From: a bacterium | GTDB taxonomy: Bacteria > UBA8248 > JACPRG01 > G963555815 | Reading direction: 5' to 3' | Length of the DNA stretch: 64,000 nt | Assembly: GCA_965261595.1 (NCBI GenBank) | Contig: CBDHDG010000006.1 | Coordinates: forward strand, 960,001 to 1,024,000 | Shown: piece by piece, positions 1 through 64,000 of the stretch | Position numbering within the stretch: position 1 is the stretch's first letter | Layout: each line of letters begins with the position of its first letter | The notes under the pieces: model-generated | Databases searched by the model: none | What the model was told of the DNA's origin: nothing | What the model saw: the letters and a program-made list of their open reading frames with translations, nothing else | Made by a program: the position numbers and the translations under genes

Positions 1-1061
1 AGGCCGTCGCGGATTTTATTCCGGTCGGAGGCCAGGTTTTTCGGGTTGTTGGACACACCCGAGGATTCAATCACCTTCGCCAGGATGAGCAGATTCTCAT
101 ACGCCTGGGCGGCGGTGAAGTGGGGGTCCACATCGCCCGACTCCTTCTTGTACTCTTTGTAGAAATGCTTGAACTCGGGCGTCGTGCTGTCGAAGGCCAG
201 GGTCGAGGTGGAATACGTTCCTTCCGTGGCCTTCTGGCCGATCTTGATGTACTGGGCCTGGGAGACGTCGATGCCGCCGTACAGGGCCGACTTCAGCCCT
301 TGTTTGCGGACCTCCCGGGCGATCTTCCCGGCGTCCCCATAGGTCGAGGACATGACAATGCCGTCGGGGTTCTTGGCGCGGATACGGGTCACCTCTCCGC
401 TAAAATCCACGCTGTTGGATTGATGCGCGATCTTATCGACCACCTTCACGCCGAGTCTTTTCAGGATCGCGGGCACGATCCTCGATCCGGTGATCTTCAA
501 GACGGTGATTCGGTTGTCGTACAGGATAGCGGCGGATTTGATGTTGTTGTCTTTCACCCAACGGCTGATACTGAGATTCATCGCCACCGGCGGGAAGATG
601 GAATTGCGGAATCCCCACGGCTTGAGCTTCCCGCGCAGAGGCGGCGACGCCGAAGAAGCGGAGAACATCACGGTTTTCAACTCGTTGGCGATGGGCGATA
701 CGGCCTTGACCTGGTTGCTCAGGAAGGGTCCGATGATGGCCAAAACCTTGTCCTTCTTGGCCAGCTTCCTGAACCCCGCGATGGCCTGATCGTTTTTCAT
801 GTGGGTGTCGAAGAAGATCAGCTCGACGGGAAGACCGCCGATGCCGCCTTTCTTTTTCAGATCTCGCATGGCGACGGCGAGGGCTTCTTTTTGATGCTGT
901 CCGTTATGCTTCAGCGGACCGGTCAACAACGTCAGGACGCCGATCTTGACGGTCTTGCCCTCCAGGGCCGCGCCGGTTCCGGGAATCGCGGCCATCGCCA
1001 GGGCGGCCAGAACCGCCGCCGCCATGCTGATCCATTTCCCTTTGAGTCCGCTTTTCATCAT
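1..1061 (-). CDS. Branched-chain amino acid ABC transporter substrate-binding protein (LivK/LivJ-like), runs off the window start
   Basis: Minus-strand ATG at 1061 after a GGGGGAG RBS. Signal peptide then KTVKIGVLTLLTGPLK...GIGGLPVELIFFDT...VLAIIGP. Divergent from livGFHM. Absent from the ORF track because no stop lies in the window. Confidence 0.85.
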   Translation of the reverse strand, partial: MMKSGLKGKWISMAAAVLAALAMAAIPGTGAALEGKTVKIGVLTLLTGPLKHNGQHQKEALAVAMRDLKKKGGIGGLPVELIFFDTHMKNDQAIAGFRKLAKKDKVLAIIGPFLSNQVKAVSPIANELKTVMFSASSASPPLRGKLKPWGFRNSIFPPVAMNLSISRWVKDNNIKSAAILYDNRITVLKITGSRIVPAILKRLGVKVVDKIAHQSNSVDFSGEVTRIRAKNPDGIVMSSTYGDAGKIAREVRKQGLKSALYGGIDVSQAQYIKIGQKATEGTYSTSTLAFDSTTPEFKHFYKEYKKESGDVDPHFTAAQAYENLLILAKVIESSGVSNNPKNLASDRNKIRDG

Positions 1062-1213
1062 TCTCCCCCTCTTTTTTTCCGGTTGGACGAGAAGGTGTGG
1101 TGCACACCGCTCTGAAGACCGGAGTTGATTACCCGATTCACCTCGTATATCGTGATAATTCCGATGTGTCAATTATACCCTATTTAACTTTTTGAGTATT
1201 ACAACAGTTACGT

Positions 1214-1978
1214 ATGGAAATCCTCGAAGTTCGAAACCTCACCAAGCATTTCGGGCGGGTGGTCGGCCTTGAAGGCGTTGACCTCAGCGTTCCGGAGGGG
1301 GGCGTCTATTCGGTCATCGGCCCGAACGGCGCCGGCAAGACCACGCTGTTCAATTGCATCACCGGCGTCTATCCGCCCAGCGGGGGACAGATCGCCCTCA
1401 ACGGGCAAAACCTGAACGGCATGAAGGCCCACAAGCGCACCGCCCTCGGGCTCTGCCGGACGTTTCAGAACATCCGCCTCTTCGGACGCATGACGGTGCT
1501 GGAAAACGTCCTGATCGGCCGTCATTGCCGGACCCGGAGCGGCGTCACGCGCGCTGCTTTCCGCATGCCGTTCCGTCCCCTGGACGAAGAGGTCGACAAC
1601 AAAAGGCGGGCCGGAGAGCTCCTGGGCCTGATGGGTCTGGAAGACCGGGCGGACGTTCCGGCCGAAGAACTGGCCTACGGCGAGCAAAGGCGGCTCGAGA
1701 TCGCGAGGGCCCTGGCGACGGAGCCCCGCGTCCTTCTCCTGGACGAGCCCACCGCCGGGATGAATCCCCGGGAAACCCGGGAAATGACGGAGACCATCTC
1801 GGGCCTCAAGAAGTGGGTCCCGACCATCCTGCTCATCGAGCATGACATGAAGGTCGTGATGGGGATCTCCGACCGGGTGACCGTGTTGAACTTCGGAATC
1901 AAGATCGCTGAGGGGACGCCCGCCGAGATCCAGGCGGACCCCCAGGTGATCGAAGCCTACCTCGGCCGTGAGGATTAA
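1214..1978 (+). CDS. livG: Branched-chain amino acid ABC transporter ATP-binding protein
   Basis: GPNGAGKTT Walker A, RTFQNIRLF, LLLDEPTAG, C-terminal DPQVIEAYLG. Confidence 0.93.
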   Translation: MEILEVRNLTKHFGRVVGLEGVDLSVPEGGVYSVIGPNGAGKTTLFNCITGVYPPSGGQIALNGQNLNGMKAHKRTALGLCRTFQNIRLFGRMTVLENVLIGRHCRTRSGVTRAAFRMPFRPLDEEVDNKRRAGELLGLMGLEDRADVPAEELAYGEQRRLEIARALATEPRVLLLDEPTAGMNPRETREMTETISGLKKWVPTILLIEHDMKVVMGISDRVTVLNFGIKIAEGTPAEIQADPQVIEAYLGRED

Positions 1979-2701
1979 GTGAACGGGAACCAGGACATCC
2001 TGACCGTTGCCGACCTGTCGGCGTCCTACGGGCGGATTGAGGCCCTGCGCGGCGTGAGCCTCCGGATTCGGGAGGGGGAGATCGTCACCCTCATCGGCGC
2101 GAACGGGGCCGGAAAGAGCACCCTGCTGCGCACCATCTCCGGAATCCTGAAACCCAAGAGCGGGATGATTCGCTTCCAGGGGGAGCCGCTCGCGCCGCTG
2201 GCCCCCGAGAAGATCGTCCAACGGGGGATCATCCAGGTGCAGGAGGGACGGGGCATCCTGGGCTCCATGACCGTGCTCGAGAACCTGGAATTGGGGGCCT
2301 ATATCCGAAGCGACAAAGGTGAGATCGAGAAAGATCTGAACGATGTCTTCATCCGATTTCCCATCCTGGAAGAGCGAAAATGCCAGTTGGGGTCGAGCCT
2401 CAGCGGCGGGGAGCAGCAGATGCTCGCCATCGCCCGGGGGCTGATGGGCCGGCCTAGGCTCCTGATGATGGACGAGCCCTCCCTGGGGCTGGCCCCCAAG
2501 CTGGTCAACGAGGTCTTCGCCATCGTCAAGGGTCTGAAGAAGGAGGGAAAGACCATCCTGTTGGTGGAGCAGAACGCCCGCAAGGCCCTCCAATGCGCCG
2601 ATCGGGGGTACGTGATGGAGACCGGCGAGATCGTCATGGAAGGGTCCGCGGCGGACCTCCTCGACCACGAGCGCGTCAAAGAAGCATACCTGGGCGGCTG
2701 A
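1979..2701 (+). CDS. livF: Branched-chain amino acid ABC transporter ATP-binding protein
   Basis: GANGAGKST, LSGGEQQMLAIAR, DEPSLGLAP, VEQN. Confidence 0.93.
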   Translation: MNGNQDILTVADLSASYGRIEALRGVSLRIREGEIVTLIGANGAGKSTLLRTISGILKPKSGMIRFQGEPLAPLAPEKIVQRGIIQVQEGRGILGSMTVLENLELGAYIRSDKGEIEKDLNDVFIRFPILEERKCQLGSSLSGGEQQMLAIARGLMGRPRLLMMDEPSLGLAPKLVNEVFAIVKGLKKEGKTILLVEQNARKALQCADRGYVMETGEIVMEGSAADLLDHERVKEAYLGG

Positions 2702-2707
2702 ATTCCG

Positions 2708-3586
2708 ATGATCTTATTCATCCAACAACTGGTCAACGGTCTCATGCTGGGGTCGACGTATTCCCTGGTGGCCATCGGTTACACCCTCATCCTCGGCACG
2801 CTGAACCTCCTCCACTTCGCCCATGGCGAGGTGTTCATGATGGGGGCCTTCTTCGGCCTTCTCATGGTCCTTTTCTGGAATGTGAACTTCTACGTCGCGA
2901 TCCTGGGCGGGATGCTCGGCGCCGCGCTCGTCGGGATCCTGGTCGAGGCGCTCGCCATCCGGCCCATCAAGAAGGGGCACCACCTGGCCCCCCTCATCTC
3001 GACCATCGGCGTGACGATCATCCTCCAGGAGGCGGCCCACTATTTCTCAGGCGGCGAGCCCCTCAGCTTTCCCGAAACCGTGACGGTCACCAACTTCGAC
3101 CTGGGCGGCATCCGGATCAACAGCGTCCAGATCACCATCTTCGTCATCTCGATCCTGCTGATGTTCGTCCTTCACCTCTTTGTCAAGAATACGAAGATGG
3201 GCAAGGCCATGCGCGCCACGGCGGAGAGCCCGACGACGGCGACGCTGCTCGGCATCAGCGTCAACCAGGTCACCATCGCCACCTTCTTCATCGCCTCCGC
3301 GCTGGCCGGGGCGTCGGGCGTCCTGGTGGGGCTGAGCTATAACGCCGTAACGCCGGGCATGGGGGTGCCCATGGCCATCAAGGGCTTCGCCATCATGCTC
3401 CTCGGCGGGTTGGGCAACATCTACGGGGCGATGATCGGCGGCCTCATCGTGGGCGGGGTCGAGATCCTGAGCGTGGGGTACCTGGCCCCCTCTTACCGGG
3501 ACGCCTTCACCTTCGGGTTGATGATCCTGATCCTCATCTTCAGGCCCTCGGGGATCCTGGGGGTCAGCCTGAGCAAGCGGGCGTAG
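2708..3586 (+). CDS. livH: Branched-chain amino acid ABC transporter permease
   Basis: QQLVNGL...YSLVAIGYTL...FAHGE, GKAMRA, GGLG motifs. Confidence 0.92.
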   Translation: MILFIQQLVNGLMLGSTYSLVAIGYTLILGTLNLLHFAHGEVFMMGAFFGLLMVLFWNVNFYVAILGGMLGAALVGILVEALAIRPIKKGHHLAPLISTIGVTIILQEAAHYFSGGEPLSFPETVTVTNFDLGGIRINSVQITIFVISILLMFVLHLFVKNTKMGKAMRATAESPTTATLLGISVNQVTIATFFIASALAGASGVLVGLSYNAVTPGMGVPMAIKGFAIMLLGGLGNIYGAMIGGLIVGGVEILSVGYLAPSYRDAFTFGLMILILIFRPSGILGVSLSKRA

Positions 3587-3588
3587 CG

Positions 3589-4446
3589 ATGCTGAACCTC
3601 GATTGGGCGACTGTCTTTTTGTCCATGGGCATTCACATCATCATGGCCCTCTCCTTTTACCTGGCCTACTCCTGCGGGCTGATCTCCCTCGCCCAGGCGG
3701 GCTTCATGGCCATCGGGGCGTACCTCGCTTCCTGGATGACGGTGAACGAAGGGTGGGAGTTTTACAGCGCGTGTCTTATGGGGGGAGGGGCCGCCGCGGT
3801 CGTGGGGACCCTCGCGGCGCTTCCGGCTTTGCGAATCCGCGGGATCTACCTCCTCCTCCTGACCTTGGGGATCAACGAGATCATCATCGTCTTCTTCTAC
3901 AACTTCGAGCCCACAGGCGGCGCGGAGGGCTTTTACGGGATGAAGGGCTACACGCAGAACTGGAACGTGTGGCTGGTGGTGGCCGTCTTGCTCTTCTTCT
4001 TCGACCGGCTGGAGCGCTCGCGCGTGGGCCGGGCGTTCGAGGCCGTCCACGCCGATGAGGAAGCGGCCGATCTCATGGGCGTCCACCTGACCACAACAAA
4101 GATCCAGGCCTTCGCCCTCTCGGCCTTTATCGCCGGCATCGGCGGCGCGTTCTGGGCCCACTTCACCCGGGCCATGGAGCCGGTCAATTTCAACGTGTTC
4201 GTCTCCATCGAGTTCATCATCTTCGTCTTCGTGGGCGGGATGCGGACCTATTGGGGGGCGGTCGCGGGAACGGCGCTGCTGACGCTTCTGGATGAAGTGG
4301 TGCTGCGGAACATCACCATCGCGGGGGTCGAGCTGCGGGGCATGGCTTTTGGGGCGATCCTCGTCCTGATGATGATCTTCCGCCCCGAGGGTCTCCTGAA
4401 CCGCGACCCGTTCCGTTTCCTCCGAAGGCGCCGGGCGGCGGCCTGA
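3589..4446 (+). CDS. livM: Branched-chain amino acid ABC transporter permease
   Basis: GLISLAQAGFMAIGAY, LRIRGIYL, GRAFEAV, RPEGL; hydrophobic. Confidence 0.9.
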   Translation: MLNLDWATVFLSMGIHIIMALSFYLAYSCGLISLAQAGFMAIGAYLASWMTVNEGWEFYSACLMGGGAAAVVGTLAALPALRIRGIYLLLLTLGINEIIIVFFYNFEPTGGAEGFYGMKGYTQNWNVWLVVAVLLFFFDRLERSRVGRAFEAVHADEEAADLMGVHLTTTKIQAFALSAFIAGIGGAFWAHFTRAMEPVNFNVFVSIEFIIFVFVGGMRTYWGAVAGTALLTLLDEVVLRNITIAGVELRGMAFGAILVLMMIFRPEGLLNRDPFRFLRRRRAAA

Positions 4447-4653
4447 AAATGAGTTTCACGATGGGTCGCCCTTTTGCGGGAGCGGCCTAGAATACGCGGC
4501 CCGGTTGGGCGCGTCCCCCGGAGGCCTTCTCCTATATCTGGATATTTCACAAGTAAGGACGGTTCAGCGGTTTTCATTCGATAAATTCTTTAAAGATCAA
4601 CCGATGGGCCAAGAGATAAAATTCGAGGGGAGTGGAACACCCTGTCCTTGGCG

Positions 4654-4732
4654 GGCGGGCACGGAGCCCCGCCCCTACATTTCAGATTCTCTACCATCGA
4701 ATCCGGTGTAAGGGCGGGGCTCTGTACCCGCC
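4654..4732. repeat. Inverted pair of REP-like palindromes (GTAG-family-like doublet)
   Basis: GGCGGGCACGGAGCCCCGCCCCTACA and TGTAAGGGCGGGGCTCTGTACCCGCC are near reverse complements. Each has a GTAG/GTAA foot followed by a GGGCGGG...CCCGCC palindrome. Lies between convergent genes. Confidence 0.6.
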
Positions 4733-4805
4733 TCGATCCGTTACCCAACAATCCAATGACTGATCCTACACGGGCCTGTAACGGAATCGTTATGAGATAT
4801 CCAGG

Positions 4806-5120
4806 TTAATCATTCGGGGAAGGCTTTCTTTCTTCTTCGATGACCTCGTAGCACCGCTCTCCCCTCCGCCCCGAACCTTTTCCGGGAAGGGACCGGACCA
4901 AAACGACGAGCCGCCGGTTCCAGGTGTCGATCCCGACGCGGTCCCCCTCGTGAATCAGCCTACCCGATTTGGCGGGATGTCCGTTGACGGTTACGGCCCC
5001 GGCCGCGCAGAAGCTTTGGGCCAGAGAACGGCGCTTGAGGATTCCGGCTTTTTTGAGAAAGACATCCAGGCGGATGCCCGGGGGTTCCGGGCTCCGGGCT
5101 CCCTCACGGGGAGACGTCAC
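4806..5120 (-). CDS. S4 RNA-binding domain protein (YabO/RqcP/Hsp15-like)
   Basis: IRLDVFLKKAGILKRRSLAQSFC..G.VTVNG..AK....GD. Start uncertain; a GTG overlapping the upstream stop is assumed. Confidence 0.85.
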   Translation of the reverse strand: MTSPREGARSPEPPGIRLDVFLKKAGILKRRSLAQSFCAAGAVTVNGHPAKSGRLIHEGDRVGIDTWNRRLVVLVRSLPGKGSGRRGERCYEVIEEERKPSPND

Positions 5121-6112
5121 ATGGTGACCTCGATGTACGCCTTTTTCTTCAAATCTTCCATCCACCGGCGCATTCGGGCCGCGACCTTATCCTGAAAGAT
5201 CCGGTTGCGGATCTTCTTTTCCACCTCATTGAGCGGGGGGGGGGTTCGGGGAAGCCGCCTGACCAGCTTGATGATGTGGAACCCGGCCCGCGTCCGCACC
5301 ACGTCGGACACCTCTCCCTCCTTGATGGCGAACAGCACCCGCTCGAAGTTCGGAAGCACTTCGCCCCTGCGGATGATTCCCAAATCGCCGCCCTTCGCGG
5401 CCGACGGGTCCTGGGAATTCTTTTTGGCCATATCGGAAAAACCGGCGCCCCCGCGGATCCTGCGCAACACCCGTTCGGCGGCCGATCGGTTCGCTCGCTC
5501 GATGTCCGGGGCGGCGTTGATGGGGGTCAGGATCAAGATGTGGCTGGCGCGGAGCCGCTCGGGAGGCAGAAACTCGGACCGGTGGCTCTTGTAATAGGTT
5601 TCGATTTCCCGCGGCGCGACGCTGACCCGGGACCGGACCTCGATGTTCATGACCTTTCGGAGCAGGATCTCCTCGCCGACGCGCTCCCGGTATTCCGGAA
5701 TCGTCATCCCCTCCCGCTTCAGGAGCACCTCGAGTTCGCTGTCGGAGATGTTGTTCCGCTTCTTCACGTCGTCCAGCGCCCGATCGACTTCGGAGTCGGA
5801 GAAGGAAAGGTCCATCGCCTTGGCGCGGTTGACCCGGAGACGGCGTGTAATGAGAAGATCAAGGTATTTCCGCTGCACCCGCTCAATTTCCTGTTTCAAC
5901 CGGCGGCCGTTGTAACGCTGTTGGAGTTGCGCGAACTCGCCCCTGCCCGCCTCCTGGACCTGGCTCAGCGTGATGATGTCCTTGTTGACGACGGCGACAA
6001 TCCGGTCAATCACGACCGCCCGGGCGGAAGGGGCGCAAAGTCCCCCCGCCACCGCAAAGACCATCAAGCTCCCGAATCCCAAAACCCGCAAAACGGGCGC
6101 CAGACCGATCAT
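5117..6112 (-). CDS. SurA-like chaperone / parvulin peptidyl-prolyl isomerase
   Basis: Signal peptide, DRIVAVVNKDIIT (SurA N domain), ASHILI...S.D.SA.KGGDLG...GFHIIKL rotamase motif. Confidence 0.9.
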   Translation of the reverse strand: MIGLAPVLRVLGFGSLMVFAVAGGLCAPSARAVVIDRIVAVVNKDIITLSQVQEAGRGEFAQLQQRYNGRRLKQEIERVQRKYLDLLITRRLRVNRAKAMDLSFSDSEVDRALDDVKKRNNISDSELEVLLKREGMTIPEYRERVGEEILLRKVMNIEVRSRVSVAPREIETYYKSHRSEFLPPERLRASHILILTPINAAPDIERANRSAAERVLRRIRGGAGFSDMAKKNSQDPSAAKGGDLGIIRRGEVLPNFERVLFAIKEGEVSDVVRTRAGFHIIKLVRRLPRTPPPLNEVEKKIRNRIFQDKVAARMRRWMEDLKKKAYIEVTM

Positions 6113-6194
6113 TTCAGCGGTCCTCCCGAGTCCGACCCGGCAGTCGAAGGGATCCCTTGCATGAAAGACGCTCCTTCCGACGGCATTCCATAAT

Positions 6195-9100
6195 TCAATC
6201 CGAAATATCCTCTTCCGGTTGATCGGAGATGGTAGCGCAGGCTTCCAGCGCGATCAACACCCTTTCCAGCATCTCCCGGCGTTCCGACTCCTCCGGCGGC
6301 GCGGGAACCCGGAATGTCCTCGGGTCGAGGAACTTCAGGCCCGGGGTGGCCAGGAATTCCGGCGTCAGCTGATAGGGCCGATCCTCCGGATGGAAGGTGG
6401 CCCATCCATCCGAGACGGTGAGCTTTTCCACGCCGGCCCGGGTGGCGAGGATGCGCAACCGGGCGGTCCCGAACAGGGATTCGGCCTCGGGGGGCATGGC
6501 GCCGAATCGATCGGCCAGGGCGCTCCGGAGCGCTTCGAGCTCGCCGGTGGTCTGCGTATCGGCGATTTCGCGGTAAAGCTCCAGGCGCTGATTCTGTCCC
6601 GGCACATAGTCTTCCGGGAAGGAAGGCCGCACACCCAAGGACAACTCGGGCTCGATTCGCCGGACGGCCCGCTCTCCCTTCACCCCCTCGACCGCTTCTT
6701 CGAGCAGCCGGCAGTAGAGATCGAATCCGACGGCCGCGATGTGGCCCGACTGCTCGGCCCCGATGATGTTGCCCGCTCCCCGGATCTCGAGGTCTCGGGC
6801 GGCCAGACGGAAGCCGGCGCCCAGCTCGCTCAGCTCTTCCAACGCCTTCAGTCTGCTCCGGGCCGTCGGGGTGAGGCTCCGCCCCACCTGCACCAGAAAG
6901 TACGCGAACGCCTGCCGATCCGACCGCCCGACGCGCCCCCGGAGCTGGTAGAGCTGGGCGAGGCCGTACATCTCGGCTCGGTTGACGATGATGGTGTTGG
7001 CATTGGAGATGTCCAGGCCGTTCTCGATGATCGTCGTGCAGAGCAGGACATCGAACTTTCGATTCAGGAATCCCACCATGGCCCCGTGAAGCTGCTTTTC
7101 CCGCATCTGGCCGTGGGCGACCGCCAAGCGCAGCCCCGGGACCAAACGGTGGAGATATTGGGCCGTGGCGTCGATGGTTTCCACGCGGGGATGAACGAAG
7201 AACACCTGCCCCCCCCGCTCCCGCTCCCGGGTCAGGGCCTCCCGGATGACGCGGTCCTCGAACGGACAAACGTAGGTGCGAACGGCCAGCCGGTCGGGGG
7301 GCGGGGTGTCGATGACGCTCAGGTCCCGGATTCCCATCAGGCTCATCTGGAAGGTCCGGGGGATGGGCGTCGCCGTCAGCGTCAACAGATCCACGGTCGC
7401 CCGGAGACCCTTGAGCTTCTCCTTGTGGGCCACGCCGAAGCGCTGCTCTTCATCCACGACGATCAGGCCCAGCTCCCGGAACTTGACGTCGGACTGGAGC
7501 ATCCGGTGCGTCCCGATGAGGATATCCACCTCCCCGGCGGCCAGGCGCTTGAGAACGTCTTTTTGCTCGGCGCGGCTCCGAAACCGGGTCAGGCATTCGA
7601 TAGACATCGGGTAATCGGCCAAACGCTCCTGAAAGGTGACCCGGTGCTGCTCGGCCAGGACGGTCGTCGGCGCCAGGACGCAAACCTGCTTTTTGTCCAT
7701 CACGGCCTTGAAGGCCGCCCGGATGGCCACTTCCGTCTTTCCGTACCCTACGTCTCCGCAGATCAGCCGATCCATCGGACGCGATTTCTCCATGTCCGCG
7801 ATCACATCCTGAATGGCCTGGACCTGACCCGGGGTCTCCTCGAACGGAAAGGAAGCCGCGAACTCCCGGGTCCAGTGATCGTCGGGAGAGAACGTGAACC
7901 CCTCGGCGACCTGACGCCGCGCCGCCAGCTTCATGAGCCCCTGCGCCATGGCCAGGACAGCGGCCCGGGTCTTTTTCTTCGTCTTGGCCCACGCCGCCCC
8001 CCCCAACCGATCAATCCTCGGGGTTCCCTGGCCGGCGCCCATGTATTTTTCAACGAGGTTCAGGTTCTCCATGGGGACGAAGAGCTTGTCTCCGCCCTGG
8101 TACTCGATCACCAGGAACTCCTGCCCTACCCCGGCCAGGCCGATCCGGTCCACGCCCTGATAGATGCCGATTCCGTAATCCCGATGGACGACGTAGTCTC
8201 CCGCCTGGATCTCGTGGAAGGCCGCCTCGAAAGCCTTTCTTCGGGGAGGCGGGGCCGCCCTCCGGCGCACGGGCGTGTAAAAGATCTCTTCTTCCCGAAT
8301 CGCGACGCAATCCAGGTCCTCGCTCTGGAAGCTCTCGGAAAGCCGGCCGACCAGGAGGACCGCATCCGGCTCTTCGGATTCGGAAAAAAACCAGCCGCCG
8401 ACGTCGGGGCCCTCCAGGATGGAGGCCCCCAGCTCGAACTCCCGCAGAATCTGCTGGAGCCTCAGGGCCTGCGTTCGGTGGACGGCCACGATCGCCACCC
8501 GCAGTCCTTTGTCCAGCCAAATCTTCAGTTGGCGCACAAACACCGGAACCCGGCCCTGAAAGGCGCCGGGGCGTCCCGTATTGAGATGGAGGTGCGGTTC
8601 GCCGTCCTGACCTTCGCCCGCTCCCAAGCCGAGGGAGGGAAGGTCGATCACGGGAGAGTCCGGCGCGGCCCGCGCCGTCAGGGCGTCGAGCACCGCTCCC
8701 GGCGGGAGGGAGAAATCCTCAAGGGGAAACGGGACCCCCGCGCGGCCGGCGTCCACGGCCTCCAAGAGCCTTTCCCAATGCGCTTCATCCGCCTCCGGCA
8801 TGGCGTCCGGCTCGGACAGGGCAACCAGGGCGTCGGGCGGCAAGGCCTCCACGGCGGCGATCAGGTCGTCCCGAAGCAGGGGCGCCAGGGTTTCAAACCC
8901 CGGGAAGTGGCCATCCTCCAACAACCGGTCGGCCAGAAGCTCAAACCGGTCCCGTTCACCCGGTTCCCCGGATTCGGCCCAATCCCGCAGCCTCCCGGCC
9001 GCGCGCGTTCGGGCTTCTTCATCGAGGATAACCTCCCGGGCGGGCATGATTTGGACCCGCTCCAGCCGCTCGACCGATCGCTGATCTCCGACCTGGAAGC

Positions 9101-9731
9101 GGCGCAGGGAGAAAACACCGTCCTCGTCGAACTCGATCCGGACGGGAAACTCCGACTGGGGCGAAAATACGTCCACCAGCGATCCGCGAACCGCGTATTC
9201 CCCCTCATCCTCCACCACCGGACTTCGGTGATAACCCGCGCGCAAGAGGTCTTCCAACAGCTCGTCCCGATCCAGGGGATCGCCCCGCTCCAGGTCGATC
9301 GCGGCTGAGAGAATCGCCTGGGGGGGGATCAGCTTTTGCGCCAAGGCGGAAAGCGAGGTCACCGTCAGGAAGGGCTCTCCCTCCGACCAGGCCGAAAGGG
9401 CGGTGAGCCGCGCGCCGACTGTTTTTGGGCTGGGGGAGAGCGGCTCGAGCGGCGCCAGATCCCAGGGGGGGAAGATGAGGACGGGGGGTCCGGCGGGGTC
9501 CTGGAAAAAACAGAGATCCTCATAAAGACGGAGGGCGGCGTCCCCGGTCGGGGTCACGGCCACGATGCCGCACCCGGCGCCGGCCCGGCGCCTCTCGCGC
9601 AGAAGGGACGTCAGGTAAAGCGCGCGCGCCGCGTCGGTCGTGCCGCTGACGCACAGTCGGGAGACGCCGGAAGGAAACCGGGTCCATTCGGACAGACGGG
9701 ACGTCCGGGAGGGTTCGGCCGGGGCCTTCAT
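6195..9731 (-). CDS. mfd: Transcription-repair coupling factor
   Basis: VRGSLVDVF, CarD/TRCF GDYVVH..YGIG, GDVGYGKTEVA, DEEQRFG, QLRGRVGRS, RDLEIRGAG. Start at MKAPAE, overlapping the aroE stop (ATGA). Confidence 0.96.
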   Translation of the reverse strand: MKAPAEPSRTSRLSEWTRFPSGVSRLCVSGTTDAARALYLTSLLRERRRAGAGCGIVAVTPTGDAALRLYEDLCFFQDPAGPPVLIFPPWDLAPLEPLSPSPKTVGARLTALSAWSEGEPFLTVTSLSALAQKLIPPQAILSAAIDLERGDPLDRDELLEDLLRAGYHRSPVVEDEGEYAVRGSLVDVFSPQSEFPVRIEFDEDGVFSLRRFQVGDQRSVERLERVQIMPAREVILDEEARTRAAGRLRDWAESGEPGERDRFELLADRLLEDGHFPGFETLAPLLRDDLIAAVEALPPDALVALSEPDAMPEADEAHWERLLEAVDAGRAGVPFPLEDFSLPPGAVLDALTARAAPDSPVIDLPSLGLGAGEGQDGEPHLHLNTGRPGAFQGRVPVFVRQLKIWLDKGLRVAIVAVHRTQALRLQQILREFELGASILEGPDVGGWFFSESEEPDAVLLVGRLSESFQSEDLDCVAIREEEIFYTPVRRRAAPPPRRKAFEAAFHEIQAGDYVVHRDYGIGIYQGVDRIGLAGVGQEFLVIEYQGGDKLFVPMENLNLVEKYMGAGQGTPRIDRLGGAAWAKTKKKTRAAVLAMAQGLMKLAARRQVAEGFTFSPDDHWTREFAASFPFEETPGQVQAIQDVIADMEKSRPMDRLICGDVGYGKTEVAIRAAFKAVMDKKQVCVLAPTTVLAEQHRVTFQERLADYPMSIECLTRFRSRAEQKDVLKRLAAGEVDILIGTHRMLQSDVKFRELGLIVVDEEQRFGVAHKEKLKGLRATVDLLTLTATPIPRTFQMSLMGIRDLSVIDTPPPDRLAVRTYVCPFEDRVIREALTRERERGGQVFFVHPRVETIDATAQYLHRLVPGLRLAVAHGQMREKQLHGAMVGFLNRKFDVLLCTTIIENGLDISNANTIIVNRAEMYGLAQLYQLRGRVGRSDRQAFAYFLVQVGRSLTPTARSRLKALEELSELGAGFRLAARDLEIRGAGNIIGAEQSGHIAAVGFDLYCRLLEEAVEGVKGERAVRRIEPELSLGVRPSFPEDYVPGQNQRLELYREIADTQTTGELEALRSALADRFGAMPPEAESLFGTARLRILATRAGVEKLTVSDGWATFHPEDRPYQLTPEFLATPGLKFLDPRTFRVPAPPEESERREMLERVLIALEACATISDQPEEDISD

Positions 9732-10612
9732 CCTTTCCCCCCTTCGTCCAGGAGGGCCGCTTCCATCACCTTTCGAACCTTTTCGACCGGAAGCTCCGCA
9801 CCGGTCCAGATCCGGAAGTTTTCCGCCCCCTGAAAAACGAGCATCCCGAGGCCGCCCACCGTTTTTGCTCCCCGGCCGGCGGCGGCCCGAAGAAATGGCG
9901 TCTCCAGGGGCCGATAGACAATGTCCACCACCACTTGGCCGGGGCGCAGACAGCCCGGGTCGAGGGGCGGCGGCCCTTCGGCCTCCCCGTCCCGCCGGAT
10001 CAAACCGAGGGAGGTGCATTGGATGACGGCGTCCGCCATCGTCGCGGCGCTCTCCGCTTCTCCGCCCCTCAGCGGAACGGCCCGGACGTCGACGGAATCG
10101 AACGTCTTTCGGATCCACCCGGCCAGGGTCCGCGCCCGGGACAGGGTGCGGTTGGCAATGATCAGCGCGCGCGCCCCTTGGGCGGCCAGCTCCGAGGCGA
10201 TCCCCCGGGCCGCGCCCCCCGCCCCCAGGAGGAGGAAACGCCCTCCGCGGGGATCCAGGTCCGCCTCCTCCCGTAAAGAGCGGACGAAACCGGCGCCGTC
10301 GGTGTTGTGGCCGACGAGTCGATCACCCTCCCGAAAGACCAGGTTCACCGCGCCGATGCGCCGGGCGGCCTCGGTCAGCTCGTCCAGGTGGCCGATGACC
10401 GCTTCCTTGTGGGGGATGGTGAGTGCGACTCCGTGGATTCCCAGCGCGCGAATCCCGAGGAAGGCATCGCCCAAACGCTCGGGGGGAACCTCGAAAGCCA
10501 AAAATCGGTAGGGAAGGCTCAATTCCGCCAGCGCCGTATCGAACATCAACGGCGAAAGGGAATGCCCCAAAGGAAAACCCATCACCCCCAGGGCGCGCTC
10601 CACGGATGGCAT
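9728..10612 (-). CDS. aroE: Shikimate dehydrogenase
   Basis: HSLSP, TIPHK, IGAVN, NTDG.GF, GAGGAAR, DIVYRP..T, GLGMLVFQG. Confidence 0.95.
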   Translation of the reverse strand: MPSVERALGVMGFPLGHSLSPLMFDTALAELSLPYRFLAFEVPPERLGDAFLGIRALGIHGVALTIPHKEAVIGHLDELTEAARRIGAVNLVFREGDRLVGHNTDGAGFVRSLREEADLDPRGGRFLLLGAGGAARGIASELAAQGARALIIANRTLSRARTLAGWIRKTFDSVDVRAVPLRGGEAESAATMADAVIQCTSLGLIRRDGEAEGPPPLDPGCLRPGQVVVDIVYRPLETPFLRAAAGRGAKTVGGLGMLVFQGAENFRIWTGAELPVEKVRKVMEAALLDEGGKG

Positions 10613-10623
10613 CGGTGAGAAGG

Positions 10624-12024
10624 CTACGGCAGGTCGTTCTTGCTGATCAAAAAATCCCGGACGAGATTGCTCTCTGTCTTGGGAAGTGGAACGGACGATC
10701 CGTTGAGCTCGACGACGGTGCTGGTGGCGTTCCCTATCGTCAGAACAAACGTCTTGTTCCCGCTCCAGCGCCGGCTCTCCCCTTCCAGCAGGAAGATCTC
10801 ATCCCGCTGATTTCCGTCCACAATCACGCGCAGCCAGGTGTCCCCCTTGGCCGTGATGTTCAGAACCAGAGGCGACTGCCAGGAGGATGGGGCGGTTTTT
10901 TTCTTGAGGGTGACTTTCACCTCGGCGTTGTCCACAACCTTTTCGGTTACGGCCTCGCCCGCCGAGGCCGCTCGCGCGTCCGGAGGGGGCGGGGAACCGG
11001 ACTTCGGGATCGTCTCCGCCACCGCGGGCGTCGGCCGGCTGTCCCCCTCGGCCGCGGAGGAAGACGGAAGGATCCCGTTCTTCTTCTCGGCCTGGACTTC
11101 GGGGGTCTTCGGGTTCCGGTCCGCTTTTGGCTTGTTGACCTTCACGGCGGTTTTGGCTTCGGAGACCTTCGGAATTCGGTCCGTCTTCGGCCGGTTGATC
11201 TTCGCGGCGGCTCTGGCTTCGGAGGCCTTCGGCCCGGCCGGGTTCACCACCTTCGGAGCGGCCGGACGGCGCGCCTTTCGGGGGACGGCGCCCACGGCCT
11301 TCTCCGCCGGGGGCTTTTCCCCCTGATCCGGCCCGAGCTTCCACCCTTCGACGTAGAAATAATATCCCACGCCCAGCACCAGAAGGAAGAACGCCGCGGC
11401 GGGGATCCGTGTGCGCAAAGCACGCCGGGACTCCGTGAGCCGGGCGCTCCATTCCGGGAAGATAAAATCGGCCTCTTCCTCAGCTTGCTGGGCGGGGGGA
11501 TGGAACCGGGAGAGAAGGTCATCCGCACTGAGACCGATTTCCGCCGCCAGTATTTTCAGGAACCCCCGGACGATGGGCGTATGCGGGACGTCTTCATATC
11601 GGTCCTCTTCGAGCGCCGATATGATCCGCCCTTTGATCTTGGTGGTGGAAGCCAACTGATCGATGGTGATTCCCGCCGCTTCCCGATGTCGCCGCAGGTA
11701 TTCGCCCAGCGGTTCAGGGGCGGGTGAATCGGCTTCCTCCGTGGAGGGGGGGAGGGGGACATCCTCATCCGGCGCTTTTTCCGTCTGTGAATCCGGGAAA
11801 GACGCGTCCCCCACCGGAGTGAACAGCTCTCCGGGAAACTCATCGTCCAACTTCCCCGAATCCTCATCGGAGACTTCAAGACCCGTCAAACCAGGCTGAA
11901 TCCTATCCGAATAAGCCCCGCTCGAAACATCGGCCGAGGTCTCCCGCGGGGTCTCTTCCGGCGATTGGCCGTTCTGAGCGCCCGTGTCGGATTGAGAATT
12001 CAGATGCTCATCCATGTCACTCAT
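10624..12024 (-). CDS. RodZ-like protein (HTH, TM helix, DUF4115-like C-terminus)
   Basis: LGEYLRRHRE..GITIDQLASTTKI..RIISALEE HTH, one TM helix, Pro/Lys-rich linker, C-terminal TWLRVIVDG...IGNA...NG. Confidence 0.8.
   Translation of the reverse strand: MSDMDEHLNSQSDTGAQNGQSPEETPRETSADVSSGAYSDRIQPGLTGLEVSDEDSGKLDDEFPGELFTPVGDASFPDSQTEKAPDEDVPLPPSTEEADSPAPEPLGEYLRRHREAAGITIDQLASTTKIKGRIISALEEDRYEDVPHTPIVRGFLKILAAEIGLSADDLLSRFHPPAQQAEEEADFIFPEWSARLTESRRALRTRIPAAAFFLLVLGVGYYFYVEGWKLGPDQGEKPPAEKAVGAVPRKARRPAAPKVVNPAGPKASEARAAAKINRPKTDRIPKVSEAKTAVKVNKPKADRNPKTPEVQAEKKNGILPSSSAAEGDSRPTPAVAETIPKSGSPPPPDARAASAGEAVTEKVVDNAEVKVTLKKKTAPSSWQSPLVLNITAKGDTWLRVIVDGNQRDEIFLLEGESRRWSGNKTFVLTIGNATSTVVELNGSSVPLPKTESNLVRDFLISKNDLP
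11098..11232 (-). repeat. Imperfect 60-bp (20-aa) tandem repeat in the RodZ-like linker
   Basis: PKASEARAAAKINRPKTDRI / PKVSEAKTAVKVNKPKADRN / PKTPEV; the DNA lines at 11101, 11161 and 11221 align. Confidence 0.75.
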
Positions 12025-12273
12025 CCATCCACCTTCCCATTCGCCCGAAAGGAGACTGGCCCCCCCTACGGGCAAGCAGATCCCCTGATAAGTCGCGCCA
12101 CCCTTTTCTACAACGAAAAATGTACTACACTTGCAAAAGGAATGTCCAATAAACTAATCACTTAACTCTATATGACGCCTCCGGCCCCACACTTCAATCC
12201 TTCCGGAAAATTCAACGTAATTTTTACATATTGAATATTCGGGACCGTGAATGGCGGACCATCTAAAATTCCA

Positions 12274-12305
12274 TTGACTCCGTACCCGACTCCGGGGATT
12301 ATCTT
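12274..12305 (+). promoter_or_regulatory. MerR-type promoter/operator (merOP-like)
   Basis: TTGACT-CCGTACCCGACTCCGGGGAT-TATCTT. The -35 box and left half-site match Tn21/Tn501 PmerT (TTGACTCCGTAC). Long 19-20 bp spacer with an imperfect CCGTAC-N4-CTCCGG dyad. Confidence 0.85.
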
Positions 12306-12366
12306 GACGATCAGCCTTTGACCACGCCGATCGGCGACACGCCTTCTCCCCTAGGAGCTGAGGATA

Positions 12367-12612
12367 ATGGAACAGAAAGAGGTTACCCTATACACATCGA
12401 GCTTGTGAGCGTCTTGCAGAGGCGTGAAAGAGTTTCTTTCACATCACAGCATTCCCTACCAGGAGCACTTGATCGACCAAGACCAGGAAGCGATGAACAC
12501 CTTGGTTGAGAAAACCGGACGCAAAGCCACTCCCGTGCTTCTCATTGGCGAGGAAACCGTGGTGGGCTTTGACCGTCGAAAAATCTCGGACCTTTTGGAG
12601 ATTGGTCGATGA
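12367..12612 (+). CDS. Glutaredoxin/NrdH-like predicted selenoprotein (UxxC)
   Basis: MEQKEVTLYTSSL-U-ASC-RGVKEFL...TGRKATPVLLIG..VVGFD. In-frame TGA at 12406-12408 replaces the first Cys of CxxC. RBS present; SECIS-like hairpin follows. Confidence 0.88.
12424..12442 (+). promoter_or_regulatory. Candidate bacterial SECIS element
   Basis: Perfect 8-bp stem GTGAAAGA-GTT-TCTTTCAC starting 15 nt after the TGA; loop begins with G. Confidence 0.7.
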
Positions 12613-12968
12613 ACGCTTCAGAGCGAAGGCTCCGCTGCCCTGGCTGCGAAATGGACATTCCAGTCCCGTGGGACGCCAAGAACGGCGACGTTACTGAGTG
12701 TGAGAACTGCGCGGGTGTTCTGTTTCGCCTCTCCGAACAGGACGGCGGGGACATCCTGCGGCTCGTGCTGCTTGTCTCGTGTCCTTTCTGCGAGGAGACA
12801 ATCCCGGTGGACGATAACACGCCCGAGGGGACCGTCATTCGTCACGGGGGGGCGGAATTTTCGCTGACGAAGGAGTTCGGCGCTTTCTCGCTGGAGCTCG
12901 CCGGCGGCCAAAGACCCGGCCTGGTTCCGGCAGCGGACGCGGACAAAGCGCGAGGGACGGCAGGTTGA
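12609..12968 (+). CDS. Small Cys-rich tandem zinc-ribbon-like protein
   Basis: CPGC...CENC...CPFC...H. First half resembles the LysW-type ribbon but lacks the EDWGE tail. ATGA overlap with the glutaredoxin gene. Confidence 0.7.
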   Translation: MNASERRLRCPGCEMDIPVPWDAKNGDVTECENCAGVLFRLSEQDGGDILRLVLLVSCPFCEETIPVDDNTPEGTVIRHGGAEFSLTKEFGAFSLELAGGQRPGLVPAADADKARGTAG

Positions 12969-13267
12969 AGCCGCAAAGATCAATCACGGGAAAAATCATG
13001 CTGGGCGCGGCCTTCTTTCTGTGCCCCTGCCACCTGCCCATCTACCTGGCCCTGTTGGGCGGAACGGCCGCGGGCGCGCTGCTCTCCGAGAACGCGTACA
13101 CCGCCGGGGCCGTCCTGGCCCTCGCGTTCCTCGCGGCGCTCGTTCTGGGGTTGCGCATGCCGGGGAAGAACATTTCCAAGGCCGGGGCCGCCTCGGAGCG
13201 GGACCCATCCGATACCGGAGGGCAACCTCTCCGGCACGGTCGAATCCGGCGGGCGCCCCTTGGATGA
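12965..13267 (+). CDS. merE: MerE-like mercury transporter
   Basis: LCPCHLPIYLALLGGTAAGALLSE matches MerE (TCPCHLPIL...AGTTAGAFLGE). Two TM segments. Start could be the ATG at 12998. Confidence 0.8.
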   Translation: MKPQRSITGKIMLGAAFFLCPCHLPIYLALLGGTAAGALLSENAYTAGAVLALAFLAALVLGLRMPGKNISKAGAASERDPSDTGGQPLRHGRIRRAPLG

Positions 13268-13279
13268 GGGAGAATCGCG

Positions 13280-13618
13280 TTGCGCTTGAAAGAGGTATTT
13301 CCCGGAGCGGCCGGCGTCCTGACTTCCTTGGGGGCCTCCATCTGCTGCCTCCTCCCGCTCGCGGTGATTTACCTGGGACTCGGAACGGGATCCTTCATGG
13401 CAACGACCATGAAGTACCGCCCCATCGTATTTCCATTGGGGGTGATCGGCCTCGGCGCCGGTTACTTCCTTTACTTCCGGGAGCGAAAACGCTGTCGACG
13501 CGTGGCGTGCAGAATGGCGGGCTCCAAAATCAACCTGGCCTTGCTGGCGGCGGCGACGATCATCATGGCGGGTGTCGTGTGGGCCGATTTCTTCTCGGGC
13601 GTCCTGGCCATGATGTGA
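13280..13618 (+). CDS. merT: MerT-like mercury transporter
   Basis: LGASICCLLPL TM1 Cys pair, YRP, cytoplasmic CRRVAC pair, three TM helices. Confidence 0.82.
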   Translation: MRLKEVFPGAAGVLTSLGASICCLLPLAVIYLGLGTGSFMATTMKYRPIVFPLGVIGLGAGYFLYFRERKRCRRVACRMAGSKINLALLAAATIIMAGVVWADFFSGVLAMM

Positions 13619-13635
13619 CGCAAAAGGGGGAAGCG

Positions 13636-13968
13636 ATGTCAGGCGTGCATCGTCCGTGGAATGGGTTGAAATGTGTGGTTCTGGCGGCCGTCTTCGCCAT
13701 GGCGCTCGGCGGGTGCGAAGGAGACCCGGTTCCATCGGCCGAAGCCGGGGAGCGGGTGACTCTGAGGGTTTCGGGGATGACGTGAGGCGCCTGAGCGGTC
13801 ACCGCGAAACCAGCCTTGGAAAGGCTGGATGGAGTGAGAAAAGCCCGGGTGAGCCTCTCGAAGGGAGAGGCGTACGTCACGTATGACCCAAGCCGGGTCA
13901 CGGTGGCGCAGATGATTGCGGCCATCAACCGCCTGGGGTTCAAAGGCGGCATGAAAGAAGGATCGTAG
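13636..13968 (+). CDS. MerP-like HMA lipoprotein with two predicted selenocysteines (GMT-U-GA-U)
   Basis: Signal peptide with LGGC lipobox, then VTLRVSGMT-TGA(13783)-GGC-GCC-TGA(13792)-AVTAKPALERLDGVRKARVSLSKGEAYVTYDPSRVTVAQMIAAINRLGFK. Read-through gives a complete HMA fold, in the merP position after merT. Confidence 0.88.
13810..13828 (+). promoter_or_regulatory. Candidate bacterial SECIS element
   Basis: Perfect 8-bp stem CCAGCCTT-GGA-AAGGCTGG starting 15 nt after the second TGA; loop begins with G. Confidence 0.72.
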
Positions 13969-14073
13969 GCGGGCCTCGATGGGTCCGCGGAGAGGATTTC
14001 CGCTGATCGGATACGGCCGATGGTCCGGGTGGTCTCCTTCGGCCGGGATACGTTGAGTGGGGGCATGGACAAT

Positions 14074-14301
14074 ATGGAAGATAGAAAGCTGCTTCGCACG
14101 GGAGGCGCGGGGACGGTTGTTGCCGCGATTTGCTGTTTCACGCCGGCCCTCGTCCTGCTGTTCGGGGTGATGGGTCTATCGGCCTGGGTCGGTTGGCTGG
14201 ATTACGTCCTTTGGCCCGCGCTTGTGATATTTGCCGGAATGACGGTCTATGCCCTTATCCGGCTGAGGAAGAAACCATCCGTCCACCGCAAAGGGACCTG
14301 A
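14074..14301 (+). CDS. merF: MerF mercury transporter
   Basis: KLLRTG..GTVVAAICCFTPALVLLFG..GLSA..GWLDYVL.PAL..F matches MerF. Start 14065 or 14074. Confidence 0.88.
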   Translation: MEDRKLLRTGGAGTVVAAICCFTPALVLLFGVMGLSAWVGWLDYVLWPALVIFAGMTVYALIRLRKKPSVHRKGT

Positions 14302-14802
14302 TTCAAAGAAAGGCCGAATAATGAGGTTTTGGTCTTTTCTTCTTTCCATCAAGACACATCTCCCTTCGCCAAGACCAAAACTTTCCTCGCGAGCCGATCA
14401 AACCAATAGTTGAGGGGTCCAAGATGGCTGAGTCCTTGCGTTCCAAAGAGGGTTCCTTGACATTGATTGCCTTGATCGCGGGAGGGGTCTTGCCACTCCT
14501 GATCGTTTTTGGCTCCGCCCGTCTACTGCCCATGCCGACCCTTTTCTGGGCTGTCGGCGTCCCGGCGGAAATCGTTCTTTTTGGGGTTCTGCTCTACGCT
14601 CGTTCGGCCGGACCGGAGCGCTTGTATCGGAGGCTTTGGGTGGGGTGATCGGCGGCGTATTGCTCACCTTGTCATTGGATGCCGTCCGAACCGCAGGGGT
14701 CAACATCGGTTACCTTCCGGATTCCGTGTCGATGTTCGGGCGCTTGGAGTTGACCCGGTTTGGTGGACACCTGATGATTTGGGGGTAAAGGAGGTGTTCA
14801 CG

Positions 14803-15117
14803 ATGCCACAGACTCACCCACGCTATCCAATGGAGTTCCGCTGCCAGATGGTAGAGTTGGTCCGGGCGGGACGCACGCCCGAGGCGCTGGCGCACGAGTT
14901 CGAGCCCTCGGCGCAGACGATCCGCACCTGGGCCCATCAAGCCGACGTTGACGAGGGGCGTCGCAAAGACGGGCTCACGAGCGATGAGCGGGAGGAGTTG
15001 CGCCGACTTCGCCGCGAGAACCGACAGCTCCGCCAGGAGCGGGAGATCTTAGCAAAAGCCGCGGCCTGGTTTGCTCGGGAGACCGATTCGATCCCGTCCG
15101 GATCTACGGGTTCGTGA
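14803..15117 (+). CDS. IS3 transposase OrfA
   Basis: YPMEFRCQMVELV...TIRTW...LRRENRQLRQEREIL.KAAAWFA. Confidence 0.9.
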   Translation: MPQTHPRYPMEFRCQMVELVRAGRTPEALAHEFEPSAQTIRTWAHQADVDEGRRKDGLTSDEREELRRLRRENRQLRQEREILAKAAAWFARETDSIPSGSTGS

Positions 15118-15965
15118 GGGCGAACCAGGCCATGTATCGGACCGCCACCATGTGCCGGGTGCTGGGCGTCTCCTCCAGCGGCTACTACGCGTGGCGCAGG
15201 CGCGCGCCGTGTGCCCGCTCGTGTGCCGATCGGGCGCTCACCAAACGCATTCAGGCGATCCACGAGCGTTCTCGGGGGACTTACGGCGTGCCGCGCGTCC
15301 ATGCCGAGTTGGAGGCTGAGGGAGTGCGTGTGGGCCGCAAGCGCGTCGCCAGGCTGATGCGTGGGGCGGGACTTGCGGGCGTCAGTCGGCGCAAGGGAGC
15401 GCGCACGACGCAGCGCCGGCAGGAGGCGCGGCCGGCCCCTGATCTGGTGGACCGCAACTTCACGGCCGAGGCCCCCGACCGGCTGTGGGTGGCCGACATC
15501 ACCTACGTTCCGACATGGGCGGGGTTTTTGTATCTGGCCGTGGCGCTCGATGCGTTCAGCCGGCGCATCGTGGGGTGGTCGATGGCCACACACCTGCGGG
15601 CCGAGTTGGTGCTCGACGCGCTCGACATGGCGCTGTACAAGCGCCGTCCCCGGGCCGTCATCCACCACTCCGACCAGGGCAGCACGCAGTACACCTCGGT
15701 CGCCTTTGGGCAGCGCTGCCGGCAGGCGGGCGTGCGTCCCTCCATGGGTTCGGTCGGGGACTGCTACGACAACGCGCTGTGTGAGAGCTTTTTCGCCACG
15801 CTGGAGTGCGAGCTCCTCGCTCGCCACAGTTTCCGCACCCGGGCCGAGGCGCGCATGGAGGTGTTCGGGTTCATCGAGGGCTTCTACAACCCGCATCGTC
15901 GGCACTCCTCCATCGACAACCTGTCACCCGTTAACTACGAAAGGAGACAACAACGCACACCCTGA
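15114..15965 (+). CDS. IS3 transposase OrfB (DDE)
   Basis: WVADITY, HHSDQG..QY, DNALCESFF, YNPHRRHS. Confidence 0.93.
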   Translation: MRANQAMYRTATMCRVLGVSSSGYYAWRRRAPCARSCADRALTKRIQAIHERSRGTYGVPRVHAELEAEGVRVGRKRVARLMRGAGLAGVSRRKGARTTQRRQEARPAPDLVDRNFTAEAPDRLWVADITYVPTWAGFLYLAVALDAFSRRIVGWSMATHLRAELVLDALDMALYKRRPRAVIHHSDQGSTQYTSVAFGQRCRQAGVRPSMGSVGDCYDNALCESFFATLECELLARHSFRTRAEARMEVFGFIEGFYNPHRRHSSIDNLSPVNYERRQQRTP

Positions 15966-16289
15966 AAACCCAAGTGCTTAACTCTCCACGAAACCGGGGT
16001 AAGTCCATTGCGTTTGGAGTGGTCTATTCAATCCTTTTTGGAAAGACCCGATGGTGGGGCGCCGTGCTTTATAGCGTCTTCTTTGTAGAGCTTGGCATGA
16101 TGACCCTTCCACCGATGGCGAAAATGATGGGACCTTTCGGCGTCAACAAGTTCGGCACAATTTGGAACGGGATGTTCATAACCACATTGCTCGCTCACGC
16201 CGCGATGGGGGTTGTGCTCGGTGTTGTGATTCAGAAGTGGGGAAAGCACCCCGGTTTGTTTTTCTCAAGTAGAAGCATAGGCGCGTAGT

Positions 16290-16538
16290 GTGGTGCTATC
16301 GGAACTTCATATCGAGGGCATGACGTGACCCAAGTGCGTCAAACGGGTCCGTGAGTCCCTGAAAAAATCCCCGGGAGTTCAGGACGTCCAAGTTTCTTTG
16401 GAGACGGGACGGGCCGTTATTTGGATGAAAAAAGGAAGCCTACCCACAGAGGACCTCCTCGAACAGGTGGTGGAAGCGGCCAAAGGCGCCTTCCATTCCT
16501 ACGTCGCCCGCTGGGTTAAACCCCCCTCTTCGAATTAA
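16290..16538 (+). CDS. Cytoplasmic HMA-domain predicted selenoprotein (GMT-U-PK-C)
   Basis: GTG start; LSELHIEGMT-TGA(16326)-PKCVKRVRESLKKSPGVQDVQVSLETGRAVI... to TAA. A CopZ/NmerA-like fold after read-through. Not in the ORF track. Confidence 0.82.
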
Positions 16539-16687
16539 GCCGCATCCGCTGATTCGGAGAGTCATCAGCACCAAATCCCGAACCCTTTTCGGACTCCACG
16601 CAGATGAGACAATCAGAGAGACCCCGGCTGTCATCCAATGCTCCTCGAAGCCGATCTGGATTTTGAGGGAAGCGTTTGGAGAGCGAC

Positions 16688-18044
16688 ATGGCTTTAAAGT
16701 CATACGACCTCATCGTCATCGGAACGGGGTCTGCGGCCTCTGCGGCAGCATCCGAATGCCGCACCGCCGGGTGGACCGTGGCGGTTATCGATTCCCGTCC
16801 TTACGGGGGGACATGCGCCCTGCGCGGCTGCGACCCCAAGAAGGTGCTCGTCGCCGCGGCCGAGGCCCTCCACTGGGGGCATCGCTTGAGGGGCCGCGGG
16901 GTTCGTCCCGGCGATGCGCGGATCGACTGGCCCGAGTTGATGGACTTCAAGCGCACGTTCACCGAATCCGTGGCGCAGAGCCACGAGCGGTGGTTCGCCG
17001 AAGTCGGGATCGACGGATACCACGGGCGGGCGAAGTTTATCGGCCCCGTCTCTGTTCAAGTCGGCGGCGACGATCTGGAGGCCAAACACGTCTTCATCGC
17101 CTCCGGCGCCATGCCGGCCAGGCTCGGGATCCCGGGAGAAGGGCATCTGATCGCGAGCGAAGACTTCCTTGAGCTGGACGAGCTGCCGGAGCGTATCGTT
17201 TTCGTGGGGGGCGGCTACATCTCCATGGAGTTCGCGACCGTTTCCGTCTGCGCCGGAGCTGAGGTCACCGTCCTTCACCGGGGTCCGCGACTCCTGCGTG
17301 GATTCGATCCCGGCTCGGCGGACTTGGTCGCGGAGGCGGCTCGCGGGAGCGGCATCGACCTGAAGTTGGAGACTCGGGTCGAAAGCATAACAAAGACTGC
17401 CGGCGGCTTTGTCGTTGAGGCATCCTCACCCGCGGGATCGCAAACGGTTGAAGCCGACTTGGTGGTGCACGGCGCCGGTCGGGTGGCTGAGATTGAGGAT
17501 CTCGACCTGGGAGCGGCCGGCGTGGAGCGGGGGAAGCGGGGAGTATTGGTGAACGAGTATCTGCAAAGCACCTCGAATCCGGCGGTCTATGCAGCGGGAG
17601 ACGCGGCGCGAAACGGAAGGACAGCCTCTCACGCCCGTGGCAGGGGTCGAAGGAGGGGTTGTGGCAGCAAATCTATTAAATGGGAACAAAGTTAAGCCTG
17701 ATTACACCGGAACGGCAACAGTGGCATTCACATTGCCGCCGATTGCCGCGGTGGGACTGAGAGAAGATGAAGCCAGGAAGAAGGGGCTCAAGTTTCAGGT
17801 GAATTTCCAGGACACGTCTGGATGGTATTCGACACGGCGCATGGGCGAGAAATACTCGGCATCCAAGGTGTTGGTCGAGGAAGACACGGGGCGGCTGCTC
17901 GGTGCGCACCTCCTCGGGCCGTCTGCGGATGAGCTGATCAACCTCTTTGCGCTTGCCATCCGCCACGGTCTCACCGCCGAGGGTCTAAAGGAGGTGATCT
18001 TCGCGTATCCGACGCACGCGTCTGACGTGGGTTATATGGTCTGA
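16688..18044 (+). pseudogene. Class I pyridine nucleotide-disulfide oxidoreductase (glutathione-reductase-like), frameshifted near 17608
   Basis: YDLIVIGTGSA, GGTCALRGCDPKK, GGGYI, VYAAGD in one frame, then QPLTPVA...GAHLLG...YPTHASD in another. The single extra base may be real or an assembly error. Confidence 0.85.
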
Positions 18045-18100
18045 AGAGCACGCCCTTTGTCCAATTTCGTGATGAGAAAGGGTCATTTGGGAGATGTCAA

Positions 18101-18717
18101 ATGGAAACCTCAAAATTGCCTCAGCTCAGAGAGCATTTCAATCAGGCATGCGATTCCGTGAGGGTTCTTACAATCCTCTCTCCTACCTAACCCGTATGTC
18201 ACTACGGGCATGGAGTTGTCCGGAAGCTCTTCGAGGAGATTGACGCGAATGCGCTCAAGGGTTTTTCAATATGGCTTCCCATCATGGACGGGGACAACGC
18301 CGATGCCGCGAGGGCCGAATCAGAGAATTTCCCGGATGAACGGGTAGAGCACAGTTGGGATTCCGAAGGACAATTTGGCCGGCTCTTTGCGAAGTTTCTC
18401 AATTTGAAAGGTGTCGCGTGGGATGTTCACTTGCTCTACGCGCCGGGTGTCACCTGGGGTGTGGATGAGCCGCCCAAACCTGCATTCTGGATGCACCAAC
18501 TTCCTCCAGTAACGGGAGCCGATGGGAAACTTCTTTGAACCCAGGTAGATTTTCACACGAGCTGATGAATCTCCTTGGAAGAGAGGATCCGCATATGGCT
18601 TGGGATATGGCCTTTATGTTGCACGTTGGCGGTATTGGCGGGGTCATGAGGGAGAGGGCTCAGTCTTCACTGGAAGAGGTCCTCAAGGCCGTCGATCCTA
18701 CGAAGGAAGGACCGTGA
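18101..18717 (+). pseudogene. Thioredoxin-fold protein with TAA at the predicted Sec position (SPT*PVC) and a frameshift near 18535
   Basis: METSKLPQLREHFN...VRVLTILSPT-TAA(18188)-PVCHYG... is in frame with the 18284 ORF (WLPIM...WDVHLLY...W...PAFWMHQL). The C-terminus continues in a shifted frame. Confidence 0.7.
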
Positions 18718-18721
18718 ATCG

Positions 18722-19150
18722 ATGAAGAATTGCCCGGAGGTTCCTATGGAATCCTTGACGATCGAAAAGGTCGCCCGCGGGGCGGGTGTGAACGTCGAGA
18801 CGGTTCGCTACTACGAGCGCAGGGGGCTGATCGAGCGGCCAACCAGCCGGCGGGGGGCTTACCGGGTCTATCCGTCCGAGACCGTCGGCCGCATCCTGAG
18901 CATCAAGCGCGCCCAGCGGCTCGGGTTCTCCCTGGATGAGATCAAAGAGCTGTTGGCCATGCGATCGGACGCCCGGGCCCGGTGCGGCGACGTGCGCGTC
19001 CAGGCCGAGCGGAAGATGGCCGAGATTGAGGAGAAGATCAAGGCCCTGCGGGCCGTGAAGAAATCGCTCGGCAAGCTCGCCGACGCCTGCCGGAGGGAGC
19101 TGCCTGTGACGGAGTGCCCGATTCTGAAAAACCTGAGCGGGGTTTCCTGA
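18722..19150 (+). CDS. merR: MerR-family metal-responsive regulator
   Basis: LTI..VA..AGVNVETVRYYERRGL, IKRAQRLGFSLDEIKELL. Three Cys (RCGD, ACRR, ECPIL) at Hg-MerR-like positions. Start could be 18746. Confidence 0.88.
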   Translation: MKNCPEVPMESLTIEKVARGAGVNVETVRYYERRGLIERPTSRRGAYRVYPSETVGRILSIKRAQRLGFSLDEIKELLAMRSDARARCGDVRVQAERKMAEIEEKIKALRAVKKSLGKLADACRRELPVTECPILKNLSGVS

Positions 19151-19237
19151 AGGTGAGGTGAATCGCTCCCGCCCTCAGGACCCCGTCGCGTCTCCGGCCC
19201 CCCGGCGGCCCGGCCCCCCGGTCGCCCCGCCGCCGAG

Positions 19238-19456
19238 TCAGGATTCTTCACCTTTGGGCAGGAACTGAATCGTCAGAATTTCTCTGTCTTGGCCCGAAAA
19301 TGGGCCGTATCTGTCCACGTAGGGCCTGAGGGGGAAAAAGATGGATTTCCGGCCTTCACATCGGGGTTTCGAGTCGGCAGAATGACCATCCCGGCACGGG
19401 ATCACCTTGATATGGGCCACGAGGGTCCTGATCCAGCGATTTGCCTGTGCCTTCAT
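19238..19456 (-). CDS. Small hypothetical protein (72 aa) downstream of the c-di-GMP riboswitch
   Basis: Strong AAGGAGG RBS before MKAQANRW...; no family recognised. Confidence 0.5.
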   Translation of the reverse strand: MKAQANRWIRTLVAHIKVIPCRDGHSADSKPRCEGRKSIFFPLRPYVDRYGPFSGQDREILTIQFLPKGEES

Positions 19457-19516
19457 TGGGTCCTTCCTCCTTTGCACTCCGGTGGTCGGAGAGGAAGTCC
19501 GCCCCTCTCCTCATTC

Positions 19517-19606
19517 TTCGGCGGGCCGGCTGTCTGGGGGGGAGATGATTTCAGACCCAGACCCGTGCCTTTGCGTCCCGGCCTCTCGACCGGTTTGCCC
19601 TTATCG
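19517..19606 (-). ncRNA. Cyclic di-GMP-I (GEMM-I) riboswitch
   Basis: Minus strand reads GGGCAAACCGGTC-GAGA-GGCCGG-GACGCAAAG-GCACGGGTCT...GACAGCCGGCCCGCCGAA: GNRA tetraloop plus the GEMM consensus blocks. Confidence 0.88.
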
Positions 19607-19781
19607 AAACAAGGGTCACTCAATTCCGCAGGTGCGAATCCTTTCGAGGAATCACGAAAATAATCTATCCATACGATACTTATCGGCGGGAAGGGCGACG
19701 GGCTTTAGCCCGAAATTCCAATCCAAGGAAGGGGCGAACCCTATTTCACCATTTCGGCGATCACGCGGATCGGGTCCGCCT

Positions 19782-21821
19782 TCAACGCTTCCGCGAACCT
19801 TCGCCGAACAGCCGGCCGGCGGCCTCGGCCAGGCCTTCCACCTCGTCCACGACGGGCCAGGGAGGGAGCCCTTCCAGGAAAATCCGGCCGTAGGGCCGCG
19901 TGTGAAGCCTGGAGTCCAGGACGGCGAGGAGGCCCCGATCCTCCCGGCTTCGAATCAGACGCCCCAGCCCCTGTTTCAAGGCGAGAACGGCCCGGGGAAC
20001 CTGGTAGGTCAGGAAGGCGTTCTCCCCCTCGGCGCCGATAGCCTCAGAGCGGGCCTCGACCAGCGGGTCCCCCGGACTGGGGAAGGGGAGTTTATCGATA
20101 ATGACGCAGCTCAGGGCGTCCCCTTGAACGTCCACGCCCTGCCAGAAGCTGGCCGTCGCGAAGAGGACCGAGGTCCGATCCCGCCGGAACTCGTCCAGAA
20201 GACGGGCCCGGGGGGCCTCGCCCTGGATCAGCACCCGGTGCGGAATCCGGTCCTTCAGCCGCCCGTGAACCGTTCTTAAATTCCGGTAGCTGGTGAAGAG
20301 CACGAAGGCCCGGCCCTCGCAAATCTCCAGGAGCAATTCGATGTGGGGGCAGATGGCGTCGATCCATTCCCGGGTGTTGGGCCGGGCGGAAATCCGGGGA
20401 ACAAACAGGGCCGCCTGGCGTGCGTGATCGAAGGGGGAAGGCAGGAGAATCTCGCCCGCTCCGTCCAGCCCGAGACGCTCCCGGATGAAGCGAAACGAGT
20501 CCCCGGAGCTCAGGGTGGCCGAGGTCAGGACCACCCCCTGTACGCGCTCGAACAACTCCTCCCGCAACACCCCGCTCACGTCGATGGGCGACGCCGTCAC
20601 GGCCACGCCCCGCCCCCGGGTCTGAACCCAGGAGATGTACGCGCTGTCTTCCATCCTGAGGATGAATTCGATCTCGCCCGCGATCTCCTGGGCGCGCCGG
20701 GAGACGGTCTTCAGGCCCTCGCTCCGGGCGCTGTCCGCCGCGCGCGCGAGCGCTTTCAGTCCGGCCGTCAAAGCGTTCGCGGCCTCCGACAGGACCCGCG
20801 TCACATCCTCCGGGCGGAGACGGCGGCGCTCGCCGGAATCCTCCCGGGGCCGCTTTTCTTCCGTGCTCCCCTTCCTTCCGCCGGGACGGTCTTTTCCGGC
20901 CTCCCGAAAGAGCGGCCCCGTCCCCGGCAGGGCGGAGAAAAACGCGTCGGAGGATTTCGCCACCCCGGCCAGGGTGTTCGTGATGTCGTCTTCCCCTTTC
21001 CCGGTCGCCGCCCGCAGGGTGTCGCGCGCGAGGTCTTCGATGCGGCCCCGGCTGACGGTGGTCCCGAAGTAGTCCGTGGCGACGTCCTCCAGGCTGTGCG
21101 CCTCGTCGAAAATGACGGCGGCGTAAGTGGGCAGAATGCCGCCCGAAAATCCGTCGCCGCCGTGCAGCCGGAGGTTGAGGTCCGAGAAGAACAGGTGGTG
21201 GTTAACGACGACCACGTCCGAGGCGGCCGCCCGTTGCCGGGCCCGCTGGATGAACGGCTCCCCGAACTCGGCGCAAAAGCCCGGATTGCACGCCTCGGCG
21301 GAGCAGCAGAGGTCCCGCCAGACGGTGTAGTCCTCGGGCACGCCCTCCGCTTCCGCGATGTCCCCGGTCGCCGTCTTCCCGGCCCAGTCCCGGACCTTGT
21401 CAAAAAGCGCGGCATCCTCGCGGGAGCGGAGCGCCGGCTCCTCGAGGAATTCCCGGTAGCGCCGGGGACAGAGGTAGTTGTGCCGTCCCTTGAGGACGCA
21501 GACCCGGAAGGTGTGGCCGAGGGCCTTCTCGAGTATTCGGAGGTCTTTGTGAAGGATCTGGTCCTGAAGGTTTCGGGTCCCGGTGGAGATGACAACGCGG
21601 CGGCCCAACAGGACGGCGGGTCCGAGATAGGCCAGCGTCTTGCCCGTTCCGGTCCCTGCTTCGACCAGGAGCTTTCCGCCGTCTTGAAGGACGTCGGCCA
21701 CCGCCGCGGCCATTTCGACCTGGGAGGGGCGGTGCTCGTACTCCGGCAGGGACTTGGCGAGGCGGCCCCCGGGTCCGAACAGCTCTTCGGCCAGGCGCTC
21801 GCCGTGTGTGGGTTCAGTCAT
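19782..21821 (-). CDS. DinG/YoaA-family ATP-dependent DNA helicase
   Basis: EAGTGTGKTLAYL, KGRHNYLC, DEAH, LTSATL, FWQGVD, KLPF, QGLGRLIR. Confidence 0.93.
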   Translation of the reverse strand: MTEPTHGERLAEELFGPGGRLAKSLPEYEHRPSQVEMAAAVADVLQDGGKLLVEAGTGTGKTLAYLGPAVLLGRRVVISTGTRNLQDQILHKDLRILEKALGHTFRVCVLKGRHNYLCPRRYREFLEEPALRSREDAALFDKVRDWAGKTATGDIAEAEGVPEDYTVWRDLCCSAEACNPGFCAEFGEPFIQRARQRAAASDVVVVNHHLFFSDLNLRLHGGDGFSGGILPTYAAVIFDEAHSLEDVATDYFGTTVSRGRIEDLARDTLRAATGKGEDDITNTLAGVAKSSDAFFSALPGTGPLFREAGKDRPGGRKGSTEEKRPREDSGERRRLRPEDVTRVLSEAANALTAGLKALARAADSARSEGLKTVSRRAQEIAGEIEFILRMEDSAYISWVQTRGRGVAVTASPIDVSGVLREELFERVQGVVLTSATLSSGDSFRFIRERLGLDGAGEILLPSPFDHARQAALFVPRISARPNTREWIDAICPHIELLLEICEGRAFVLFTSYRNLRTVHGRLKDRIPHRVLIQGEAPRARLLDEFRRDRTSVLFATASFWQGVDVQGDALSCVIIDKLPFPSPGDPLVEARSEAIGAEGENAFLTYQVPRAVLALKQGLGRLIRSREDRGLLAVLDSRLHTRPYGRIFLEGLPPWPVVDEVEGLAEAAGRLFGEGSRKR

Positions 21822-22418
21822 CGCCCCGAGGTCGTGAGGCGGACGGGCTTTCTTCCGGCCGGGTCTCCGGCTTCAGGAAGACGGCCGTGGGCGCGTTTCG
21901 CCGCGTTGCTCCTTTGCATTTCGCCGCCGCCGTCGCGGGGCGGGAATCTCAACCGCTGAAAATGGGAATGACGCCGTTTGCTCACTGGATTCCGCACGCT
22001 CCGCCGAACTGAATCCTTGCCCGGCCGGCTTGTTGATCGCCGCCTCGGGAGCGACCGCCGACCGGGCCGCCCGAGGCCGACCTGAGGCTCAAAAGGATAC
22101 CCGCAATCATCGGCAAAAGCACGGAGGCGAAGCCGGGCGGAGGGATGGAAACTTCTACACCGATGCCGCATCAAGCTCGCGACAGGAGCCCGCAAAGGAA
22201 ATCGAGAGGGGGTTGATTTGGAAATCCGTAGCGAGGACAGCCACCTTGGGGATTTTCAGCGCCGGGCTAATCCGTGTCTCGGAGATAACTTCACAAACTC
22301 CGAACTTCCTCAAAGAAGGGTGCCACTGGCGGCTTGCCCGCCAGTGCTTCATTTTTTGGGAAATCCAAAGGGCATCCTGGCACCTGCTACTTATTGAAAG
22401 CATTTCTGAGACCCGACA

Positions 22419-23557
22419 CTAGGAGTTTTGAATGGTCTCGACAGCCCAATTGAATGTTTCGAGAAATTGATCAAGACGGTTCTCGTCCCTCAGCACAGAT
22501 AATATGATGGAAGGACGTTTGGTAATTCGGTTCTCTGGAATATCTACACCCGGAGTCTGATTTAGCCGGTCCCGTAGACTCAGCCGGTTGGATTCTATGC
22601 TGAATGGTTTCTTTTCTTTCATTATCTGAAATTGAACCTCGATGGTCCCATAAGTCCACACAGAAATTAAAGAATGGGTTATTCCTTTATGATGCAGTAA
22701 TAGAAAAAATGACCCCGATCGGTTTCCTTTTCCCCACCATATTTGAAGGTTCTTGTCTATTGCCCAGTTCAAAATTCTTCTTGTAACCTGCGCATCCTGT
22801 TCACCCTTTCTATTGAGAAGTTCATCAAAGAAGGGTTTTTCATCCCATTGTTTTTCAGCTCGGGTTCTACCAGACCTCCTTTGCTGTGCCTCGGCGGTCT
22901 GCCCCATAACTCGGGGACCAGGGTTTTTAATCCTTCGCTTATGTATTGCCGAATCTCAACAGCCAAGACCTCTGCCGGGTCCATTTGAGAATTCAAGAAT
23001 TCCACTATGCGACGAAGCTCCCCCGGAATTTCATCAGCGACGAAGACTAGGCGCACCCTGCCCGCCTGTAGGTTGGTTTTTACGGTTTGCCAAAACATCT
23101 GGAGATCCCCATCTGTGCCTAAAAACTCCTTCAGAATTCCGTCCGGATTATAGCCATGTGTTTCGCACCTTGTTTCGAACTTTGCTTGAATCGTTTCGAC
23201 AGGCCAATAGACAACGGCATTAGCTGCGTAGTCGAGCATTTGACCAATGACTTCCCGTCGAATCCGTGTATCGGAGCTTCGCTTGACCTCTACCAAGGTA
23301 GGAATTGCATCTTGATCGAGAAACAAATGATCGACGGACCAGCGCTCTCTCCCTTCTTCCTCCGATGCCAAGCCGGCTTCACGCGAAACCAACAACCATT
23401 TTCTGGGCTCATCGCTGTCAATTTGGTCACCCGCCAAAAGGTCAGGATATTTCTCAAGGAGTTCCTGAAGCAATTCCTCCGAATCGTAAGGCTGCTCCTT
23501 CATCTCAACAAGTCGACCATCATCCTGGATCAAGAAAATTCCCCCGCCCATGCCCAT
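22419..23557 (-). pseudogene. PD-(D/E)XK (NucS/DUF91-like) nuclease-domain protein, frameshifted near 22915
   Basis: E..LQ, VDHLFLD...LVEVK...Q.LDYA. One extra C in a C-run would join LKTLVP to RVMGQTAE. AT-richer than its neighbours. Confidence 0.7.
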
Positions 23558-23585
23558 GCCCTTCCCATTGGGACTAACACGAAAA

Positions 23586-25220
23586 CTAATGCCGGAAATG
23601 CCGCATCCCGGTCAGGACCATGGCGACGCCCGCCTCGTCGGCGGCCGCAATCACCTCCTGGTCCCGCTTCGATCCCCCCGGCTGCACGATGGCCGCGACC
23701 CCCGCCTCGGCCGCGGCGTCCACGCCGTCGCGGAAGGGGAAGAAGGCGTCCGAGGCCAGGACCGACCCCGGAAGCGCTTCGCCGCGACCCGCCTCGCGCG
23801 CCTTCCACACCGCAAGCTTGACCGAATCCACCCGGCTCATCTGCCCCGCCCCGACACCGAGGGTCACCATCCCGCCTTCCAGACCCGCCGGGCCCGCAAT
23901 CAGGATGGCGTTGGATTTGACGTGCTTCACCACCCGCCAGGCGAACGCCAGCAGCTCGAACTCCAGAACCGTGGGCTTGCGCTTCGTCGGGATCTCGCAG
24001 GATCCCAGGTTGAACCGGAACCGGTCCGCCTGCTGGACGAGCACCCCGCCGGGGACGGACCGGATGTCGAGCTCCGGCTCTCCCGCCGCGCCGGAGGCCA
24101 ACGCGGGCCATCTCAGGACGCGCAGGTCCTTTTTCTTTTTCAGCGTTCCCAGGGCCTCGTCCGCAAAATCCGGCGCGGCGAGGACTTCCAGGAATCGGCC
24201 GGCAAGGATTTCCGCCGACTCCCCGTCGAGGGGCCGGTTCAAGACGACGATGCCCCCGAAGGCGGACATCCTGTCCGCGTCGAAGGCCGCCGCGAGCGTT
24301 TCGGCCGGGCGCGCCCCTTCTCCTTCTCCCTCCCCCCCCCCTCCCCCCCCGGCGGCGACGCCGCACGGGTTGCTGTGCTTGACGACCACCGCGGCGGTCT
24401 CGGTGAACTCCAGGGCCATCGCCGCGGCCGCGCCCAGGTCCAGAAGGTTGTTGTACGAGAGCTCCTTGCCCTGGAGCTTCTCCGCGTCGAGAACCGAGAA
24501 ACCGGCCGGCAGGGCCGAGCGGTAGAGGGCGGCCCGCTGGTGAGGGTTCTCACCGTAGCGCAGGTCCAGGACCCGATCGAGACCGAGGGGCAGAAACGGG
24601 GGGAGGTCGGCCTCGGCGTCCCCATTCGACTCCCGGACTTGCCCGACGGATTGAAGGTGCTGGCTGATGGCCCCGTCGTACCCGGCCGTGTGGAGGAAGA
24701 CCTTGACCGCCAGCCGCCGCCGGACGTCATCGGGCACGTCCTCCATCAGGTCGAGGTATTTCAGGATCTCCGGATAGTCGCCGGGGTCGGACAGGACGAC
24801 GACCCGCTGGAAGTTCTTGGCCGCCGCCCGCAGGAGGGAGACGCCGCCGATGTCGATGTTCTCCAGGGCGTCCTCGAGCGTCACGTCCGGCGCGGCGACG
24901 GTCTCTCGAAAGGGGTACAGGTTCACGGCCACCAGGTCGATGACCGGCACGTCCGATCCGGGCGCTTCGGGCTCGGCCGACCGCCGGTGGAGGATGCCGC
25001 CGAAGATCCGCGGGTGGAGGGTCTTGACCCTTCCGCCGAGAATCTCCCCCTGGCCGGTGTATTCGGAAACGGACGTGACCCGGACGCCGATTTCTTCCAG
25101 GAGCCGGGCGGTCCCGCCGGTCGAGAGGATCTCGACGTCCCGCGCGGACAGGGCCTCCGCCAACTCACGGACGCCGGATTTGTCGTAGACGCTGATGAGG
25201 GCGCGGCGAATGGCGGGCAT
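23586..25220 (-). CDS. purH: Bifunctional AICAR transformylase / IMP cyclohydrolase
   Basis: RALISVYDK, STGGT, GRVKTLHP, RYGENPHQ, KHSNPCG, KSNAI, GQMSRVDS, SDAFFPF, RHFRH. Confidence 0.97.
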   Translation of the reverse strand: MPAIRRALISVYDKSGVRELAEALSARDVEILSTGGTARLLEEIGVRVTSVSEYTGQGEILGGRVKTLHPRIFGGILHRRSAEPEAPGSDVPVIDLVAVNLYPFRETVAAPDVTLEDALENIDIGGVSLLRAAAKNFQRVVVLSDPGDYPEILKYLDLMEDVPDDVRRRLAVKVFLHTAGYDGAISQHLQSVGQVRESNGDAEADLPPFLPLGLDRVLDLRYGENPHQRAALYRSALPAGFSVLDAEKLQGKELSYNNLLDLGAAAAMALEFTETAAVVVKHSNPCGVAAGGGGGGEGEGEGARPAETLAAAFDADRMSAFGGIVVLNRPLDGESAEILAGRFLEVLAAPDFADEALGTLKKKKDLRVLRWPALASGAAGEPELDIRSVPGGVLVQQADRFRFNLGSCEIPTKRKPTVLEFELLAFAWRVVKHVKSNAILIAGPAGLEGGMVTLGVGAGQMSRVDSVKLAVWKAREAGRGEALPGSVLASDAFFPFRDGVDAAAEAGVAAIVQPGGSKRDQEVIAAADEAGVAMVLTGMRHFRH

Positions 25221-25377
25221 TTCGGCTCTCTAAGGTGTATGGCTTCCGAGAAACGGGACTCGGCGGGACAACGCCGGGAAGGGGGTCTCCGACCCTAGGG
25301 GGTCCTCCGACTCTATGAGTCCTCCGATCCCAATGGCCCGGCCTGCCGGAAATCCCGGGTCCGCGTCTGGCGCCGCT

Positions 25378-26163
25378 TCACTTCCCTTTGAACTCGGGCG
25401 GCCGCTTCTCCAGGAACGCCCGGACGCCTTCCTTGAAATCCTCGCTCTGGAACCCCCGGATGCGGAGGGCGTGGATGGCCCGCTCCGCTTCTGCCGAAGC
25501 GCCTTCCAGGGAGGTCTGGACGGCGCGCTTGGCCCCCTGGACGGTCAGGGGGGCGTTGCGGGCGACCTTCTCCGCCAAGTCGTTCGTGAACTCCGACAGC
25601 TCGGAGGCCGGAAGGACGTGATTCACCAGACCGACGCGCAGGGCCTCCGGCGCTTCCACCGGCCGGCCCGTCATGAGGAGATCCTTGGCCGTCGCCGCCC
25701 CGACCAGATGGACCAGCCGCCGGGTGCTGGGGAGGCTATAGACGACCCCCAGTTTTCCGGCGGGAACGCCCATCCTGAGCGTATCGGCCGCTATCCGGAG
25801 GTCGCACGCGGTGGCAAGGCCGCAGCCTCCCCCCATGGCGAACCCGTAAATCATGGCGATCACCGGCTTGGACGCGGCCTCGACGCCGCTGAGGGCCCCC
25901 TCGTAGGCGGCGCTGTGGTCCATCGCCCCTTCCGGGGTGGACATGGTGGCCTCGAACTCGCTGATGTCGGCCCCGGAGGCGAAGGCCTTCTCGCCCGCCC
26001 CGCGCACAACGATCACCCGGACCTCCGGGTCTTCATCCAGGGCCTTCATCCGGTCCGGCAGGTCCCGCCACATGGACAGAGAGATCGCGTTGCGGACGCC
26101 GGGGCGGTTGATAGTCAATGTCGCGACCGGTCCGTCGCGTGAAACCAGGAAGTCGTCGCTCAT
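25378..26163 (-). CDS. Enoyl-CoA hydratase/isomerase (crotonase) family protein
   Basis: TLTINRP..RNA, AFASGADISE, KPVIA.I.G.AMGGG, D.RIA, EGVRAFLEKR.P.F.GK. Confidence 0.92.
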   Translation of the reverse strand: MSDDFLVSRDGPVATLTINRPGVRNAISLSMWRDLPDRMKALDEDPEVRVIVVRGAGEKAFASGADISEFEATMSTPEGAMDHSAAYEGALSGVEAASKPVIAMIYGFAMGGGCGLATACDLRIAADTLRMGVPAGKLGVVYSLPSTRRLVHLVGAATAKDLLMTGRPVEAPEALRVGLVNHVLPASELSEFTNDLAEKVARNAPLTVQGAKRAVQTSLEGASAEAERAIHALRIRGFQSEDFKEGVRAFLEKRPPEFKGK

Positions 26164-26219
26164 CCGCTTGTCATTTCCTGAATCGGCGGCTCGGGCATGG
26201 GAGATGAACGAAGCGCCGC

Positions 26220-27044
26220 TCATTCCTTGAGCTGGTCGTAGAACACCCCCACGCTGATCTTTTGCATGCGCGCGGCGTGCTCGGCGAACCACTTCGGGAC
26301 CTCGAAGCCGTCGGGGTATGGGACTTCTTCCATAACCTCCTCCCGGCTCTTGCCCCCGGCGATGGCGTCCCGCACCCGGAATCGGATGCCCATCAAAATG
26401 TCCCGGGCGTTCAAGGCGAAGCTCGCGTCGCAGACGGGGCCGTGTCCCGGAACGATCACATGGGGGTGGATCTCCTTGTAGATGCGGTTCAGCGTGTCGT
26501 GCCAGCCGTGGATGACCCCCTCGTGGCACATCGGCGGCCACTGATTGACCACGTTGTCCCCGGAGAAGAGGACGTGCGCCTCCGGCAGCCAGACCATGGT
26601 GTGATTGCGGGTGTGGCCGTCGGCGCTGAGGAGCTCGATCCGGCGTCCGCCGACCCGAAGGGTGAACCGGTCGGTGAAGGTAAGGGACGGTGCCCGCATC
26701 GTGAAGCCGGAAAAATCCATTTCGCACTCGGCCCCGACCCGGGGGATGAATTCGCTCAGGTGATCCGGGTAGCGGGCGAACTCGTCTTTGAGGGACGCGT
26801 GGCAGATCATCTCGGCTTCGGAGAAAAACCCGTGCCCGCCGATGTGATCGGGGTGCCCGTGGGTGGGAATGAAATACCGGGGCGTCCCCTGGGAGCGGAC
26901 GAACGCTCCCCAATCCCGGGCTTCGGCCGGGATGAAGGGCGCATCCACCAGAACCACACCGTCGTCGGTGACGATGCATCCGACGTTGGCCAATTCATAA
27001 TCGGTTTGGGTGAATACGCCGGGCGCCACTTCCTCGGGGGGCAT
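26220..27044 (-). CDS. MBL-fold metallo-hydrolase (cyclase-like)
   Basis: THGHPDHIGG, GHT, FSGD, VPGHG. Confidence 0.88.
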   Translation of the reverse strand: MPPEEVAPGVFTQTDYELANVGCIVTDDGVVLVDAPFIPAEARDWGAFVRSQGTPRYFIPTHGHPDHIGGHGFFSEAEMICHASLKDEFARYPDHLSEFIPRVGAECEMDFSGFTMRAPSLTFTDRFTLRVGGRRIELLSADGHTRNHTMVWLPEAHVLFSGDNVVNQWPPMCHEGVIHGWHDTLNRIYKEIHPHVIVPGHGPVCDASFALNARDILMGIRFRVRDAIAGGKSREEVMEEVPYPDGFEVPKWFAEHAARMQKISVGVFYDQLKE

Positions 27045-27118
27045 GGGTGCTTCCTTTCCAGTTGAAGATTCCGGATATGACCGAACCCGCCGTACCGATT
27101 CGCCGATGACGGTCGGAC

Positions 27119-28006
27119 TCATTCGCCCTTGTTGACGAGCGGTTTTCTCTTCTTCTTGGGCTTCTCTTCCTTGGGGGGCCGGTTCAGGACGTCGTAAATC
27201 CGCCCGATGCTCTTGCCTCCCAGGACCTGGTAAAAGTCGGGGGCTTTCTTCACGATGGGGTCCCACTTGAGAACGTAGTCCTTCATCTCCTGCGCCTGCT
27301 CCTTCGTCTTCCCGCCGTCGACGGCCTTCTGGACCATCGCGACCAGATCCTGGATGTCTTTGCGCAAGACGGCCAACACCGACTTGTCGGAGACCTCGCC
27401 GTGACCGGGGCAGATCACGTTGATGTCCATCCCCTCGATGAAGTCCAGCGTTTCGAGCCACGCGGCGGCCACGCCGGAGTGGAGGAGAGGCGGCCAGTCT
27501 TCCACAACGTTGTCGCCCGGCAGAAAAGCCCGGGCGTCCTCCACGTAGACCATCGCCTGATTCTCGGTGTGGCCGACCCGGTGGATGAGCTGAATCTCTC
27601 GGCCGCCGAGATACAGGGTCATTCGGTCGTTGAAGAGGATGTCCGGCTTGCGGAACTCGAACCCCTCCGCCCGGGCGACACCGTCCGGGTCCGTGGGCTT
27701 GACCCGCTCGAGCCATCCCTCGGGGGTCTCCCCCACCGTCTCGTGGAACCGCTCCAGCGTCCCCTCGTGGGCGACGAACCGGGCGTCCCGGAAGAACCAG
27801 TTCCCCATGATGTGGTCGGCGTGGTGCTCGGTGTTCACCTGGTATCGGATCGGCCCGATCTTTTCCACCTGGGCCCGCCAGTCGAGGGCGTCGGAGGGAT
27901 TTTGCGGGTTGTCCACCAGAACGAGGCCGTCGTCCGTTTTCACGCAGGAGACGTTGCACCCGTAATACTTGATTTCGGAAAAGACCCCGTCGGCGATCTC
28001 TTGCAT
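27119..28006 (-). CDS. MBL-fold metallo-hydrolase (cyclase-like), paralog of the adjacent gene
   Basis: NTEHHADHIMGN, GHT, PGD, CPGHG. Confidence 0.88.
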   Translation of the reverse strand: MQEIADGVFSEIKYYGCNVSCVKTDDGLVLVDNPQNPSDALDWRAQVEKIGPIRYQVNTEHHADHIMGNWFFRDARFVAHEGTLERFHETVGETPEGWLERVKPTDPDGVARAEGFEFRKPDILFNDRMTLYLGGREIQLIHRVGHTENQAMVYVEDARAFLPGDNVVEDWPPLLHSGVAAAWLETLDFIEGMDINVICPGHGEVSDKSVLAVLRKDIQDLVAMVQKAVDGGKTKEQAQEMKDYVLKWDPIVKKAPDFYQVLGGKSIGRIYDVLNRPPKEEKPKKKRKPLVNKGE

Positions 28007-28188
28007 GTTGTTCCTCCCTGTCGTCCGAGTCGGGCCGCAAGGCGGGTCCGCGCAATGGGCGGGCGCCAAGGAGAGCGATCCGTCAAGGATATCCACGTCC
28101 GCTCAAGGCTTCCGCCCCGCCGGAATCCTCCCAAACGCCCGGATTTTCTCACACGCACATTCCGATGGAAAGGGGTCGCCGGCGGGCG

Positions 28189-28770
28189 TCAGGGGAGCGG
28201 AAGGCGCTCCAAGTAAACCAGGTCAGGGACGGGGGGCTTGTCGCTTTCCAGGAGGATCGCGGCCACCAGGACGCACCGCCCGCCGGCGCGCTCGATCAGC
28301 GCATGGGCGGCGATGAGGGTGCCCCCGGTGGAAACCACGTCATCCACCAAAAGGACGTTCTTGCCGCGAATCCGCTCCACGTCCGGCCCGTCCAGGACGA
28401 GACGCTGCTCGCCCGTGGTGGTGATGCTGGTGTACCGGACCGAGAGGGGGTTCTGCATGTATTCCTTGGAGCCCTTGCGCAGGACAATGTAGCGTTTGTG
28501 CCCCGCGCGCAAGGCCAGGGCCTGAAGCAGGGCGATGCTCTTGGCCTCGGTCCCGACGATGAGGTCGAAAGATAGATCCCGTTTCCTGATCTCCCGGCCG
28601 ATGGCCGCGTACAGAAGATCCGCGCAGACCTCGTTGAGCTCGGTGTCCCCCAGCATAACGAACGAGGCGATGCGCTTCCCCGATGGGAAGGTCACGATCG
28701 GCAGGTCGCGGGAGATCTTTCCGCCAATGGTGAGGGGGTAAGTGTCATGGGTGCGGGGGGCGTGAGCCAT
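28189..28770 (-). CDS. Type I phosphoribosyltransferase (adenine/xanthine PRT-like)
   Basis: VLLVDDVVSTGGT PRPP-binding loop. Confidence 0.85.
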   Translation of the reverse strand: MAHAPRTHDTYPLTIGGKISRDLPIVTFPSGKRIASFVMLGDTELNEVCADLLYAAIGREIRKRDLSFDLIVGTEAKSIALLQALALRAGHKRYIVLRKGSKEYMQNPLSVRYTSITTTGEQRLVLDGPDVERIRGKNVLLVDDVVSTGGTLIAAHALIERAGGRCVLVAAILLESDKPPVPDLVYLERLPLP

Positions 28771-29204
28771 CTTCCAAGATCCCGTATGCGTTCGTCGGTT
28801 CTTCCCGCTATCGAGGAGCCCGGCCGCTTTGAGGTTTATCGATGCGGGTTCAGGGATTTCCTCTCCGCCCACATCAATCAAACACGCGGCGCGGCACGGG
28901 GGCATAACCCTCGCGGGACTCTCCGCACAGATTACGGACTTCCTCGATTTTTCCTTATCATGGCCATCATGCAGGGACATGTCCCCAAACGTCAAATGGT
29001 TCCGATGCGTTCAATCCATGCGTCTTTTCTCTCGGGCAAGGGTCGGCAAAACGCCGCCGGCCGAATTCAGGCGACAGGAGGGAGCGTTTCGTAGTAGAAT
29101 CCCGCTCGACCCTCAGCGCAGACGGAACACCCAATGCGGCGCCCCGGGTGGCGCGCCGTCCGGGAATTTGCGGAATCGGCCCGGAAAGCCTTCAGGAGGA
29201 TGGA

Positions 29205-31160
29205 ATGGATCTATCAGGAATCGATACCGTCTTGAAGGAGGGGCGGACGTTTGAGCCGCCCAAGGGATTCGCTGAAAACGCCCATATCAAATCCATCGAG
29301 GAATACCGAAAGCTCCATGACGAGGCCGTCAACTCCCCCGAGACGTTCTGGGGCCGATACGCGGAAGAGCTTCACTGGTTCAAGAAGTGGGACAAGGTTC
29401 TGGAATGGGAAGAGCCTTTTGCGAAGTGGTTCGTCGGGGGGCAAACCAACATTTCCTACAACTGCCTGGACCGGCACCTGGACACCCACCGCCGGGACAA
29501 GCCCGCCCTCATCTGGGAGGGCGAGCCGGGCGACAGCCGCACCCTCACCTACGCCGAGCTTCACAAAGAGGTCTGCAAATTCGCCAACGCCCTCAAGGGG
29601 TTGGGCATCGGGAAGGGCGACCGCGTCTGCATCTACATGCCCCAGACGCCGGAATCCGCCATCGCCATGCTGGCCTGCGCCCGCATCGGCGCGCCCCACA
29701 CCGTCGTCTTCGCCGGCTTCAGCGCCCCCTCTCTGCGAGACCGCATCAACGACGCCGAGGCCAAGGCCGTCCTCACGGCGGACGCCGGCTGGCGGCGCGG
29801 AAAAGAGGTGCCCCTGAAGGCGAACACCGACAACGCGGTCAAGGACTGCCCCTGCGTGGAGCACGTCGTCGTCCTCAAGCGCGTCGGGAACGACATCGAT
29901 TTTCAACCGGGCCGGGACCACTGGTACCACGACCTGATGGAATCCGCCTCGGAATACTGCCCCGCCGAGCCGCTCGACTCCGAGCATCCCCTCTACATCC
30001 TCTACACCAGCGGGACGACCGGAAAGCCCAAGGGCATCCTCCACACCACGGGCGGCTACATGGTGGGGACGTACCTCACGTGCAAGTGGGTCTTCGACCT
30101 CAAGGACGAGGACGTTTACTGGTGCACGGCGGACATCGGCTGGGTGACCGGGCACAGCTACATCGTGTACGGCCCCCTCGCCAACGGCGCGACGAGCGTC
30201 ATGTACGAGGGCGCGCCCAACCACCCGGACCCGGGCCGGTTCTGGGCCATCGTCGAGAAATTCAAGGTCAACACCTTCTACACCGCCCCCACGGCCATCC
30301 GCGCCTTCATCAAATGGGGCGACGAGTGGCCGGGCAAGCACGACCTCTCAAGCCTGCGCCTCCTGGGAACGGTGGGCGAGCCCATCAACCCGGAGGTCTG
30401 GATCTGGTACCGCAAGACCATCGGCGCCGACCGCTGTCCCATCGTGGACACTTGGTGGCAGACCGAAACCGGGATGATCCTGATCACGCCCCTTCCGGGC
30501 GCGACGACCACAAAGCCCGGCTCGGCCACCCTGCCCTTCCCGGGCGTCGTGCCGGACATCGTGACGAAGGGCGGGAAATCGGTGGGGCCGGAGGGGGGCG
30601 GGCTCCTGGTCCTCAAGCGGCCCTGGCCCGCGATGCTGCGCACCATTTACGGCGACCCGGAGCGCTACAAGGAAACGTACTGGTCGGACATCCCCGGCGC
30701 CTACTTCACGGGGGACGGCGCCCGGCGCGACAAAGACGGATATTTCTGGATCATGGGCCGGGTGGACGATGTCATCAACATCTCCGGCCACCGCCTGGGC
30801 ACGATGGAGGTAGAAAGCGCCCTGGTCTCGCACCCCGACGTCGCCGAAGCCGCCGTCGTCGGCATCCCGCACGAGCTGAAGGGGCAGGGCATCGCCGGCT
30901 TCATCACCCTTCAGGGCAGCAAAGAACAGTCGAAAGAGTTGGAAGCGCGGCTCCGCGAGCATGTGGTCCAGGAAATCGGCGCCATCGCCCGACCGGACCA
31001 ACTCCGTTTCACCGACGCCCTTCCCAAGACCCGGAGCGGGAAGATCATGCGGCGGCTTTTGCGCGACATCGCCTCCGGAAAACCGGAGCTTGGGGACACG
31101 ACGACCCTGGAAGACATCTCTGTCCTTCAATCCCTTCGGGGGTACGAGGACGAGGGATAG
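29205..31160 (+). CDS. acs: Acetyl-CoA synthetase (AMP-forming)
   Basis: [46 protein letters not shown]. Confidence 0.96.
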
Positions 31161-31175
31161 TCGGCGGGCCGGGGT

Positions 31176-31559
31176 TCAGGCCCGCTCCAGGGTGACGGGC
31201 GCTCCGTCGGGGACGCGGGTGAAGCGGGCGGCGTCTCCCTCGACAAATCCGATGGGGTTCACGTCGCTTGCGGCGCGGGGCGCGTTGCCCCCGCCGGCGG
31301 GCGTCGGTCCGAAGAAGATGCAAAACGCCGAGCCGGGGGGCCAGTAGGCGATCTCCCCCACGGCCATTTCGACCCGGGCGTCTGCTTCGGCGGGGCATTC
31401 AACGGGGATGGAGAAGTAGATCTCCTCCCCCCAGCGGTTGGCGGTCCCTTGGATGGGCAGGGCGTCCCAGATTCGATCGGCCGTGGGACCATCGTTCAGG
31501 CCGGCCCGCGCTTCCACGTCGCCCGCCAGGATGCGGATTCGCCGCCCGGTTTCGGTCAT
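31176..31559 (-). CDS. Cyclophilin-like fold protein (DUF369-like)
   Basis: RWGEEIYF, GEIAYWPPG.AFCIFFG.TP, VN.IG. Confidence 0.8.
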   Translation of the reverse strand: MTETGRRIRILAGDVEARAGLNDGPTADRIWDALPIQGTANRWGEEIYFSIPVECPAEADARVEMAVGEIAYWPPGSAFCIFFGPTPAGGGNAPRAASDVNPIGFVEGDAARFTRVPDGAPVTLERA

Positions 31560-31697
31560 GTCGGCGCGCTCCTCACACCGTTGCGCCGATCATCCGGACC
31601 GGCGCGCGGGAAAAGGCGGTTGACAACGACGGTTCCGCCGATAACATAAACGGCGAATTTCCGCGGGTTCAGGACAAAACAGGCGATCACGAATCCT

Positions 31698-32720
31698 ATG
31701 GTATCGTCCTCCTCATCGACGAGCAAGACAGAGGTGTCCTATGCGGAGGCCCTGGAGCATCTTCAGGGCGATCTGAACGCGGTGGAGGAGGCCCTCACCA
31801 CCCACCTGAATTCCGACGTGCCGTTGATCCCCTCTATCGGCCACTACCTGGCCCGCGGGGGCGGTAAGCGCATCCGCCCCACCCTGGTGCTGCTGTCCTC
31901 CAAGCTGTGCGGTTACGAGGGGGACCGGTGCATCACCAATTCCTGTCTGGTTGAATTCATCCATACGGCGACGCTGTTGCACGACGACGTCGTGGACGCT
32001 TCGGAGATGAGGCGCGGGGCGCCTTCGGCCAACGCCCGCTGGGGCAACGAGGCCAGCGTCCTGGTGGGCGATTACCTGTTCGCCAAGGCCCTGTGGCTCA
32101 TGGCGTCGGACGGCGATCTGGACATCCTCCGCGTCGTGTCCGGCGCCACGGTCTTCCTCTCGGAAGGCGAAGTCCTCCAGCTCATCAACGAGTACAACCT
32201 CGCCTCCACCGAGGAGAGCTACCTGGATGTGATCTACCGCAAGACGGCGGCCTTGATGGCCACGTCCTGCCGCATCGGCGGCATCCTGGGGAACATGTCC
32301 CGGGAGATCGAAGAACAACTGGGGGTGATCGGCTCGAACATCGGGTCCGCCTTCCAACTGGTGGACGACTCCCTGGATTACATGGCCCGGGCGGACCGGA
32401 TCGGAAAACCCGTCGGGCAGGACCTCTCCGACGGAAACGTCACCCTTCCCCTGATCCACCTCTACCGCTCGGCGGATGAGGAGGAAAGACAGCGGATTCG
32501 CCATGTCTTCTTCGAGTCCAACGGAACCCCGGACGGAAAGCTCGATTCCATCCTCAACATGATGAAAAAGCACGGGTCCATCGCGTACACCCTGTCCCGG
32601 GCCGCCGACTTCGTCGAGCGGGCGAAGGCCTCCCTGCGCGAGTTGCCGGACAACCTGGACCCCTTCTACCGCAACGCCCTCATCTCCCTGGCCGATTACA
32701 TCGTCGAGCGGGACCGGTAG
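31698..32720 (+). CDS. All-trans polyprenyl diphosphate synthase (IspB-like)
   Basis: GGKRIRP, LLHDDVVD...RRG, GDYL, KTA, FQLVDD.LD. Confidence 0.93.
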   Translation: MVSSSSSTSKTEVSYAEALEHLQGDLNAVEEALTTHLNSDVPLIPSIGHYLARGGGKRIRPTLVLLSSKLCGYEGDRCITNSCLVEFIHTATLLHDDVVDASEMRRGAPSANARWGNEASVLVGDYLFAKALWLMASDGDLDILRVVSGATVFLSEGEVLQLINEYNLASTEESYLDVIYRKTAALMATSCRIGGILGNMSREIEEQLGVIGSNIGSAFQLVDDSLDYMARADRIGKPVGQDLSDGNVTLPLIHLYRSADEEERQRIRHVFFESNGTPDGKLDSILNMMKKHGSIAYTLSRAADFVERAKASLRELPDNLDPFYRNALISLADYIVERDR

Positions 32721-32912
32721 GGCGTGTCTCGTATATGGTTTTACATATTGAGCCCTGAATTGTCCCTTTCCGGCCGGACAAGGAGTCAACCGACTCAAAC
32801 GCCCGGCCTACCAAACGGTGGATAGCCGGTTTTTCAAACTTAGGTGGGGCGGGCATCTTGCCCGCCATCTCCGGAACCCGAAAGCAACAAACGCCAATCA
32901 AAAGGAAAAACC

Positions 32913-33188
32913 GTGGCCGGAAAATCCATCGGCTCCCTGATTCTCTTCATGGTTGTGGGCGGTCTCGTGGGGAGCGTTCTGGGCGAAATTCTCGGCCGTC
33001 TCGCGGGGCAGGGATTCTGGAACAACATCCTGACCACGGGCGTCCACTTCGGCGTTCAGGATCCGGTCCATCAACCCATCGCCGTCAATCTGGGCATTGT
33101 CATCCTTTCCTTCGGGCTCGCCATCAAGGTCTCCCTTCTCGGCATCCTCGGCCTGGTCGTAGGCGTGGTTCTGCACCGGAAGCTCTGA
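32913..33188 (+). CDS. DUF4321-like small membrane protein
   Basis: Two hydrophobic segments with G..GS..GE and NLG...FGL...SL.GILG; directly upstream of maf. Confidence 0.75.
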   Translation: MAGKSIGSLILFMVVGGLVGSVLGEILGRLAGQGFWNNILTTGVHFGVQDPVHQPIAVNLGIVILSFGLAIKVSLLGILGLVVGVVLHRKL

Positions 33189-33196
33189 ATCAGGAC

Positions 33197-33859
33197 ATGA
33201 CGTCTCCCCCCCTGGTCCTGGCCTCCGCCTCACCCCGCCGAAAACACCTTCTCGAACAAGCCGGCTTGGTCTTCGAGGTCCTGCCTGCCGACGTGGAGGA
33301 GCGCTACAACGGAGAACCGCCGGAAGAATTCGCCGGAAGGTGCTCAGCCCGCAAGGCCGCCGAGGTCTTCCCCCTTCGGCCCGCGGCGGCGGTCGTGGCG
33401 GCAGACACGATCGTCGTCCTGTGCGACCGCGCTTCGGGAAAAGACCGTGTGCTCGGGAAACCGGCCGGGCCGGCGGAGGCCCGCTCCATGCTGGCCGGGC
33501 TCAGCGGCCGGGAGCACCGCGTCATCACGGGTGTCACCGTCCGGCGGGGAAAGGAAGAGCGGACCGGCGCCCGGGAGACCCGCGTGCGTTTTCGGACGCT
33601 CGACCCGGAGACGATCGGCCGCTATGTCGCCACGGGCGAGCCGCTGGACAAGGCAGGGGCTTACGGAATCCAGGACCGCGGCGTTCACTTGGTCGAGAGC
33701 CTGGAAGGTTGTTACACTAATGTGGTGGGTCTTCCGCTCGGGCTCTTGAGAGAGCTTCTTCTCGGCGTGGGGCTGGACGCCCTCCCGCCAAGTCCGTGCG
33801 GCGCGTTCGCCAAATCGAAGGAAGTCGAGGAATGCCTCAACCGGACACGGCGCTCCTGA
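33197..33859 (+). CDS. maf: Maf-family nucleoside triphosphate pyrophosphatase
   Basis: LVLASASPRR, ADT, LGKP, DKAGAYGIQ, NVVGLP. Confidence 0.93.
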   Translation: MTSPPLVLASASPRRKHLLEQAGLVFEVLPADVEERYNGEPPEEFAGRCSARKAAEVFPLRPAAAVVAADTIVVLCDRASGKDRVLGKPAGPAEARSMLAGLSGREHRVITGVTVRRGKEERTGARETRVRFRTLDPETIGRYVATGEPLDKAGAYGIQDRGVHLVESLEGCYTNVVGLPLGLLRELLLGVGLDALPPSPCGAFAKSKEVEECLNRTRRS

Positions 33860-34998
33860 TCCTGGACATGCAGCGCGACCTGGCGGCGCCCGGGGGCGTT
33901 CGGTATCACGAACGGACGGCGTCGGTCATCGAGCCCATCCTCCGTCTGCGCGGGTTCGCCCGCGAGAAGGGTTGGCCCGTCCTCTACACCCGCAATGTCC
34001 ACGAGCCCTGGACGTTCGATCCGGAACGCGGCGGACCCCGCTGGTGCGTCCGGGGGACGCCGGGCGTCGAAATCATCGACGCGTGCAAACCCGACCCCGG
34101 CGAGACCGTCGTCCGGAAGCGGACGCCGGACGCGTTCTTCGGAACGGAGCTGGACTCCCTCCTGCGGAAGCTCGGCGTGAAGCGTCTGGTCCTGGCCGGG
34201 GTCTTCGCCAACGAAGGGGTCCTGATCACCGCCGGGGAAGCGGCGCTGCGGTGGTATGACCTGATCCTGCCCGCCGACACGGCGGCCGGACGAACGGACT
34301 TCGACGATCAGGCCACGCTCCGGGAGATCTCCTTCCTCTACCAAGGGAAGCTGACCACGACCGAAGCCCTCCTGGCGGGACGCGAGGCGGACGTGGCGGC
34401 GGACACCTCTGTCGCCCCTCCCGAGCAAGTCCGCCAAGAGTCAATCGGCCTGCCGGCGGGGGAGACCGCGCTGATCGTGGTCGACATGCAGAACGACTTC
34501 GCGCGGGATGGAGGCTCGCTCTTCGTCCCGGATACGGCGGACACCATCGAGCCCATCCGGTCCCTGCTGCACGAGGCGCGGGAGAAGGGGGTGAGGGCCG
34601 TCTTCACCCAGGATTGGCACCGTACGGACGACGCCGAGTTCCGGATCTGGCCGGTTCACGCCGTCGCGGGGACTCCCGGCGCGGAGGTGATCGGCCCGCT
34701 GGAAGCGCGGGACGATGAGCTTCGGGTGAAGAAGCTCCGGTACGACGCCTTCTACGGGACATCGCTCGATCACCTGCTCCGCCTGAGCGGCGTGCGAAAT
34801 GTGGTCGTGACGGGAACGGTCTCGAACATCTGCGTCCTCCACACAGTCGGCAAAGCGGCGCTCCACGGCTACCGCGTGGTGGTCGCGGAGGACGGTATCT
34901 CCTCCCTCGACCCCTTCGATCAGGCCCTGACCCTGCGCCAGATCACCGAGGTGTTCCAGGGCGAAGTGTGCGGCTCGGCCGGCGTGCGCTTCGACTGA
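33832..34998 (+). CDS. Tandem two-domain isochorismatase-family cysteine hydrolase
   Basis: Two ALL/I..DMQ.D...K...DAF.GT.LD..LR domains; only the second has NICV. Confidence 0.88.
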   Translation: MPQPDTALLILDMQRDLAAPGGVRYHERTASVIEPILRLRGFAREKGWPVLYTRNVHEPWTFDPERGGPRWCVRGTPGVEIIDACKPDPGETVVRKRTPDAFFGTELDSLLRKLGVKRLVLAGVFANEGVLITAGEAALRWYDLILPADTAAGRTDFDDQATLREISFLYQGKLTTTEALLAGREADVAADTSVAPPEQVRQESIGLPAGETALIVVDMQNDFARDGGSLFVPDTADTIEPIRSLLHEAREKGVRAVFTQDWHRTDDAEFRIWPVHAVAGTPGAEVIGPLEARDDELRVKKLRYDAFYGTSLDHLLRLSGVRNVVVTGTVSNICVLHTVGKAALHGYRVVVAEDGISSLDPFDQALTLRQITEVFQGEVCGSAGVRFD

Positions 34999-35138
34999 CC
35001 CGGCCCTTCCCTGTTGTGAGGCCGGGCGACAGGGATTAAAATGAATCCGTCCGAAATGGCCGACCGTTTAAAAATCGGAGCGGCGGGGGAAGCCCCGCGG
35101 CCGGGGAAATCACCATGCCCGAGATGAGGACCTGAATC

Positions 35139-35846
35139 ATGAAGCTCGAAGACGCCAAGAAAGAAGGCCGATTCCGGATCGGCCTCATCGTCCCCTCCTC
35201 CAACACCACGATGGAAGTGGATTTCTACAACCACCTGGAGGAGAAATCCTCCGTCCACATCGCCCGGATGTACCTGGACACGACGACCAAAGAGGCGGAG
35301 GAAATCATGGTCCGGGAGTCCGCCCCCGCGGCGGCGGATATGATCCGCACGCTCTACCCCCATGTGACGGTGTTCGGCTGCACCTCGGGCGGATCGATCT
35401 TCGGGATGGATTACGACCGGAAGATCGCCAAAGACCTGACCCAAGTGACCGGCGCGGGCCGGACCGTCACCGTCCTCGGGGCCGTCACCGAACAGCTTCA
35501 GCATATCGGGGCCAAGCGCATCGCCGTCTTCACGCCTTACATCGACGAGCTGAACCGGACCATTCAGTCCTGCATGGAAGAGGAAGGCTTCGAGGTCCTG
35601 TCCATCCAGGGCATGGGAATCACGGTCAACTTCGACATCGGCGTGGTGTCGCCCGAGGAAATCCTGGCGTTCGCCCGGGAGCGGTTCAAGGACCCGGAGG
35701 CCGACGCCCTCTTTTTCTCGTGCACGAACATGAGGGCCCTAGACTCCGTCCCCATCCTGGAGAAGGAATTCGGCAAGCCGATCGTCACCAGCAACCAGGC
35801 GGCGGTGGAGACCGTCAACCGAATCTACCGCTCGGTGATGAACTAG
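35139..35846 (+). CDS. Maleate cis-trans isomerase / Asp-Glu racemase superfamily protein
   Basis: RIGLIVPSSNTTME, GCTSG, TPY, SCTN, SNQA. Confidence 0.85.
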   Translation: MKLEDAKKEGRFRIGLIVPSSNTTMEVDFYNHLEEKSSVHIARMYLDTTTKEAEEIMVRESAPAAADMIRTLYPHVTVFGCTSGGSIFGMDYDRKIAKDLTQVTGAGRTVTVLGAVTEQLQHIGAKRIAVFTPYIDELNRTIQSCMEEEGFEVLSIQGMGITVNFDIGVVSPEEILAFARERFKDPEADALFFSCTNMRALDSVPILEKEFGKPIVTSNQAAVETVNRIYRSVMN

Positions 35847-35986
35847 AGCACCGCGGCCGCCCCCCCCTCCGTCTCCGAAGTCTTTCACCCTTCGGGACAG
35901 GGGCCGTTCGTTTCTTCGCGCGAAAACCTGACCTGAACTTTCGATGGAATGATGGGCGGCCGACTCAGGGCGCGGAAGGGAGAACC

Positions 35987-37150
35987 ATGAAACTCGCGGA
36001 TCGGATGAGCCGGCTCGGAACGGAGTCGGCCTTCGAAGTCCTGGCGCAGGCCAAAGCCCTGGAGGCGCAGGGGAAGAAAATCGTTCACATGGAAATCGGG
36101 GAGCCGGACTTCGACACCCCGGCCCACATCGGCGAAGCCGCCTACCGGGCCATCCAGGACGGCTACACCCACTACGGTCCATCGGCGGGCCTGCGCGAGC
36201 ACAATCAGGCCGTGGCCGACTATTTCAACAATCGCCACGGACTGGACTACGGGGTCGAGAACATCGTCGTCGCGCCCGGGGCCAAGCCGTTTCTCTTTTT
36301 TGCCATCCTGGCGCTGGCCGGAGAGGGCGAAGAGGTCATCTATCCCAACCCGGGATTTCCCGTGTACGAATCCGTGACGGAATTCGCCGGGGCCAAGGCC
36401 GTCCCGCTCCCGCTCCTGGAGAAAAACGACTTCGCCTTCACGCTGGAGGACGTCGCTTCGCGGGTGACGCCGAAGACCCGGCTGTTGATCCTGAACTACC
36501 CCCACAACCCCACCGGGGGCATTCTGGGCCGGGAGCTCCTGGAGGGGATCGCCCGGCTCGCCATCGACCGCGACTTCGTCGTCCTGGCCGATGAGGTTTA
36601 CTCCCGCATGGTGTATGACGGCGAGCACTACAGCATCGCCCAGGTCCCGGGGATGAAGGAGCGGACCATCCTTCTGGACGGCTATTCCAAGACCTTCGCG
36701 ATGACCGGGTGGAGGCTGGGCTTCATCGCCGCGCCGGTCTTGCTGGCCGACGCCATCACCCGCCTCATCACCAACAGCGTATCCTGCACGGCCAGCTTCG
36801 AGCAGATGGCCGGCATCGCCGCCCTGACGGGTCCCCAGGACGAGGTGCACCGGATGGTCGAAGAATTTCACCGGCGGCGCGACTTCATCGTCAAGGGCCT
36901 CAACGAGATCAAGGGCGTGAGCTGCAAGAATCCGGGCGGGGCCTTCTACGTCTTCCCCAACGTGCGGGAAGTGCCCATGGCACCCGAGGAGGTGGCCCCT
37001 TATCTGATGAGAGAGGCCGGCGTCGCCTGCCTGCCGGGGACCTCATTCGGCGAGTACGGCAAGGGGCACCTGCGCTTTTCCTATGCGGTGTCGCTGGAGG
37101 AAATCGAAGAGGCCCTGACGAACATGGACAGAGCGATCAACAACATTTGA
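35987..37150 (+). CDS. PLP-dependent class I/II aminotransferase
   Basis: IGEPDFDTP, NPTG, DEVY, SKTFAMTGWRLG. Confidence 0.93.
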   Translation: MKLADRMSRLGTESAFEVLAQAKALEAQGKKIVHMEIGEPDFDTPAHIGEAAYRAIQDGYTHYGPSAGLREHNQAVADYFNNRHGLDYGVENIVVAPGAKPFLFFAILALAGEGEEVIYPNPGFPVYESVTEFAGAKAVPLPLLEKNDFAFTLEDVASRVTPKTRLLILNYPHNPTGGILGRELLEGIARLAIDRDFVVLADEVYSRMVYDGEHYSIAQVPGMKERTILLDGYSKTFAMTGWRLGFIAAPVLLADAITRLITNSVSCTASFEQMAGIAALTGPQDEVHRMVEEFHRRRDFIVKGLNEIKGVSCKNPGGAFYVFPNVREVPMAPEEVAPYLMREAGVACLPGTSFGEYGKGHLRFSYAVSLEEIEEALTNMDRAINNI

Positions 37151-37170
37151 GAAATCAGGGGAGAAATGAG

Positions 37171-38166
37171 ATGGCCGCAAAACCCAAAGTCCTGGTGACG
37201 CGCCGATTGCCCAAGGCGGCGATGGACAAGGTCCGCAAGGCGGTGAACGCCCAGGTGAACCCCCACGACCGCCCCATGACCCGCCGGGAGCTCCTGCGGG
37301 GGCTCAAGGGGAAAGACGGCGTTCTTTCCCTTCTCAACGACCGAATGGACGGCGAGGCCATGGACGCCGCCGGCCCGGCATTGAAGGTGATTGCCAACTA
37401 CGCCGTGGGCTTCAACAACATCGTCGTCCCCGACGCCACCGAGCGCGGCATCGTCGTGACCAACACGCCCGAGGTCCTGACGGAAACAACCGCCGACATG
37501 GCCTGGGCGCTCATCATGGCCACCTGCCGAAGAATCGCCGAGGGAGACGACTTCCTCCGGAGCGGAACGCCCTGGGACTGGGCGCCGTTGATGATGCTGG
37601 GCGCGGACGTCCACGGGAAAACCCTGGGCATCCTGGGTTTGGGCCGGATCGGCCAGGGGGTCGCGCGCCGCGCGCGGGGCTTCAACATGAAGGTCATTTA
37701 TTACGACGCCTTCCGCCAGAAACCCGCCGTCGAGAAGAGGCTGGGCGTTCAGTACAAGCGGTTCGACTCGGTCATCAAGCAGGCGGACATCATCACCGTC
37801 CACACACCCCTGATGAAAGAGACCATCCACCTCATCAACGCCAAGATCCTGAAGGCCATGAAGAAAACGGCCTACCTGGTGAACACCTCCCGGGGACCCA
37901 TCGTGGACGAGGCCGCGCTGGCCCGGGCGCTGCGGCGGGGGGACATCGCGGGGGCGGGGATCGACGTCTTCGAGGAAGAGCCCAAGGTTCATCCAGAGCT
38001 GGTGAAATGCCGCAACGCGGTCATTACGCCGCACATCGCCTCGGCCACCATCGAGACCCGGACGGCCATGGGGACGCTGGCGGCCTCGAACCTCATCGCC
38101 GTCCTCAATGGGAAAAAGCCCCCGACGTCCGTCAACCCGGAGGTGTGGCGGAAGCGGAGGAAGTAG
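37171..38166 (+). CDS. D-2-hydroxyacid dehydrogenase (glyoxylate reductase-like)
   Basis: ANYAVGFNN, NTP.VLT.TTAD, GLGRIG, NTSRG, DVFE.EP, PHIASAT. Confidence 0.92.
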   Translation: MAAKPKVLVTRRLPKAAMDKVRKAVNAQVNPHDRPMTRRELLRGLKGKDGVLSLLNDRMDGEAMDAAGPALKVIANYAVGFNNIVVPDATERGIVVTNTPEVLTETTADMAWALIMATCRRIAEGDDFLRSGTPWDWAPLMMLGADVHGKTLGILGLGRIGQGVARRARGFNMKVIYYDAFRQKPAVEKRLGVQYKRFDSVIKQADIITVHTPLMKETIHLINAKILKAMKKTAYLVNTSRGPIVDEAALARALRRGDIAGAGIDVFEEEPKVHPELVKCRNAVITPHIASATIETRTAMGTLAASNLIAVLNGKKPPTSVNPEVWRKRRK

Positions 38167-38338
38167 TCCGCTCTCGCGGGTTGCGGGTTGGGCGCTTCGG
38201 GTGGACCGGCCTCGCCCGCGTCAGGCGCGACGGGCCGGCGGCGAGGAATGGTTCCATGCGCGAACAGGCGGATACGCGATTGGGCGTCGCCCCCGCGCCG
38301 GTCTCTCAGAGCCGATGGCGGGCGGGGAATCCTTCTGA

Positions 38339-38977
38339 TCAGCTCCGGTCCAATGCCGAGCGGAGGGTCGAGTTCTCCCGCTTTTGCTCCTCGGAAAGGG
38401 GAAGATCTTTTTGTGTGCGCATCAGCCCGCGCTCGTGCAGGTCATCCATGAGTTTCTTCAGATGGAGCCCCATCCAGACACCCTTCAGCCCCAGGAACCC
38501 CGACTCGAAGGCGCGGACCTCTCCCCGGCTCGTCGTCAGGTCCCTGAAATAAACCAAAAGACCCCTGATGGACATCCAGCGGCGGACCCGGGGATTTACC
38601 CGAAACCCCTTCACCACAACGATACGGTGCTTGGCCCTTTCGGGAAGCCTCAGGACCGTGAAGGCCTCGGAGTCGACGCCTTCCCGCTCCGGGGAGATGA
38701 TCAGGTGCGTCACCGAGGGGATGTGGTTCTTCCGAATCCATTGATTGACCCACCGATCCAAATTCATGGCGTCGGCGAACACCACCCGCACCATGAACTC
38801 GATGTCCTCCCGGCTGTAGGTTTCGCCGCCCCGCCGCAGGGCCAGGATGCGGTCCCGCCCGCGATTCGCCTCCAACGACGCGCTCGCCTCTTGCGCGTGG
38901 GCCGGCGCCCATTGGAGACCCGACACGCACAAGGCGGCCCCAAAAAAGCAGGTGATCCCTAAAGAAATCTTCTTCAC
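38339..38977 (-). CDS. Hypothetical secreted protein
   Basis: MKK start, hydrophobic stretch and AHA cleavage motif; no family recognised. Confidence 0.6.
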   Translation of the reverse strand: MKKISLGITCFFGAALCVSGLQWAPAHAQEASASLEANRGRDRILALRRGGETYSREDIEFMVRVVFADAMNLDRWVNQWIRKNHIPSVTHLIISPEREGVDSEAFTVLRLPERAKHRIVVVKGFRVNPRVRRWMSIRGLLVYFRDLTTSRGEVRAFESGFLGLKGVWMGLHLKKLMDDLHERGLMRTQKDLPLSEEQKRENSTLRSALDRS

Positions 38978-39359
38978 AGTGACATCCCGAATCCCGCTCG
39001 ATGGACGAGCGTTCTTACCCGCGTGTCAGCGGGTCATTTTCATCCATGCAAACGCGGTTTGCGCGGACGATATCCGCTGAGGCCCAACAGCATTCCCCAG
39101 ACCATTCGGTTTGCGCGCTGGTGGGCGAGTCGGACAAGTCCGTCCGAATCCATCCCGGCATTTCTACGGCAGGCTGGAAAACAGGCGGGAACCCAAATCC
39201 AAGGATCTCAAAAGCGAGGGTGTTCAGTCCGAGGAGTATGAATCCGGCATTTCAACCCGGCCCGATCGGCGTGCGCCGAAGTGATTGCTCAACCAATCTA
39301 TAGCCATATGTAGGCCGTCGTTTCCGCAATCCAAAACGGTTATTTTGAAAATCCCCCCT

Positions 39360-40475
39360 TCACCCGGCGGAGGAATCCGGGATGCGCCACCGCTCGCCGA
39401 CGGCCATCAGCCGGACGGCCTCCGGGTCTCCCCCGGCGGCCCGGACCGCCTTCTTCAATTCCTTCGGCGGCTGGTCCACGGGTTCGTTGGTGAGGTCGAA
39501 GGCGCCCCAGTGCATGGGCAGCATCCAGCGGGCGCGAAGCTCTCCGAAGGCCCGGTAGGCCTCGGCGGGGTCCAGGTGGGCGTAGCGCATGAACCACCGG
39601 GGCGCGTAGGCGCCGATGGGCAGCATGGCCGCGTCGATGGGGCCGAACTTCCGGCCGTACTCGGCGAACCCTTGATAGTAACCGCTGTCTCCGGCGAAGA
39701 AGAATTTCCGGCTCTCCGATTCAATCAGCCAGGAGCACCACAGCGTGCTGTTCGCCCCCATGCCGAACCTGTTCGACCAATGCTGGGCCGGAAGACAGGT
39801 CAACTTCCAGCGGCCGCGCCGCGCCGATTGCCACCAGTCGAGCGCCACCACCCGCCTGCCCCGGTCACGGAACCACCCGGCCAGCCCCATGGGCACGTAC
39901 CACGTGACGCTGTCCGGAAGATTTTCCACCGTCCAGGCATCCATGTGGTCGTAATGGTTGTGGGAAAGCAAGGCGAAGGCATCGGCCGGAATTTTCTCTA
40001 TGGGGACGCCGGGCGGATGGAGCCGTTTGGGGAAAAAAGCGCGGGCGCCGAAATGGGGGTCGGTCAGAAACGTGTCGCCGCCGTCCTTGACCACATACGT
40101 ACAATGGCCCACCCAGGTGAAGGAGGTGGAGCGCTCCGGCTCAGACAGATAATCACCGTCATTGGCCACTGTGGGAACGCGGGGCGGCGTCCGCTTCGCC
40201 GTCCACCACTCGTTCCGGTAGAAGAGCCTCATCCGGTAATAGCTCAATGGACCGTGCCGCCTCTTCCACCAGGGGTTGAACCACTCTCCGGGCCGGCCGT
40301 GGGAAGCGTAGAGGGAGTCCGGCGATCCGGAGAGGAGACCTTCTTCCTCGCGCGAGGGAAGCGGCGAAGGGCCGGAGAACCCGAATCGCCCGCACCCGGA
40401 GAGCAGACCCGCCGCGCCGAGACCCGTCCCGGCGGCCAACCGGAGAAACCTTCGTCTGTCGAACCGGCCCTTCAT
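39360..40475 (-). CDS. Tat-exported lipoprotein, MBL-fold hydrolase (NAPE-PLD/RomA-like)
   Basis: DRRRFL twin-Arg motif and LSGC lipobox; WVGH, LTDP, SHNHYDHMD, PAQHWS, GDSGY, PIGAY, PMHWG.F. Confidence 0.88.
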   Translation of the reverse strand: MKGRFDRRRFLRLAAGTGLGAAGLLSGCGRFGFSGPSPLPSREEEGLLSGSPDSLYASHGRPGEWFNPWWKRRHGPLSYYRMRLFYRNEWWTAKRTPPRVPTVANDGDYLSEPERSTSFTWVGHCTYVVKDGGDTFLTDPHFGARAFFPKRLHPPGVPIEKIPADAFALLSHNHYDHMDAWTVENLPDSVTWYVPMGLAGWFRDRGRRVVALDWWQSARRGRWKLTCLPAQHWSNRFGMGANSTLWCSWLIESESRKFFFAGDSGYYQGFAEYGRKFGPIDAAMLPIGAYAPRWFMRYAHLDPAEAYRAFGELRARWMLPMHWGAFDLTNEPVDQPPKELKKAVRAAGGDPEAVRLMAVGERWRIPDSSAG

Positions 40476-40778
40476 CTCCAGACCTCCTGAAATATCCGAG
40501 CGCGGTCCCTTTCTTGAACGGACCTGCATGTCCCCTCTTTTATAGCCCATGGGAAACTCAATGAACATCGCGACCCGGACCCTTCATGCGCCGGTCGGCG
40601 TTGATGTGCGATGGTCATCGCCGCACCTGATTCGATCAAGTGGCCCAAAGTGTTGCAATGATTTGACGAAAGAGACTTTCGAGATTAGACTGAGCAACTC
40701 GATGATCTGGAGGGGGAAACAATCAAAGGTCGCCGGGGCACCCTGGGCCGCCTGGGTGAGCGTGGAGGAATCGCGGCC

Positions 40779-41045
40779 GTGTCCCAACCCACAGTCGTCA
40801 TCTACACGACTGATCCATGCGGATACTGCAAGATGGCGAAAACCCTTTTCGATAAGAAAGGGGTTGCGTATGAAGAGAAAATGGTTTTCGGCGGAACCCC
40901 CGAATGGGAAGAAATGCTGACCGTCACCGACGGCGCCAAGACCGTGCCCCAGGTTCTGATCGATGGCCGGACCGTAGGGGGGTATCCGGATCTGTTGAAA
41001 CTCCAAAAGTCCGGAGAGCTGGATTCGCTCTTGAACCTCGCTTGA
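40779..41045 (+). CDS. grxC: Glutaredoxin 3
   Basis: CGYC, TVPQV.I, GGY.DL. Confidence 0.88.
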   Translation: MSQPTVVIYTTDPCGYCKMAKTLFDKKGVAYEEKMVFGGTPEWEEMLTVTDGAKTVPQVLIDGRTVGGYPDLLKLQKSGELDSLLNLA

Positions 41046-41197
41046 GGGATTCGGGCGTCCTTTGGAGCGCCGGGGGTTTTGTCTCCGGCGCCTGCCAGAC
41101 ATAAACCGCGGAAATCAGCCCCGTGCGGCGAGGCCGCGTCGGGAGGTTTCCTGAGACTTCAACCGAAGCATGATGTCCATTGCTTCGGGGGGGCTGA

Positions 41198-43141
41198 ATG
41201 GTCAAAGACGCAAGTTTGCCTGTAGAGCGCGCTCCGGAACGGGACGCTCTCTCGCGAACCCGGGACACGAAAAAGGTGGTCGATCGCGCCCGGGATTGGA
41301 TGCTGGCGCGTCAGGATCAGGAAGAGGGTTTTTGGGTCGCCGAGCTCCAGGCGGACACAACCCTGACGTCGGACTATGTGATGTTGAGGGCCTTCCTGGG
41401 CGCCCTCGACGAAAGGATCAAGCGGAAAGCCGTCCGGCATCTGGAGATGGAACAGCTTCCCGACGGAGGCTGGAACACCTACGCGGGCGGCCCGTCGGAA
41501 ATCAACGCGACCGTCAAGGCCTACTTCGCCCTCAAGCTGGCGGGGCTCAAGCAGGACGCCCCCATGCTCCTCCGCGCCCTGGAGGCGGTCCACCGGCTGG
41601 GCGGACTCGAGCGAGCCAACCTCTTCACCAAAATCTACCTGGCGCTCCACGGACAAGTGGATTGGGAGCACATTCCATCCATGCCGGTGGAGCTCATCTT
41701 CGCGCCCAACTGGCTTTACATCAACATTTATGAGTTCTCTTACTGGACCCGGACGATCATTGTGCCGTTGTTCATCATCGCGGCCCTTAAACCGAAAAAG
41801 CAGGTCCTCCCCCCGGACGCGTTGAAGGAGCTCTACCTGAGGGGACCCTCCAAAGCGGACTGGTTTCAGAATGGAGACCGGACCTTCCTGCGCACCCTGT
41901 TCATGATCGGGGACTCCGTTCTGAAGTTCCTGGAAAAGAAGCAAATCTCCGAGATCCGGGCCCGCGCCGTCCAGAAGGCCGAAAAATGGATACTTGAGCG
42001 CCATTTCAAGACCGACGGCCTCGGGGCCATCTACCCCGCGATGGCCAACGCCATCATCGCCATGAAGGCCCTGGGGTACGACGAGAAGGAAAATCCCACC
42101 CTGGCCAAAGCCCTCCGGGATTTTGAAGACCTGGTCATCGAAGAACCGGATCATCTTCGGGTCCAGCCCTGCGTATCGCCCGTCTGGGACACCGCCCTCG
42201 CTTGTTACGCCTTGCGGGAAGCCGGGGTCTCCGGCGAGCATCCGGCCCTGGTGAAGGCCGCCAACTGGCTCCTGGACAAACAAACCCGCACCAAGGGCGA
42301 CTGGCAGGTCAAGGGAAACGGCATGCAGGCGGGGGGCTGGTATTTTCAGTTTCAGAACGAGTACTACCCCGACAACGACGACACCAGCGCCGTTCTGATA
42401 GGTCTTCAAAAAATCGACGTCCGTGACGAAAAACGCAAGGCCGAGGCCATCGATCGGGGCCTCCAGTGGGTTCTCCACATGCAGTGCAAGGACGGCGGTT
42501 GGAGCGCCTTCGAGCGAAACGTCAACAAGGTCATTCTGAACAGCATCCCCTACGCCGATCACGGCGCGGTCCTGGACCCCAGCACGTCCGACCTGACGGG
42601 CAGGGTCCTGGAGCTGCTGGGGCGGTTCGGCCACAACAGGACAAGCCCCGCCGTGCGCCGGGCCGTCCGGTTCCTGAAAAAAGAGCAGGAGTACGACGGA
42701 TGCTGGTACGGGCGTTGGGGCGTCAATTACATCTACGGCACCTATCTGGTCCTTCAAGGCCTTGCCAGCGTGAAAGCGGACATGACCGCCCCTTACCTCA
42801 GGAAGGCCGTCCGGTGGCTGATGGATCACCAGAACGAAGACGGGGGCTGGGGCGAAACGATCGCGTCGTACGAAAATCCCGACCTGCGCGGGCAGGGACC
42901 GAGCACGCCCTCCCAAACCGCCTGGGCGATCACCGGACTGATGGCCGCCGGGGAGATCCAACATCCGGCCGTATCGCGGGGCGTCGATTTCCTCCTGGAC
43001 CGACAAACACACGATGGGACCTGGGAAGAAGAAGAATGGACGGGCACGGGCTTCCCCAAGGTCTTTTATCTGCGGTATCACTTCTATCGCCATTACTTCC
43101 CCCTCGCGGCCCTCGGACGCTATCACCGCCTCACCGCTTGA
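41198..43141 (+). CDS. shc: Squalene-hopene cyclase
   Basis: QW repeats, SPVWDT, YPDNDDT (DxDD), GRWGVNYIYGT, GTGFPKVFYL.Y. Confidence 0.96.
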   Translation: MVKDASLPVERAPERDALSRTRDTKKVVDRARDWMLARQDQEEGFWVAELQADTTLTSDYVMLRAFLGALDERIKRKAVRHLEMEQLPDGGWNTYAGGPSEINATVKAYFALKLAGLKQDAPMLLRALEAVHRLGGLERANLFTKIYLALHGQVDWEHIPSMPVELIFAPNWLYINIYEFSYWTRTIIVPLFIIAALKPKKQVLPPDALKELYLRGPSKADWFQNGDRTFLRTLFMIGDSVLKFLEKKQISEIRARAVQKAEKWILERHFKTDGLGAIYPAMANAIIAMKALGYDEKENPTLAKALRDFEDLVIEEPDHLRVQPCVSPVWDTALACYALREAGVSGEHPALVKAANWLLDKQTRTKGDWQVKGNGMQAGGWYFQFQNEYYPDNDDTSAVLIGLQKIDVRDEKRKAEAIDRGLQWVLHMQCKDGGWSAFERNVNKVILNSIPYADHGAVLDPSTSDLTGRVLELLGRFGHNRTSPAVRRAVRFLKKEQEYDGCWYGRWGVNYIYGTYLVLQGLASVKADMTAPYLRKAVRWLMDHQNEDGGWGETIASYENPDLRGQGPSTPSQTAWAITGLMAAGEIQHPAVSRGVDFLLDRQTHDGTWEEEEWTGTGFPKVFYLRYHFYRHYFPLAALGRYHRLTA

Positions 43142-43156
43142 ATCGAAGGTCTACCG

Positions 43157-43921
43157 GTGGCGCCGACCCCCCCCCCCCAGCCCGCGACGCCCCTCATCGG
43201 AATCCTCTCCGCTTTCCGAACGGAGGTGTCCACCCTCGCCGGAAGCCTGACCTCTCCCGGCAGGCTCCTCATCGGCGGAAGAAGGGCCTGGCGGGGGCGA
43301 CTCGGACGCCTCGGCCTCATCGTCCTTCCCGGAGGCATGGGCGGGGAGAAGGCGGCGGCGGCCTCCAGGGCCCTGCTCGACCGGGGCGTATCGGCGCTCC
43401 TTTGCGTCGGAGCGGCCGGCGCCCTGGACGACCGGCTCCAAGTGGGAGACATCGTTATCGCGGAGTGGGTGGTCTCGGCGGGCGACCCCGCGTCGCGCAG
43501 GTCATGCGACCCCGCCATGGCCGACAGGGCCAAAAGGATCGCGGCCGAAGGGGGGGGGGGATTCGGAACGTTCGCGGGCGGGCTGGCCGGCGCGGCTGAG
43601 CCCGCAACGACCCCCGGCGAGAAAGCGCGATTGCGGGCCGCCACCGGCGCGCTGGCCGTGGATCTGGAGAGCGCGGCGGCGGCCGAAGCGGCCGGCGGCG
43701 TCCCGTTCCTGGCCATCCGGGTCATCACCGACGATTCCCGGACCACACTCCCCGACTTCCGCTCCGGCTGGAAAAAACCCGCCAGGCTGCTCAAGGACGG
43801 GGCGGGGTTTGTCGGGCGGATCGCGTCGATGCGCCGGGCCCTTCGCACGCATCAGGAATTCCTGCGCCTCTTCCTCGACCGCCTCGCTTCCGCCAACAAC
43901 GGCCCGACGCCCGGCGCATAA
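43157..43921 (+). CDS. hpnG: Hopanoid-associated nucleoside phosphorylase
   Basis: PNP/UDP-like G.AGAL...GD, AVDLES, IRVITD; directly after shc. Confidence 0.75.
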   Translation: MAPTPPPQPATPLIGILSAFRTEVSTLAGSLTSPGRLLIGGRRAWRGRLGRLGLIVLPGGMGGEKAAAASRALLDRGVSALLCVGAAGALDDRLQVGDIVIAEWVVSAGDPASRRSCDPAMADRAKRIAAEGGGGFGTFAGGLAGAAEPATTPGEKARLRAATGALAVDLESAAAAEAAGGVPFLAIRVITDDSRTTLPDFRSGWKKPARLLKDGAGFVGRIASMRRALRTHQEFLRLFLDRLASANNGPTPGA

Positions 43922-44232
43922 CCACGCGGCGGCTCATGAAGGGGGCGGCGATGGAAAGATTGGACACTTCGGGCGGGCTCCGCCAGACCGCCGAACCACT
44001 TCCGCGGCGGCTTTGACAGAGCGGAAGGGGTCCCCTAAAGTGAGGCTTGCGGAGACCATCTTCCGGCCCATTCGGCGTTATTCGGGACGCCCGCCTCGCT
44101 GATCCAACCGGGTGTCGGGGGAGGGGGGGGGAGAGGGGGACGCACTCCTCCGCATCAGGTGTGGACCCCAGGGGGAAACCGAAAACCCGGCGCCGTCAAT
44201 CCGACCGACGCCGATTCACGGAGTATGGATGA

Positions 44233-45216
44233 ATGGCAAAGAGAACAGAAAAACGGGAAGGCGCCCTCTGGCCCGCGCTGAGAGAATACTGGCATCCGGT
44301 GGCCTTCGCGGACGAGCTCAAGGACGATAAACCCCTGGCGGTCACGCTTCTGGACGAGCGCCTGGCCATCTGCCGGCTGGGCGGCAAGCCGCGGGCGTTC
44401 TATGACCTTTGCGTCCACCGGGGGACCCCCATCTCCCTGGGATGGGTCGAAGGGGAGAGCGTCGTCTGCGCCTACCACGGCTGGGCCTACGACAGCGGGG
44501 GTCAATGCACGCGCATCCCCTCGGTTCCCGATGGACACCCCATTCCGAAAAAGGCCTGCCTGACCTCATTCCTCTGCGAGGAGAAGTACGGCATCATCTG
44601 GGTCTGCATGTCGGAGAAACCCAAGACGCCCATCGCCGATTATCCGGAGTTCGACGATGGCGACTACGACGTTTTCGTCAAAGACAAGGACACGTGGGAT
44701 TGCAGCTCCGCCCGGGCCATCGAGAACTTCGTCGACCAGGCCCACTTTCCCTGGGTTCACGAGGGGATTCTGGGGGACCGCGAGCATACCGTCACGCCGG
44801 AAATCGAGCTCGAGCGGGACGGCGAGGCGCTTCTCATCCGACGTCAGGACCTCCCCACCAAGTTCCACCCAGTGCCCCACGTCCGCAATTACCGCCTCAC
44901 GCGGCCCTTCACCATCTACCAAAGGAAAGAAGAGGACAACGGCAACGCCGAGTGCTTCTATTTCGTCGTGACCCCCCATTCGGCCAAGAAAACCACTTGG
45001 TACTTCTTGATCGCCCGGAACTTCGACCCGGAGGCGATGGGCGTCCAGGGGGAAGAGCACTTTTACCGGACCATCCTCGAGCAGGACCTGGTCATTCTGA
45101 AAGAGCAACGGCCGGAGGAGCTGCCCCTCGACCTGAGCGAAGATCTCCACATCAAAGGACCGGACGCGGTGGCCTTGGCCTACCGAAGACTCCTGGCGGA
45201 ATTGGACGTCGAGTAA
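44233..45216 (+). CDS. Rieske non-heme iron oxygenase (VanA-like)
   Basis: CVHRG...CAYHGW Rieske motif; ENFVD.AHF.WVH iron site. Confidence 0.9.
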   Translation: MAKRTEKREGALWPALREYWHPVAFADELKDDKPLAVTLLDERLAICRLGGKPRAFYDLCVHRGTPISLGWVEGESVVCAYHGWAYDSGGQCTRIPSVPDGHPIPKKACLTSFLCEEKYGIIWVCMSEKPKTPIADYPEFDDGDYDVFVKDKDTWDCSSARAIENFVDQAHFPWVHEGILGDREHTVTPEIELERDGEALLIRRQDLPTKFHPVPHVRNYRLTRPFTIYQRKEEDNGNAECFYFVVTPHSAKKTTWYFLIARNFDPEAMGVQGEEHFYRTILEQDLVILKEQRPEELPLDLSEDLHIKGPDAVALAYRRLLAELDVE

Positions 45217-45372
45217 TAAGCCGGTGTGATGGGTCCGGCGAAATGCCCCGAAGCGTCCCGAACCGGGCGGACTCCCCCCCCCGTGTCGGCCCGTCATCCA
45301 TGACGAAGTGATGAGGTCGTGGGGACACGGGCTGCGCCCCCCCCTTCCCGCCTCTGCGGGTCTTCTTGGGAT

Positions 45373-47631
45373 TCAACCGGGTCGGATGATCTTGTCGGAG
45401 GTCAACGGAAGGTCCCGGACGCGGACCCCGGTGGCGTGATAGACGGCGTTGGCGACCGCGGCGGCCGTGGGGTTGATGGGCGCTTCGGAGCACCCCTTGG
45501 CCCCGTACGGGCCGATGGGGTCGTTGGACTCGATGAGGATCGAGTGGACCTTGGGGGAAAACTCGGCGTTGGGGAGTGAATAATCGGCCAGGCTGCCGTT
45601 CACCGCTTGGCCTTCGGCGTATTGCAACCCCTCGGTGACGGCGTAGCCGAGCCCCTGGATCACCGCGCCGTGCACCTGCCCGTCCGCCGTCAGGGGATTC
45701 AGGACGAACCCCACGTCGTCGGCCGCCCAGATGTCCAGCACCTCCACCTGGCCGGTCTGCATGTCCACTTCCACTTCAACCGCCTGGGCGGTGAACTCGT
45801 AAGCGGGGGCGAAGTTCCCGTACAGCCCCTTGTCGAGGACAAAATCGTTCGGGGCATCGTAGACGCCGTGACCGACGACGGGCTTTCCGTTCTTCCGGAA
45901 CAGGCCGGACGCGACCGTGTCGGCGACGGAGACCCTACGGTCGGGGGCGTTCTCGACGAAGACGAAGCCGTCCCGCATGCTCAGATCCTCGGGGCGGGCC
46001 TCGAGTTGTTCGGCCGCCCCTTCGAGAATCTGCCGCCGCGCGTCCTGCGCCGCAATGCGCGCCGCGTTCCCGCCGATCACCGTGAGCCGGCTCGCGTACG
46101 CCCCGAAGCTGTAGGGGCTCGTGTCCGTGTCGGCCGCGGATATCACCACGTCCCGGACGGACATGCCCAGCTCCTCGGCGACAATCTGGGTGAGGACCGT
46201 TTTGGCCCCCTGGCCGATGTCTCCCTCCCCGCATATCAGCACCGCGCCGCCGTCCTCGTTGATCCTTACGTCCATGCACGCCCCGTCCCAATCCCCGTAA
46301 ACGCGGGCGCCGCTGGTGTGGATGGCGCAGGCCAGACCGATCCCTCGCCGCTTGGCGCCGGTCCCGGCCGCGGCCCGCTTGGCATCCCAGCCGCAATCGT
46401 CGAGGACCCTCCGGATGCACCGCTCCATCTCGCAGGACTCGATCTTCCATCCGTGCACGGTGGTGTCGCCGACCCGGGTGCAGTTTCTGAGCCGCAGCTC
46501 GGCCGGGTCCAGGCCGGCGACTTCGGCCAGGGCGTCGAGGTGCTGTTCCAGCGCGAAGCCCATCTGCGGGTTCCCGTATCCGCGAAAGGCGCCCTTCGGC
46601 GTGGTGTGGGTGTAGACGAGCAGACCCTCGGTGTGGAGGTTCTTTTGCCGGTAATGGTTGTCCATCCGCATGATGCCGGCCCCGAGAATCCCGAGACACT
46701 TGCCGACGTAGCACCCCGTATCGGCCACGACCCGGCATTCCTTCGCGGTGATTTTCCCGTCCCGCTTGATCCCCATTTTGAGGTCGATCTTCATCGGGAC
46801 GCGGGGGCGTCCGGCCTGGAACTCTTCGAGACGGGTGTTCACCAGCTTCACGGGGGCGTCGGCCTTTCGGGCGAGCAGCGAGGCGATCATCGTCAGCGGC
46901 TCGTCCACGTACTTCCCGCCGAACGCGCCGCCCACGGCCGACTGGATCACCCGGACCTTCGACAGGGGGACGCCGATGGCCTTGGCGATCTTCTTGCGGG
47001 CGTAAAAGATGGCCTGGCAGGGCGTCCAGACTGTCAGGCGGCCTTCCCGGTCCCACCGGGACAACGCCCCGATGGGCTCCATGTAGGCCTGGGAGACGAC
47101 TGAGGTCCGGTAGGTTTCCTCCAGGACCACGTCCGCCTCGCGAAAGCCTCCGGCGGGATCGCCGCGCGTGAATTCAATCGGCGCGGCCAGGTTGCCGGAT
47201 TCGTGAACCTTCGGCGCGTCCGGCGCCAGCGCGGCCTCGGTGTCCAGAACGGCGGGAAGGGGCTCATACTCCACATCGATCAATCCCAGCGCGTCCAGGG
47301 CCGCGGCCTCGTCCACCGCCGCGACGGCCGCCACTTCGTGGCCCACGAACAGGGCGCGGTAGATCGCCAGCGTTGTCTGATCGTCGATGACCGATCCCCA
47401 CAGAATGGGAGGGACGTCCCGGCCGGTCAGGACCGCCTTGACCCCCGGAAGGCCGAGGGCGCGGGCCACATCGAGATGAACGATGCGCGCATGCGCATAG
47501 GGACTCCTGAGCACCTTGGCGTGAAGCATCCGCGGAAGCGTCATGTCCGCCACGTATTCGAGCGCCCCCGTGACCTTGTGGGGCGCATCGACCATCGGCG
47601 TCGATTTTCCGATCACTGAATATTCAGGCAT
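45373..47631 (-). CDS. Xanthine dehydrogenase family molybdopterin-binding subunit
   Basis: KVTG..Y.AD, RSPYAHA, GGAFGGK, AFRGYG.PQ, GQG, QGLG, GAKG..E. Confidence 0.92.
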   Translation of the reverse strand: MPEYSVIGKSTPMVDAPHKVTGALEYVADMTLPRMLHAKVLRSPYAHARIVHLDVARALGLPGVKAVLTGRDVPPILWGSVIDDQTTLAIYRALFVGHEVAAVAAVDEAAALDALGLIDVEYEPLPAVLDTEAALAPDAPKVHESGNLAAPIEFTRGDPAGGFREADVVLEETYRTSVVSQAYMEPIGALSRWDREGRLTVWTPCQAIFYARKKIAKAIGVPLSKVRVIQSAVGGAFGGKYVDEPLTMIASLLARKADAPVKLVNTRLEEFQAGRPRVPMKIDLKMGIKRDGKITAKECRVVADTGCYVGKCLGILGAGIMRMDNHYRQKNLHTEGLLVYTHTTPKGAFRGYGNPQMGFALEQHLDALAEVAGLDPAELRLRNCTRVGDTTVHGWKIESCEMERCIRRVLDDCGWDAKRAAAGTGAKRRGIGLACAIHTSGARVYGDWDGACMDVRINEDGGAVLICGEGDIGQGAKTVLTQIVAEELGMSVRDVVISAADTDTSPYSFGAYASRLTVIGGNAARIAAQDARRQILEGAAEQLEARPEDLSMRDGFVFVENAPDRRVSVADTVASGLFRKNGKPVVGHGVYDAPNDFVLDKGLYGNFAPAYEFTAQAVEVEVDMQTGQVEVLDIWAADDVGFVLNPLTADGQVHGAVIQGLGYAVTEGLQYAEGQAVNGSLADYSLPNAEFSPKVHSILIESNDPIGPYGAKGCSEAPINPTAAAVANAVYHATGVRVRDLPLTSDKIIRPG

Positions 47632-47811
47632 GGCTTCTTCCCACGCGGCGTGATTCCAACCGCCCCGCCGCAAAGACGCGACCTTCTGACGCAATCCCGG
47701 TTGCAACCGGAACCATTTCAAGGGTAACGAACCGCCGGAATTCCGTCAACAACGGATTCGACAACGGTGATGTACCGTTTTGTGTGTAGAAAGTGTTTTC
47801 GGGCAAAAAGA

Positions 47812-48665
47812 GAGGGTGTACTCTTCCTGGGAGCAAGAAACCCATTTTGGAGGAGCACACCCAATGCAACCGAAGTTGCTTTTTGGGGATAAGGATTTGG
47901 GCCGGGCATTTCAAGAGCTGAATGAGAGGTGGGAGGTGGAGTTGCCCATCGAGGCGAGCCTGAAAGGGTTTTTGGAGGGCCTGATGGCCGAGGAGCGGGC
48001 CGTCTACCTGGCGGCCGGGTTCCGGGAGCGCACGCCCAAGCGGCGCGACTGGGCCAACGGCCACTACGTCCGGGACCTGGGGGACCGAGGGGGGGCTGAT
48101 CCGCGCCCTGCGTGTGCCCCGGGTTCGCGGCGGCGGCTTTCAGAGCCGGGCGTTCGCGCTACCGGCGCCGCCGGGCGGTGGTGGACCGCACGCTTCGCGA
48201 TTGCTTCCTGGCCGGGGTGTCCACCCGCCGGGTGGGGGCGTGCGTGAAGGGGTTGTTGGGTGAAGCGGTGAGCGCCTCCACCGTCTCGCGGGTGTGCACG
48301 GCGCTCAGCCGAGACGTTGCGGCGTTCCACGACCGCCCTTTGAGCGACCACTACCGTTGTGTGTTCCTGGATGGCCTGGCTTTCAAGGTGCGCGGGGCGT
48401 CGAGAAGCCGGCGCAAGGTCCTTTTGTGCGCGATGGGCGTCACACTCGCGGGCCGGCGGGAGATCATCGACTTCCGTCTGGCCGACTCGGAGAGCGAGGC
48501 CACGTGGACGAAGTTCCTCGACGACCTCTACCACCGGGGGCTTTTGGGTCACTCCCTTCGCCTCATCATCACCGACGGCAACCCGGGGCTGTTGGCGGCG
48601 CTGGAGGTGGTCTACCCCTTCACGCCCCATCAGCGGTGCTGATTTCATAAGATGGAAAACATGGT
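47812..48665 (+). mobile_element. Truncated, frameshifted IS256-family element
   Basis: GAGGGTGT left end; NG.Y.R, GVSTRRV, FLDG, ITDG..GL, QRC followed by a premature TGA; no right end seen. Confidence 0.82.
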
Positions 48666-49889
48666 TAAAATATCTCACCTCGCCAATGGTGCGACCGAGA
48701 ACGCTGTGATGAGATAAAGTGTTGTAAACATTGAATTTATTTTTCATTATCCCGACTCTTGCTCCTTGCATTCCCGCAACGCTTGTGCTCAAATACGCAC
48801 CGATTTGATGCAGCGTGTGTTCTATTTGATTACGGAATTGCATACCGAATCACCATAGAACAAAGGCAAGGAGCGACCATGCCCAGAAGGAGCGAGCTCA
48901 GGATCACCAAACGCACCGTGGATGCACTCACCGTCGATGCCAAGGATGGCGTCTTCTGGGACCGGGACCTGGCGGGCTTCGGGGTGCGGGTCCATGCCAC
49001 GGGTCGCAAGGTCTACGTAGTGCAGTCCCGGGGGCCGGCCGGACCGAAGCGAGTGACCCTCGGACGGCATGGGGACATGTCGACCGAGGAGGCGAGGAAG
49101 CGGGCGGCTGTGGTCATCGACCGCATCAAGCGGGGGGAGGACCCCGTGCCCGCGCCGCCCGAGCCGGAGCTCACGTTGGCCGAACTGTCCGAACGGTTCC
49201 TGCGCACCCATGTCAAAGCCGAGCACCGTTGCAACGTACCGGAGCGTGCTCGACAAGCACATTCTTCCCACCCTGGGCGCGATGTCAATCAACGAGGTAG
49301 GACGAAGAGAGATTTCCGCGCTGCATCACCGGCTTCGTGACACGCCTGCAATGGCCAACCGGACGGTCAAGGTTCTGTCGAGAATGTTCTCGTTGGCGGA
49401 AGCCTGGGAAAGACTGCCGCCCGGCCGGAATCCGTGCCGGTCGGTGCGCCGCTACAAGGAGAGGTCGTGCGAGCGGTTTCTGACGCCGGAGGAGTTCCGG
49501 CGGCTGGGCCGTGTGTTGAGGGACGCGGAAACGGACGGCTCGGTGTGGCCGCCGGTGATTGCGGCGCTCCGGCTGCTGCTGCTGACCGGATGCCGGAAGA
49601 GCGAGATCCTGACGTTGCGCTGGGACGACGTGGACCGCACGGCGGGCGAGTTGAGGCTCAGGGACGCCAAGTCGGGTCCGCGCATGGCGCCCCTAACCGG
49701 GCACGTGCTGAGAGTGCTTAACGGCATTCCCCGTATCGAAGGCACTCCCTGGGTGCTTGTCGGACAAAGGCCGGGGACCGGTCTGACGAACCTCGACCAC
49801 TACTGGCAACCCATCCGGGCGCAGGCCGGCTTGGATGACGTCCGGATTCACGACATCCGGCACAGCTATGCATCGAGGGCCCTGGCGCT

Positions 49890-51332
49890 GAGCCTGTCCC
49901 ATTCATAGTTGCAGGTTGAGAAAAAGAGGTGGCGGTTCACTCCTGCCGACTCGGTTAGAATCGGGTTGGCAAACATTCAAAGAGGAGGAACCGCCATGAG
50001 TGAAGCTTACCAGATCATCGAGAAGAAAGAGACCCAAAGGTTGGCCGCCTTTGTGGCGGAGCACGGGCAGGCGTTTTTTCCTCTGGTGTCGCTGGTGGAG
50101 CAGTCCCAACTGGCGGTGGAGGACCTGATGGACGTCATGGGCCGGGCGGGCCTGGAGGCCGTGCTTTTGCTGTCGGCCAAGGGCTTGACGGGCGCGCCGC
50201 ATCCAGGCAAGCGGGGTGGCGAGGTCCGCCGGCACGGCAGCCAGGGGGGCCGGGTGACCCTGAAGGGGCGCAAGCTGAAGGTGAGAAAGCCGCGGCTTCG
50301 CCGCCGGGGCCAGGGTCGGGGCGGGGAGGTGGAGGTGCCGGCGTATGCGGCCATGCAGGCCGACCCCGGGCTGGGGGAGCGGATGCTGGATTTGCTGATG
50401 CGAGGGGTCTCGACGCGGAACTACGCGGCCGTTCTTCCCGAGCTGGCCGAGACGGTGGGGGTGTCGAAGTCGGCCGTGAGCCGGGAGAGCATCGAGGCGG
50501 CCGAGGCGGAGCTGCGGCGTCTTTGTGAGCGGCGTTTTGACGACATCGACCTCCTCATCCTCTACCTGGACGGTCTGCGCTTCGGCGCGCATCACGTCAT
50601 CGTGGCCGTTGGGGTGGACACACGGGGCCAAAAGCACGTTCTGGGCCTGAGGTCGGGCGCCACCGAGAACGCCACGGTCGTGACGGCGCTTCTTGAGGAG
50701 TTGGTGGAGCGCGGCGTGCGGCCCGGGCGGCGTCGGCTTTTCGTCATCGACGGCTCGAGGGCGCTTCGTGCGGCGATTGACCGGGTGTACGGGGACGACA
50801 ATCCGGTGCAGCGGTGCCGCAACCACAAGGTGAAGAACGTGATGGACCACCTGCCCGAGGAGTTGAAGGACCCGGTGAAGGCGACGATGAAGGCGGCCTG
50901 GCGGCTGGCGCCGAAGGAGGGGATTGCCCGTCTGCGCAAGCAGGCCCGGTGGCTTCAGATCGAGCATCCGGACGCGGCCGCCAGCCTTTTGGAGGGTCTG
51001 GAGGAGATCTTCACCGTCAACCGCTTGGCTCTTCCGCCCGGCCTTCGGCGCTGCCTGGTGAGCACGAACCTGATCGAGAGTCCCTGTTCGGGGGTGCGGA
51101 TGCGCACCCGGCGCGTCGGCCGCTGGCGGGACGGGGCGATGGTGAAAAGGTGGGCCGCTTCCGCCTTCCTCGCCACCGAGAAGAACTTCCGTCGCCTGGA
51201 CGGCTACCGGGACCTGTGGATCCTGAAGGCCGTTCTGGACGAGCCCCGCTTTGACACCCGAGAGGAGGTCGCATAAGGTGAACCACACACGGACCGCCGC
51301 CTCAAACCTTCAACTGAATTCGGGACACCCTC
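49890..51332 (+). mobile_element. Intact IS256-family element with 8-bp target duplication
   Basis: Inverted repeats GAGCCTGTCCC / GGGACACCCTC; CTGGCGCT duplicated at 49882-49889 and 51333-51340. Confidence 0.94.
49996..51276 (+). CDS. IS256-family transposase
   Basis: AGGAGG RBS; GVSTR, YLDG, VIDG, QRCRNHK, STNLIES. Confidence 0.93.
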   Translation: MSEAYQIIEKKETQRLAAFVAEHGQAFFPLVSLVEQSQLAVEDLMDVMGRAGLEAVLLLSAKGLTGAPHPGKRGGEVRRHGSQGGRVTLKGRKLKVRKPRLRRRGQGRGGEVEVPAYAAMQADPGLGERMLDLLMRGVSTRNYAAVLPELAETVGVSKSAVSRESIEAAEAELRRLCERRFDDIDLLILYLDGLRFGAHHVIVAVGVDTRGQKHVLGLRSGATENATVVTALLEELVERGVRPGRRRLFVIDGSRALRAAIDRVYGDDNPVQRCRNHKVKNVMDHLPEELKDPVKATMKAAWRLAPKEGIARLRKQARWLQIEHPDAAASLLEGLEEIFTVNRLALPPGLRRCLVSTNLIESPCSGVRMRTRRVGRWRDGAMVKRWAASAFLATEKNFRRLDGYRDLWILKAVLDEPRFDTREEVA

Positions 51333-51514
51333 CTGGCGCTGGGCGAGAGCCTGCCCACGATCGGCAAGCTGCTCGGTCACAGTCAAGTATCAACGACAGC
51401 ACGTTATGCGCACTTGATGCGGGATGCGGAGAAGGAAGCCGCGACCCGGGTGGGCGACAGCATCGGCGCCCACATCGGACCGCGGAGCACCGAGGCGGCA
51501 TGAGGCTGGATGAC

Positions 51515-52704
51515 ATGGCGAAGCTGGAATACAAGACGCTCTCGAACCGAACGGTCGAGAAGCTGAAGGTAGAAAAAGACACGGTGTTCTGGGATCACGA
51601 GCTCACCGGCTTCGGGATGCGGGTCTATCCCGCGGGCGGCAAGGTCTATGTCGCCCAGGCCCGGGGACCGGGGGGACCGAAGCGGGTCACGGTGGGCCGG
51701 CACGGGGTGCTCGGCGCGGAGCAGGCACGTCAGCGGGCGGCCCTGATCATCGCCCGAGTCAAGGCCGGCGAGGAGCCGGTGCCCGAGCCCATGGCGGTGA
51801 AGCTGTCCGGTGGGCCGACAGTGGGCCAGCTTGCGAGGCGGTTTCTCGAAGAGCACGTGGCGGTGCGCTACAAGCCGAGCACCATGAAGTCGACTCGCAC
51901 GGTGGTGAATCGTCATATCGTGCCCGCCCTCGGTCAGCTACCGCTGGAGGCGGTCAGCCGCGCACGGGTCATGGAGCTGCATGACGAACTCTACGAGACC
52001 CCTGCGATGGCGAACATGGTGGTCCGCACCCTGTCGCTGATGTACAGGCTGGCCGAGAGCTGGGGGCTCGTTCCGGAGGGATGCAACCCCTGCCGGCTGG
52101 CGGTCAGGTTTCCGGAGCGCAAGCGGGAAAGGTTTCTGACCGATGGAGAGTTCACCCGCCTGGGAAAGGTGCTGGATGAGGTCGAGACCCGGGGCGGCGC
52201 GTCGGCATCCGCGGTGATCGCTCTCCGTCTGCTCATGCTGACCGGGTGTCGGAAGAACGAGATCCTGACCCTGCGGTGGGAGGACGTGGCGCTGGATCAG
52301 AACGAATTGAGACTGCCCGACGCCAAGACGGGCGCACGGGTGGTTCCATTGTCGCCCTCGGCGGTGAGGCTTTTTTCCGGTCTGCCGCGAGAACCGGGCA
52401 ACCCGTGTGTCATTCCCGGCCGGAAGCCGGGCACGCATATGAGCAACGTGGATCAGGCCTGGCAGGTCATCCGGGCGAGGGCTGGCCTGGAGGACGTCCG
52501 GATCCATGACCTGCGTCACAGCTTTGCGTCCAGGGCCCTGGCGCTGGGGGAGAGCTTGCCGATGATCGGAAAGCTGTTAGGCCACAGCCAGGTCGAGACC
52601 ACGGCCCGGTACGCCCATCTGGCGCGGGATTCGGTGCAGGAGGCCGCGGAGCGAATCGCCGACAGCATCGCGGCCGACATCCTGGGCGAAGGCTGGATGC
52701 CGGC
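51515..52704 (+). CDS. Tyrosine integrase (arm-binding type), extreme C-terminus abutting IS3
   Basis: WDHELTGFGMRV, TGCRKNE, K, HDLRH, LLGH, RYAH catalytic set; paralog of the upstream integrase. Confidence 0.9.
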
Positions 52705-53974
52705 TGGAGTTACCCCGGTTTGGTGGAGAGTTAAGCACTTGGGTTTTCAGGGTGTGCGTTGTTGTCTCCTTTCGTAGTTAACGGGTGACAGGTTGTCGAT
52801 GGAGGAGTGCCGACGACGCGGGTTGTAGAAGCCCTCGATGAACCCGAACACCTCCATGCGCGCCTCGGCCCGGGTGCGGAAAGTGTGGCGAGCGAGGAGC
52901 TCGCACTCCAGCGTGGCGAAAAAGCTCTCACACAGCGCGTTGTCGTAGCAGTCCCCGACCGAACCCATGGAGGGACGCACGCCCGCCTTTGGGCAGCGCT
53001 GCCCAAAGGCGACCGAGGTGTACTGCGTGCCCTGGTCGGAGTGGTGGATGACGGCCCGGGGACGGCGCTTATACAGCGCCATGTCGAGCGCGTCGAGCAC
53101 GTCGAGCACCAACTCGGCCCGCAGGTGTGTGGCCATCGACCACCCCACGATGCGCCGGCTGAACGCATCGAGCGCCACGGCCAGATACAAAAACCCCGCC
53201 CATGTCGGAACGTAGGTGATGTCGGCCACCCACAGCCGGTCGGGGGCCTCGGCCGTGAAGTTGCGGTCCACCAGATCAGGGGCCGGCCGCGCCTCCTGCC
53301 GGCGCTGCGTCGTGCGCGCTCCCTTGCGCCGACTGACGCCCGCAAGTCCCGCCCCACGCATCAGCGCCTGGCGACGCGCTTGCGGCCCACACGCACTCCC
53401 TCAGCCTCCAGCTCGGCATGGACGCGCGGCACGCCGCAAGTCCCCCGAGAACGCTCGTGGATCGCCTGAATGCGTTTGGTGAGCGCCCGATCGGCACACG
53501 AGCGGGCACACGGCGCGCGCCTGCACCACGCGTAGTAGCCGCTGGAGGAGACCCCAGCACCCGGCACATGGTGGCGGTCCGATACATGGCCTGGTTCGCC
53601 CTCACGAACCCGTAGATCCGGACGGGATCGAATCGGTCTCCCGAGCAAACCAGGCCGTGGCTTTTGCCAGGATCTCCCGCTCCTGGCGGAGCTGTCGGTT
53701 CTCGCGGCGAAGTCGGCGCAACTCCTCCCGCTCATCGCTCGTGAGCCCGTCTTTGCGACGCCCCTCGTCGACGTCGGCTTGATGGGCCCAGGTGCGGATC
53801 GTCTGCACCGAGGGCTCGAACTCGCGCGCCAGCGCCTCGGGCGTGCGTCCCGCCCAGACCAACTCTACCATCTGGCGGCGGAACTCCATTGGATAGCGTG
53901 GGTGAGTCTGTGGCATCGTGAACACCTCCTTTACCCCCAAATCATCAGGTGTCCACCAAACCGGGTCAACTCCA
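52705..53974 (-). mobile_element. IS3-family insertion sequence (copy 2, orfB frameshifted)
   Basis: Same inverted repeats, orfA and orfB as 14745-16007 in the opposite orientation; frameshifts and a 9-bp duplication (LDVLDALD). Confidence 0.93.
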
Positions 53975-54252
53975 GTCGAGAGAGTGAGGAAGCTCTAGAC
54001 CGACTTGGAACGACGGTTGACGGCGGCCTTGGAGAGGTTGTCCGCGCAGTACGAGACGGAACAGCGGCGGCACTCAGAGCAGGTCGAGGCCTTGCGGCTG
54101 CAAGTCGAGCGACAGGCCGAGCAGAGCGAAGCCTTGCAGAGGCAGGTCGAGCGGCTGGCCGAGTACTACGGAACGCTCGCCGCGAGGTCGCGCGGCCGCT
54201 GGATCTGACGCGCCAGCGTGGACGAGAGCGCGATCATGGTCCGAGCCGCTAG
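53975..54252 (+). pseudogene. Remnant of a relaxase C-terminus with an overlapping MbeD/MobD-like coiled-coil ORF
   Basis: TDLERRLTAALERLSAQY resembles MbeD; the overlapping frame ends RQRGRERDHGPSR, like MOB relaxase tails; cut by IS3. Confidence 0.55.
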
Positions 54253-54310
54253 AGGAGTCCCGGCAGCGGAATCGGCCGGACGCTACGAGCATCGACGGAG
54301 GTCTCGGGCG

Positions 54311-56089
54311 CTATTGGATTGACTCGGTCTTGCCGAAATGCTCGGCGACGTTGCCGCTTATCTCGACATTGAGCCTCTCGTCCAGAGAGTAGTTATCGAA
54401 TAGCCAATTCAGTGCTTCGTAATGACGTGTCATGAATTCGAGCAGGTCAGGACCAAAGCAGACGACCCCCGGCCTCAGCTGAGCGACAGAACACAAGCAG
54501 CACGCGATCACCCCCAGGGTCACTCCCTCCGTGGAAAGGAAGTAGAACCAATAGGGAAATGCGTCGTCCAGCTTGGAGCAGAAGCGCCGTACCTCCGGGA
54601 TGTCGCGTAGTTCTCGCGAGTCGCTGGAGTAACCGAAAAAGGCTAAGTCTACCCGCCCCCGATACCGTTCGACGGCGTCCCTGTCAGCGAGCACACGCGA
54701 CAGGGTTGCCGCCGTACCGGACACGTCGAGGGCTTCCACTTCCGAGCGGTCTACGACCACACGAAGCCAGTCGGCACCCAAGTCTTCCCGGAACCCCATT
54801 CCAGCAGCCTCGTCGGTTACCCAATCGCCCGATATGGGAGCGGTAATGATGGGGCTCCCCTCCGTGACAGCTTGAACCCGTTCGTGCGTAGTCGAGTCTG
54901 GCGCGTTCCCTGTTCCAGTTGGATCGTACACCACCGTCTTCCCCGTACGAAGGCCAAATCGGCTACGTGGGAACACGCCATGCGCGCAGGCGGCCGAGAA
55001 GATCTCCTTCAGCGTCCCTACGAAGCTCTCCTCGGTGGTCCGGAAGAAGGTTAGCTGTTGAAACTCTGTATGATCCAGAAGTAGGCAAGGAATGCCCGTG
55101 TCGTTGAATACGGTAAAGACAGGTGAGCTGCAGGTTGGTCGCTCCGGGTCGAACATCTCCTTGACGATGACGAGTCCGAAGACGTCGCGGCCGGACGTGG
55201 ACACTTCGCGGCTCTTCTTCTCGGTAGAGATCTCAATGGGATCCCCAGATCGGAGGTGATTGATTGATCCCTTCAACTGGCGGGTTGCCCTCCTTACATG
55301 GTGGGCAACGGTGGCCTTCTTGCGATCGATCTTCCGGTTCAGTGCTGACTCGTCGCTTGGGCTATCCTTGGCCTGAACCAGGAGGAGGGTCTTGTCCGTT
55401 ACCACCAGAACGTCTACGAATTCTCGTCCGTTGTCGGCGCGAATCGGGTTCGCGAAGACATTGTCACTCCCGAACGACCGATGCAGGGCGTTGGCTATGT
55501 CAGGATCGTTGAGATCGCCTGGGTTTTCGACGTTTTCTTCCAGGCTGTCGGGAAACAGCCGCTCCCGCAGGTGGATAGTGAACGCAGCGGCGTCGTCCGA
55601 CGGCGAGCGAGCGCCGAACCGGGATTGCATCACGTCGAGGACCTGGCGCGCTCGGTCAAGGGTTGGCGACGCGAAATGAATCGTATTCGAGAGTACGCGG
55701 AAGCGATGAGCATCCGGGTTCTCAGCTCGGAAGCCGAGCAGTTCCCGATTGTGCTCGTCGAAGAAATGGACATAGAAGGCGTCCGACGAGAGCAGCAAAA
55801 CGAAATCTCGGGTGATCTCCTCGTGGAAGAGTGGTGTCTGGATGACGAGCGGTTCATCGTTGTCGTCGAAGAAGGCTGTCACCAGACCATACGTAACCAC
55901 GCTGCCGGCATGGACAGGAACCAAATAGAAGCGGAATCCTTTGCGCAGTTTGGCCGTTTGAGCCGCCTCTCTCGAGGTCTTCACAACGAGGATCATTCGC
56001 GAGTCCCCAGGGCGGCGAATGGGCCATAGGCCGACTGGAATGTCCACGAGCGTGTCCAGAACCTCCGGGTTTGTTACGGTAAGCTTCAT
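54311..56089 (-). CDS. Hypothetical protein with a PD-(D/E)XK-like domain and a C-terminal DUF1817/CRR6-like domain
   Basis: REFVDVLVV...LLVQAK; C-terminal D.REL..IPEVR.F..KLD..FPYWFYFL. Confidence 0.65.
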   Translation of the reverse strand: MKLTVTNPEVLDTLVDIPVGLWPIRRPGDSRMILVVKTSREAAQTAKLRKGFRFYLVPVHAGSVVTYGLVTAFFDDNDEPLVIQTPLFHEEITRDFVLLLSSDAFYVHFFDEHNRELLGFRAENPDAHRFRVLSNTIHFASPTLDRARQVLDVMQSRFGARSPSDDAAAFTIHLRERLFPDSLEENVENPGDLNDPDIANALHRSFGSDNVFANPIRADNGREFVDVLVVTDKTLLLVQAKDSPSDESALNRKIDRKKATVAHHVRRATRQLKGSINHLRSGDPIEISTEKKSREVSTSGRDVFGLVIVKEMFDPERPTCSSPVFTVFNDTGIPCLLLDHTEFQQLTFFRTTEESFVGTLKEIFSAACAHGVFPRSRFGLRTGKTVVYDPTGTGNAPDSTTHERVQAVTEGSPIITAPISGDWVTDEAAGMGFREDLGADWLRVVVDRSEVEALDVSGTAATLSRVLADRDAVERYRGRVDLAFFGYSSDSRELRDIPEVRRFCSKLDDAFPYWFYFLSTEGVTLGVIACCLCSVAQLRPGVVCFGPDLLEFMTRHYEALNWLFDNYSLDERLNVEISGNVAEHFGKTESIQ

Positions 56090-56290
56090 TGGGGACGCCT
56101 CAAAGGGTGGCCTAGCGTGTCGGAGAAGGAACGTTGGAGTGAAGCCTCGTAGCAAGCTTCGCGGAGCCTCTACCTACGATCAAGGCAAGGCCTCCAGGGT
56201 CGCGCTAAAGGTGAGCCCCGGCGCGGGGCAGGCGGCTCTATCCCAGCGGGCCAACATGAGATGCCTTGGCGGTGTTACTGCGGTGTCTCC

Positions 56291-56797
56291 CTACTCGATC
56301 TCTCCAACCCTGCACCGGTCCAGATAACACGCCCAGTCGTCCATGAGCCGACGCCGCCACTCGAACAGGTCCGTACGTCGGTACGCCGCCTCGACTTGGT
56401 TGTGAACCACATGCGCTAGCGCCGCCTCCGCTACCTCGCGGGGATGGTCGGTCTCCTCGGCGGCCCAGTCCCGGAACGATGACCGGAAGCCGTGCGGCAC
56501 CGCCTTGATCCCGAGCCTCTTGAGCAGTCTGGACATCGCGGTGTTGGAGAGCGGTTTTCCGCGCATCGGGAACACGAGCGGACTGCTTCGACCCAACGCC
56601 AGCGCCTCCTCCAGAACCTCCAACGCGCGACGAGTAAGGGGGGCCCGGTGCTCGCGGTTCGGCTTCGTGCGCGGGGCCGGAATGGTCCACACCCCATGGT
56701 CCAGGTCGATCTCCGTCCACGCGGCCCCGCGGCCCTCGCCGCCGCGCGTCGCTGTCAACACTAAGAACTCGAAGGCCAGCACAGCTATCGCCGCGCC
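56291..56797 (-). pseudogene. C-terminal fragment of a P4-like tyrosine integrase
   Basis: LTATR.GE, WTIP, HGFRSSFRDWAAE, EAALAH, AY.R.DLFE.RR.LM..W. Confidence 0.85.
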
Positions 56798-57406
56798 ATG
56801 AGCGAAGAGGAGGGGTGGGCACACTACGGCTCCACCACGGCGAGGGGAACGATCCACCTGGCTGCGGCTGGGCCTTCCGGTCCATGGTTCCTCGCGCTGG
56901 ACCACGCCGGCGTCGTCGAGGATCTGACGCAGCCGCGCGCCGAGATGCCGGGCCCCGGTCTTGCGCGCTACGCCTTCGCCACGCTCACCGATCTCTACGC
57001 CGTGCTGCCCAAGGTTTATACTCTCGGGCGCACGCTTCCCGAAGGCCCGCTCGAAGATTTCCGCGACAAGACCTGCGGCCTGCCGAAGACGACGGAGGCC
57101 GAGCGCCTTGTCGTCCAACGCATCGGCCAGGACATCTTTCGTGACCGCCTGCTGACCTACTGGCAGGGCCACTGCCCTTTGACCGGAATCACGGACAGGA
57201 CCCTGCTGCGCGCCTCGCACATCATTGCGTGGGAGGACTGCCCCGACGACGCTGAACGGCTGAACATTCACAACGGCCTGCTTCTGTCAGCGCTTTGGGA
57301 CGCGGCCTTTGACAAGGGTTTGGTGACCTTCGACGACGATGGACGGCCAGAGTTCTCGCCTCTCCTGAGCGAACCGGCACGTTCCGCGCTGCGCTGGTCA
57401 AGTTAA
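56798..57406 (+). CDS. HNH endonuclease (probably truncated)
   Basis: RIGQ..FR..L, CPLTG, ASHI..W, NGLLL, D..FD.GL..F. Confidence 0.8.
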   Translation: MSEEEGWAHYGSTTARGTIHLAAAGPSGPWFLALDHAGVVEDLTQPRAEMPGPGLARYAFATLTDLYAVLPKVYTLGRTLPEGPLEDFRDKTCGLPKTTEAERLVVQRIGQDIFRDRLLTYWQGHCPLTGITDRTLLRASHIIAWEDCPDDAERLNIHNGLLLSALWDAAFDKGLVTFDDDGRPEFSPLLSEPARSALRWSS

Positions 57407-58632
57407 GAATATAATTCCCGGCGTTTTCCTCGGCCCGGAACATGAAGGCATGGCCGGAACATCTCCAGGAAAACCCTCACATGCAATGGCCCGGATTAGG
57501 GGGAAGCTTACGCATTCGTTCCAGAACTTCGAGCACTGGCTTTTACTCCTCGATCGATGCCTACCGTGAGCGGCATGGAATGCCGCCTTTCCGGCCTTCC
57601 TGACGCCGTCCAAAACGCTGGGTCGGACCCCAGGCTCACTGTGCCACTCCTCCGAACCGATGTCCACAGACTCGACTCCTGCGCCACCAAGAGGCCGAGC
57701 TTGGCCGTGAGCGGGGCGGCGGACGGGTGTCCCAGGGGAGGATATCGCCGCCTCTCTCAACCACCGCCCATAAGGAGACGGCGCCATGCCAACGGTCCAG
57801 ACCCATCCCGGCAACGCAAGCACCTTTCTCACCCACCTGTTCGGCCAAGGTCTCGATGACGACCGCTACGTGGTCGAGCGCTTCCGGTCCATGGCCGACG
57901 GCGACATCCGGCCCCTGCGCGCCGGGGGTACAAGGACCAAGAACCAGTCCAAGGCGCCGGGGACGGTCGTGTCCCGGCAGGCGGTCCGGAAGATGCGGCC
58001 CGCGCGGGATGAGATCATCGTTGCAACCGGAATCAATCTCCGGAACTCCGGGGTCCAGTACTGGGGCTGTAATGTTATCTGGCGGAATATGCTGCAGCGA
58101 TGACGGATCCTTCTGACTGCTATGGAAGGAGTCCGGATCGCCGCAACATAACCTTTTGCAATCATAGGGATTTCAGGAAGGCCATCAGCCCCTTGTTTTC
58201 CTTCCATGGCCGGATCGGGCCCCGTCCCGACCGCAATCGGATCCCGGCAATCTTTGCAACGCAAGCGGTCTGGTACTGCATTCCGTGCGATGGTGAAGAT
58301 ATCGCCACCCCCGAGCGAGCGGTGCCGCCTGGTATGCCTTGATGGTGTCCGGTTGTGTGAACAGTTCTTTGGACATAGTCGCGTCTCCCTGTTGGTGGAG
58401 GCACGATTACGTGCATAGGTGCCGAAAAATTATGTTGCATGAATTCTACTCAACCTCCTGCTGGACAGAAGGAATCGTCATCGATGCAACATATGGGCTG
58501 GATGGCAACGGGATTGTTCTGCGACCGCAAGCAGAAGCACTGATTGACGTTCTCTATCAGGACGTCCTGCCGGCCCGGCGCCGGCCGGGCGTCCGTCGTC
58601 CCGATTCCAGCCCCGATGGGAGGCGTCCACAG

Positions 58633-59442
58633 GTGTCCTACAAGAACCCCGACAAGGCCCGCGAGCATGACCGGGAACGCTACCGCCGGCTCACCAAAGA
58701 GCGCCTCGCCCAAGGCCTGTGCCCCAAATGCGGAAGAGAGCCCCTTCCTCCCGACTGTAGTTTGTGCCGCTCCTGCGGCGAGAAGCGGCGCAAGGCCGAG
58801 CGCGCCCGGTACGCCAAGGGCAAGGCCGCCGGCAGGCTCTACGGAGGCCGGGATCCCAAGGACTGCCGCAGGCTCGGGCGGGAGAGAAGCAGGAAGCGCC
58901 TCCGGGCATGCCGGGCCGCCGGCCTGTGCACGCGATGCGGGAACCGTCCTCCCGTCCCGGGCGGGGCGACCTGCCGGGCTTGCCGTGACGCCCGGCAAGC
59001 GGCCGAACAAGAGCAGTATGCCGCCCGCAGGGCCGAGGGACGGTGCGGCAGGTGCGGAAGACATATCCTTGACCACGCCTCGCGCTGCGGTCCCTGCGCG
59101 GCTCTCGAGGCCGGGCGCCATCCACGGAAGAACGCGGCCAGCCGAAGGCGCTACGCCCATAGGCGTGCGAGGTGGCGTTGCACGGACTGTGGCGAACCCT
59201 CTCAGGGAGCGGCGCGGTGCGTGCCGTGCGCGCACCGGTCCTGGGTGCGGTCGGGCTGGCATCGGGGCCTTCCGATCCTTCCGCCTCGCTACACCGTGAT
59301 CGAGGTCGCCACGGGCGAGGACCACGGGATCTGGGACAGCTGGGAGGAGGTGGCCATGTGTCTGGCCTTCGCGCGGCTGTCCCACCAACAGGTGGAGATT
59401 ATTTCGGATACGTCACCGATGGCGTCTTTTACGGGGCAGTGA
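58633..59442 (+). CDS. Basic Cys-rich protein with four CxxC-x7/8-CxxC repeats
   Basis: GTG after GGGAGG; GLCPKCG/LCRSC, GLCTRCG/TCRAC, GRCGRCG/RCGPC, WRCTDCG/RCVPC separated by Arg-rich segments. Confidence 0.7.
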   Translation: MSYKNPDKAREHDRERYRRLTKERLAQGLCPKCGREPLPPDCSLCRSCGEKRRKAERARYAKGKAAGRLYGGRDPKDCRRLGRERSRKRLRACRAAGLCTRCGNRPPVPGGATCRACRDARQAAEQEQYAARRAEGRCGRCGRHILDHASRCGPCAALEAGRHPRKNAASRRRYAHRRARWRCTDCGEPSQGAARCVPCAHRSWVRSGWHRGLPILPPRYTVIEVATGEDHGIWDSWEEVAMCLAFARLSHQQVEIISDTSPMASFTGQ

Positions 59443-59780
59443 CCTCTATGCGCCGGCTCGCCGGGGGTACGTACTGCCGACCTGCCGCCCGCCAGCGGGG
59501 GGACCATCACCCGCGCCCCCCGGCGCACCGTCGACCCCTCAAGGGAGGCCCGCACATGACCGCGCACACCCTGCCGAAGAACCCCTACTACGCCTTCTCC
59601 CCGGCCTACGACCTCGACAACGATCTATAGCAGATCAGAATCGTTATCCACGACATGAGCGGCTACATTCCCACCACCCTGGCCGCACGGTCCATGCGCG
59701 CCGAGAACGGCGCACCGGATAGCAAGACCGTGCAGTGAGCCGACTGCATTGCTGCGCAGCCGGCCTGACGTCATCCGGCC

Positions 59781-60047
59781 TCAACCCCGCCGCGCGAGCC
59801 ACCACCACGCGATCCACACCGGAAGGCTCAAGACCATCGCGTAGTCGGCGATGACGATTGAGCCAAGCAGTCCCGCCATCAGCGACGCCGTCGACATCAG
59901 CAGCATCGACAGCCACATTCGGGGCTCCACCTCCGGCTCCGCCTCCGGCGCGAAGTGCACCGCCGCCGTCGTGACCACTCCGGCGGGCAGCCACAGGAGC
60001 GCCAGCAGCCAGAAGCCGCGCCGCTTGATGAGGCCCTGGTCGTCCAT
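59781..60047 (-). CDS. Small hypothetical membrane protein
   Basis: Two or three hydrophobic segments; may be a fragment. Confidence 0.4.
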   Translation of the reverse strand: MDDQGLIKRRGFWLLALLWLPAGVVTTAAVHFAPEAEPEVEPRMWLSMLLMSTASLMAGLLGSIVIADYAMVLSLPVWIAWWWLARRG

Positions 60048-60309
60048 GCGCCTTATCCGACTCGAAACTCGCACCGCACGCAAGCCCGAGCGGGTCCGTG
60101 TTCGACGACAGCCGGGCGAGGGCGAAGACCGCGCAAGGTCGGCGAGCGGCTGCCGGCGTCCGTCGCGCCCTCTGAGCTCGCCCCGGGTCCCGTCACCGTC
60201 CTTCGAGTCAGAGGGAAGCAAGGGCCGGGCAAACGCCCGGCAGGGAAGAGGGAGACGGTCTCCCGGTCCCGATGCCGGGAACTGCAATCCCGGAACAGGA
60301 GACAAGCCC

Positions 60310-60450
60310 ATGATCGACCAGGACCTCGACCTCGAACTCCCCACAGGTGACGAACTGCTCGCCGAGATCGGCCTCGACTCTTACACCATCCGCAGGATCC
60401 TCACCGAAGCGGTCCATGCCGACACCGGCGAAGGAGAGGAGCTTTCATAG
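60310..60450 (+). CDS. Small acidic hypothetical protein (46 aa)
   Basis: AGGAGA RBS; MIDQDLDLELPTGDELLAEIGLD...; upstream of ssb. Confidence 0.45.
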   Translation: MIDQDLDLELPTGDELLAEIGLDSYTIRRILTEAVHADTGEGEELS

Positions 60451-60536
60451 GGTGAACCGAAGGGGCCGGGGAGAGAGGCTCTCCCCCCTTCCATCACCCG
60501 TTGTCTTCCACACCCTCACGCAGAAGGAGAACCGTC

Positions 60537-60962
60537 ATGGCATTCGGACTCAATCGCGCTGAAGTGATCGGCCGCCTCGGGGCCGACGTCACCGTCAACC
60601 ACCTCACCAGCGGCGGACGCGTCGCGAACCTGTCGATCGCCACCGACGAGGGCTACATCGACAAGCAGACCGGAGACCGGGTCGACAAGACCGAGTGGCA
60701 CCGGGTCGTGACCTTCCAGCCCGGGCTGGTGGACATGTTCGAGAAGCACGCGACGAAGGGCCGGCTGGTCTATGTGGCGGGCAAGCTGCAGACCCGTCGC
60801 TGGAAGAAGGACGAGGAGGACTCCGACCGGTTCTCCACCGAGATCCTGCTGGTTCCGGGCGGGCGCGTGCAGTTCCTCGACAAGCCCAACGGCAACGGCG
60901 CGCCGGTCGCGGAGGCGGAGACGCCGTCCGCCGAAGCGCCCATCGACGACATCCCGTTCTGA
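60537..60962 (+). CDS. ssb: Single-stranded DNA-binding protein (mobile-element type)
   Basis: LN...IGRLG.D, TEWHRV, G.LQTR.W, C-terminal DDIPF. Confidence 0.93.
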   Translation: MAFGLNRAEVIGRLGADVTVNHLTSGGRVANLSIATDEGYIDKQTGDRVDKTEWHRVVTFQPGLVDMFEKHATKGRLVYVAGKLQTRRWKKDEEDSDRFSTEILLVPGGRVQFLDKPNGNGAPVAEAETPSAEAPIDDIPF

Positions 60963-60990
60963 GCGCGCATTCCGTTTCCTCTCTCTACCT

Positions 60991-61023
60991 GGGCCGGCGC
61001 TTCGCGCGTCGGCCCTTTTTCTT
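60991..61023 (+). terminator. Intrinsic terminator after ssb
   Basis: GC-rich hairpin GGGCCGGCGC-TTC-GCGCGTCGGCCC followed by TTTTTCTT. Confidence 0.7.
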
Positions 61024-61156
61024 GCTGCCCGTTCCGAGACAGCGCCCGTTCGGGCCTCGCGCCAGCGCTACGCGCGGCGCTTCGTCCTCCGGCGCCGGCC
61101 GGAGGCGGAGGCCGGCCGGTATCGGGCGTTCCCCGTTCATCCAGAGGAGGCCCGTC

Positions 61157-62135
61157 ATGCCGCCCCCATCGTCCCGTTCCGTATCTCCCGCCGCCGACAT
61201 CGCCGCCGCGCTCGGCGCGTGCGCCGAGGCCGTCTGCCGGCGTTACCTGCCCCAGGGCAAAAAGCAGGGCCGGTACTGGGTCGCCGGCGATCTCGAAGGC
61301 GCTCGCGGCCGCTCGCTCTTCGTCCGCCTGCACGGTCCCGGCGTCCCCGGGAAGTGGACCGACGCGGCCACCGGAGAGCACGGGGACCTGCTCGATCTCG
61401 TCCGGCATCGCTCGGGCGCGCCGACGCTTCGCGCGGCGCTCGCCGAGGCCCGCGCCTTCCTCGCCCTGCCGGCTCCGCCGGCGCCGGGCGAGGGCTACGA
61501 CGCAACAGAAGCGGCCCGCCGTCTCTGGCGGCCTTGCCGCGCCATCGACGGCACCCATGCCGAAGCCTACCTCCACGCCCGCGGACTCGCGCGCTGCCGG
61601 TTCCCGGCATTGCGCTTCCATCCCGAGCTTCGCTATCGCGAAGGCTCTTCCCAGCGCCGTTTTCCGGCGCTGGTCGCCGCCGTGACCGGCGACGACGGCG
61701 CCATCCACGGCGTGCAGCGCACCTGGCTCGATCCGCGCTTGCCCGCCAAGGCGGACGTCGCGGCCCCGCGCAAGGCGCTCGGCCGCATCCACGGACGCGC
61801 CGTGTGCTTCGGCAAGCCCGCCGACGGTGCTGTCGATCGTCACCGCGGCGCCCGGGGTCATTTCGGCGGCCGCGCTCTCGGCCGGAAGCCTCGGCGCCTT
61901 CGCTCCACCTGGCGGGCTCAAACAGCTCGTCATCGCCCGCGACAACGATTCCGAGGGGGAGCGGGCCGCCCAACGCCTCGCCCGGCGCTGCGCGCGGGCG
62001 GGCGTCGCCGCCCACGTCATCGTCTCCGAATACGGCGACTTCAACGACGATCTGGTCACTCTCGGACCCCGAGCCCTGGCCCTTCGGCTCGCCGCCCTGT
62101 TCCCCGCGCCTCAGCGGGTCGGAGAGAGGGAGTGA
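61157..62135 (+). pseudogene. Primase-like Toprim protein of ICE/plasmid type, internal deletion or frameshift near 61828
   Basis: YLP.G...G.YW..GD..G..G.SL.V.L, W.D.ATG..GDLLDL, AYL..RG, GV.RTWL, RKALG; then IARDND..G...GDFNDDL in another frame. Confidence 0.75.
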
Positions 62136-62176
62136 AGAGCGGGGGAGGGGTGAACGGCTCCAAAGGAGAAGAGAGC

Positions 62177-62338
62177 ATGGCGCACATCGTCAATCTCAGG
62201 CATGCGCCAGCCCTGCGGGCGGCGCTTCACGGCAAGCCGCTGGCCTTCTGATGCGCGCCGCTGCCCTGCCATGGGCAGGTCCTCGCCCGCGCCGCGGCAT
62301 GGGCGGCCTCCGTCCTGGCGGAACGGAGGGGAGAGTGA
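62177..62338 (+). pseudogene. Internally deleted DUF4326-like fragment
   Basis: LHGKPLAF*CAPLPCHGQVL resembles the L.GK.L.CWC.P..CHG.VL motif, with a stop at the Trp. Confidence 0.55.
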
Positions 62339-62876
62339 AGCGGGAGAGGGGCGAACGCCGCGAGGAGGGAGAGAGAGGGCCCCGGGCACCGGCAACACGG
62401 AAGGAGAACCGAAATGCAATCCGTCACTTTCAAGTGCATCGCCCCGTACGAGTCGAGGGTCTACCACGATGGCAATCTCGCCTGCGAGGTTGCGGAGCCA
62501 CTCGTCGATACGCGTCCGTTGCGGTGACGGGCCATGCCGTCTTCGGGCGATCCCTTCGGGCCGGGATCCCCGCTGCAATCTCCGCTCCGCTCCGATTTTC
62601 GCTTCCATCCCTATCGCCTCCGCTCGCTGGCGCTCGCTGCGCGCTCCTGTACCTCTTATAAGTGACTCTGCGCTTCAATAGCACGGAATTGGGCAGGCCG
62701 CCGGGAGCAACCCTTGCGCGCTCAGTGCCATCAGCACCTCAAGCGGACAGGTGCCCCGGCGGTCCTGCCACGACGGATGCCCCGTGAGGAGTTAGCGCCT
62801 TGAGCGCCAAGTACAGGAGTCGGCAGGCGTCGTGGCAGGCCCAGCCACCATCGCACAGATTAGGGAGGGAGACGAA

Positions 62877-64000
62877 TTGGCAGATCTCAAGTGGTTTGTC
62901 GGAATCGATTGGGGGTCCCGAATCCACCAGGCCTGCATCCTCGACGCGAACGGCGACGTTCGAGCCGAGCATGCGTTCGCCCACGGCGGCGCCGGTTTCG
63001 CCGCGTTGACGGACTGGATTCTGTCCGGCACCGAGGAGGCGCCGGCGGACCAGGTCGGCGTGGCCATCGAGACGCCTCGCGGACCCGTGGTCGAAACGCT
63101 CCTCGGATGCGGCTTCGCCGTTCACTCCATCAACCCCAGGCAACTGGACCGCTTCCGCGACCGTTACTCGCACGCCGGGGCGAAGGACGATCGTCGCGAC
63201 GCCCTGGTGCTGGCGTCGGCGCTACGCACCGACCCGCACCGGCTGCTGCGGGTCAAACCAACGGCTCCCGCAATCGTCGAGCTGCGCGAGTGGTCCCGCA
63301 TCGTCGAGAGCCTGACGCGCGAGCGGGTGCGCCTGTCCAATCGCATGTGCGACCAGCTCTGGCGTTACTACCCCGAGTTCATCAATGTCGTGGAGGACTT
63401 CAATGTTCACTGGGCACTGGCCCTTTGGAACCGCGTGCCGACGCCCGCGGCCGTGCGCGGCGTCCGGCTTTCCACGCTCGAGAAGCTTCTGAAAAAGCAC
63501 CGCGTTCGACGTATCACCGCCGAGGAGCTCCGCGACCAGCTTACCGCGCGCGCCATCGACATCGACCCCAGCGCAATACGCGCCGCCGAGACCCACGCCC
63601 GCATCATTGCGAAGCAGCTTGCGCTCGTGAACCAGCAGTTGACAGAGGCCAACTCACGTCTCGAGGCGCTCGTCACCCAGCTCGCCGAAGCCGCCCCCGA
63701 TCCGGACGAAAGTTCCGAACCGGGGCAACACAAAGAACAGCGTGACGTGGCTATCCTGCGTTCTCTGCCCGGAGTCGGCACGGTTGTCCTCGCCACGCTG
63801 TTCGCAGAGGCCGATGACGCTCTGCAGCGCCGAGACTACCACGCGCTGCGCTGCTTGTGCGGCGTGGCGCCCGTCACCAAGCGCTCCGGCAAGAGCATGC
63901 GCGTCTCCCTCAGACGCGCCGCGCATCGTCGCCTGCGCAATGCCACCTACCATTGGGCACGCGTGGCCATGCAGAAGGACCCCGTCTGCAAAGCCAAGTA
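62877..64000 (+). CDS. IS110-family transposase/recombinase, runs off the window end
   Basis: TTG start after GGGAGGGAG; FVGID, AIETP, KDDRRDA (DEDD); C-terminal SLPGVG...LFAE...GVAPVTKRSGK. Confidence 0.9.
   Translation, partial: MADLKWFVGIDWGSRIHQACILDANGDVRAEHAFAHGGAGFAALTDWILSGTEEAPADQVGVAIETPRGPVVETLLGCGFAVHSINPRQLDRFRDRYSHAGAKDDRRDALVLASALRTDPHRLLRVKPTAPAIVELREWSRIVESLTRERVRLSNRMCDQLWRYYPEFINVVEDFNVHWALALWNRVPTPAAVRGVRLSTLEKLLKKHRVRRITAEELRDQLTARAIDIDPSAIRAAETHARIIAKQLALVNQQLTEANSRLEALVTQLAEAAPDPDESSEPGQHKEQRDVAILRSLPGVGTVVLATLFAEADDALQRRDYHALRCLCGVAPVTKRSGKSMRVSLRRAAHRRLRNATYHWARVAMQKDPVCKAK

Follow-up and report, generated by a model that had tools for sequence, protein, structure and literature searches.

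Can a mercury-resistance operon be built with selenocysteine (Sec)? This would be counter-intuitive, as selenols are the main cellular targets of mercury. The question is raised by a locus at 12274..19150 on the + strand of a 64,000-nt window, the whole stretch of DNA analysed, within which all coordinates are counted. Its genes, all on this strand, are in the order grx, LysW-like Zn ribbon, MerE, MerT-like, MerP-like HMA protein, MerF, a membrane gene, a second HMA protein (HMA2), a flavin reductase, a thioredoxin-like gene and MerR. The order and identities given in a first-pass annotation agree with Pfam and NCBIfam profile matches, the MerT-like protein lying under its Pfam cut-off. As judged from sequence, the locus is probably a MerR-controlled variant mer operon of a selenoprotein-rich lineage, with Sec at soft-metal sites and caught in the midst of decay. 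A point against this reading is that MerR, MerT and MerE all score below NCBIfam cut-offs.

The genes are preceded by the expected merOP-like promoter/operator (12274..12305; −35 TTGACT, 20-nt spacer, −10 TATCTT). The right half of its dyad, CCGTAC-N4-CTCCGG, matches at four of six positions, and the dyad is perfect in relatives G008, G012 and G034. The left half-site CCGTAC is identical in three canonical merA loci (L053, L056, L094). Eleven of 29 relatives carry such an operator 5′ of grx, and, in favour of the mer reading, it is missing from all 13 genus-g7 genomes that have no mer genes. The MerR-family regulator (18746..19150) has TIGR02051 as its best model (129 bits, under the cut-off of 150.85) and, aligned with two canonical MerRs, retains the three Cys of Hg-type MerR, as do the Cd/Zn/Pb sensors of the MerR family. 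A conserved N-terminal Gly is changed to Glu, specifically on the branch of the source strain.

A search of the genome for selA, selB, selC and selD found all of them: selA, selB and selD score over profile cut-offs, and tRNA-Sec is present. The first-pass annotation had placed four in-frame TGAs at the Cys positions of CxxC motifs, and all four are there (12406, 13783, 13792 and 16326), although the last, in HMA2, lacks homologue support. The first belongs to a Sec-glutaredoxin (YruB/NrdH-like, PF00462; 12367..12612, frame intact) with a UxxC motif. All 30 cluster-bearing genomes have this TGA, and the Cys form was never seen among them. A SECIS-like hairpin at 12424..12442, 15 nt past the UGA, shows covariation, with 91.8% of cells paired and both-sided changes in three of eight pairs (23 distinct rows).

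The adjoining gene (12609..12968) encodes a tandem LysW-like Zn-ribbon protein (PF21344; best fold match LysW, E 0.024), which is all-Cys in the source strain. Of 29 relatives, 18 have TGA at Cys positions of this protein, as does L213, so that the first knuckle, the second or both read CxxU. The hairpin at the second site has a mean z of −2.5; that at the first is weak (mean z −0.85), weaker than in Cys forms. Nine of 16 aligned database homologues begin just after the first knuckle, which bears out the claim that gene callers mishandle such genes.

The three Mer-family transporters have intact frames. They are a MerE-family protein with a CPCH motif (12965..13267; PF05052, 35 bits over a cut-off of 22.8; NF010310 under cut-off), a MerT-like protein (13280..13618; PF02411, E 6e-5, under cut-off) and MerF (14065..14301; NF033565, 94 bits against a cut-off of 50). 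The MerT-like protein, 78% identical in G003, has a CC pair in the membrane and a second Cys pair, and MerF is without a C-terminal Cys pair. Between them is encoded a MerP-like HMA protein (PF00403; 13636..13968) with the motif GMT-U-GA-U, its TGAs lying at 13783 and 13792, and a lipoprotein-like signal, LGGC, recognized by inspection. It belongs to the UxxU family NF041115 (98.1 bits against a curated cut-off of 95), and its G003 orthologue keeps both TGAs and scores 99.6. A hairpin follows the second merP UGA at 13810–13828; hairpin energies at this, the grx and the thioredoxin sites are −9.2 to −12.4 kcal/mol, as against −3.9 kcal/mol in HMA2 (PF00403; 16290..16538). For the TGA of HMA2 (16326, GMT-(TGA)-PKC), homologue searches found no close relative, and it is quite possible that this codon is nonsense. 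UxxxU HMA domains with hairpins are found in seven relatives.

The thioredoxin-fold protein (TlpA/DsbE-like, SPT-U/C-xxC; 18101..18717) gave a model with pLDDT 86 and a Foldseek match to DsbE (E 7e-5). The stop noted at its Cys position is TGA in sequencing runs X3 and X6, from strains of other studies, and has become TAA (18188) in the source strain and in X1. Among 80 homologous loci, 45 have TGA and 35 a Cys codon. The predicted TGA/Cys conservation in syntenic homologues was thus found for grx, for MerP in G003 and for the thioredoxin, but not for HMA2. The Zn ribbon and the SPT-U thioredoxin look like selenoprotein families that have not been listed; Pfam and NCBIfam hold no dedicated selenoprotein model for either. 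Taken together, Sec machinery, conservation, hairpins and syntenic relatives support predicted Sec decoding within a MerR-controlled mer-type design. A point against is that the one RNA run mapped covered neither the Sec genes nor the upstream genes.

The locus had been described as lacking a canonical MerA. This holds in that no TIGR02053 match exceeds the cut-off anywhere in the genome, and no MerB match was found there either, but the flavin reductase (16688..18044) is by its sequence of the GbsMerA type, a published non-canonical Hg(II) reductase. PDB 8K40 is the top match for both halves of the frameshifted gene (E 2.3e-74 and 9.5e-33), and 8K40/8K41 is the closest solved relative. The protein shares with it the CALRGC-D and YPT motifs, that is, an Asp after CxxxxC and a Tyr at the His position, and has neither NmerA nor a C-terminal CC tail, ending in YPTHASDVGYMV. 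Its best NCBIfam model is glutathione reductase, under cut-off, and it is under the MerA cut-off as well. As far as the available part of the published account goes (PMC10587081), GbsMerA of Gelidibacter salicanalis is an Hg(II) reductase without a C-terminal Cys pair that shows Hg(II)-dependent NADPH oxidation, abolished in the Y437F mutant; its gene adjoins merT/P and raises the Hg resistance of E. coli. The same part of the account reports that Ag(I) supports 50% activity and that GSSG is turned over to some extent, and the assays it describes are NADPH oxidation and disc diffusion, not Hg(0) release, which weighs against a firm assignment to mercury here. The reductase family is also not mer-specific: merP or merR adjoins in only two of 13 loci found via the reductase alone. 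It occurs in only two of 51 genomes of the phylum (canonical MerA in one of 51), yet 16 of 29 cluster carriers retain at least one mer-type gene.

The operon had been called complete, and this had to be abandoned. Lesions were checked against contigs of four sequencing runs, three of which (X1, X3, X6) cover the frameshifts. In the reductase gene the frame shifts by +1 near 17608–17620. The DUF6789-like membrane gene (14424..16288) carries a 1-nt deletion near 14643 and an IS3 insertion, and 78 nt are missing. Both frameshifts are considered real because they are uncorrected in all three covering runs; a break in the thioredoxin gene at 18533 is an assembly error, as the extra base is present in all three. 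The IS3-family element (1263 bp, 14745..16007; NF033516, 347 bits) is without a target duplication, has 33 full copies in the genome at ≥97% identity, and is absent in X6, which carries 78 nt at its place. The membrane gene is intact in G003 (82–88% identical); DUF6789, an Atlas lead for this protein family, is seen in 13–15% of cluster members. Reductase, membrane gene and thioredoxin gene are dead in the source strain, and Hg reduction by its operon has probably been lost, while the frames from grx to merF are open. Decay recurs among relatives. In G001 a deletion extends from merT codon 26 to the 3′ end of the thioredoxin gene, and at the same site L213 is missing merT, merP, the membrane gene, HMA2 and the reductase.

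The intact form was deduced from G008, G003, L213 and sister strains. In G008 the order is grx(U)–Zn ribbon–merF–metallochaperone–merT/HMA(U,U)–merE–reductase–merR, with the reductase intact. In such an operon, Hg(II) would bind MerR and thereby activate the long-spacer merOP promoter. The membrane-anchored MerP-like protein would capture Hg(II) outside the inner membrane with its two Sec residues, MerT, MerE and MerF would import it, and the GbsMerA-type NADPH flavoenzyme, without N-terminal HMA domain and C-terminal Cys pair, would reduce it to Hg(0). Sec-glutaredoxin, Zn-ribbon protein and SPT-U thioredoxin may buffer metal or repair thiols, and may serve in place of the Cys relay that the reductase lacks.

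Of the first-pass proposal of a selenium-based system for Hg or soft metals, Sec decoding and the mer-type design are supported; Hg-specific capture is one possible reading of the sequence, and such an adaptation is unproven because Sec is common throughout the source genome. Selenium may instead be lineage background: an ordinary mer-like cluster would have recruited grx and Zn ribbon, a general redox pair, under a mer promoter. We rate this only a little short of an even chance, and it is compatible with the preferred interpretation as a variant mer operon. Nine of 18 AhpC/TSA matches in the genome carry TGA, the C-terminal HMA of CopA is UxxC, and a published ranking of bacteria by selenoprotein richness has three UBA8248 genomes in its top ten (48–54 genes; PMC13326102, Table 2). 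The Zn ribbon switches between Cys and Sec from genome to genome. Moreover, in 13 genomes of genus g7 that have neither mer genes nor a mer-type operator, the grx(U)–Zn ribbon pair, Sec Zn ribbons included, persists, usually 5′ of trxB, which also counts against the mer reading itself. However, a Cys grx was seen in none of the 30 genomes, 28 of 80 SPT-U/C thioredoxin loci have a metal-resistance neighbour, and Sec-glutaredoxin and Sec-thioredoxin recur outside the lineage: Acidobacteriota loci L040 and L052, both in genomes with selA, combine grx(U) and Trx(U) with merT, merP and the same reductase type.

Less probable, and on the whole unlikely, is a trap independent of any mercuric reductase, in which MerR-controlled Sec MerP/HMA, glutaredoxin and Zn ribbon sequester Hg(II) or methylmercury and the reductase is an optional add-on whose loss is tolerated. 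The form in which double-Sec HMA, Sec-glutaredoxin and Sec Zn ribbon bind or store Hg, possibly as Hg–Se, is just as doubtful. Among 29 carriers, G008 alone has a GbsMerA-type reductase or a MerA over cut-off. In four genomes (G003, G012, G022, G034), merT-type genes with double-Sec HMA domains are retained and the search turned up no reductase, but these are many-contig drafts, 88–100% complete. The upstream half (grx to merF) is intact in the source strain, with dN/dS of 0.14–0.40. The Hg affinity of selenolates exceeds that of thiolates, and tighter binding would make hand-off to a Cys-based MerT uphill. Against the trap, a stoichiometric binder leaves the import proteins unexplained, and G001, G016, G024, G033, G049 and L213 carry disrupted or deleted transporter genes. 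Such losses would be expected if Hg import without reduction does harm, as it does in classical mer genetics.

A role not with Hg but with a different soft metal (Ag, Cu, Cd), or in disulfide stress generally, is improbable for the cluster. The Ag(I) and GSSG turnover of GbsMerA, the glutathione reductase model, the 11 of 13 reductase loci without mer neighbours and a Csac_0668/CopZ-like chaperone in relatives favour it; the canonical half-site, the Hg-type MerR model with its three Cys and the three Mer-family transporters do not. Very remote is the idea of a pseudogenized operon in which the TGAs arose as nonsense mutations: real lesions, a TGA-to-TAA change included, exist, and HMA2 lacks a homologue and a strong hairpin, but downstream frames are conserved, and for grx and MerP this reading is refuted by TGA conservation, the covarying grx hairpin and NF041115 membership.

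The variant mer operon shares with canonical ones (Tn21/Tn501: merR, merOP, merT, merP, merE/F, merA) the CCGTAC long-spacer promoter, three-Cys MerR, MerT/MerE/MerF-family transporters, MerP-like HMA protein and flavin disulfide reductase. It differs in having Sec in MerP and accessory redoxins, added glutaredoxin, Zn-ribbon, thioredoxin and membrane genes, a co-oriented merR in last position, a spacer of 20 nt (19 nt in the three canonical loci compared), a reductase without N-terminal HMA and C-terminal CC, and no merB or merD. The GbsMerA operon, in the order ArsR–merT/P–merA–hypothetical, encodes a reductase of the type that is frameshifted in the source strain, with CALRGCD and the YPT Tyr and without a CC tail; the available part of its description mentions no selenoproteins (PMC10587081). 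The MerP-like protein is a member of NF041115, listed as ‘putative mercuric reductase’ (PMC13188914, Table 1). UxxC glutaredoxin and a putative mercuric transport selenoprotein (Sec-MerT) are likewise known; all three are listed as single families whose roles are said to need more study, and we found no description in the literature of them as one MerR-controlled operon. The SAO system also has several selenoproteins per locus and a proposed heavy-metal or organometal role, but its MerB-like lyase, ABC transporter and CU motif genes are absent from the cluster, and its authors argue against resistance (bioRxiv 10.1101/2022.07.06.499078).

Searches of genomes for mer genes would overlook such operons, because gene callers cut the proteins and the reductase is under the MerA cut-off. 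Reductase-free Sec capture, if true, would explain why most carriers in the phylum have neither type of MerA. The source copy, being damaged, is of lower value as a study example; the intact natural versions in G008, G003 and L213 give Sec/Cys pairs for testing the role of selenium. The cluster type offers a direct test of whether selenium aids Hg capture, relay or trapping in bacteria.

The mer-like operon occupies positions 12274–19150 of the window, on the plus strand, in a genome of 6.17 Mb in seven contigs and, as read from sequence and profile matches, begins with a long-spacer promoter. It comprises, in this order, genes for a glutaredoxin (grx), a LysW-like tandem zinc ribbon, MerE, a MerT-like protein, a MerP-like HMA protein, MerF, a membrane protein, a second HMA protein (HMA2, 16290–16538), a flavin disulfide reductase, a thioredoxin-fold protein (Trx) and MerR. 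All are encoded on the plus strand, which bears out the co-oriented mer-like gene set behind a merOP-like promoter proposed in the first-pass annotation. Named homologs carry the labels Nitrospinota or Tectomicrobia, which, for a phylum whose 51 genomes form a single class, suggests GTDB UBA8248. In operators read by eye, the right half matches at four of six positions at this locus, and three other genomes of the phylum (G008, G012, G034) have perfect dyads. A mer-type operator lies upstream of grx in 11 of 29 relatives and in none of the 13 genomes of genus g7. The MerR of the window shows a Gly-to-Glu change specific to its branch. Reads of RNA run X19 over the locus cover only the insertion sequence and one 194-nt piece of the reductase gene, at a depth of 2.7. 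Elsewhere in the window we noted an ordinary Cys glutaredoxin (40779–41045), an ORF which by inspection resembles squalene-hopene cyclase (41198–43141), and a two-gene stretch of low GC content (0.47–0.50) on the minus strand (22419–23557) between DinG-like helicase and purH-like genes.

The genes selA, selB and selD were detected above cut-offs, tRNA-Sec is also present in the genome, and selD contains a TGA of its own. The four in-frame TGA codons said to fall on Cys positions of CxxC motifs were found at 12406, 13783, 13792 and 16326. In relatives the grx and MerP-like TGAs are conserved, and at a further site, in Trx, TGA exchanges with Cys. With the Zn-ribbon gene as cluster marker, found in 29 of 50 other phylum genomes, grx beside this gene has the TGA in 30 of 30 genomes, the window genome included. 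In a hairpin 15 nt 3' of the grx UGA, pairing reaches 91.8% across 23 distinct rows and both sides have changed in three of eight pairs, counts of a kind inflated by relatedness; the hairpin outscores shuffled and slid controls. The grx TGA almost certainly encodes selenocysteine. The MerP-like protein scores above the cut-off of NF041115, a curated UxxU family, its ortholog in G003 retains both TGAs, and a hairpin follows the second UGA at the spacing seen in grx. The Trx site (SPT-U/C-xxC) is TAA in the window and in sequencing run X1, and TGA in runs X3 and X6, from two other studies, as well as in the close locus L213; among 80 homologous loci, TGA occurs in 45 and Cys in 35. A sequencing error was rejected, as the TAA is present in X1 too and is therefore a strain allele. 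On this comparison, the Trx codon is a predicted fifth Sec site, lost in the window strain.

The TGA at 16326 in HMA2 does fall on a CxxC position, but its proposed reading as selenocysteine is unsupported: the hairpin is weak and there is no close homolog, a search of 50 phylum genomes having given only CopA-type domains and one of the protein set nothing. In a CopA-type P-ATPase gene of the window genome (contig C7, 776432–776608), the C-terminal HMA domain contains MH-(TGA)-GGC. A scan with MerP as query returned 80 loci, in which the HMA motifs read are Cys forms because the scan patterns need Cys codons and are blind to the spread of Sec.

Both halves of the reductase match PDB 8K40 first. 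The intact reductase of G008 has the same best match (E 4.8e-128), followed by a match at 2.9e-66. By sequence features and length, PDB 8K40/8K41 corresponds to GbsMerA, the Hg(II) reductase of Gelidibacter salicanalis (PMC10587081). The accessible part of that paper describes an enzyme with neither an N-terminal HMA domain nor a C-terminal Cys pair, which uses Asp47 and Tyr437, is encoded next to merT/P, boosts Hg resistance in E. coli and oxidizes NADPH more strongly with Hg(II) than with Ag(I) or GSSG, the assays being NADPH oxidation and disc diffusion, not release of Hg(0) (PMC10587081). Residues equivalent to both Asp47 and Tyr437 are retained in the window reductase. The earlier description of an operon without canonical MerA stands in that no MerA over cut-off was found in the window genome, but the reductase is of a type already published. 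The operon resembles a canonical mer operon in its proposed working and departs from it in lacking a canonical MerA.

Within the phylum sample (51 genomes of one class, many of them incomplete drafts), the GbsMerA-type gene was found only in the window genome and G008, and canonical MerA only in G031, which has no Zn ribbon; near-cut-off MerA-like matches checked in relatives had no CC tail, G031 excepted. A reductase-only search of one class of Acidobacteriota, spanning 251 genomes, hit 15 places in 13 of them. merP or merR lies beside the reductase in only two of 13 loci, a count that leaves out G129 and the seed locus and includes two short contigs. A DUF6789-like membrane gene accompanies this reductase in one acidobacterial genome (L310, L314), where a further gene separates the two and mer genes are absent. 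The window genome has a second flavin disulfide reductase gene (C7, 11328–12697), likewise seemingly split over two frames. MerB gave no match in the window genome. MerB-family matches occur in 13 of the 51 phylum genomes (loci L206 and L208 included), with an in-frame TGA at 13 of the 15 places listed; these may possibly represent a Sec MerB-like family, in which a motif search did not place the Sec site.

The operon had been described as complete, which is not borne out: the window copy carries an IS3 insertion, two frameshifts and the TAA in Trx. The IS3 element (14745–16007), overlooked in the first pass and one of 33 near-identical full copies, splits the membrane gene; in run X6 this site holds 78 different bases instead, corresponding to 26 residues of the intact G003 ortholog. 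A one-base deletion near 14643 also affects the membrane gene, and the reductase gene has one surplus base near 17608–17620. Long-read error as a cause of the frameshifts is ruled out near 14643 and 17610, where all three covering runs (of four) leave the lesions uncorrected; it holds only for the break at 18533 in the Trx gene, which is corrected in all three covering runs and is therefore an assembly error. The Hg reduction step has probably been lost in the window strain. Long-term neutral decay was rejected on the dN/dS of the surviving genes (0.14–0.40, versus 0.06–0.30 for flanking housekeeping genes), and these values indicate that the lesions are recent. Decay is seen again at this position of the chromosome: G001 carries a deletion from merT codon 26 through the end of the Trx gene, and in L213 five genes are missing (merT, merP, membrane gene, HMA2, reductase gene).

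The grx and Zn-ribbon genes (12367–12968) differ from those of L213 and L155 with dS of 0.54–0.93, compared with 0.09–0.18 for flanking housekeeping genes; this excess suggests allele replacement by recombination. The window Zn ribbon has Cys where both of these loci have TGA. The genome is heavily loaded with insertion sequences, with many copies of other families besides the 33 full IS3 copies. A target duplication of 3–4 nt accompanies no more than 10 of these 33, which suggests frequent IS-linked deletions.

At least one mer-type gene adjoins grx and the Zn ribbon in 16 of 29 relatives; none was found in the regions fetched around these genes in 13, all of genus g7. In 18 of 29 relatives the Zn-ribbon gene shows TGA where Cys codons are expected, with a good hairpin 3' of the second TGA site and a weak one 3' of the first. 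HMA domains with U-P-x-x-U occur in seven relatives, mostly as MerT fusions. The fullest intact example is G008: grx(U), Zn ribbon, merF, a Csac_0668-like chaperone, merT-HMA(U,U), merE, a second HMA piece, reductase and merR. The second HMA piece and reductase (L034, G008:C16, about 31000–33600) are enclosed by a direct repeat made up of the end of merE and the start of merR. G034, a member of the same genus, has no such block; a gain, a recombinational loss or a misassembly may account for the difference. Two Acidobacteriota loci found with the MerP query (L040, L052) combine merT, Cys-merP, the same reductase type, grx(U) and Trx(U), and selA is present in both genomes. A further HMA protein (L035, 3450–3707, G003:C231) with GMI-U-PI-U lies beside an outer-membrane-like gene, a permease gene and merR.

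Sec-Grx, the UxxU metal-binding protein and a Sec mercuric transporter appear as separate families in the available part of PMC13188914; that part, with Table 1 in full, names neither a LysW-like CxxU Zn ribbon nor an SPT-U thioredoxin. NCBIfam and Pfam hold no dedicated model for either, and the SPT-U thioredoxin could have been folded into generic UxxC classes. According to the accessible text of PMC12484752, UBA8248 includes carriers of merA and merB; selenium is not mentioned there. The literature searched, which was short on subscription journals, yielded no paper on a mer operon built of selenoproteins or on a zinc ribbon with Sec, and mentions related proteins as single families only. 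The cluster is real and conserved, and as a unit apparently undescribed. It is a variant of the mer operon, with a damaged copy in the window and a reductase type already published.

From the observed gene content, conservation and lesions we infer, as the somewhat likelier reading, a mer-type operon with Sec proteins that serves import and reduction, and with it the inducer, the substrate and the hand-offs. A deflating view, compatible with this best explanation and given a little less than even chances, is that selenocysteine here reflects the background of the lineage: 9 of 18 AhpC/TSA matches of the window genome have TGA, the CopA HMA is UxxC, and genomes of UBA8248 count among those richest in selenoproteins in the part of PMC13326102 containing Table 2. 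A reductase-free selenium trap for Hg is unlikely, even though G003, G012, G022 and G034 retain Sec2 HMA and merT-type genes and the reductase was not found there.

In the mer-type operon, Hg(II) would be sensed by MerR, switching on transcription, captured by the MerP-like lipoprotein with its two selenocysteines, taken up through MerT, MerE and MerF, and reduced by the GbsMerA-type enzyme. The Sec redoxins and Zn ribbon would provide metal buffering or thiol repair, and may substitute for the Cys relay absent from the reductase. In classical mer genetics, importing Hg without reducing it is harmful, which would explain the repeated loss of transporters.

Follow-up and report, generated by a model that had tools for sequence, protein, structure and literature searches.

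The 64,000-nucleotide stretch of DNA analyzed here (the window) carries on its plus strand, from 12367 to 19150, a co-oriented mer-type gene cluster. It is probably an operon for Hg(II) resistance with a non-canonical design, chromosomal in location and mosaic in composition, which is being lost in this genome. In the chromosome, the cluster is flanked on one side by rodZ/aroE/mfd and on the other by the gene for a DinG-like helicase, and its gene junctions are short or overlapping, all on one strand. The gene order proposed in a first-pass annotation was borne out by domain matches along the strand. The features are as follows.

12274..12302, plus strand: promoter-like site TTGACT-17 nt-GATTAT (consensus match only)
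12367..12612, plus strand: glutaredoxin-like (Grx) gene with TGA at 12406-12408, read L-U-A-S-C (PF00462, residues 6-64, 1.4e-12)
12424..12442, plus strand: SECIS-like hairpin following the UGA of the Grx gene, with a stem of 8 bp and a GUU loop at +27..29
12609..12968, plus strand: protein with 6 Cys and a double zinc ribbon of LysW-like type (PF21344, 32.3 bits)
12965..13267, plus strand: MerE-like membrane protein, CPC motif (PF05052, 35.1 bits, cutoff 22.8)
13280..13618, plus strand: MerT-like membrane protein, CC in TM1 and C-x4-C in the loop (best matches MerT/MerTP models)
13636..13968, plus strand: MerP-like HMA protein with TGA at 13783-13785 and 13792-13794, read GMT-U-GA-U (NF041115)
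13810..13828, plus strand: SECIS-like hairpin CCAGCCUU-GGA-AAGGCUGG in the MerP-like gene, loop at +27..29 from the second UGA
14020..14301, plus strand: MerF (NF033565, 93.4 bits, cutoff 50)
14424..14648, plus strand: 74-codon hydrophobic ORF (TM74), no family match
14636..16288, plus strand: membrane gene weakly similar to DUF6789, which an insertion sequence divides into 14636-14744 and 16008-16288
14745..16007, plus strand: 1263-bp IS3-family insertion sequence (NF033516, 347 bits)
16290..16538, plus strand: stand-alone cytosolic HMA protein with TGA at 16326-16328, read GMT-U-PK-C (PF00403, 50.2 bits, 3.4e-13)
16676..18044, plus strand: tail-less flavin disulfide reductase of GbsMerA type (C-ALRG-C-D), one extra base near 17609
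18101..18717, plus strand: thioredoxin-fold (Trx-like) gene of an unnamed family, with TAA at 18188-18190 and one base lost at about 18534-18536
18722..19150, plus strand: MerR-family regulator with Cys88, Cys123 and Cys132 (TIGR02051 best match)

In-frame TGAs are found at four positions (12406, 13783, 13792, and 16326), and their earlier placement on CxxC cysteines in three genes is correct. Each takes the position of the first Cys, or the two together that of both Cys, of CxxC in one Grx and two HMA domains, and the Pfam domain match continues through the TGA in all cases. The U/C-xx-U/C motif by itself is not infrequent, with 128 occurrences when the window is read in all six frames; the evidence is the coincidence of the TGAs with conserved domain cysteines. 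We infer that the four TGAs are decoded as selenocysteine (Sec). It is very improbable that they are instead nonsense mutations of Cys codons in a decaying operon. TGT or TGC becomes TGA in one step, the operon collects lesions, one of them a TAA where an equivalent Cys would stand, and the HMA gene has no SECIS support; against this, all four TGAs fall only at Sec positions of catalogued families (in CxxC the first Cys, in UxxU both), and none of the operon's numerous other Cys codons is affected. The UxxU protein also exceeds the cutoff of NF041115 (98.1 bits, cutoff 95), a model made for this very (seleno)protein family, and a rare hairpin geometry is common to two of the sites.

This geometry, an 8-bp stem with a G-initial triloop at +27, is seen in two of the three TGA genes and at just 9 of the window's 1679 TGA sites, by a test drawn up after inspection of the data. 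Among the same 1679 sites, the region after the first MerP-like UGA is in the top 1% by minimum free energy (MFE), and the MerP-like hairpin shows shuffle z-scores of −2.2 and −2.5. The energy of the Grx hairpin is unremarkable (MFE 29th percentile, z −1.1). No convincing SECIS hairpin was recognized for the HMA UGA (MFE 82nd percentile, geometry test failed). SECIS support appears good for the MerP-like and Grx genes and absent for HMA. No Sec machinery or tRNA was found within the window.

The small proteins show diverse degrees of similarity to known families. The Grx gene, whose stop overlaps the start of the next gene (ATGA), scores 73.6 bits with TIGR02196 YruB, under the cutoff of 88.55. 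Homologs of the zinc-ribbon protein are scarce, with 44 clusters at E ≤ 0.001 among 1.84 billion representatives. The MerE-like protein is under the cutoff of NF010310 (41.7 versus 80 bits), and the MerT-like protein is under the cutoff of every MerT/MerTP model (23.5 versus 32.9 for PF02411). The N-terminus of the MerP-like protein (ALGG-C) resembles a lipoprotein signal, and MerF likely starts with the ATG at 14065. The stand-alone HMA protein scores highest with CopZ models, and no homolog sharing words with it was found. Located just upstream of the reductase gene, it is positionally like a detached NmerA. The promoter described as merOP-like is present as a promoter-like site at 12274, but it has ordinary 17-nt spacing, which fits best, and only a weak 6-4-6 dyad, TACCCG-ACTC-CGGGGA, in the spacer (12283-12298); 19-nt spacing gives a poor −10 (TTATCT).

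The closest PDB structures to the reductase are 8K40/8K41, GbsMerA (407 bits, E = 8.6e-121, 448 residues). The reductase is a member of the tail-less GbsMerA clade; it has neither NmerA nor the C-terminal Cys pair. The C-ALRG-C-D motif, the GGGY tyrosine, and Y-P-T-x-x-S are conserved, residues to which functional roles are assigned for GbsMerA in the available text of PMC10587081. The same text describes measured Hg(II) reduction by GbsMerA, which lacks NmerA and the Cys-Cys tail. The absence of a canonical MerA, as noted earlier, does not hold as a functional claim.

The metal handled is most likely Hg, because the three regulator Cys are conserved, MerF is above its cutoff, and MerE and MerT are the best matches of their genes. 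Cys88, Cys123, and Cys132 of the regulator are invariant compared with MerR proteins from five related loci, one of which passes the equivalog cutoff. The regulator itself scores 128.8 bits with TIGR02051, under the cutoff of 150.85. It is improbable, though less so than nonsense TGAs, that the system is not primarily for mercury and serves soft metals (Cu, Ag, Cd) or selenol/thiol redox, with the flavoenzyme acting on a disulfide or selenylsulfide, be it in Grx, in the Trx-like protein, or in a thiol of low molecular weight, rather than on Hg(II). The top NCBIfam match of the reductase is indeed the glutathione-disulfide reductase (GR) model, and glutathione amide reductase (GAR) is the second PDB match (224 bits, queried with a 97%-identical intact homolog), but the GR, GAR, and MerA scores are all far under cutoffs, and GbsMerA is by a wide margin the nearest structure. 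Where disulfide reductases have a His-Glu pair, this enzyme has a Tyr...Ser pair, as does GbsMerA. Grx and Trx-fold genes within the operon, the CopZ scores of the HMA protein, the moderate activity of GbsMerA with Ag and Mn present (PMC10587081, available text), and the canonical MerA adjoining some related reductases also favor a non-mercury function. On the other side, MerF, MerE, and MerT are mercury-transporter families, and the regulator has the three-Cys pattern common to MerR proteins and scores lower with CueR (102.8 bits).

Loci encoding related reductases give the context for a mercury function. A MerR-family match is seen in the flanks of 15 of 30 related loci, and related reductases are present in plasmid mercury or metal islands; the GbsMerA-type clade is frequent in mer contexts. 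In L006, L007, L016, and L024, merR adjoins merT and/or merP, followed by a GDCCVxC (seleno)protein gene and then the reductase gene. These four loci and the plasmid locus L030 encode reductases of the same clade (50-58% identity) with MerR, MerT, and MerP neighbours, and, as in the window, the gene immediately before the reductase gene encodes a small protein containing Cys or Sec. In these loci that protein belongs to the GDCCVxC family (NF041374), a motif with no occurrence in the window, whereas in the window it is an HMA domain. Unlike the window, the five loci lack Grx, Trx-like, zinc-ribbon, MerE, and DUF6789-like genes. In L017, this reductase type has a second reductase gene beside it, which scores as canonical MerA, and tblastn places a second reductase gene next to it in L008, L009, and L028 as well. 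This hints that the short enzyme may be accessory rather than the Hg reductase. The tBLASTn-type search suggested earlier for syntenic loci revealed none among the 30 fetched reductase loci: matches to Grx, zinc-ribbon, TM74, DUF6789-like, and Trx-like proteins were found in 0 of 30. Only L001 (81%) has a close reductase; this contig spans 2 kb, and the gene downstream of the reductase differs from that in the window.

The operon had been regarded as complete, but here it carries four inactivating lesions: the IS3 insertion, the extra base in the reductase gene, and the TAA and the 1-nt deletion in the Trx-like gene. As written, its reductive half is non-functional due to these lesions. The IS3 element contains orfA from about 14804 and orfB at 15114-15965, and its terminal inverted repeats are imperfect, agreeing at 22 of 30 terminal bases. 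A target duplication was not observed, and a second copy with 97.3% identity is present on the minus strand at 52705-53974. In silico excision of 14745-16007 restores a single open frame of 129 codons, whose similarity to DUF6789 (17.5-18.4 bits) is under the cutoff of 27.1. The single membrane protein annotated here is really two small ORFs, the second split by IS3.

The reductase gene is in two frames, with a 1-nt insertion near 17609 relative to the intact homolog, the 97% identity to which covers the N-terminal 312 residues of the window reductase. In the Trx-like gene, a stop at the redox position had been recognized properly, but the codon is TAA, not TGA; it replaces the first Cys/Sec of SPT-x-PV-C. 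Further downstream, the last 60 codons are out of frame because one base is missing. The predicted fold of a 210-residue homolog (mean pLDDT 84) best matches DsbF, DsbE, ResA, and TlpA in the PDB. Cys is found at the TAA position in 12 of 12 homolog clusters covering the N-terminus. Of the 22 clusters, 10 lack the N-terminus, among them the five with the greatest similarity to the window, and two of the shortened clusters begin two residues past the TAA position. The shortened N-termini suggest an in-frame stop or Sec codon there, although short contigs could be a partial cause. Such shortened calls in several lineages suggest a conserved stop at this position, unlike random nonsense, and this too speaks against reading the TGAs as nonsense mutations.

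It is unlikely, yet the least unlikely of the alternatives, that the operon is intact in the organism, with only the IS insertion real; the extra base in the reductase gene, the missing base in the Trx-like gene, and possibly the TAA would then be sequencing or assembly errors. The deletion is in a short T run, and the closest relatives are open-framed at both indel sites. However, the reductase insertion (GCGGCG-C-GAAACG) is outside any homopolymer, the three point lesions are packed into 930 bp, and the IS insertion is a structural lesion within the same operon. Outside the operon, Pfam matches were obtained in 34 of 39 scanned ORFs, and no housekeeping gene is visibly split; Mfd (1307 aa), DinG-like (679 aa), PurH (544 aa), Acs (670 aa), and squalene-hopene cyclase (647 aa) are open with full-length domain matches. 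Loss of the operon in the genome is accordingly the preferred reading.

Before this decay, the operon could have functioned as follows. The MerR-like sensor would control the operon. The periplasmic, probably lipid-anchored MerP-like protein would bind Hg(II) at its diselenolate U-x-x-U site, and the MerE-, MerT-, and MerF-like small inner-membrane importers, with CPC or CC motifs, would allow metal entry. The cytosolic HMA protein (U-x-x-C) would receive the metal, standing in for the missing NmerA, and the tail-less GbsMerA-type flavoenzyme would reduce it with NAD(P)H. Sec-glutaredoxin and the thioredoxin-fold protein of a Sec/Cys family may keep selenol/thiol sites reduced, or resolve Se-Hg/Se-S adducts. 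The order of hand-over and the roles of the Grx, Trx-like, and zinc-ribbon proteins are, like the metal, inferred. The selenium-based Hg or soft-metal system first suggested stands as a mer-type cluster with TGAs at Cys positions and Hg favored, while Sec is putative and the operon is broken.

Classical mer operons of the Tn21/Tn501 type include merR, merT, merP, and merA, with or without merC/F/E. The window shares with them a three-Cys MerR-family regulator, genes of the MerT, MerP, MerF, and MerE types, a flavin disulfide reductase of class I that has a C-x4-C site, and presumably the path from capture through import to reduction. Unlike in the classical operons, the regulator gene is at the 3′ end and co-oriented, NmerA and the C-terminal Cys pair are missing from the reductase, putative Sec codons replace Cys codons in the MerP-like and HMA proteins, and Grx, zinc-ribbon, Trx-fold, and membrane genes are added at a chromosomal location.

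The GbsMerA of Gelidibacter salicanalis is likewise tail-less and without NmerA, and has the gate Tyr and adjoining Hg transport genes. Its operon consists of ArsR, MerT/P, MerA, and one hypothetical gene, with no selenoproteins reported in the available text (PMC10587081); unlike GbsMerA, the window reductase gene is frameshifted. The selenocysteine-assisted organometallic (SAO) system of Clostridioides difficile and other anaerobes is likewise chromosomal and an operon with several selenoproteins; it includes families related to mercury and a Trx-like member with UxxC, and its core is a MerB-like lyase and an ABC importer (bioRxiv 10.1101/2022.07.06.499078, available part). Neither of these core families was matched among the 15 operon proteins in a family-model search.

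As stated earlier, the individual Sec families are known. The available part of the review PMC13188914 lists, as forms of selenoprotein, the UxxU protein (NF041115), Sec-glutaredoxin (UxxC, PF00462), and ATPases with Sec in their HMA domains; NF041115 stands alone there in a table, with no operon context. The window MerP-like protein shares the UxxU motif with NF041115. The window Grx shares U as the first residue of CxxC with the listed Sec-glutaredoxin, while its closest model is the YruB type. No description of a mer operon combining these families was found in the literature searched. The selenoprotein families have already been catalogued singly, and only their combination in one mer operon may be new.

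The genes from 12367 to 19150 form a tight series on one strand, in a window with a G+C content of 63.8% and zero N. Several gene junctions overlap (ATGA, TTGA) or span a few bases, and this arrangement fits an operon organisation. The operon and its in-frame TGA codons, readable as selenocysteine (Sec, U), are as follows.

12367-19150 (+), mer-type operon
12406 (+), in-frame TGA in the glutaredoxin (Grx) gene
12609-12968 (+), gene for a double zinc-ribbon protein
13783 and 13792 (+), two in-frame TGAs in the MerP-like gene
16326 (+), in-frame TGA in the gene for the second HMA protein

The first-pass annotation had described a co-oriented series of mer-like genes, and the family matches bear this out. 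The glutaredoxin domain was recognized by PF00462 (1.4e-12), the double zinc-ribbon protein by PF21344, and MerF by NF033565 (93.4 bits, cutoff 50). The MerP-like HMA protein contains a U-x-x-U motif and matches NF041115, the "UxxU metal-binding (seleno)protein" (98.1 bits, cutoff 95), and the second HMA protein matches PF00403 (3.4e-13). The MerE-like protein matches PF05052 with 35.1 bits, and its best-matching MerE model reaches 41.7 bits, under the cutoff of 80. The top matches of the MerT-like protein are MerT/MerTP models, all under cutoff (MerT 25.1 vs 150). Two small hydrophobic ORFs, a pyridine-nucleotide disulfide reductase, one unnamed, thioredoxin-like (Trx-like) gene, and a MerR-family regulator are also encoded.

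The nucleotide composition around the operon (11800-19200) is patchy, with G+C of 0.52-0.66, and 0.61-0.71 in the flanks; the Grx, HMA/DUF6789-like, and Trx-like segments lie near 0.54. A separate dip to 0.46 is located at 22200-22800. The family of the double zinc-ribbon protein is rare, with 44 clusters at E<=0.001 in a set of 1.84 billion representatives, and its nearest look-alike clusters in the ESM Atlas come chiefly from Rokuibacteriota and Methylomirabilota. Among the matches listed, the top reductase homologs with a named source are from metagenome-assembled genomes of Methylomirabilales and Nitrospinota. These sources are a lead on the lineage of the window, and nothing more.

Four TGAs in three genes had been placed on the Cys positions of CxxC motifs, and this was confirmed. 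They read L-U-A-S-C in Grx, GMT-U-GA-U in the MerP-like protein, and GMT-U-PK-C in the second HMA protein; all four correspond to Cys positions of the Grx CxxC or the HMA GMTCxxC motif, and the Pfam/NCBIfam domain matches run on past each of them. The bare U/C-xx-U/C motif is common, with 128 occurrences in the six-frame translation of this GC-rich window, and therefore the weight rests on the match to a conserved domain Cys in three separate genes. A screen of the window that filtered on motif and GC3 revealed no further selenoprotein candidates beyond strings that look to be in the wrong frame.

In bacterial selenoprotein genes, a SECIS hairpin is located shortly 3' of the UGA. The UGA of Grx and the second UGA of MerP are followed by hairpins of identical geometry, with an 8-bp stem at +19..26/+30..37 and a triloop from G at +27. 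This 8-bp geometry is seen at 9 of the 1679 TGA sites in the window, and a stem of at least 6 bp at 35 of 1679, in a test that was set after both hairpins had been seen and is biased towards them. In folding energy among the same 1679 sites, MerP is strong, the sequence following its first UGA ranking in the top 1% (shuffle z -2.2, -2.5), the Grx site is ordinary (29th percentile), and the HMA site, at the 82nd percentile, shows no convincing hairpin. The TAA site of the Trx-like gene has a 6-bp hairpin at a similar placement. Rfam found a riboswitch alone, and no SECIS family matched in the window either at the gathering score or at E<=5. Neither a tRNA in the 64-kb window nor selA, selB, or selD among its scanned ORFs was found. 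With the HMA U-x-x-C protein as query, a homolog search returned no scoring candidate, and it is thus uninformative on the conservation of that TGA. Sec insertion at the TGAs of the operon is a well-motivated prediction.

The reductase is matched by >8000 database proteins; among the matches listed, the closest are 450-451 residues long and have generic names (dihydrolipoyl dehydrogenase family, NAD(P)/FAD-dependent oxidoreductase, and glutathione reductase). P0001, an intact homolog of 451 residues, is 97% identical to the N-terminal 312 residues of the reductase. It reaches none of the NCBIfam equivalog cutoffs (GR 316.8 vs 480; MerA, TIGR02053, 305 vs 454). The best solved structure for P0001 is 8K40/8K41, with 407 bits and E=8.6e-121, followed by glutathione amide reductase (224 bits) and canonical MerA (218 bits). 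This structure is that of GbsMerA, a tail-less Hg(II) reductase from Gelidibacter salicanalis. In the part of its report available, GbsMerA shows Hg(II) reductase activity, E. coli expressing the enzyme gains Hg tolerance, and both the N-terminal HMA domain (NmerA) and the C-terminal Cys-Cys motif are absent (PMC10587081). The functional residues described there are Cys41/46, Asp47, Tyr174, and Tyr437 with Ser442, the last two replacing the His...Glu pair (PMC10587081).

Classical MerA has both NmerA and the C-terminal Cys-Cys pair, whereas the window reductase begins at the FAD domain and ends with the Cys-free C-terminus ...SDVGYMV, without either. The functional residues of GbsMerA are all kept in the two fragments of the window reductase and in P0001 (GGTCALRGCDPKK, GGGYIS, and AYPTHASD), comprising C-x4-C with Asp next to it, the gate Tyr, and Tyr...Ser replacing His...Glu. 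Because these residues are conserved and 8K40/8K41 is by far the best structure, the reductase is, as judged from its sequence, a GbsMerA-type non-canonical MerA, present but broken, for which Hg(II) reduction is predicted. The description of the operon as lacking a canonical MerA is right in that NmerA and the Cys-Cys tail are missing and the MerA cutoff is not reached by P0001, but a MerA of the GbsMerA type is present, though frameshifted.

The genomic context of this type of reductase was surveyed in 30 loci, comprising 28 loci from a scan of genome contigs with P0001 and two plasmid loci, by tblastn with the window proteins. Among the 28 genome-contig loci, which do not include the source genome, one (L001) is 81% identical to the reductase and the others are 32-58% identical. 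MerR-family matches were found in 15 of the 30 loci, MerP-like in seven, MerF in three (L008, L009, and L028), MerT-like in two, and MerE-like in one (plasmid locus L029). The Grx, zinc-ribbon, 74-codon ORF, DUF6789-like, and Trx-like queries matched none of the 30. A tblastn search for syntenic loci with TGA/Cys interchange had been suggested as a check; no such locus was seen among the 30.

The ORFs beside the reductase were scanned with NCBIfam in six loci. In L006, L007, L016, and L024, merR is divergent from merT and/or merP, followed by a gene for a GDCCVxC (seleno)protein (NF041374) and then by the reductase gene. In L017, the order is merR, merT, merP, canonical merA (866 bits), and the short reductase. 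Plasmid relatives of the reductase amount to 127 records at E<=1e-80, all with <60% identity; one, on a plasmid of Acinetobacter lwoffii, has a mer operon on each side, and another adjoins a GDCCVxC (seleno)protein gene. From these arrangements in genome contigs and plasmids, the short-reductase clade is mer-associated, and the gene just upstream typically encodes a small partner protein with Cys or Sec. In the window, the HMA U-x-x-C gene holds this upstream position. Given that some loci also encode a canonical MerA, the short enzyme may be accessory rather than an Hg reductase.

In five loci, the NF041374 protein (104-108 bits) is encoded directly upstream of the short reductase (L006 9754-9981, L007 9682-9936, L016 1231-1452, L024 2258-2485, and plasmid locus L030 3762-4004), and it could serve this clade as a dedicated partner. 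No GDCCVxC-type motif was found in the six frames of the window. In other loci, a second reductase gene lies directly upstream of the short one (L017 8488-9918; L008 and L009 8489-9397; L028 1292-2200). In the three Bacillota loci L008, L009, and L028, the second reductase is 31-32% identical and follows MerR and a MerF-like ORF. L001 is a 2-kb contig with a Cys-rich ORF (1679-2027) downstream of the reductase; its repeated C-x-x-C resembles, by eye, a metal-binding zinc-finger-like domain, and it is unrelated to the Trx-like gene of the window.

The Trx-like gene has only 22 matching clusters in 5.8 billion sequences, and its family shows no Pfam or NCBIfam match and no match in 72,556 plasmid records. 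The predicted model of one of these clusters, P0124 (210 residues), based on a 20-sequence alignment, has a mean pLDDT of 84 and a pTM of 0.82. Its best PDB matches are DsbF, DsbE, ResA, and TlpA, with a target-normalised TM of up to 0.71, and by this model the gene product is a thioredoxin-fold protein of the thiol:disulfide oxidoreductase kind, a class with C-x-x-C where helix 1 starts. All 12 N-terminally complete clusters have C-x-x-C with Cys at the position of the window's TAA codon (SPT-C-LL-C and variants). The N-terminus is missing from 10 of the 22, including the five clusters closest to the window (76-90%), and the clusters P0122 and P0131 start exactly two residues past the TAA position. 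Truncated starts of this kind are the expected gene-caller output at an in-frame stop, although some of the truncations could be caused by short contigs. The pattern is indirect evidence for a Sec/Cys family, with the TGA of the window changed to TAA by one transition.

Regarding regulation, a merOP-like promoter had been claimed upstream of the operon. A promoter-like site, TTGACT-17 nt-GATTAT, is present at 12274 with 9/12 matches, where 5 promoter-like sites occur in 7.7 kb vs 2.2 expected, and its first 12 bases resemble the Tn501 mer promoter. The merOP-type promoter has a 19-20 nt spacer and a 7-4-7 dyad. The best fit at 12274 has a 17-nt spacer and gives no clear sign of the long spacer typical of MerR promoters, and the sole inverted repeat in it (TACCCG-ACTC-CGGGGA, 12283-12298) is a 6-4-6 dyad with one mismatch. 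The top match of the regulator is TIGR02051 with 128.8 bits, under the cutoff of 150.85, and CueR scores 102.8. Cys88, Cys123, and Cys132 of the regulator are invariant across five MerR proteins of related loci, of which that of L017 passes TIGR02051.

On the opposite strand just downstream of the operon, a c-di-GMP-I-GGC riboswitch aptamer is located at 19516-19608 (-) (RF03167, 70 bits, gathering score 59). A 79-codon ORF without a Pfam match comes next, at 19241-19477 (-).

The copy of the operon in the window carries several lesions, listed here with the IS3 copies.

14636-14744 and 16008-16288 (+), two parts of a membrane protein gene
14745-16007, IS3-family element between these parts
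near 17609 (+), one extra base in the reductase gene
18188-18190 (+), TAA codon in the Trx-like gene
about 18534-18536 (+), one base lost in the Trx-like gene
52705-53974 (-), second IS3 copy

Three features had been taken as simpler than they are. The membrane protein is not a single intact gene, being split by the IS3 element, and its two parts fuse into a single open 129-codon frame once the element is removed; the C-terminal part is weakly DUF6789-like, under cutoff. The reductase gene is not intact either: in alignment with P0001, the extra base places it in two frames, and across the insertion point P0001 reads ...AAGDAA-ETEGQPLTPVA.... The stop codon of the Trx-like "*xxC" motif is TAA and not TGA, and the 1-nt deletion in this gene leaves its last 60 codons (18532-18714) in another frame, in which they share 88% identity with the C-terminal end of a further homolog cluster, P0132.

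The IS3 element encodes both OrfA and OrfB, with a transposase match to NF033516 (347 bits, cutoff 160), and has imperfect terminal repeats (22/30 bases matching) with TGG...CCA ends. The second copy is 97.3% identical and looks degenerate, with 1-, 2-, 3-, and 9-nt indels truncating orfB. IS3-family insertions are expected to generate a short target-site duplication; the flanks of the operon element, ...GGGCGCT and TTGCGTT..., contain no common repeat. Inversion by recombination of the two IS3 copies was rejected, as the flanks yield no matching target duplications under it either. The right end of the window (48100-57300 and 60500-62250) contains pieces of Mutator/IS256-type transposases and three tyrosine integrases, followed by SSB, Toprim, and a fragment of a TraI-like relaxase, which suggests an integrated mobile element.

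The point lesions could represent either assembly errors or real decay. All three fall inside 930 bp, and outside the operon 34 of the 39 scanned ORFs have Pfam matches, with Mfd, a DinG-like helicase, PurH, Acs, squalene-hopene cyclase, and other large housekeeping genes open and with full-length domain matches. The clustering of the lesions, together with the intact housekeeping genes, makes real decay the more likely explanation, short of proof. The operon in this genome is best read as inactivated by the IS insertion and three point lesions.

Like the classical mer operon, the window operon encodes a MerR with the three Hg-binding Cys residues and dedicated Hg(II) uptake proteins (MerF above cutoff; MerE and MerT below). 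The selenocysteine-assisted organometallic (SAO) system differs in composition, with the MerB-like lyase SaoL and the SaoP/A/B/X ABC transporter, and no Sao model was among the matches of the 15 operon proteins. The SAO preprint, in the part available, mentions MerT-family selenoproteins, the SAO system itself being MerB-like and ABC-based (10.1101/2022.07.06.499078). A 2026 review of the prokaryotic selenoproteome includes Grx (UxxC), NF041115 (UxxU, two Sec), a putative mercuric transport protein, and a cation-transporting ATPase (UxxC) (PMC13188914). The multi-selenoprotein operons named in the available part of this review are grdA-grdB, prdB-prdC, frhA-frhD-hdrA, SAO, and Tso, with no mer-type operon among them (PMC13188914). 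In the literature searched in full text, no account of a mer operon encoding several selenoproteins was found. The parts of the operon are of known kinds, and the combination, possibly with the Trx-fold Sec/Cys family, appears to be new.

For the cluster as a whole, the best reading is a non-canonical mer operon in which a GbsMerA-type reductase is joined by capture and redox proteins that carry Sec. The original interpretation, a selenium-based system for Hg or soft metals, agrees with this in the mer-type organisation and in the TGAs at capture and redox Cys positions, but it missed the GbsMerA-type MerA and the inactivation of the operon. For the intact relatives, represented by the reductase of 97% identity and by Trx-like genes of 81-90% identity, we tentatively propose, as a possibility we hold with less than even confidence, a selenium-dependent Hg-handling pathway with Sec at every soluble hand-over or redox site. 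In such an intact form, Sec would be located in the periplasmic MerP-like U-x-x-U, a detached NmerA-like U-x-x-C, the Grx U-x-x-C, and an uncatalogued Trx-fold U-x-x-C protein, and these proteins would feed the tail-less MerA.

Standard gene callers would miss or truncate 4 of the 12 operon genes at in-frame stops. The degenerate window copy is a pointer to the system and a poor experimental model. If the proposal is true, the operon would be a new multi-selenoprotein operon beside grd, prd, frh-hdr, SAO, and Tso, and a natural instance of Se-Hg chemistry serving detoxification. It would also give a role to uncharacterised catalogued families, among them that of the UxxU metal-binding protein, and perhaps to a new Trx-fold family, and a context to the poorly studied tail-less MerA clade that is widespread on plasmids. 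Should the intact form work as proposed, Sec would have been recruited throughout a bacterial mercury relay, which would bear on the retention of Sec over Cys and on the environmental antagonism between Hg and Se.

Follow-up and report, generated by a model that had tools for sequence, protein, structure and literature searches.

The analysis of a 64,000-nucleotide stretch of bacterial DNA, referred to here as the 64-kb window, reveals a 110-codon open reading frame (ORF) in which TGA occupies both metal-ligand codons of an HMA motif. We consider this ORF very probably a genuine selenoprotein gene carrying two selenocysteine (Sec, U) residues in a UxxU arrangement. On profile comparison, it is assigned to the NF041115 UxxU metal-binding (seleno)protein family and not to a new kind of protein. 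This family is already catalogued in databases and reviews and is experimentally uncharacterised in the literature found. When all of the evidence is taken together, the explanation that we regard as likely is a lipid-anchored UxxU HMA selenoprotein that would capture Hg(II) in the periplasm and hand it over to membrane transporters. The ORF lies within a Mer-type gene cluster that contains two further candidate selenoproteins, and the positions of the gene, its elements and its neighbours are collected in Table 1.

Table 1. Positions within the 64-kb window of the UxxU HMA gene, its elements and the surrounding features of the cluster.
Feature	Position	Strand	Description or basis
Sigma-70-like promoter candidate ahead of the cluster	12274..12302	+	TTGACT, 17 nt, GATTAT; 9/12 consensus matches only
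Glutaredoxin-like candidate selenoprotein, first gene	12367..12612	+	SSL-U-ASC, UGA at 12406-12408; TIGR02196 73.6 bits (cut-off 88.55)
Hairpin of the Sec-glutaredoxin-like gene	12424-12442	+	23 nt after its UGA
Double zinc-ribbon (LysW-like) protein	12609..12968	+	Domain match; ATG overlaps the upstream stop
MerE-like small membrane protein	12965..13267	+	LCPC motif; PF05052 E 1.3e-8; NF010310 41.7 bits, below 80
MerT-like transporter	13280..13618	+	CC pair in first membrane helix, CRRVAC in loop; MerT/MerTP 23-27 bits, below cut-offs
UxxU HMA (seleno)protein gene	13636..13968	+	110 codons; ATG 13636, TAG 13966-13968
Candidate signal peptide with lipobox L-G-G-C (Cys27)	13636..13716	+	Sequence
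UGA 1 (Sec50)	13783..13785	+	Codon 50; loop before helix 1; column of an invariant Cys
UGA 2 (Sec53)	13792..13794	+	Codon 53; first turn of helix 1; column of an invariant Cys
Candidate bacterial SECIS hairpin	13810..13828	+	8-bp stem, GGA loop; extended helix 13800-13836
MerF mercury transporter	14020..14301	+	Probable start ATG 14065; NF033565 93.4 bits (cut-off 50); PF11431 E 5.6e-20
IS3-family insertion sequence	14745..16007	+	Splits a DUF6789-like membrane gene (flanks 14424-14744 and 16008-16288)
Second HMA protein, candidate selenoprotein	16290..16538	+	GMT-U-PKC, UGA at 16326-16328; CopZ_AFE_1862 59 bits, below 85
FAD pyridine-nucleotide disulfide oxidoreductase	16688..18044	+	Frame-shifted near 17610-17625
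MerR-family regulator	18722..19150	+	Cys80, Cys115, Cys124; TIGR02051 128.8 bits, below 150.85; CueR 102.8

The reading frame agrees with the preliminary description of this DNA, which had placed TGA at both Cys codons of the HMA motif (13783 and 13792) and had read the frame as open for 57 codons to a TAG; both points hold on the sequence, and all of its coordinates are correct. Ahead of the first TGA stand 49 codons, and past the second TGA the frame continues for 57 codons until the TAG. When TGA is read as U, the product has 110 residues and consists of a hydrophobic N-terminus extending to L-G-G-C27, a short linker and the HMA domain, with the motif region reading RVTLRVSGMT-U50-GA-U53-AVTAKPALERLDGV... 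in this translation. A lipoprotein signal comprises a positively charged n-region, a hydrophobic core and a lipobox of the form [LVI][ASTVIG][GAS]C within the first ~35 residues. Inspection by this rule finds the charged residues Arg6 and Lys12, a stretch of hydrophobic core from 13 to 24 and L-G-G-C27, and the LGGC lipobox reported earlier is present at codons 24-27 (13705-13716). The 90% identical homologue P0028 carries L-S-G-C at the same site, which is more canonical than L-G-G-C, and a lipobox is absent from the other family members in the alignment.

The HMA or MerP-like fold that had been proposed for the product is borne out by profile, structural and sequence comparisons. The Pfam HMA model is covered in full (positions 1-62 of 62) by residues 42-103, with E 2.1e-14, and the best NCBIfam match is NF041115, named 'UxxU_metal_bind, metal-binding (seleno)protein', with 98.1 bits and E 2.3e-28, where residues 39-106 align to positions 4-71 of the 74 in the model. 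NF041115 is an equivalog model with a curated cut-off of 95 bits; the ORF exceeds it by a small margin of ~3 bits, and three of ten Cys-type relatives tested also reach it (P0002 108.1, P0006 98.7 and P0004 97.6). In an AlphaFold2 model derived from the alignment of 31 sequences, pLDDT exceeds 90 throughout the domain, and the predicted elements (E39-46, H51-62, E67-73, E78-83, H90-99 and E103-106) follow the HMA order, so that a complete beta-alpha-beta-beta-alpha-beta HMA domain is predicted to span both UGAs. Residues 1-28 are of low confidence in this model, as a signal peptide would be. Foldseek against the PDB returns HMA domains only, with MerP 1osd at TM 0.94 and 1afi at 40% identity, and the PDB sequence search agrees with the HMA assignment (1afi, E 2.3e-12).

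The homologues were aligned, as the preliminary description had suggested, and Cys was found at both motif positions (the Cys50 and Cys53 columns) in all 30 other sequences of the 31-sequence alignment. The near-length database relatives obtained by a word-indexed search gave the same picture, with Cys at both ligand positions in 25 out of 25. A search directed at shorter proteins yielded four candidates, all significant (P0027-P0030), and these display a consistent division at the motif: the sequences of P0027 (98% identical, 56 aa) and P0028 (90% identical, also 56 aa) stop precisely at ...RVSGMT, and P0029 (96%, 50 aa) and P0030 (74%, 44 aa) comprise only the part past the motif. Taken together, these four entries show that a diverged variant has kept the stop at the first ligand codon and that the downstream frame remains open and conserved; they are a further example of such genes entering protein collections in truncated form. 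An HMMER search of 1.84 billion representatives gave 11,499 matches, the best 150 of which are almost all multi-HMA proteins; among these 150 the only close representative is the truncated P0027, and no full-length UxxU relative was seen. A scan of genome contigs with the protein retained 80 of 438 relatives, the best match being 57% identical and the source genome not being among the loci, and none of the 80 loci has U in the motif, all reading MTCGAC. The retrieval pattern GMTCGACA was written with Cys codons and favoured Cys forms, so the count of 0/80 is no measure of how rare UxxU is.

The coincident ends of the shorter homologues bear on the reading in which the two TGAs are a sequencing or assembly artefact, or reflect a genome-wide reassignment of TGA. 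The apparent frameshift found at one other place in the cluster may stem from faulty assembly; against this, gene calls from other contigs end at the same codon, with P0027 comprising 6 member sequences and P0028 being a distinct variant, and we regard an artefact or a reassigned codon as extremely improbable. With respect to the codon itself, the window holds 34 Pfam-supported genes for which the stop could be counted, from 35 ORFs of which one runs off the window end, and TGA terminates 22 of the 34, the gene just upstream of the UxxU ORF among them. Genome-wide recoding of TGA was rejected on this count.

Taken by itself, TGA-N6-TGA is a common string, occurring 34 times when both strands of the 64-kb window are counted, and the distinctive trait of the ORF is the in-frame placing of both TGAs on the two HMA metal ligands. 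After the Cys codons are restored, 36 single-substitution routes to a stop exist over 32 codons of the ORF, and the computed probability that two random nonsense changes would land on exactly both ligand codons is P ~ 0.0016. The earlier judgement that two independent nonsense mutations are unlikely is upheld by this value and by the 98% and 90% identical homologues that end at the same codon. On either side of the TGAs GC3 is coding-like, at 0.71 before them and 0.74 after them, whereas the two alternative frames of the 3' part have values of 0.58 and 0.47. The 57 residues past the second TGA, taken by themselves, match NF041115 with 66.4 bits (E 1.9e-18), and the next family reaches 38.7 bits.

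These observations can be weighed against the interpretation of the ORF as a pseudogene, according to which two nonsense mutations arose in a decaying metal-resistance island and the product is a 49-residue lipopeptide or is not made at all. Such decay would be in keeping with the IS3 insertion in a membrane gene and the oxidoreductase frameshift within the same cluster, as well as with the Sec machinery not being found in the 64-kb window, where selA, selB, selD and tRNA-Sec were searched for and none was detected. The exact hit on both ligand codons is improbable by the calculation above; the 90% identical homologue stops at the same codon and the downstream part is kept at 96% and 74% identity in the other entries; the part past the TGAs retains family-specific similarity; a SECIS-like hairpin lies at the right distance; and the curated family NF041115 is defined by the same UxxU pattern. 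On this evidence, a pseudogene appears quite improbable. Since the window holds no sel genes or tRNA-Sec, Sec use by the organism is deduced only from the three candidate genes. It should also be noted that the far half of the cluster is damaged by the IS3 element and the oxidoreductase frameshift, which makes decay of the locus conceivable, and that a second IS3 copy, 97.3% identical, is located at 52705-53974.

A candidate decoding signal was examined downstream of the motif, where the SECIS-like hairpin opens into its loop 32 nt past the first UGA and 23 nt past the second. For the 41-nt segment, the folding energy is -15.5 kcal/mol (z -3.9 relative to shuffles). The bacterial SECIS consensus, in the portion of the source available (PMC13188914), comprises a loop of 3-9 nt, a stem of 4-16 bp, a G in the first two loop positions, a spacing of 16-37 nt and an energy of at most -7.5 kcal/mol. 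The candidate hairpin falls within all of these published limits for both UGAs, and at 32 nt the first UGA comes close to the maximum of 37 nt. Among the 80 Cys-type controls, the best SECIS-like stem is at least 8 bp long in two loci and at least 7 bp in five. The stem length is unusual and the folding energy is not: over the 48 nt after the motif, 25 of the 80 controls fold as well or better. Folding energy alone was consequently rejected as a SECIS test, being uninformative in a GC-rich family with this many equally stable controls.

A similar element is present in the first gene of the cluster, the Sec-glutaredoxin-like gene, which has an 8-bp hairpin with a GUU loop at positions 19-37 from its UGA, the geometry being identical to that of the UxxU ORF. 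Two Acidobacteriota MAG loci (L005 and L017) contain homologues of this gene with TGA at the same codon and the hairpin at identical positions, and the L017 hairpin differs from that of L005 by one compensatory change from a U-A to a C-G pair. Rfam returned nothing but a c-di-GMP riboswitch for the 64-kb window at the gathering threshold, and nothing up to E = 5 for the region 12300-16600.

The geometry of a single hairpin serving both codons also raises the reading of partial read-through, in which the UGAs act as a selenium-dependent gate, the first UGA is poorly decoded and most of the product is cut short or contains a single Sec. Such a gate would be in line with the first UGA lying near the 37-nt limit, and it would presumably be demanding for one hairpin to serve two UGAs 9 nt apart. 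The curated family nevertheless has U at both positions and is catalogued as '2 Sec', and a site minus one ligand would not bind metal in the manner of an HMA domain; we therefore consider a read-through gate very improbable. For the two-Sec product that we favour, SelB bound to the single hairpin would deliver Sec-tRNA twice within three codons. The arrangement of two UGAs 9 nt apart with one hairpin (23 and 32 nt) offers a direct test of the spacing tolerance of SelB-dependent decoding.

The genes around the ORF were examined for their bearing on its function. Of the features that mark a MerP functionally, the cluster contains an exported HMA protein, a MerT-like gene upstream, a MerF gene downstream and a MerR gene, and its oxidoreductase scores below the MerA cut-off. 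The latter protein ends in ...YPTHASDVGYMV, without the C-terminal Cys pair of MerA, and matches the MerA model in two pieces of 198 + 90 bits against a cut-off of 454. In L002, an oxidoreductase orthologue with an undamaged frame (55-65% identical) likewise ends without this pair, and it follows that this oxidoreductase type is conserved and is not MerA and that the frameshift is particular to the window. The three Cys residues of the regulator are spaced by 35 and 9 residues, which we take to be the pattern of Tn21 MerR. The second HMA ORF, with GMT-U-PKC, has no signal peptide and a weak hairpin (z -0.57), and its sequence makes it a candidate cytosolic selenoprotein.

The order MerR / MerT-like / HMA / oxidoreductase recurs in several of the retrieved loci (L001-L005, L012 and L017). 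Within the five best loci, MerR is present in four, a MerT-like gene stands directly upstream of the HMA gene in four (L001-L004) and the oxidoreductase is present in three; in L002, the MerT-like protein is fused to two HMA domains. This synteny supports the cluster as a probable functional unit. The GC content falls to 52-58% in parts of the cluster, as compared with 65-70% in the flanking housekeeping genes. A comparison of PurH sequences shows a close lineage with identities of 100, 96, 95, 94, 78, 77 and 73%, below which the values drop to 55% or less. Should the two further candidate selenoproteins be real, selenium would be used at several steps of soft-metal handling, a point of relevance to Hg-Se antagonism and to the cycling of mercury in environments that are anaerobic or low in oxygen.

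The mechanism that we propose for the UxxU protein starts at the membrane, where signal peptidase II would cleave at Cys27, which would be lipidated, so that a linker of 10-12 residues would tether the HMA domain at the outer face of the cytoplasmic membrane. The fully ionised diselenolate may then capture Hg(II) or another very soft metal ion, and ligand exchange would carry it on to the MerT-like, MerF and MerE-like importers, whose Cys pairs would receive it. Once inside, the metal could be handled by the UxxC HMA protein, the Sec-glutaredoxin-like protein and the FAD disulfide oxidoreductase, and the MerR-type regulator would control the system. At neutral pH, selenols are in ionised form and their ligand exchange is fast, properties that would promote capture as well as transfer. 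The preliminary description had raised the idea of a very high-affinity periplasmic trap; the Mer-type gene context appears to fit a hand-over at least as well as such a trap. We lean slightly towards Hg(II) hand-over as the role of the UxxU protein.

A genuine UxxU selenoprotein could also have another job, be it a non-releasing periplasmic sink for Hg or methylmercury, a binder of Cu(I), Ag(I) or Cd(II), or a diselenide redox protein. The MerP-like reading given in the preliminary description does not extend to the equivalog sense, the TIGR02052 score being 60.6 bits against a cut-off of 92.55, and the copper-chaperone models score similarly: the CopZ models NF033795, NF033794 and NF047957 give 61.8, 54.6 and 51.5 bits, below their cut-offs of 91, 95 and 85. 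As a measure of metal specificity, the best CopZ score of 61.8 bits and the MerP score of 60.6 bits thus both stand under their cut-offs, and Foldseek does not separate MerP from Cu domains. CopZ is in addition characterised by the absence of a signal peptide, and an N-terminal hydrophobic signal is present here. Hg-Se bonds are stronger than Hg-S bonds, so that release to thiol acceptors would be uphill and a sink would be favoured. Another job would likewise be compatible with a cluster that has no canonical MerA, its oxidoreductase scoring below the cut-off and lacking the C-terminal Cys pair. A 2026 review, in the portion available, calls for further investigation of the roles of such metal-related selenoproteins. 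Pointing the other way, three Mer-type importers flank the gene and MerF among them scores above its curated cut-off, the regulator matches best as an Hg-type MerR (128.8 bits vs 102.8 bits for CueR) with its three Cys kept, and the MerT-like gene recurs next to the HMA gene, or fused to HMA domains, in the loci described above. In light of this, we consider a different job for the protein unlikely.

Within the favoured reading of Hg(II) capture and hand-over, a broader scheme may be entertained, namely a selenium-based Hg relay without canonical MerA in which Hg(II) would cross the membrane from one selenolate site to the next on three selenoproteins. This scheme is tentative, and we hold it to be possible but doubtful. 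Its components would be the periplasmic UxxU lipoprotein, the cytosolic UxxC HMA protein and the UxxC glutaredoxin-like protein, all in one MerR-controlled operon, and it includes the use of the single SECIS hairpin twice within three codons. In the literature searched, no description was found of a Mer-type operon with several selenoproteins.

The family itself has a documented, if brief, history. A table of the 2008 GOS paper, in the part available, includes 'Mercuric transport protein MerP' among selenoproteins, represented by 2 sequences (PMC2398784); a 2022 review lists 'Putative mercuric reductase, PRK13748, UxxU' (PMC9312934); and the available text of the 2026 review gives the metal-binding family as UxxU with 2 Sec. 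These reviews, as far as their accessible text goes, credit the original description of the family to the 2007 Olavius paper (PMC1976440), the main text of which leaves the family unnamed and contains no occurrence of 'mercuric reductase' or 'UxxU'. Metal-related selenoproteins are also the subject of a 2022 preprint, which includes, in its accessible portion, MerT-family selenoproteins and not the UxxU metal-binding family. No experimental study of the UxxU metal-binding family was found in the literature searched, within the text accessible, where statements on the family are computational predictions. The 110-codon gene with its clear SECIS candidate presents a compact test case for the family.

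Comparison with known systems shows where this gene is typical and where it differs. It shares with NF041115 the single HMA domain and Sec at both ligand positions; in distinction from that family, whose model covers only a 74-residue domain, the protein described here has a candidate lipoprotein signal and its gene lies in a cluster with two more candidate selenoproteins. On the context or lipidation of NF041115 proteins, the literature searched yielded nothing in its accessible text. The MerP proteins of Tn21/Tn501-type operons (1afi and 1osd) have the same fold at 36-40% identity, are likewise exported, carry GMT-x-x-x-x in the same place and adjoin Mer-type membrane transporters. They differ in having Cys where the present protein has Sec ligands, and the lipobox and the operon without canonical MerA also set our gene apart. 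Tn21 MerP is a soluble, cleaved form.

CopZ/Atx1 chaperones and the HMA domains of P-type ATPases share the HMA fold and the position of the motif, but they are cytosolic and have one Sec at most, whereas the protein studied here has a signal peptide and two Sec. Substitution of Sec for Cys in an HMA motif is already known from the 'cation-transporting ATPase E1-E2' (UxxC), as stated in the accessible text of the literature. Mer-type components using Sec are represented by the MerT-family selenoproteins and by NF045683, a MerT/CopZ fusion-like heavy metal transport selenoprotein; the match to the latter model is 40.3 bits against a cut-off of 375, our cluster encodes transporter and HMA protein separately, and no in-frame TGA occurs in the MerT-like gene. 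A pair of Sec spaced three residues apart is also found in other UxxU selenoproteins, namely the Prx-like thiol:disulfide oxidoreductase and the FmdB-family putative regulator, each of which presumably has one SECIS, and these have unrelated folds and presumed redox or zinc-ribbon roles.

The metal cluster of the window encodes, in addition to its predicted UxxU HMA protein, a glutaredoxin-like candidate selenoprotein that recurs at two further genome loci, L005 and L017, where the homologues likewise have TGA at this codon. In each of the three ORFs, positions 19-37 from the UGA form an 8-bp hairpin whose loop reads G-U-N, and one compensatory base-pair change was found among the three hairpins. 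The gene for a protein with two zinc ribbons is translationally coupled to the window's glutaredoxin-like gene through an ATGA overlap.

Features in the window and at related genome loci
Feature	Locus	Position	Strand	Remark
Promoter-like site	window	12274-12310	+	5' of metal cluster
Glutaredoxin-like ORF	window	12367-12612	+	in-frame TGA in U-x-x-C motif
Protein with two LysW-like zinc ribbons	window	12609-12968	+	inside Mer-type cluster
DUF6789-like membrane gene	window	14424-14744 and 16008-16288		flanks; split by IS3 copy 1
IS3-family element, copy 1	window	14745-16007	+	inside DUF6789-like gene
Second HMA ORF	window	16290-16538	+	GMT-U-PKC, TGA 16326-16328; no signal peptide
FAD disulfide oxidoreductase	window	16688-18044	+	frame change near 17610-17625
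c-di-GMP-I-GGC riboswitch	window	19516-19608	-	70 bits; gathering score 59
IS3-family element, copy 2	window	52705-53974	-	
Glutaredoxin-like homologue	L005, Acidobacteriota MAG	7461-7700	+	TGA at same codon
Glutaredoxin-like homologue	L017, Acidobacteriota MAG	3610-3840	-	TGA at same codon
MerT-like protein fused to two HMA domains	L002, Blastocatellia MAG	5602-6480	+	

The second HMA ORF may be a cytosolic selenoprotein; its hairpin signal is weak (z -0.57), and it lies directly 5' of the oxidoreductase gene, within the damaged half of the cluster. Whereas MerA has a C-terminal Cys pair, the oxidoreductase type of this cluster lacks one, and its orthologues at loci L002, L004 and L005, which are 55-65% identical to the window's protein, are intact in a single frame. 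The frame change in the window's copy may have arisen by mutation or in the assembly. The left flank of the split DUF6789-like gene also shifts frame, near 14620-14645, and the two IS3-family copies are 97.3% identical to each other.

GC content falls to 52-58% at 11800-12800, 13800-14800, 15800-16800 and 17800-18800, whereas the housekeeping genes that flank the cluster (mfd, aroE, rodZ and a helicase) have 65-70%, and these dips hint that the metal cluster was horizontally acquired. The promoter-like site begins with TTGACTCCGTAC at 12274, a sequence that resembles the Tn21 mer promoter in its -35 element and the left half-site of its operator; the spacer of the window's site measured 17 nt in the promoter scan, whereas 19 nt is typical of MerR promoters.

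Among the database relatives with Cys at both ligand positions (P0003-P0024), several of which bear the name Gemmatimonadota, most conserve a C-D-L-C motif (variants C-E-L-C and C-N-L-C) on the C-terminal side of the signal-peptide core. No motif of this type is present in the window's UxxU protein. The motif could be an atypical lipobox or else another site for metal binding. At L002, a thioredoxin-fold ORF and an oxidoreductase of the window's type come after the fused MerT-like/HMA gene.

The riboswitch is located just past the MerR gene, on the opposite strand. A mobile-element patch, covering 49909-57406 and 62796-63998, contains a Mutator-family transposase, two phage-type integrases, the second IS3 copy, an HNH endonuclease and an IS110-family transposase.

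Follow-up and report, generated by a model that had tools for sequence, protein, structure and literature searches.

A predicted double-selenocysteine, MerP-like lipoprotein in a bacterial mercury gene cassette

The window analyzed here, a 64,000-nucleotide stretch of a bacterial genome (G000), carries a selenium-rich mercury cluster inserted among housekeeping genes. The cluster runs in the order Sec-glutaredoxin, double zinc ribbon, merE, merT, a gene with two in-frame TGA codons (the UxxU gene), merF, a membrane gene interrupted by an insertion sequence, a second HMA gene, a reductase, a UxxC-type frame, and merR. The UxxU gene (13636-13968, +) encodes a predicted MerP-like HMA lipoprotein of 110 aa with Sec50 and Sec53. 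Its upstream neighbors are a glutaredoxin-like selenoprotein of the UxxC type (12367-12612, +), with a TGA at 12406-12408 and its own hairpin 23 nt downstream; a Cys-rich double zinc-ribbon (LysW-like) protein (12609-12968, +); a MerE-like membrane protein (12965-13267, +), which scores over the cut-off of the Pfam MerE model and below that of NCBIfam; and a Cys-only MerT-like membrane protein (13280-13618, +) with a CC pair and a CxxxxC motif, matched by MerT models below cut-off. Downstream lie the mercury transporter MerF (14065-14301, +; NF033565, 94 bits, cut-off 50), a signal-less second HMA protein of the UxxC type (16290-16538, +; TGA at 16326-16328), a GbsMerA-type short flavoprotein reductase that is frameshifted near 17610 (16688-18044, +; best PDB match 8K40, E 3.7e-75), and a MerR-family regulator (18722-19150, +), whose best model is MerR at 128.8 bits (cut-off 150.85). 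No simple hairpin of at least 5 bp was found for the second HMA gene. In the glutaredoxin gene, the UxxC TGA and a nearly invariant hairpin 23 nt 3′ of it are present in the window and in 5/5 relatives (L241, L245, L249, L250, L251). The zinc-ribbon protein of G024 and G040 has a CPxU motif in which TGA replaces the second Cys codon, with a hairpin 20 nt downstream (L249:7362-7703(-), L251:2613-2957(+)), and is a candidate zinc-ribbon selenoprotein.

A MerR-type promoter (12274-12304, +) precedes the cluster and comprises a -35 element TTGACT, a 19-bp spacer holding the operator, and a -10-like TTATCT. The operator, TCCGTAC-N4-CTCCGGG, has a perfect left half-site TCCGTAC (12279-12285) and a right half-site that agrees at 4/7 positions. 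According to the portion of PMC1526738 available to us, the MerR (mercury) signal is TCCGTAC-4-GTACGGA within a 19-bp spacer and is distinct from that of ZntR; the corresponding portion of PMC11049809 agrees. The arrangement of -35 and CCGTAC lies upstream of 6/6 cassettes (window, G003, G008, G024, G040, and G044), and the right half-site is nearly perfect in several of them. No MerR-type operator was found in the 300 bases 5′ of merA in G045 or of merT in G056. The operator and the mer genes on both sides lend weight to the MerP-like role proposed for the UxxU protein in the initial annotation. A MerA over cut-off is absent from the 14 matches in G000 (genome 96.7% complete), and the search for MerB gave no match anywhere, controls included, and so carries no information. 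Contigs of a related strain from an RNA-library run (X15) cover the glutaredoxin gene, merE, and merT-merP-merF, with none over 16197-18365; such contigs cannot show transcription.

The UxxU gene follows immediately on a Shine-Dalgarno-like GGGGGAAG and reads MSGVH...ALGGC...RVSGMT-TGA-GA-TGA-AVTAK...EGS-TAG. The two TGA codons, at 13783-13785 (residue 50) and 13792-13794 (residue 53), occupy both Cys positions of the HMA motif GMTCxxC and would form a U-G-A-U metal site (13783-13794, +) within GMT-x-x-x-x; from the second TGA the frame continues for 57 codons to TAG. A product ended at the first TGA would comprise the signal peptide and one strand only. That both motif cysteines are TGA and that the fold continues to the TAG, as first noticed from the letters, is borne out by the frame, by a Pfam HMA match over the read-through protein, and by independent contigs. 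The sequence check covered 4 of 24 runs (X5, X7, X10, and X15) from 4 studies, as assembled contigs rather than raw reads. The X7 and X10 contigs, from two other studies, cover the whole gene, and their differences from the window (5/5 and 6/6 listed) include none at the TGAs; for X15, with 20/30 differences listed, none of those falls there. X5 shows no A>T change relative to the window, and its sole A>C is at 17711; therefore, it has neither TGC nor TGT at these codons. The TGC or TGT that would have undone the proposal was thus looked for in contigs and is absent from X5, X7, and X10. Sequencing error at the TGAs is ruled out by the contigs of other studies. A changed genetic code (TGA as Trp or Gly) is likewise ruled out: TGA is the most frequent stop in the genome, closing 937/1470 of the stop-free stretches of at least 500 codons, and the sole tRNA with a TCA anticodon is tRNA-Sec. 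The recoding is therefore local and site-specific.

The initial annotation had judged two independent nonsense mutations at exactly these codons unlikely, and the comparisons side with it. The TGA pair is kept in X7 and X10 as well as in G003 and G045, which belong to other genera. Against the G003 orthologue, dN/dS is 0.134/0.425 (about 0.3) 3′ of the TGAs and 0.119/0.512 3′ of the hairpin described below, values indicating that the codons downstream of both TGAs are under purifying selection. When the protein is read with Cys at both positions, 25/25 protein matches carry GMT-CxxC; a related-locus search with the same Cys-read protein returned Cys-type genes, with no TGA at the motif among the matches listed.

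The genome encodes SelA, SelB, and SelD over cut-off as well as tRNA-Sec(TCA), and its selD itself has one in-frame TGA. Across the phylum, selA is over cut-off in 49/51 genomes, among them each of the 12 that carry a double-TGA HMA gene. Downstream of the TGAs lies a SECIS-like hairpin (13810-13828, +) of 8 bp with a GGA loop at 13818-13820, 32 nt from the first UGA and 23 nt from the second. Its folding energy is -12.4 kcal/mol, with z = -3.2 for 13800-13845 and 1/200 shuffles as stable. The bSECIS model, as given in the accessible part of PMC13188914, calls for a 3-9 nt loop with G in the first two places, a 4-16 bp stem, a distance of 16-37 nt from the UGA, and an MFE <= -7.5 kcal/mol; the hairpin lies within all of these bounds for both UGAs. 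In 14 homologous stretches (the window, 12 from relatives, and 1 metagenome locus; one of them UxxC), 94.6% of 112 cells are paired and 6/8 pairs have changed on both sides. The covariation value is 0.659 vs 0.327 when shuffled (0/500), with 0.257 for the best slid control, and leans high because the window supplied the structure and the aligned sequences are relatives of one another.

Whether such a stem accompanies the TGAs was also counted over all loci except L182, among which the low-scoring rows L128 and L138 may be spurious. At the fixed place, a stem of at least 6 bp occurs in 0/177 CxxC HMA genes vs 8/9 UxxxU and 4/66 UxxU genes; the 3 UxxU genes of the phylum have such a stem. A G-loop hairpin of at least 6 bp anywhere in range occurs in 27/177 CxxC, 9/9 UxxxU, and 65/66 UxxU genes. 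The 66 UxxU sequences are not independent, because most belong to one tight clade (GMT-U-NF-U), whose hairpin sits 9 nt further downstream than in the window gene, 32 nt from the second UGA and 41 nt from the first, the latter outside the bSECIS range. The clade itself (L121, L137, and most UxxU loci among L121-L240) is large and consists of exported proteins of about 170 aa; the L121 protein scores 36 bits, far below the cut-off of the NF041115 family model. The possibility that the hairpin is merely forced by the encoded peptide was tried with synonymous shuffling and with CxxC genes, and was rejected: 15-393 of 4000 shuffles per sequence match the observed stem (44/4000 for the window), while the count of 0/177 in CxxC genes is a weak control because only 1/177 of these shares the A/V-L-E-x-L peptide. 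Together with the conserved TGAs, the Sec machinery, and a dN/dS of about 0.3, these observations back the two Sec residues first proposed for the protein, and selenocysteine is almost certainly inserted at both UGA codons.

The read-through protein aligns with Pfam HMA over 62/62 positions (E 2e-14). An AlphaFold2 model built from a 21-row alignment shows strands and helices in the HMA order, beta-alpha-beta-beta-alpha-beta, at a pLDDT of 93-96 across residues 41-100, and superposes on solved MerP and CopZ domains at about 1 Å rmsd (Foldseek). The best structural matches are divided among MerP, CopZ, and Cu-ATPase domains. Scored with Cys in place of Sec, residues 39-106 match NF041115 (UxxU_metal_bind) at 98.1 bits (cut-off 95); a genome search in which the TGAs are scored as stops gives 84.8 bits. 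The G003 orthologue scores 99.3 and the G045 protein 94.6 bits, while UxxxU-spaced relatives score 69-76 bits, below the cut-off. On the classical MerP model TIGR02052 the protein reaches 60.6 bits (cut-off 92.55), and CopZ models are about as close as MerP. Since it falls below the TIGR02052 cut-off, it is classed as MerP-like in function and not as a MerP member; it shares with MerP that its HMA domain is exported and that its gene accompanies merT under predicted MerR control. The protein is a new member of the catalogued NF041115 family, so its kind is not new. The rarity initially ascribed to UxxU motifs was overstated: NF041115 is curated, two reviews list UxxU, and double-Sec HMA genes occur in 12/51 phylum genomes.

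The N-terminus (13636-13716, +; pattern and hydropathy) consists of a positive N-region, a hydrophobic H-region, and a lipobox with a +1 Cys. In AAVFAMALGG-C27 the predicted lipidated Cys27 (13714-13716) comes after the hydrophobic stretch and fits the Prosite-type lipobox pattern, which ends at Cys27 in both the window and G003. The corresponding sequence of the G003 orthologue is VAGG-C27, and in the X15 strain the Cys27 codon is changed synonymously only. Both the pattern match and its retention in the orthologue speak for the lipoprotein signal (LGGC) seen in the initial annotation, and lipidation at Cys27 is likely. The lipobox is not general, since the signal peptides of G045 and of four f2/g5 genomes lack such a Cys.

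Several parts of the cassette are broken or variable in this strain. The frameshift near 17610 is shared, as X5, X7, and X10 show no differing indel there; the GbsMerA-type reductase is intact in G008. A transposase-bearing insertion element at 14746-16005, which we take to be IS3-like from its motifs, interrupts a DUF6789-like membrane gene; it is absent from X7, X10, and X15, and the membrane gene is whole in G003. The frame at 18101-18538 (+) contains an LSPT-x-PVC motif with TAA at 18188-18190, where X5, X7, and X10 read TGA, and has a hairpin 20 nt downstream. The frame probably represents another selenoprotein of the UxxC type, thioredoxin-like in its motif, that has been either inactivated or mis-called here; NCBIfam has no family for it, nor for the G003 membrane gene. 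All four runs compared have one extra T at 18533, so a single-base error of assembly is probable at this position of the window. Within the UxxU protein, residue 59 (helix 1) is Pro in the window and X5 and Leu in X7, X10, X15, and G003. The two-base change at 13811-13812 converts two G-U stem pairs of the hairpin to Watson-Crick pairs and makes the stem a perfect inverted repeat; it looks like a quasi-palindrome correction event. Pro59 may harm helix 1, and the cassette may be decaying in this strain. Elsewhere in the genome, a PRK06370-type FAD oxidoreductase at C7:11328-12697 is split in two frames by a frameshift or an assembly error.

The double-Sec HMA genes of the phylum comprise 3 UxxU (G000, G003, and G045) and 9 UxxxU genes. 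The initial annotation had suggested aligning homologues for UxxU, UxxC, and CxxC variation; all three occur, together with the UxxxU spacing. The G003 orthologue, from another genus, is 64% identical, keeps UxxU and the lipobox, and occupies the equivalent chromosomal position, following the mfd-aroE region. In G045 the order is merA (509.8 bits, cut-off 454.45), merT, merP(UxxU). A genome from outside the phylum, G056, carries merT, merE, a UxxC MerP, and merA (559.6 bits). In G008, G044, and G046 the double-Sec HMA domain is fused to MerT; MerT-HMA fusions with U-PF(T/S)-U lie at L245:6537-7160(-), L250:1890-2450(+), and L290:2642-3208(+). The L245 fusion is below the cut-offs of NF041115, NF033556, and NF045683, and G008 carries a second, free copy of the domain. 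The UxxxU HMA genes of G007, G010, G019, and G031 lie between unrelated genes with no mer match in the fetched stretches; therefore, the family is not always mer-linked. MerA is over cut-off in 1/51 phylum genomes, and a GbsMerA-type reductase is found in 2/51. A further HMA domain of the window genome, GMH-U-GG-C, forms the C-terminal end (C7:776426-776623; L009) of a frame of ~900 codons beside another HMA-bearing long frame; it is probably part of a Sec-containing metal ATPase-type protein.

The best reading of these data, and one we consider moderately probable, is that of a tethered double-Sec MerP by which Hg(II) would be captured in the periplasm and delivered to MerT, MerF, or MerE. 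A single hairpin (13810-13828), with SelB bound, would allow both UGAs to be read as selenocysteine, and the 110-aa pre-lipoprotein would be exported and lipidated at Cys27, leaving the MerP-fold HMA domain to face the periplasm on a short linker. Hg(II) would be bound linearly between Se50 and Se53; in a cassette induced through MerR, the protein would fill the role of MerP, scavenging Hg(II) and handing it to the Cys pairs of MerT, MerF, or MerE for uptake. In the cytoplasm, mercury might be handled by the Sec-glutaredoxin, the free UxxC HMA protein, and, where intact, the GbsMerA-type reductase. Judged from the gene context, Hg is very plausibly the ligand, and its hand-off is rather more plausible than its retention. 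Hand-off from Sec to MerT would be thermodynamically uphill because Hg prefers Se to S and the MerT here is Cys-only, yet the MerT fusions in three relatives favor delivery to the transporter over a dead end such as the very high-affinity trap that the initial annotation considered possible.

The main competing explanation, possible but unlikely, is a near-irreversible periplasmic Hg sink, which would lower Hg entry and detoxify mainly by selenium sequestration. Se-Hg bonds are stronger than S-Hg bonds, the partner MerT is Cys-only, several further Sec proteins are encoded in the cassette, and mer uptake genes without a reductase sensitize cells. The G000 reductase is broken, and G003, G024, G040, G044, and G046 have neither a MerA over cut-off nor a GbsMerA-type match at E 1e-55; these five are, however, fragmented MAGs (140-740 contigs, 87-100% complete), so that a missing reductase is not proof of absence. 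In G045 and G008 the double-Sec domain occurs together with MerT and a reductase that is intact, the fusions imply delivery, and one Hg per two Sec would make a costly sink. Doubtful, and bolder in scope, is a related view of the cassette as a selenium-based mercury system often without mercuric reductase, in which Hg is parked on selenols and not volatilized and two close UGAs are decoded from one SECIS. Such a reductase-free type would consist of MerR, Sec-glutaredoxin, zinc-ribbon protein, MerE/T/F, and a double-Sec MerP, lipid-anchored or MerT-fused.

A role for the double-Sec protein with another soft metal (Cu(I), Ag(I), or Au) or in periplasmic redox chemistry (diselenide/selenol cycling), with the mer neighborhood incidental, appears improbable. 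MerP scores no better than CopZ and Cu-ATPase domains, UxxxU copies lack mer neighbors in four relatives, the soil-clade GMT-U-NF-U loci L121 and L137 adjoin putative outer-membrane-like and redoxin-like genes, and GbsMerA also reduces Ag (PMC10587081, available part). The operator, however, is MerR-type and not CueR/ZntR in 6/6 cassettes, the regulator's best model is MerR, merE, merT, and merF are neighbors, and G045 has merA-merT-merP(UxxU). Very improbable is a dead gene yielding a 49-aa stub only, whether through two nonsense mutations, assembly error, or loss of Sec insertion in the strain. Other cassette genes are indeed broken (the reductase frameshift, the insertion element, and the TAA at 18188), and at least one indel in the assembly, at 18533, is probably an error, but the TGAs recur in independent contigs and in orthologues of other genera, and the purifying selection after them, the covarying hairpin, and the intact Sec machinery also stand against it.

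Capture and hand-off by a tethered double-Sec MerP would give the UxxU family a testable role. The family is listed under the misleading name "putative mercuric reductase", and this locus and its relatives suggest the MerP of a MerR-regulated cassette. This locus contributes the mercury context, with mer genes and a MerR-type operator, and a single covarying SECIS-like hairpin for the UxxU family. The protein is small and well folded, allowing direct comparison of UU, UC, and CC forms. Such work would show whether mercury bound as Se-Hg-Se is still released to a transporter that uses Cys, and whether a single bacterial SECIS suffices for two UGAs with a spacing of three or four codons. In the portion of the open-access literature covered, no experimental study was found that dealt with a MerP/HMA protein containing Sec or with one bacterial SECIS serving two UGAs.

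Selenocysteine in mer transport components has been predicted before, as it is here. In the passages available, two reviews list a UxxU HMA protein as a predicted selenoprotein, "putative mercuric reductase". The NF041115 family and the window protein share UxxU at the HMA metal site, with two Sec; the label misfits the window protein, a free exported HMA domain without a reductase part, and the review passages give neither a lipobox nor a mer cassette with a MerR-type operator, both of which are present here. The GOS survey (PMC2398784, in the part accessible) reports a Sec-containing "Mercuric transport protein MerP" from 2 ocean-metagenome sequences with no motif given, and NF045683 describes a MerT/CopZ fusion selenoprotein, to which the window protein scores 40.3, far below the cut-off of 375. 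A term search of the main text of PMC1976440 (2007) gave no "UxxU" and only a MerT-type row, and the accessible part of bioRxiv 10.1101/2022.07.06.499078 mentions MerT selenoproteins and not UxxU.

Tn21/Tn501-type MerP (TIGR02052; PDB 1AFI, 1OSD) has the same HMA fold (TM 0.95 to 1OSD), and like it the UxxU protein is exported, encoded directly after merT, and preceded by a MerR-type promoter. Tn21 MerP is soluble, a cleaved form with a Cys-Cys site, whereas the window protein is predicted to be Sec-Sec with a lipobox; and unlike in Tn21/Tn501-type mer operons, no canonical MerA was found in the window genome. The GbsMerA operon of Gelidibacter salicanalis (PMC10587081, in the part available; PDB 8K40) is alike in that merT/P adjoin a short reductase without NmerA and the C-terminal CC, an enzyme reported to reduce Hg(II). 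It differs in having an ArsR regulator, whereas the window has a MerR regulator, a frameshifted reductase, and predicted Sec in the binding proteins.
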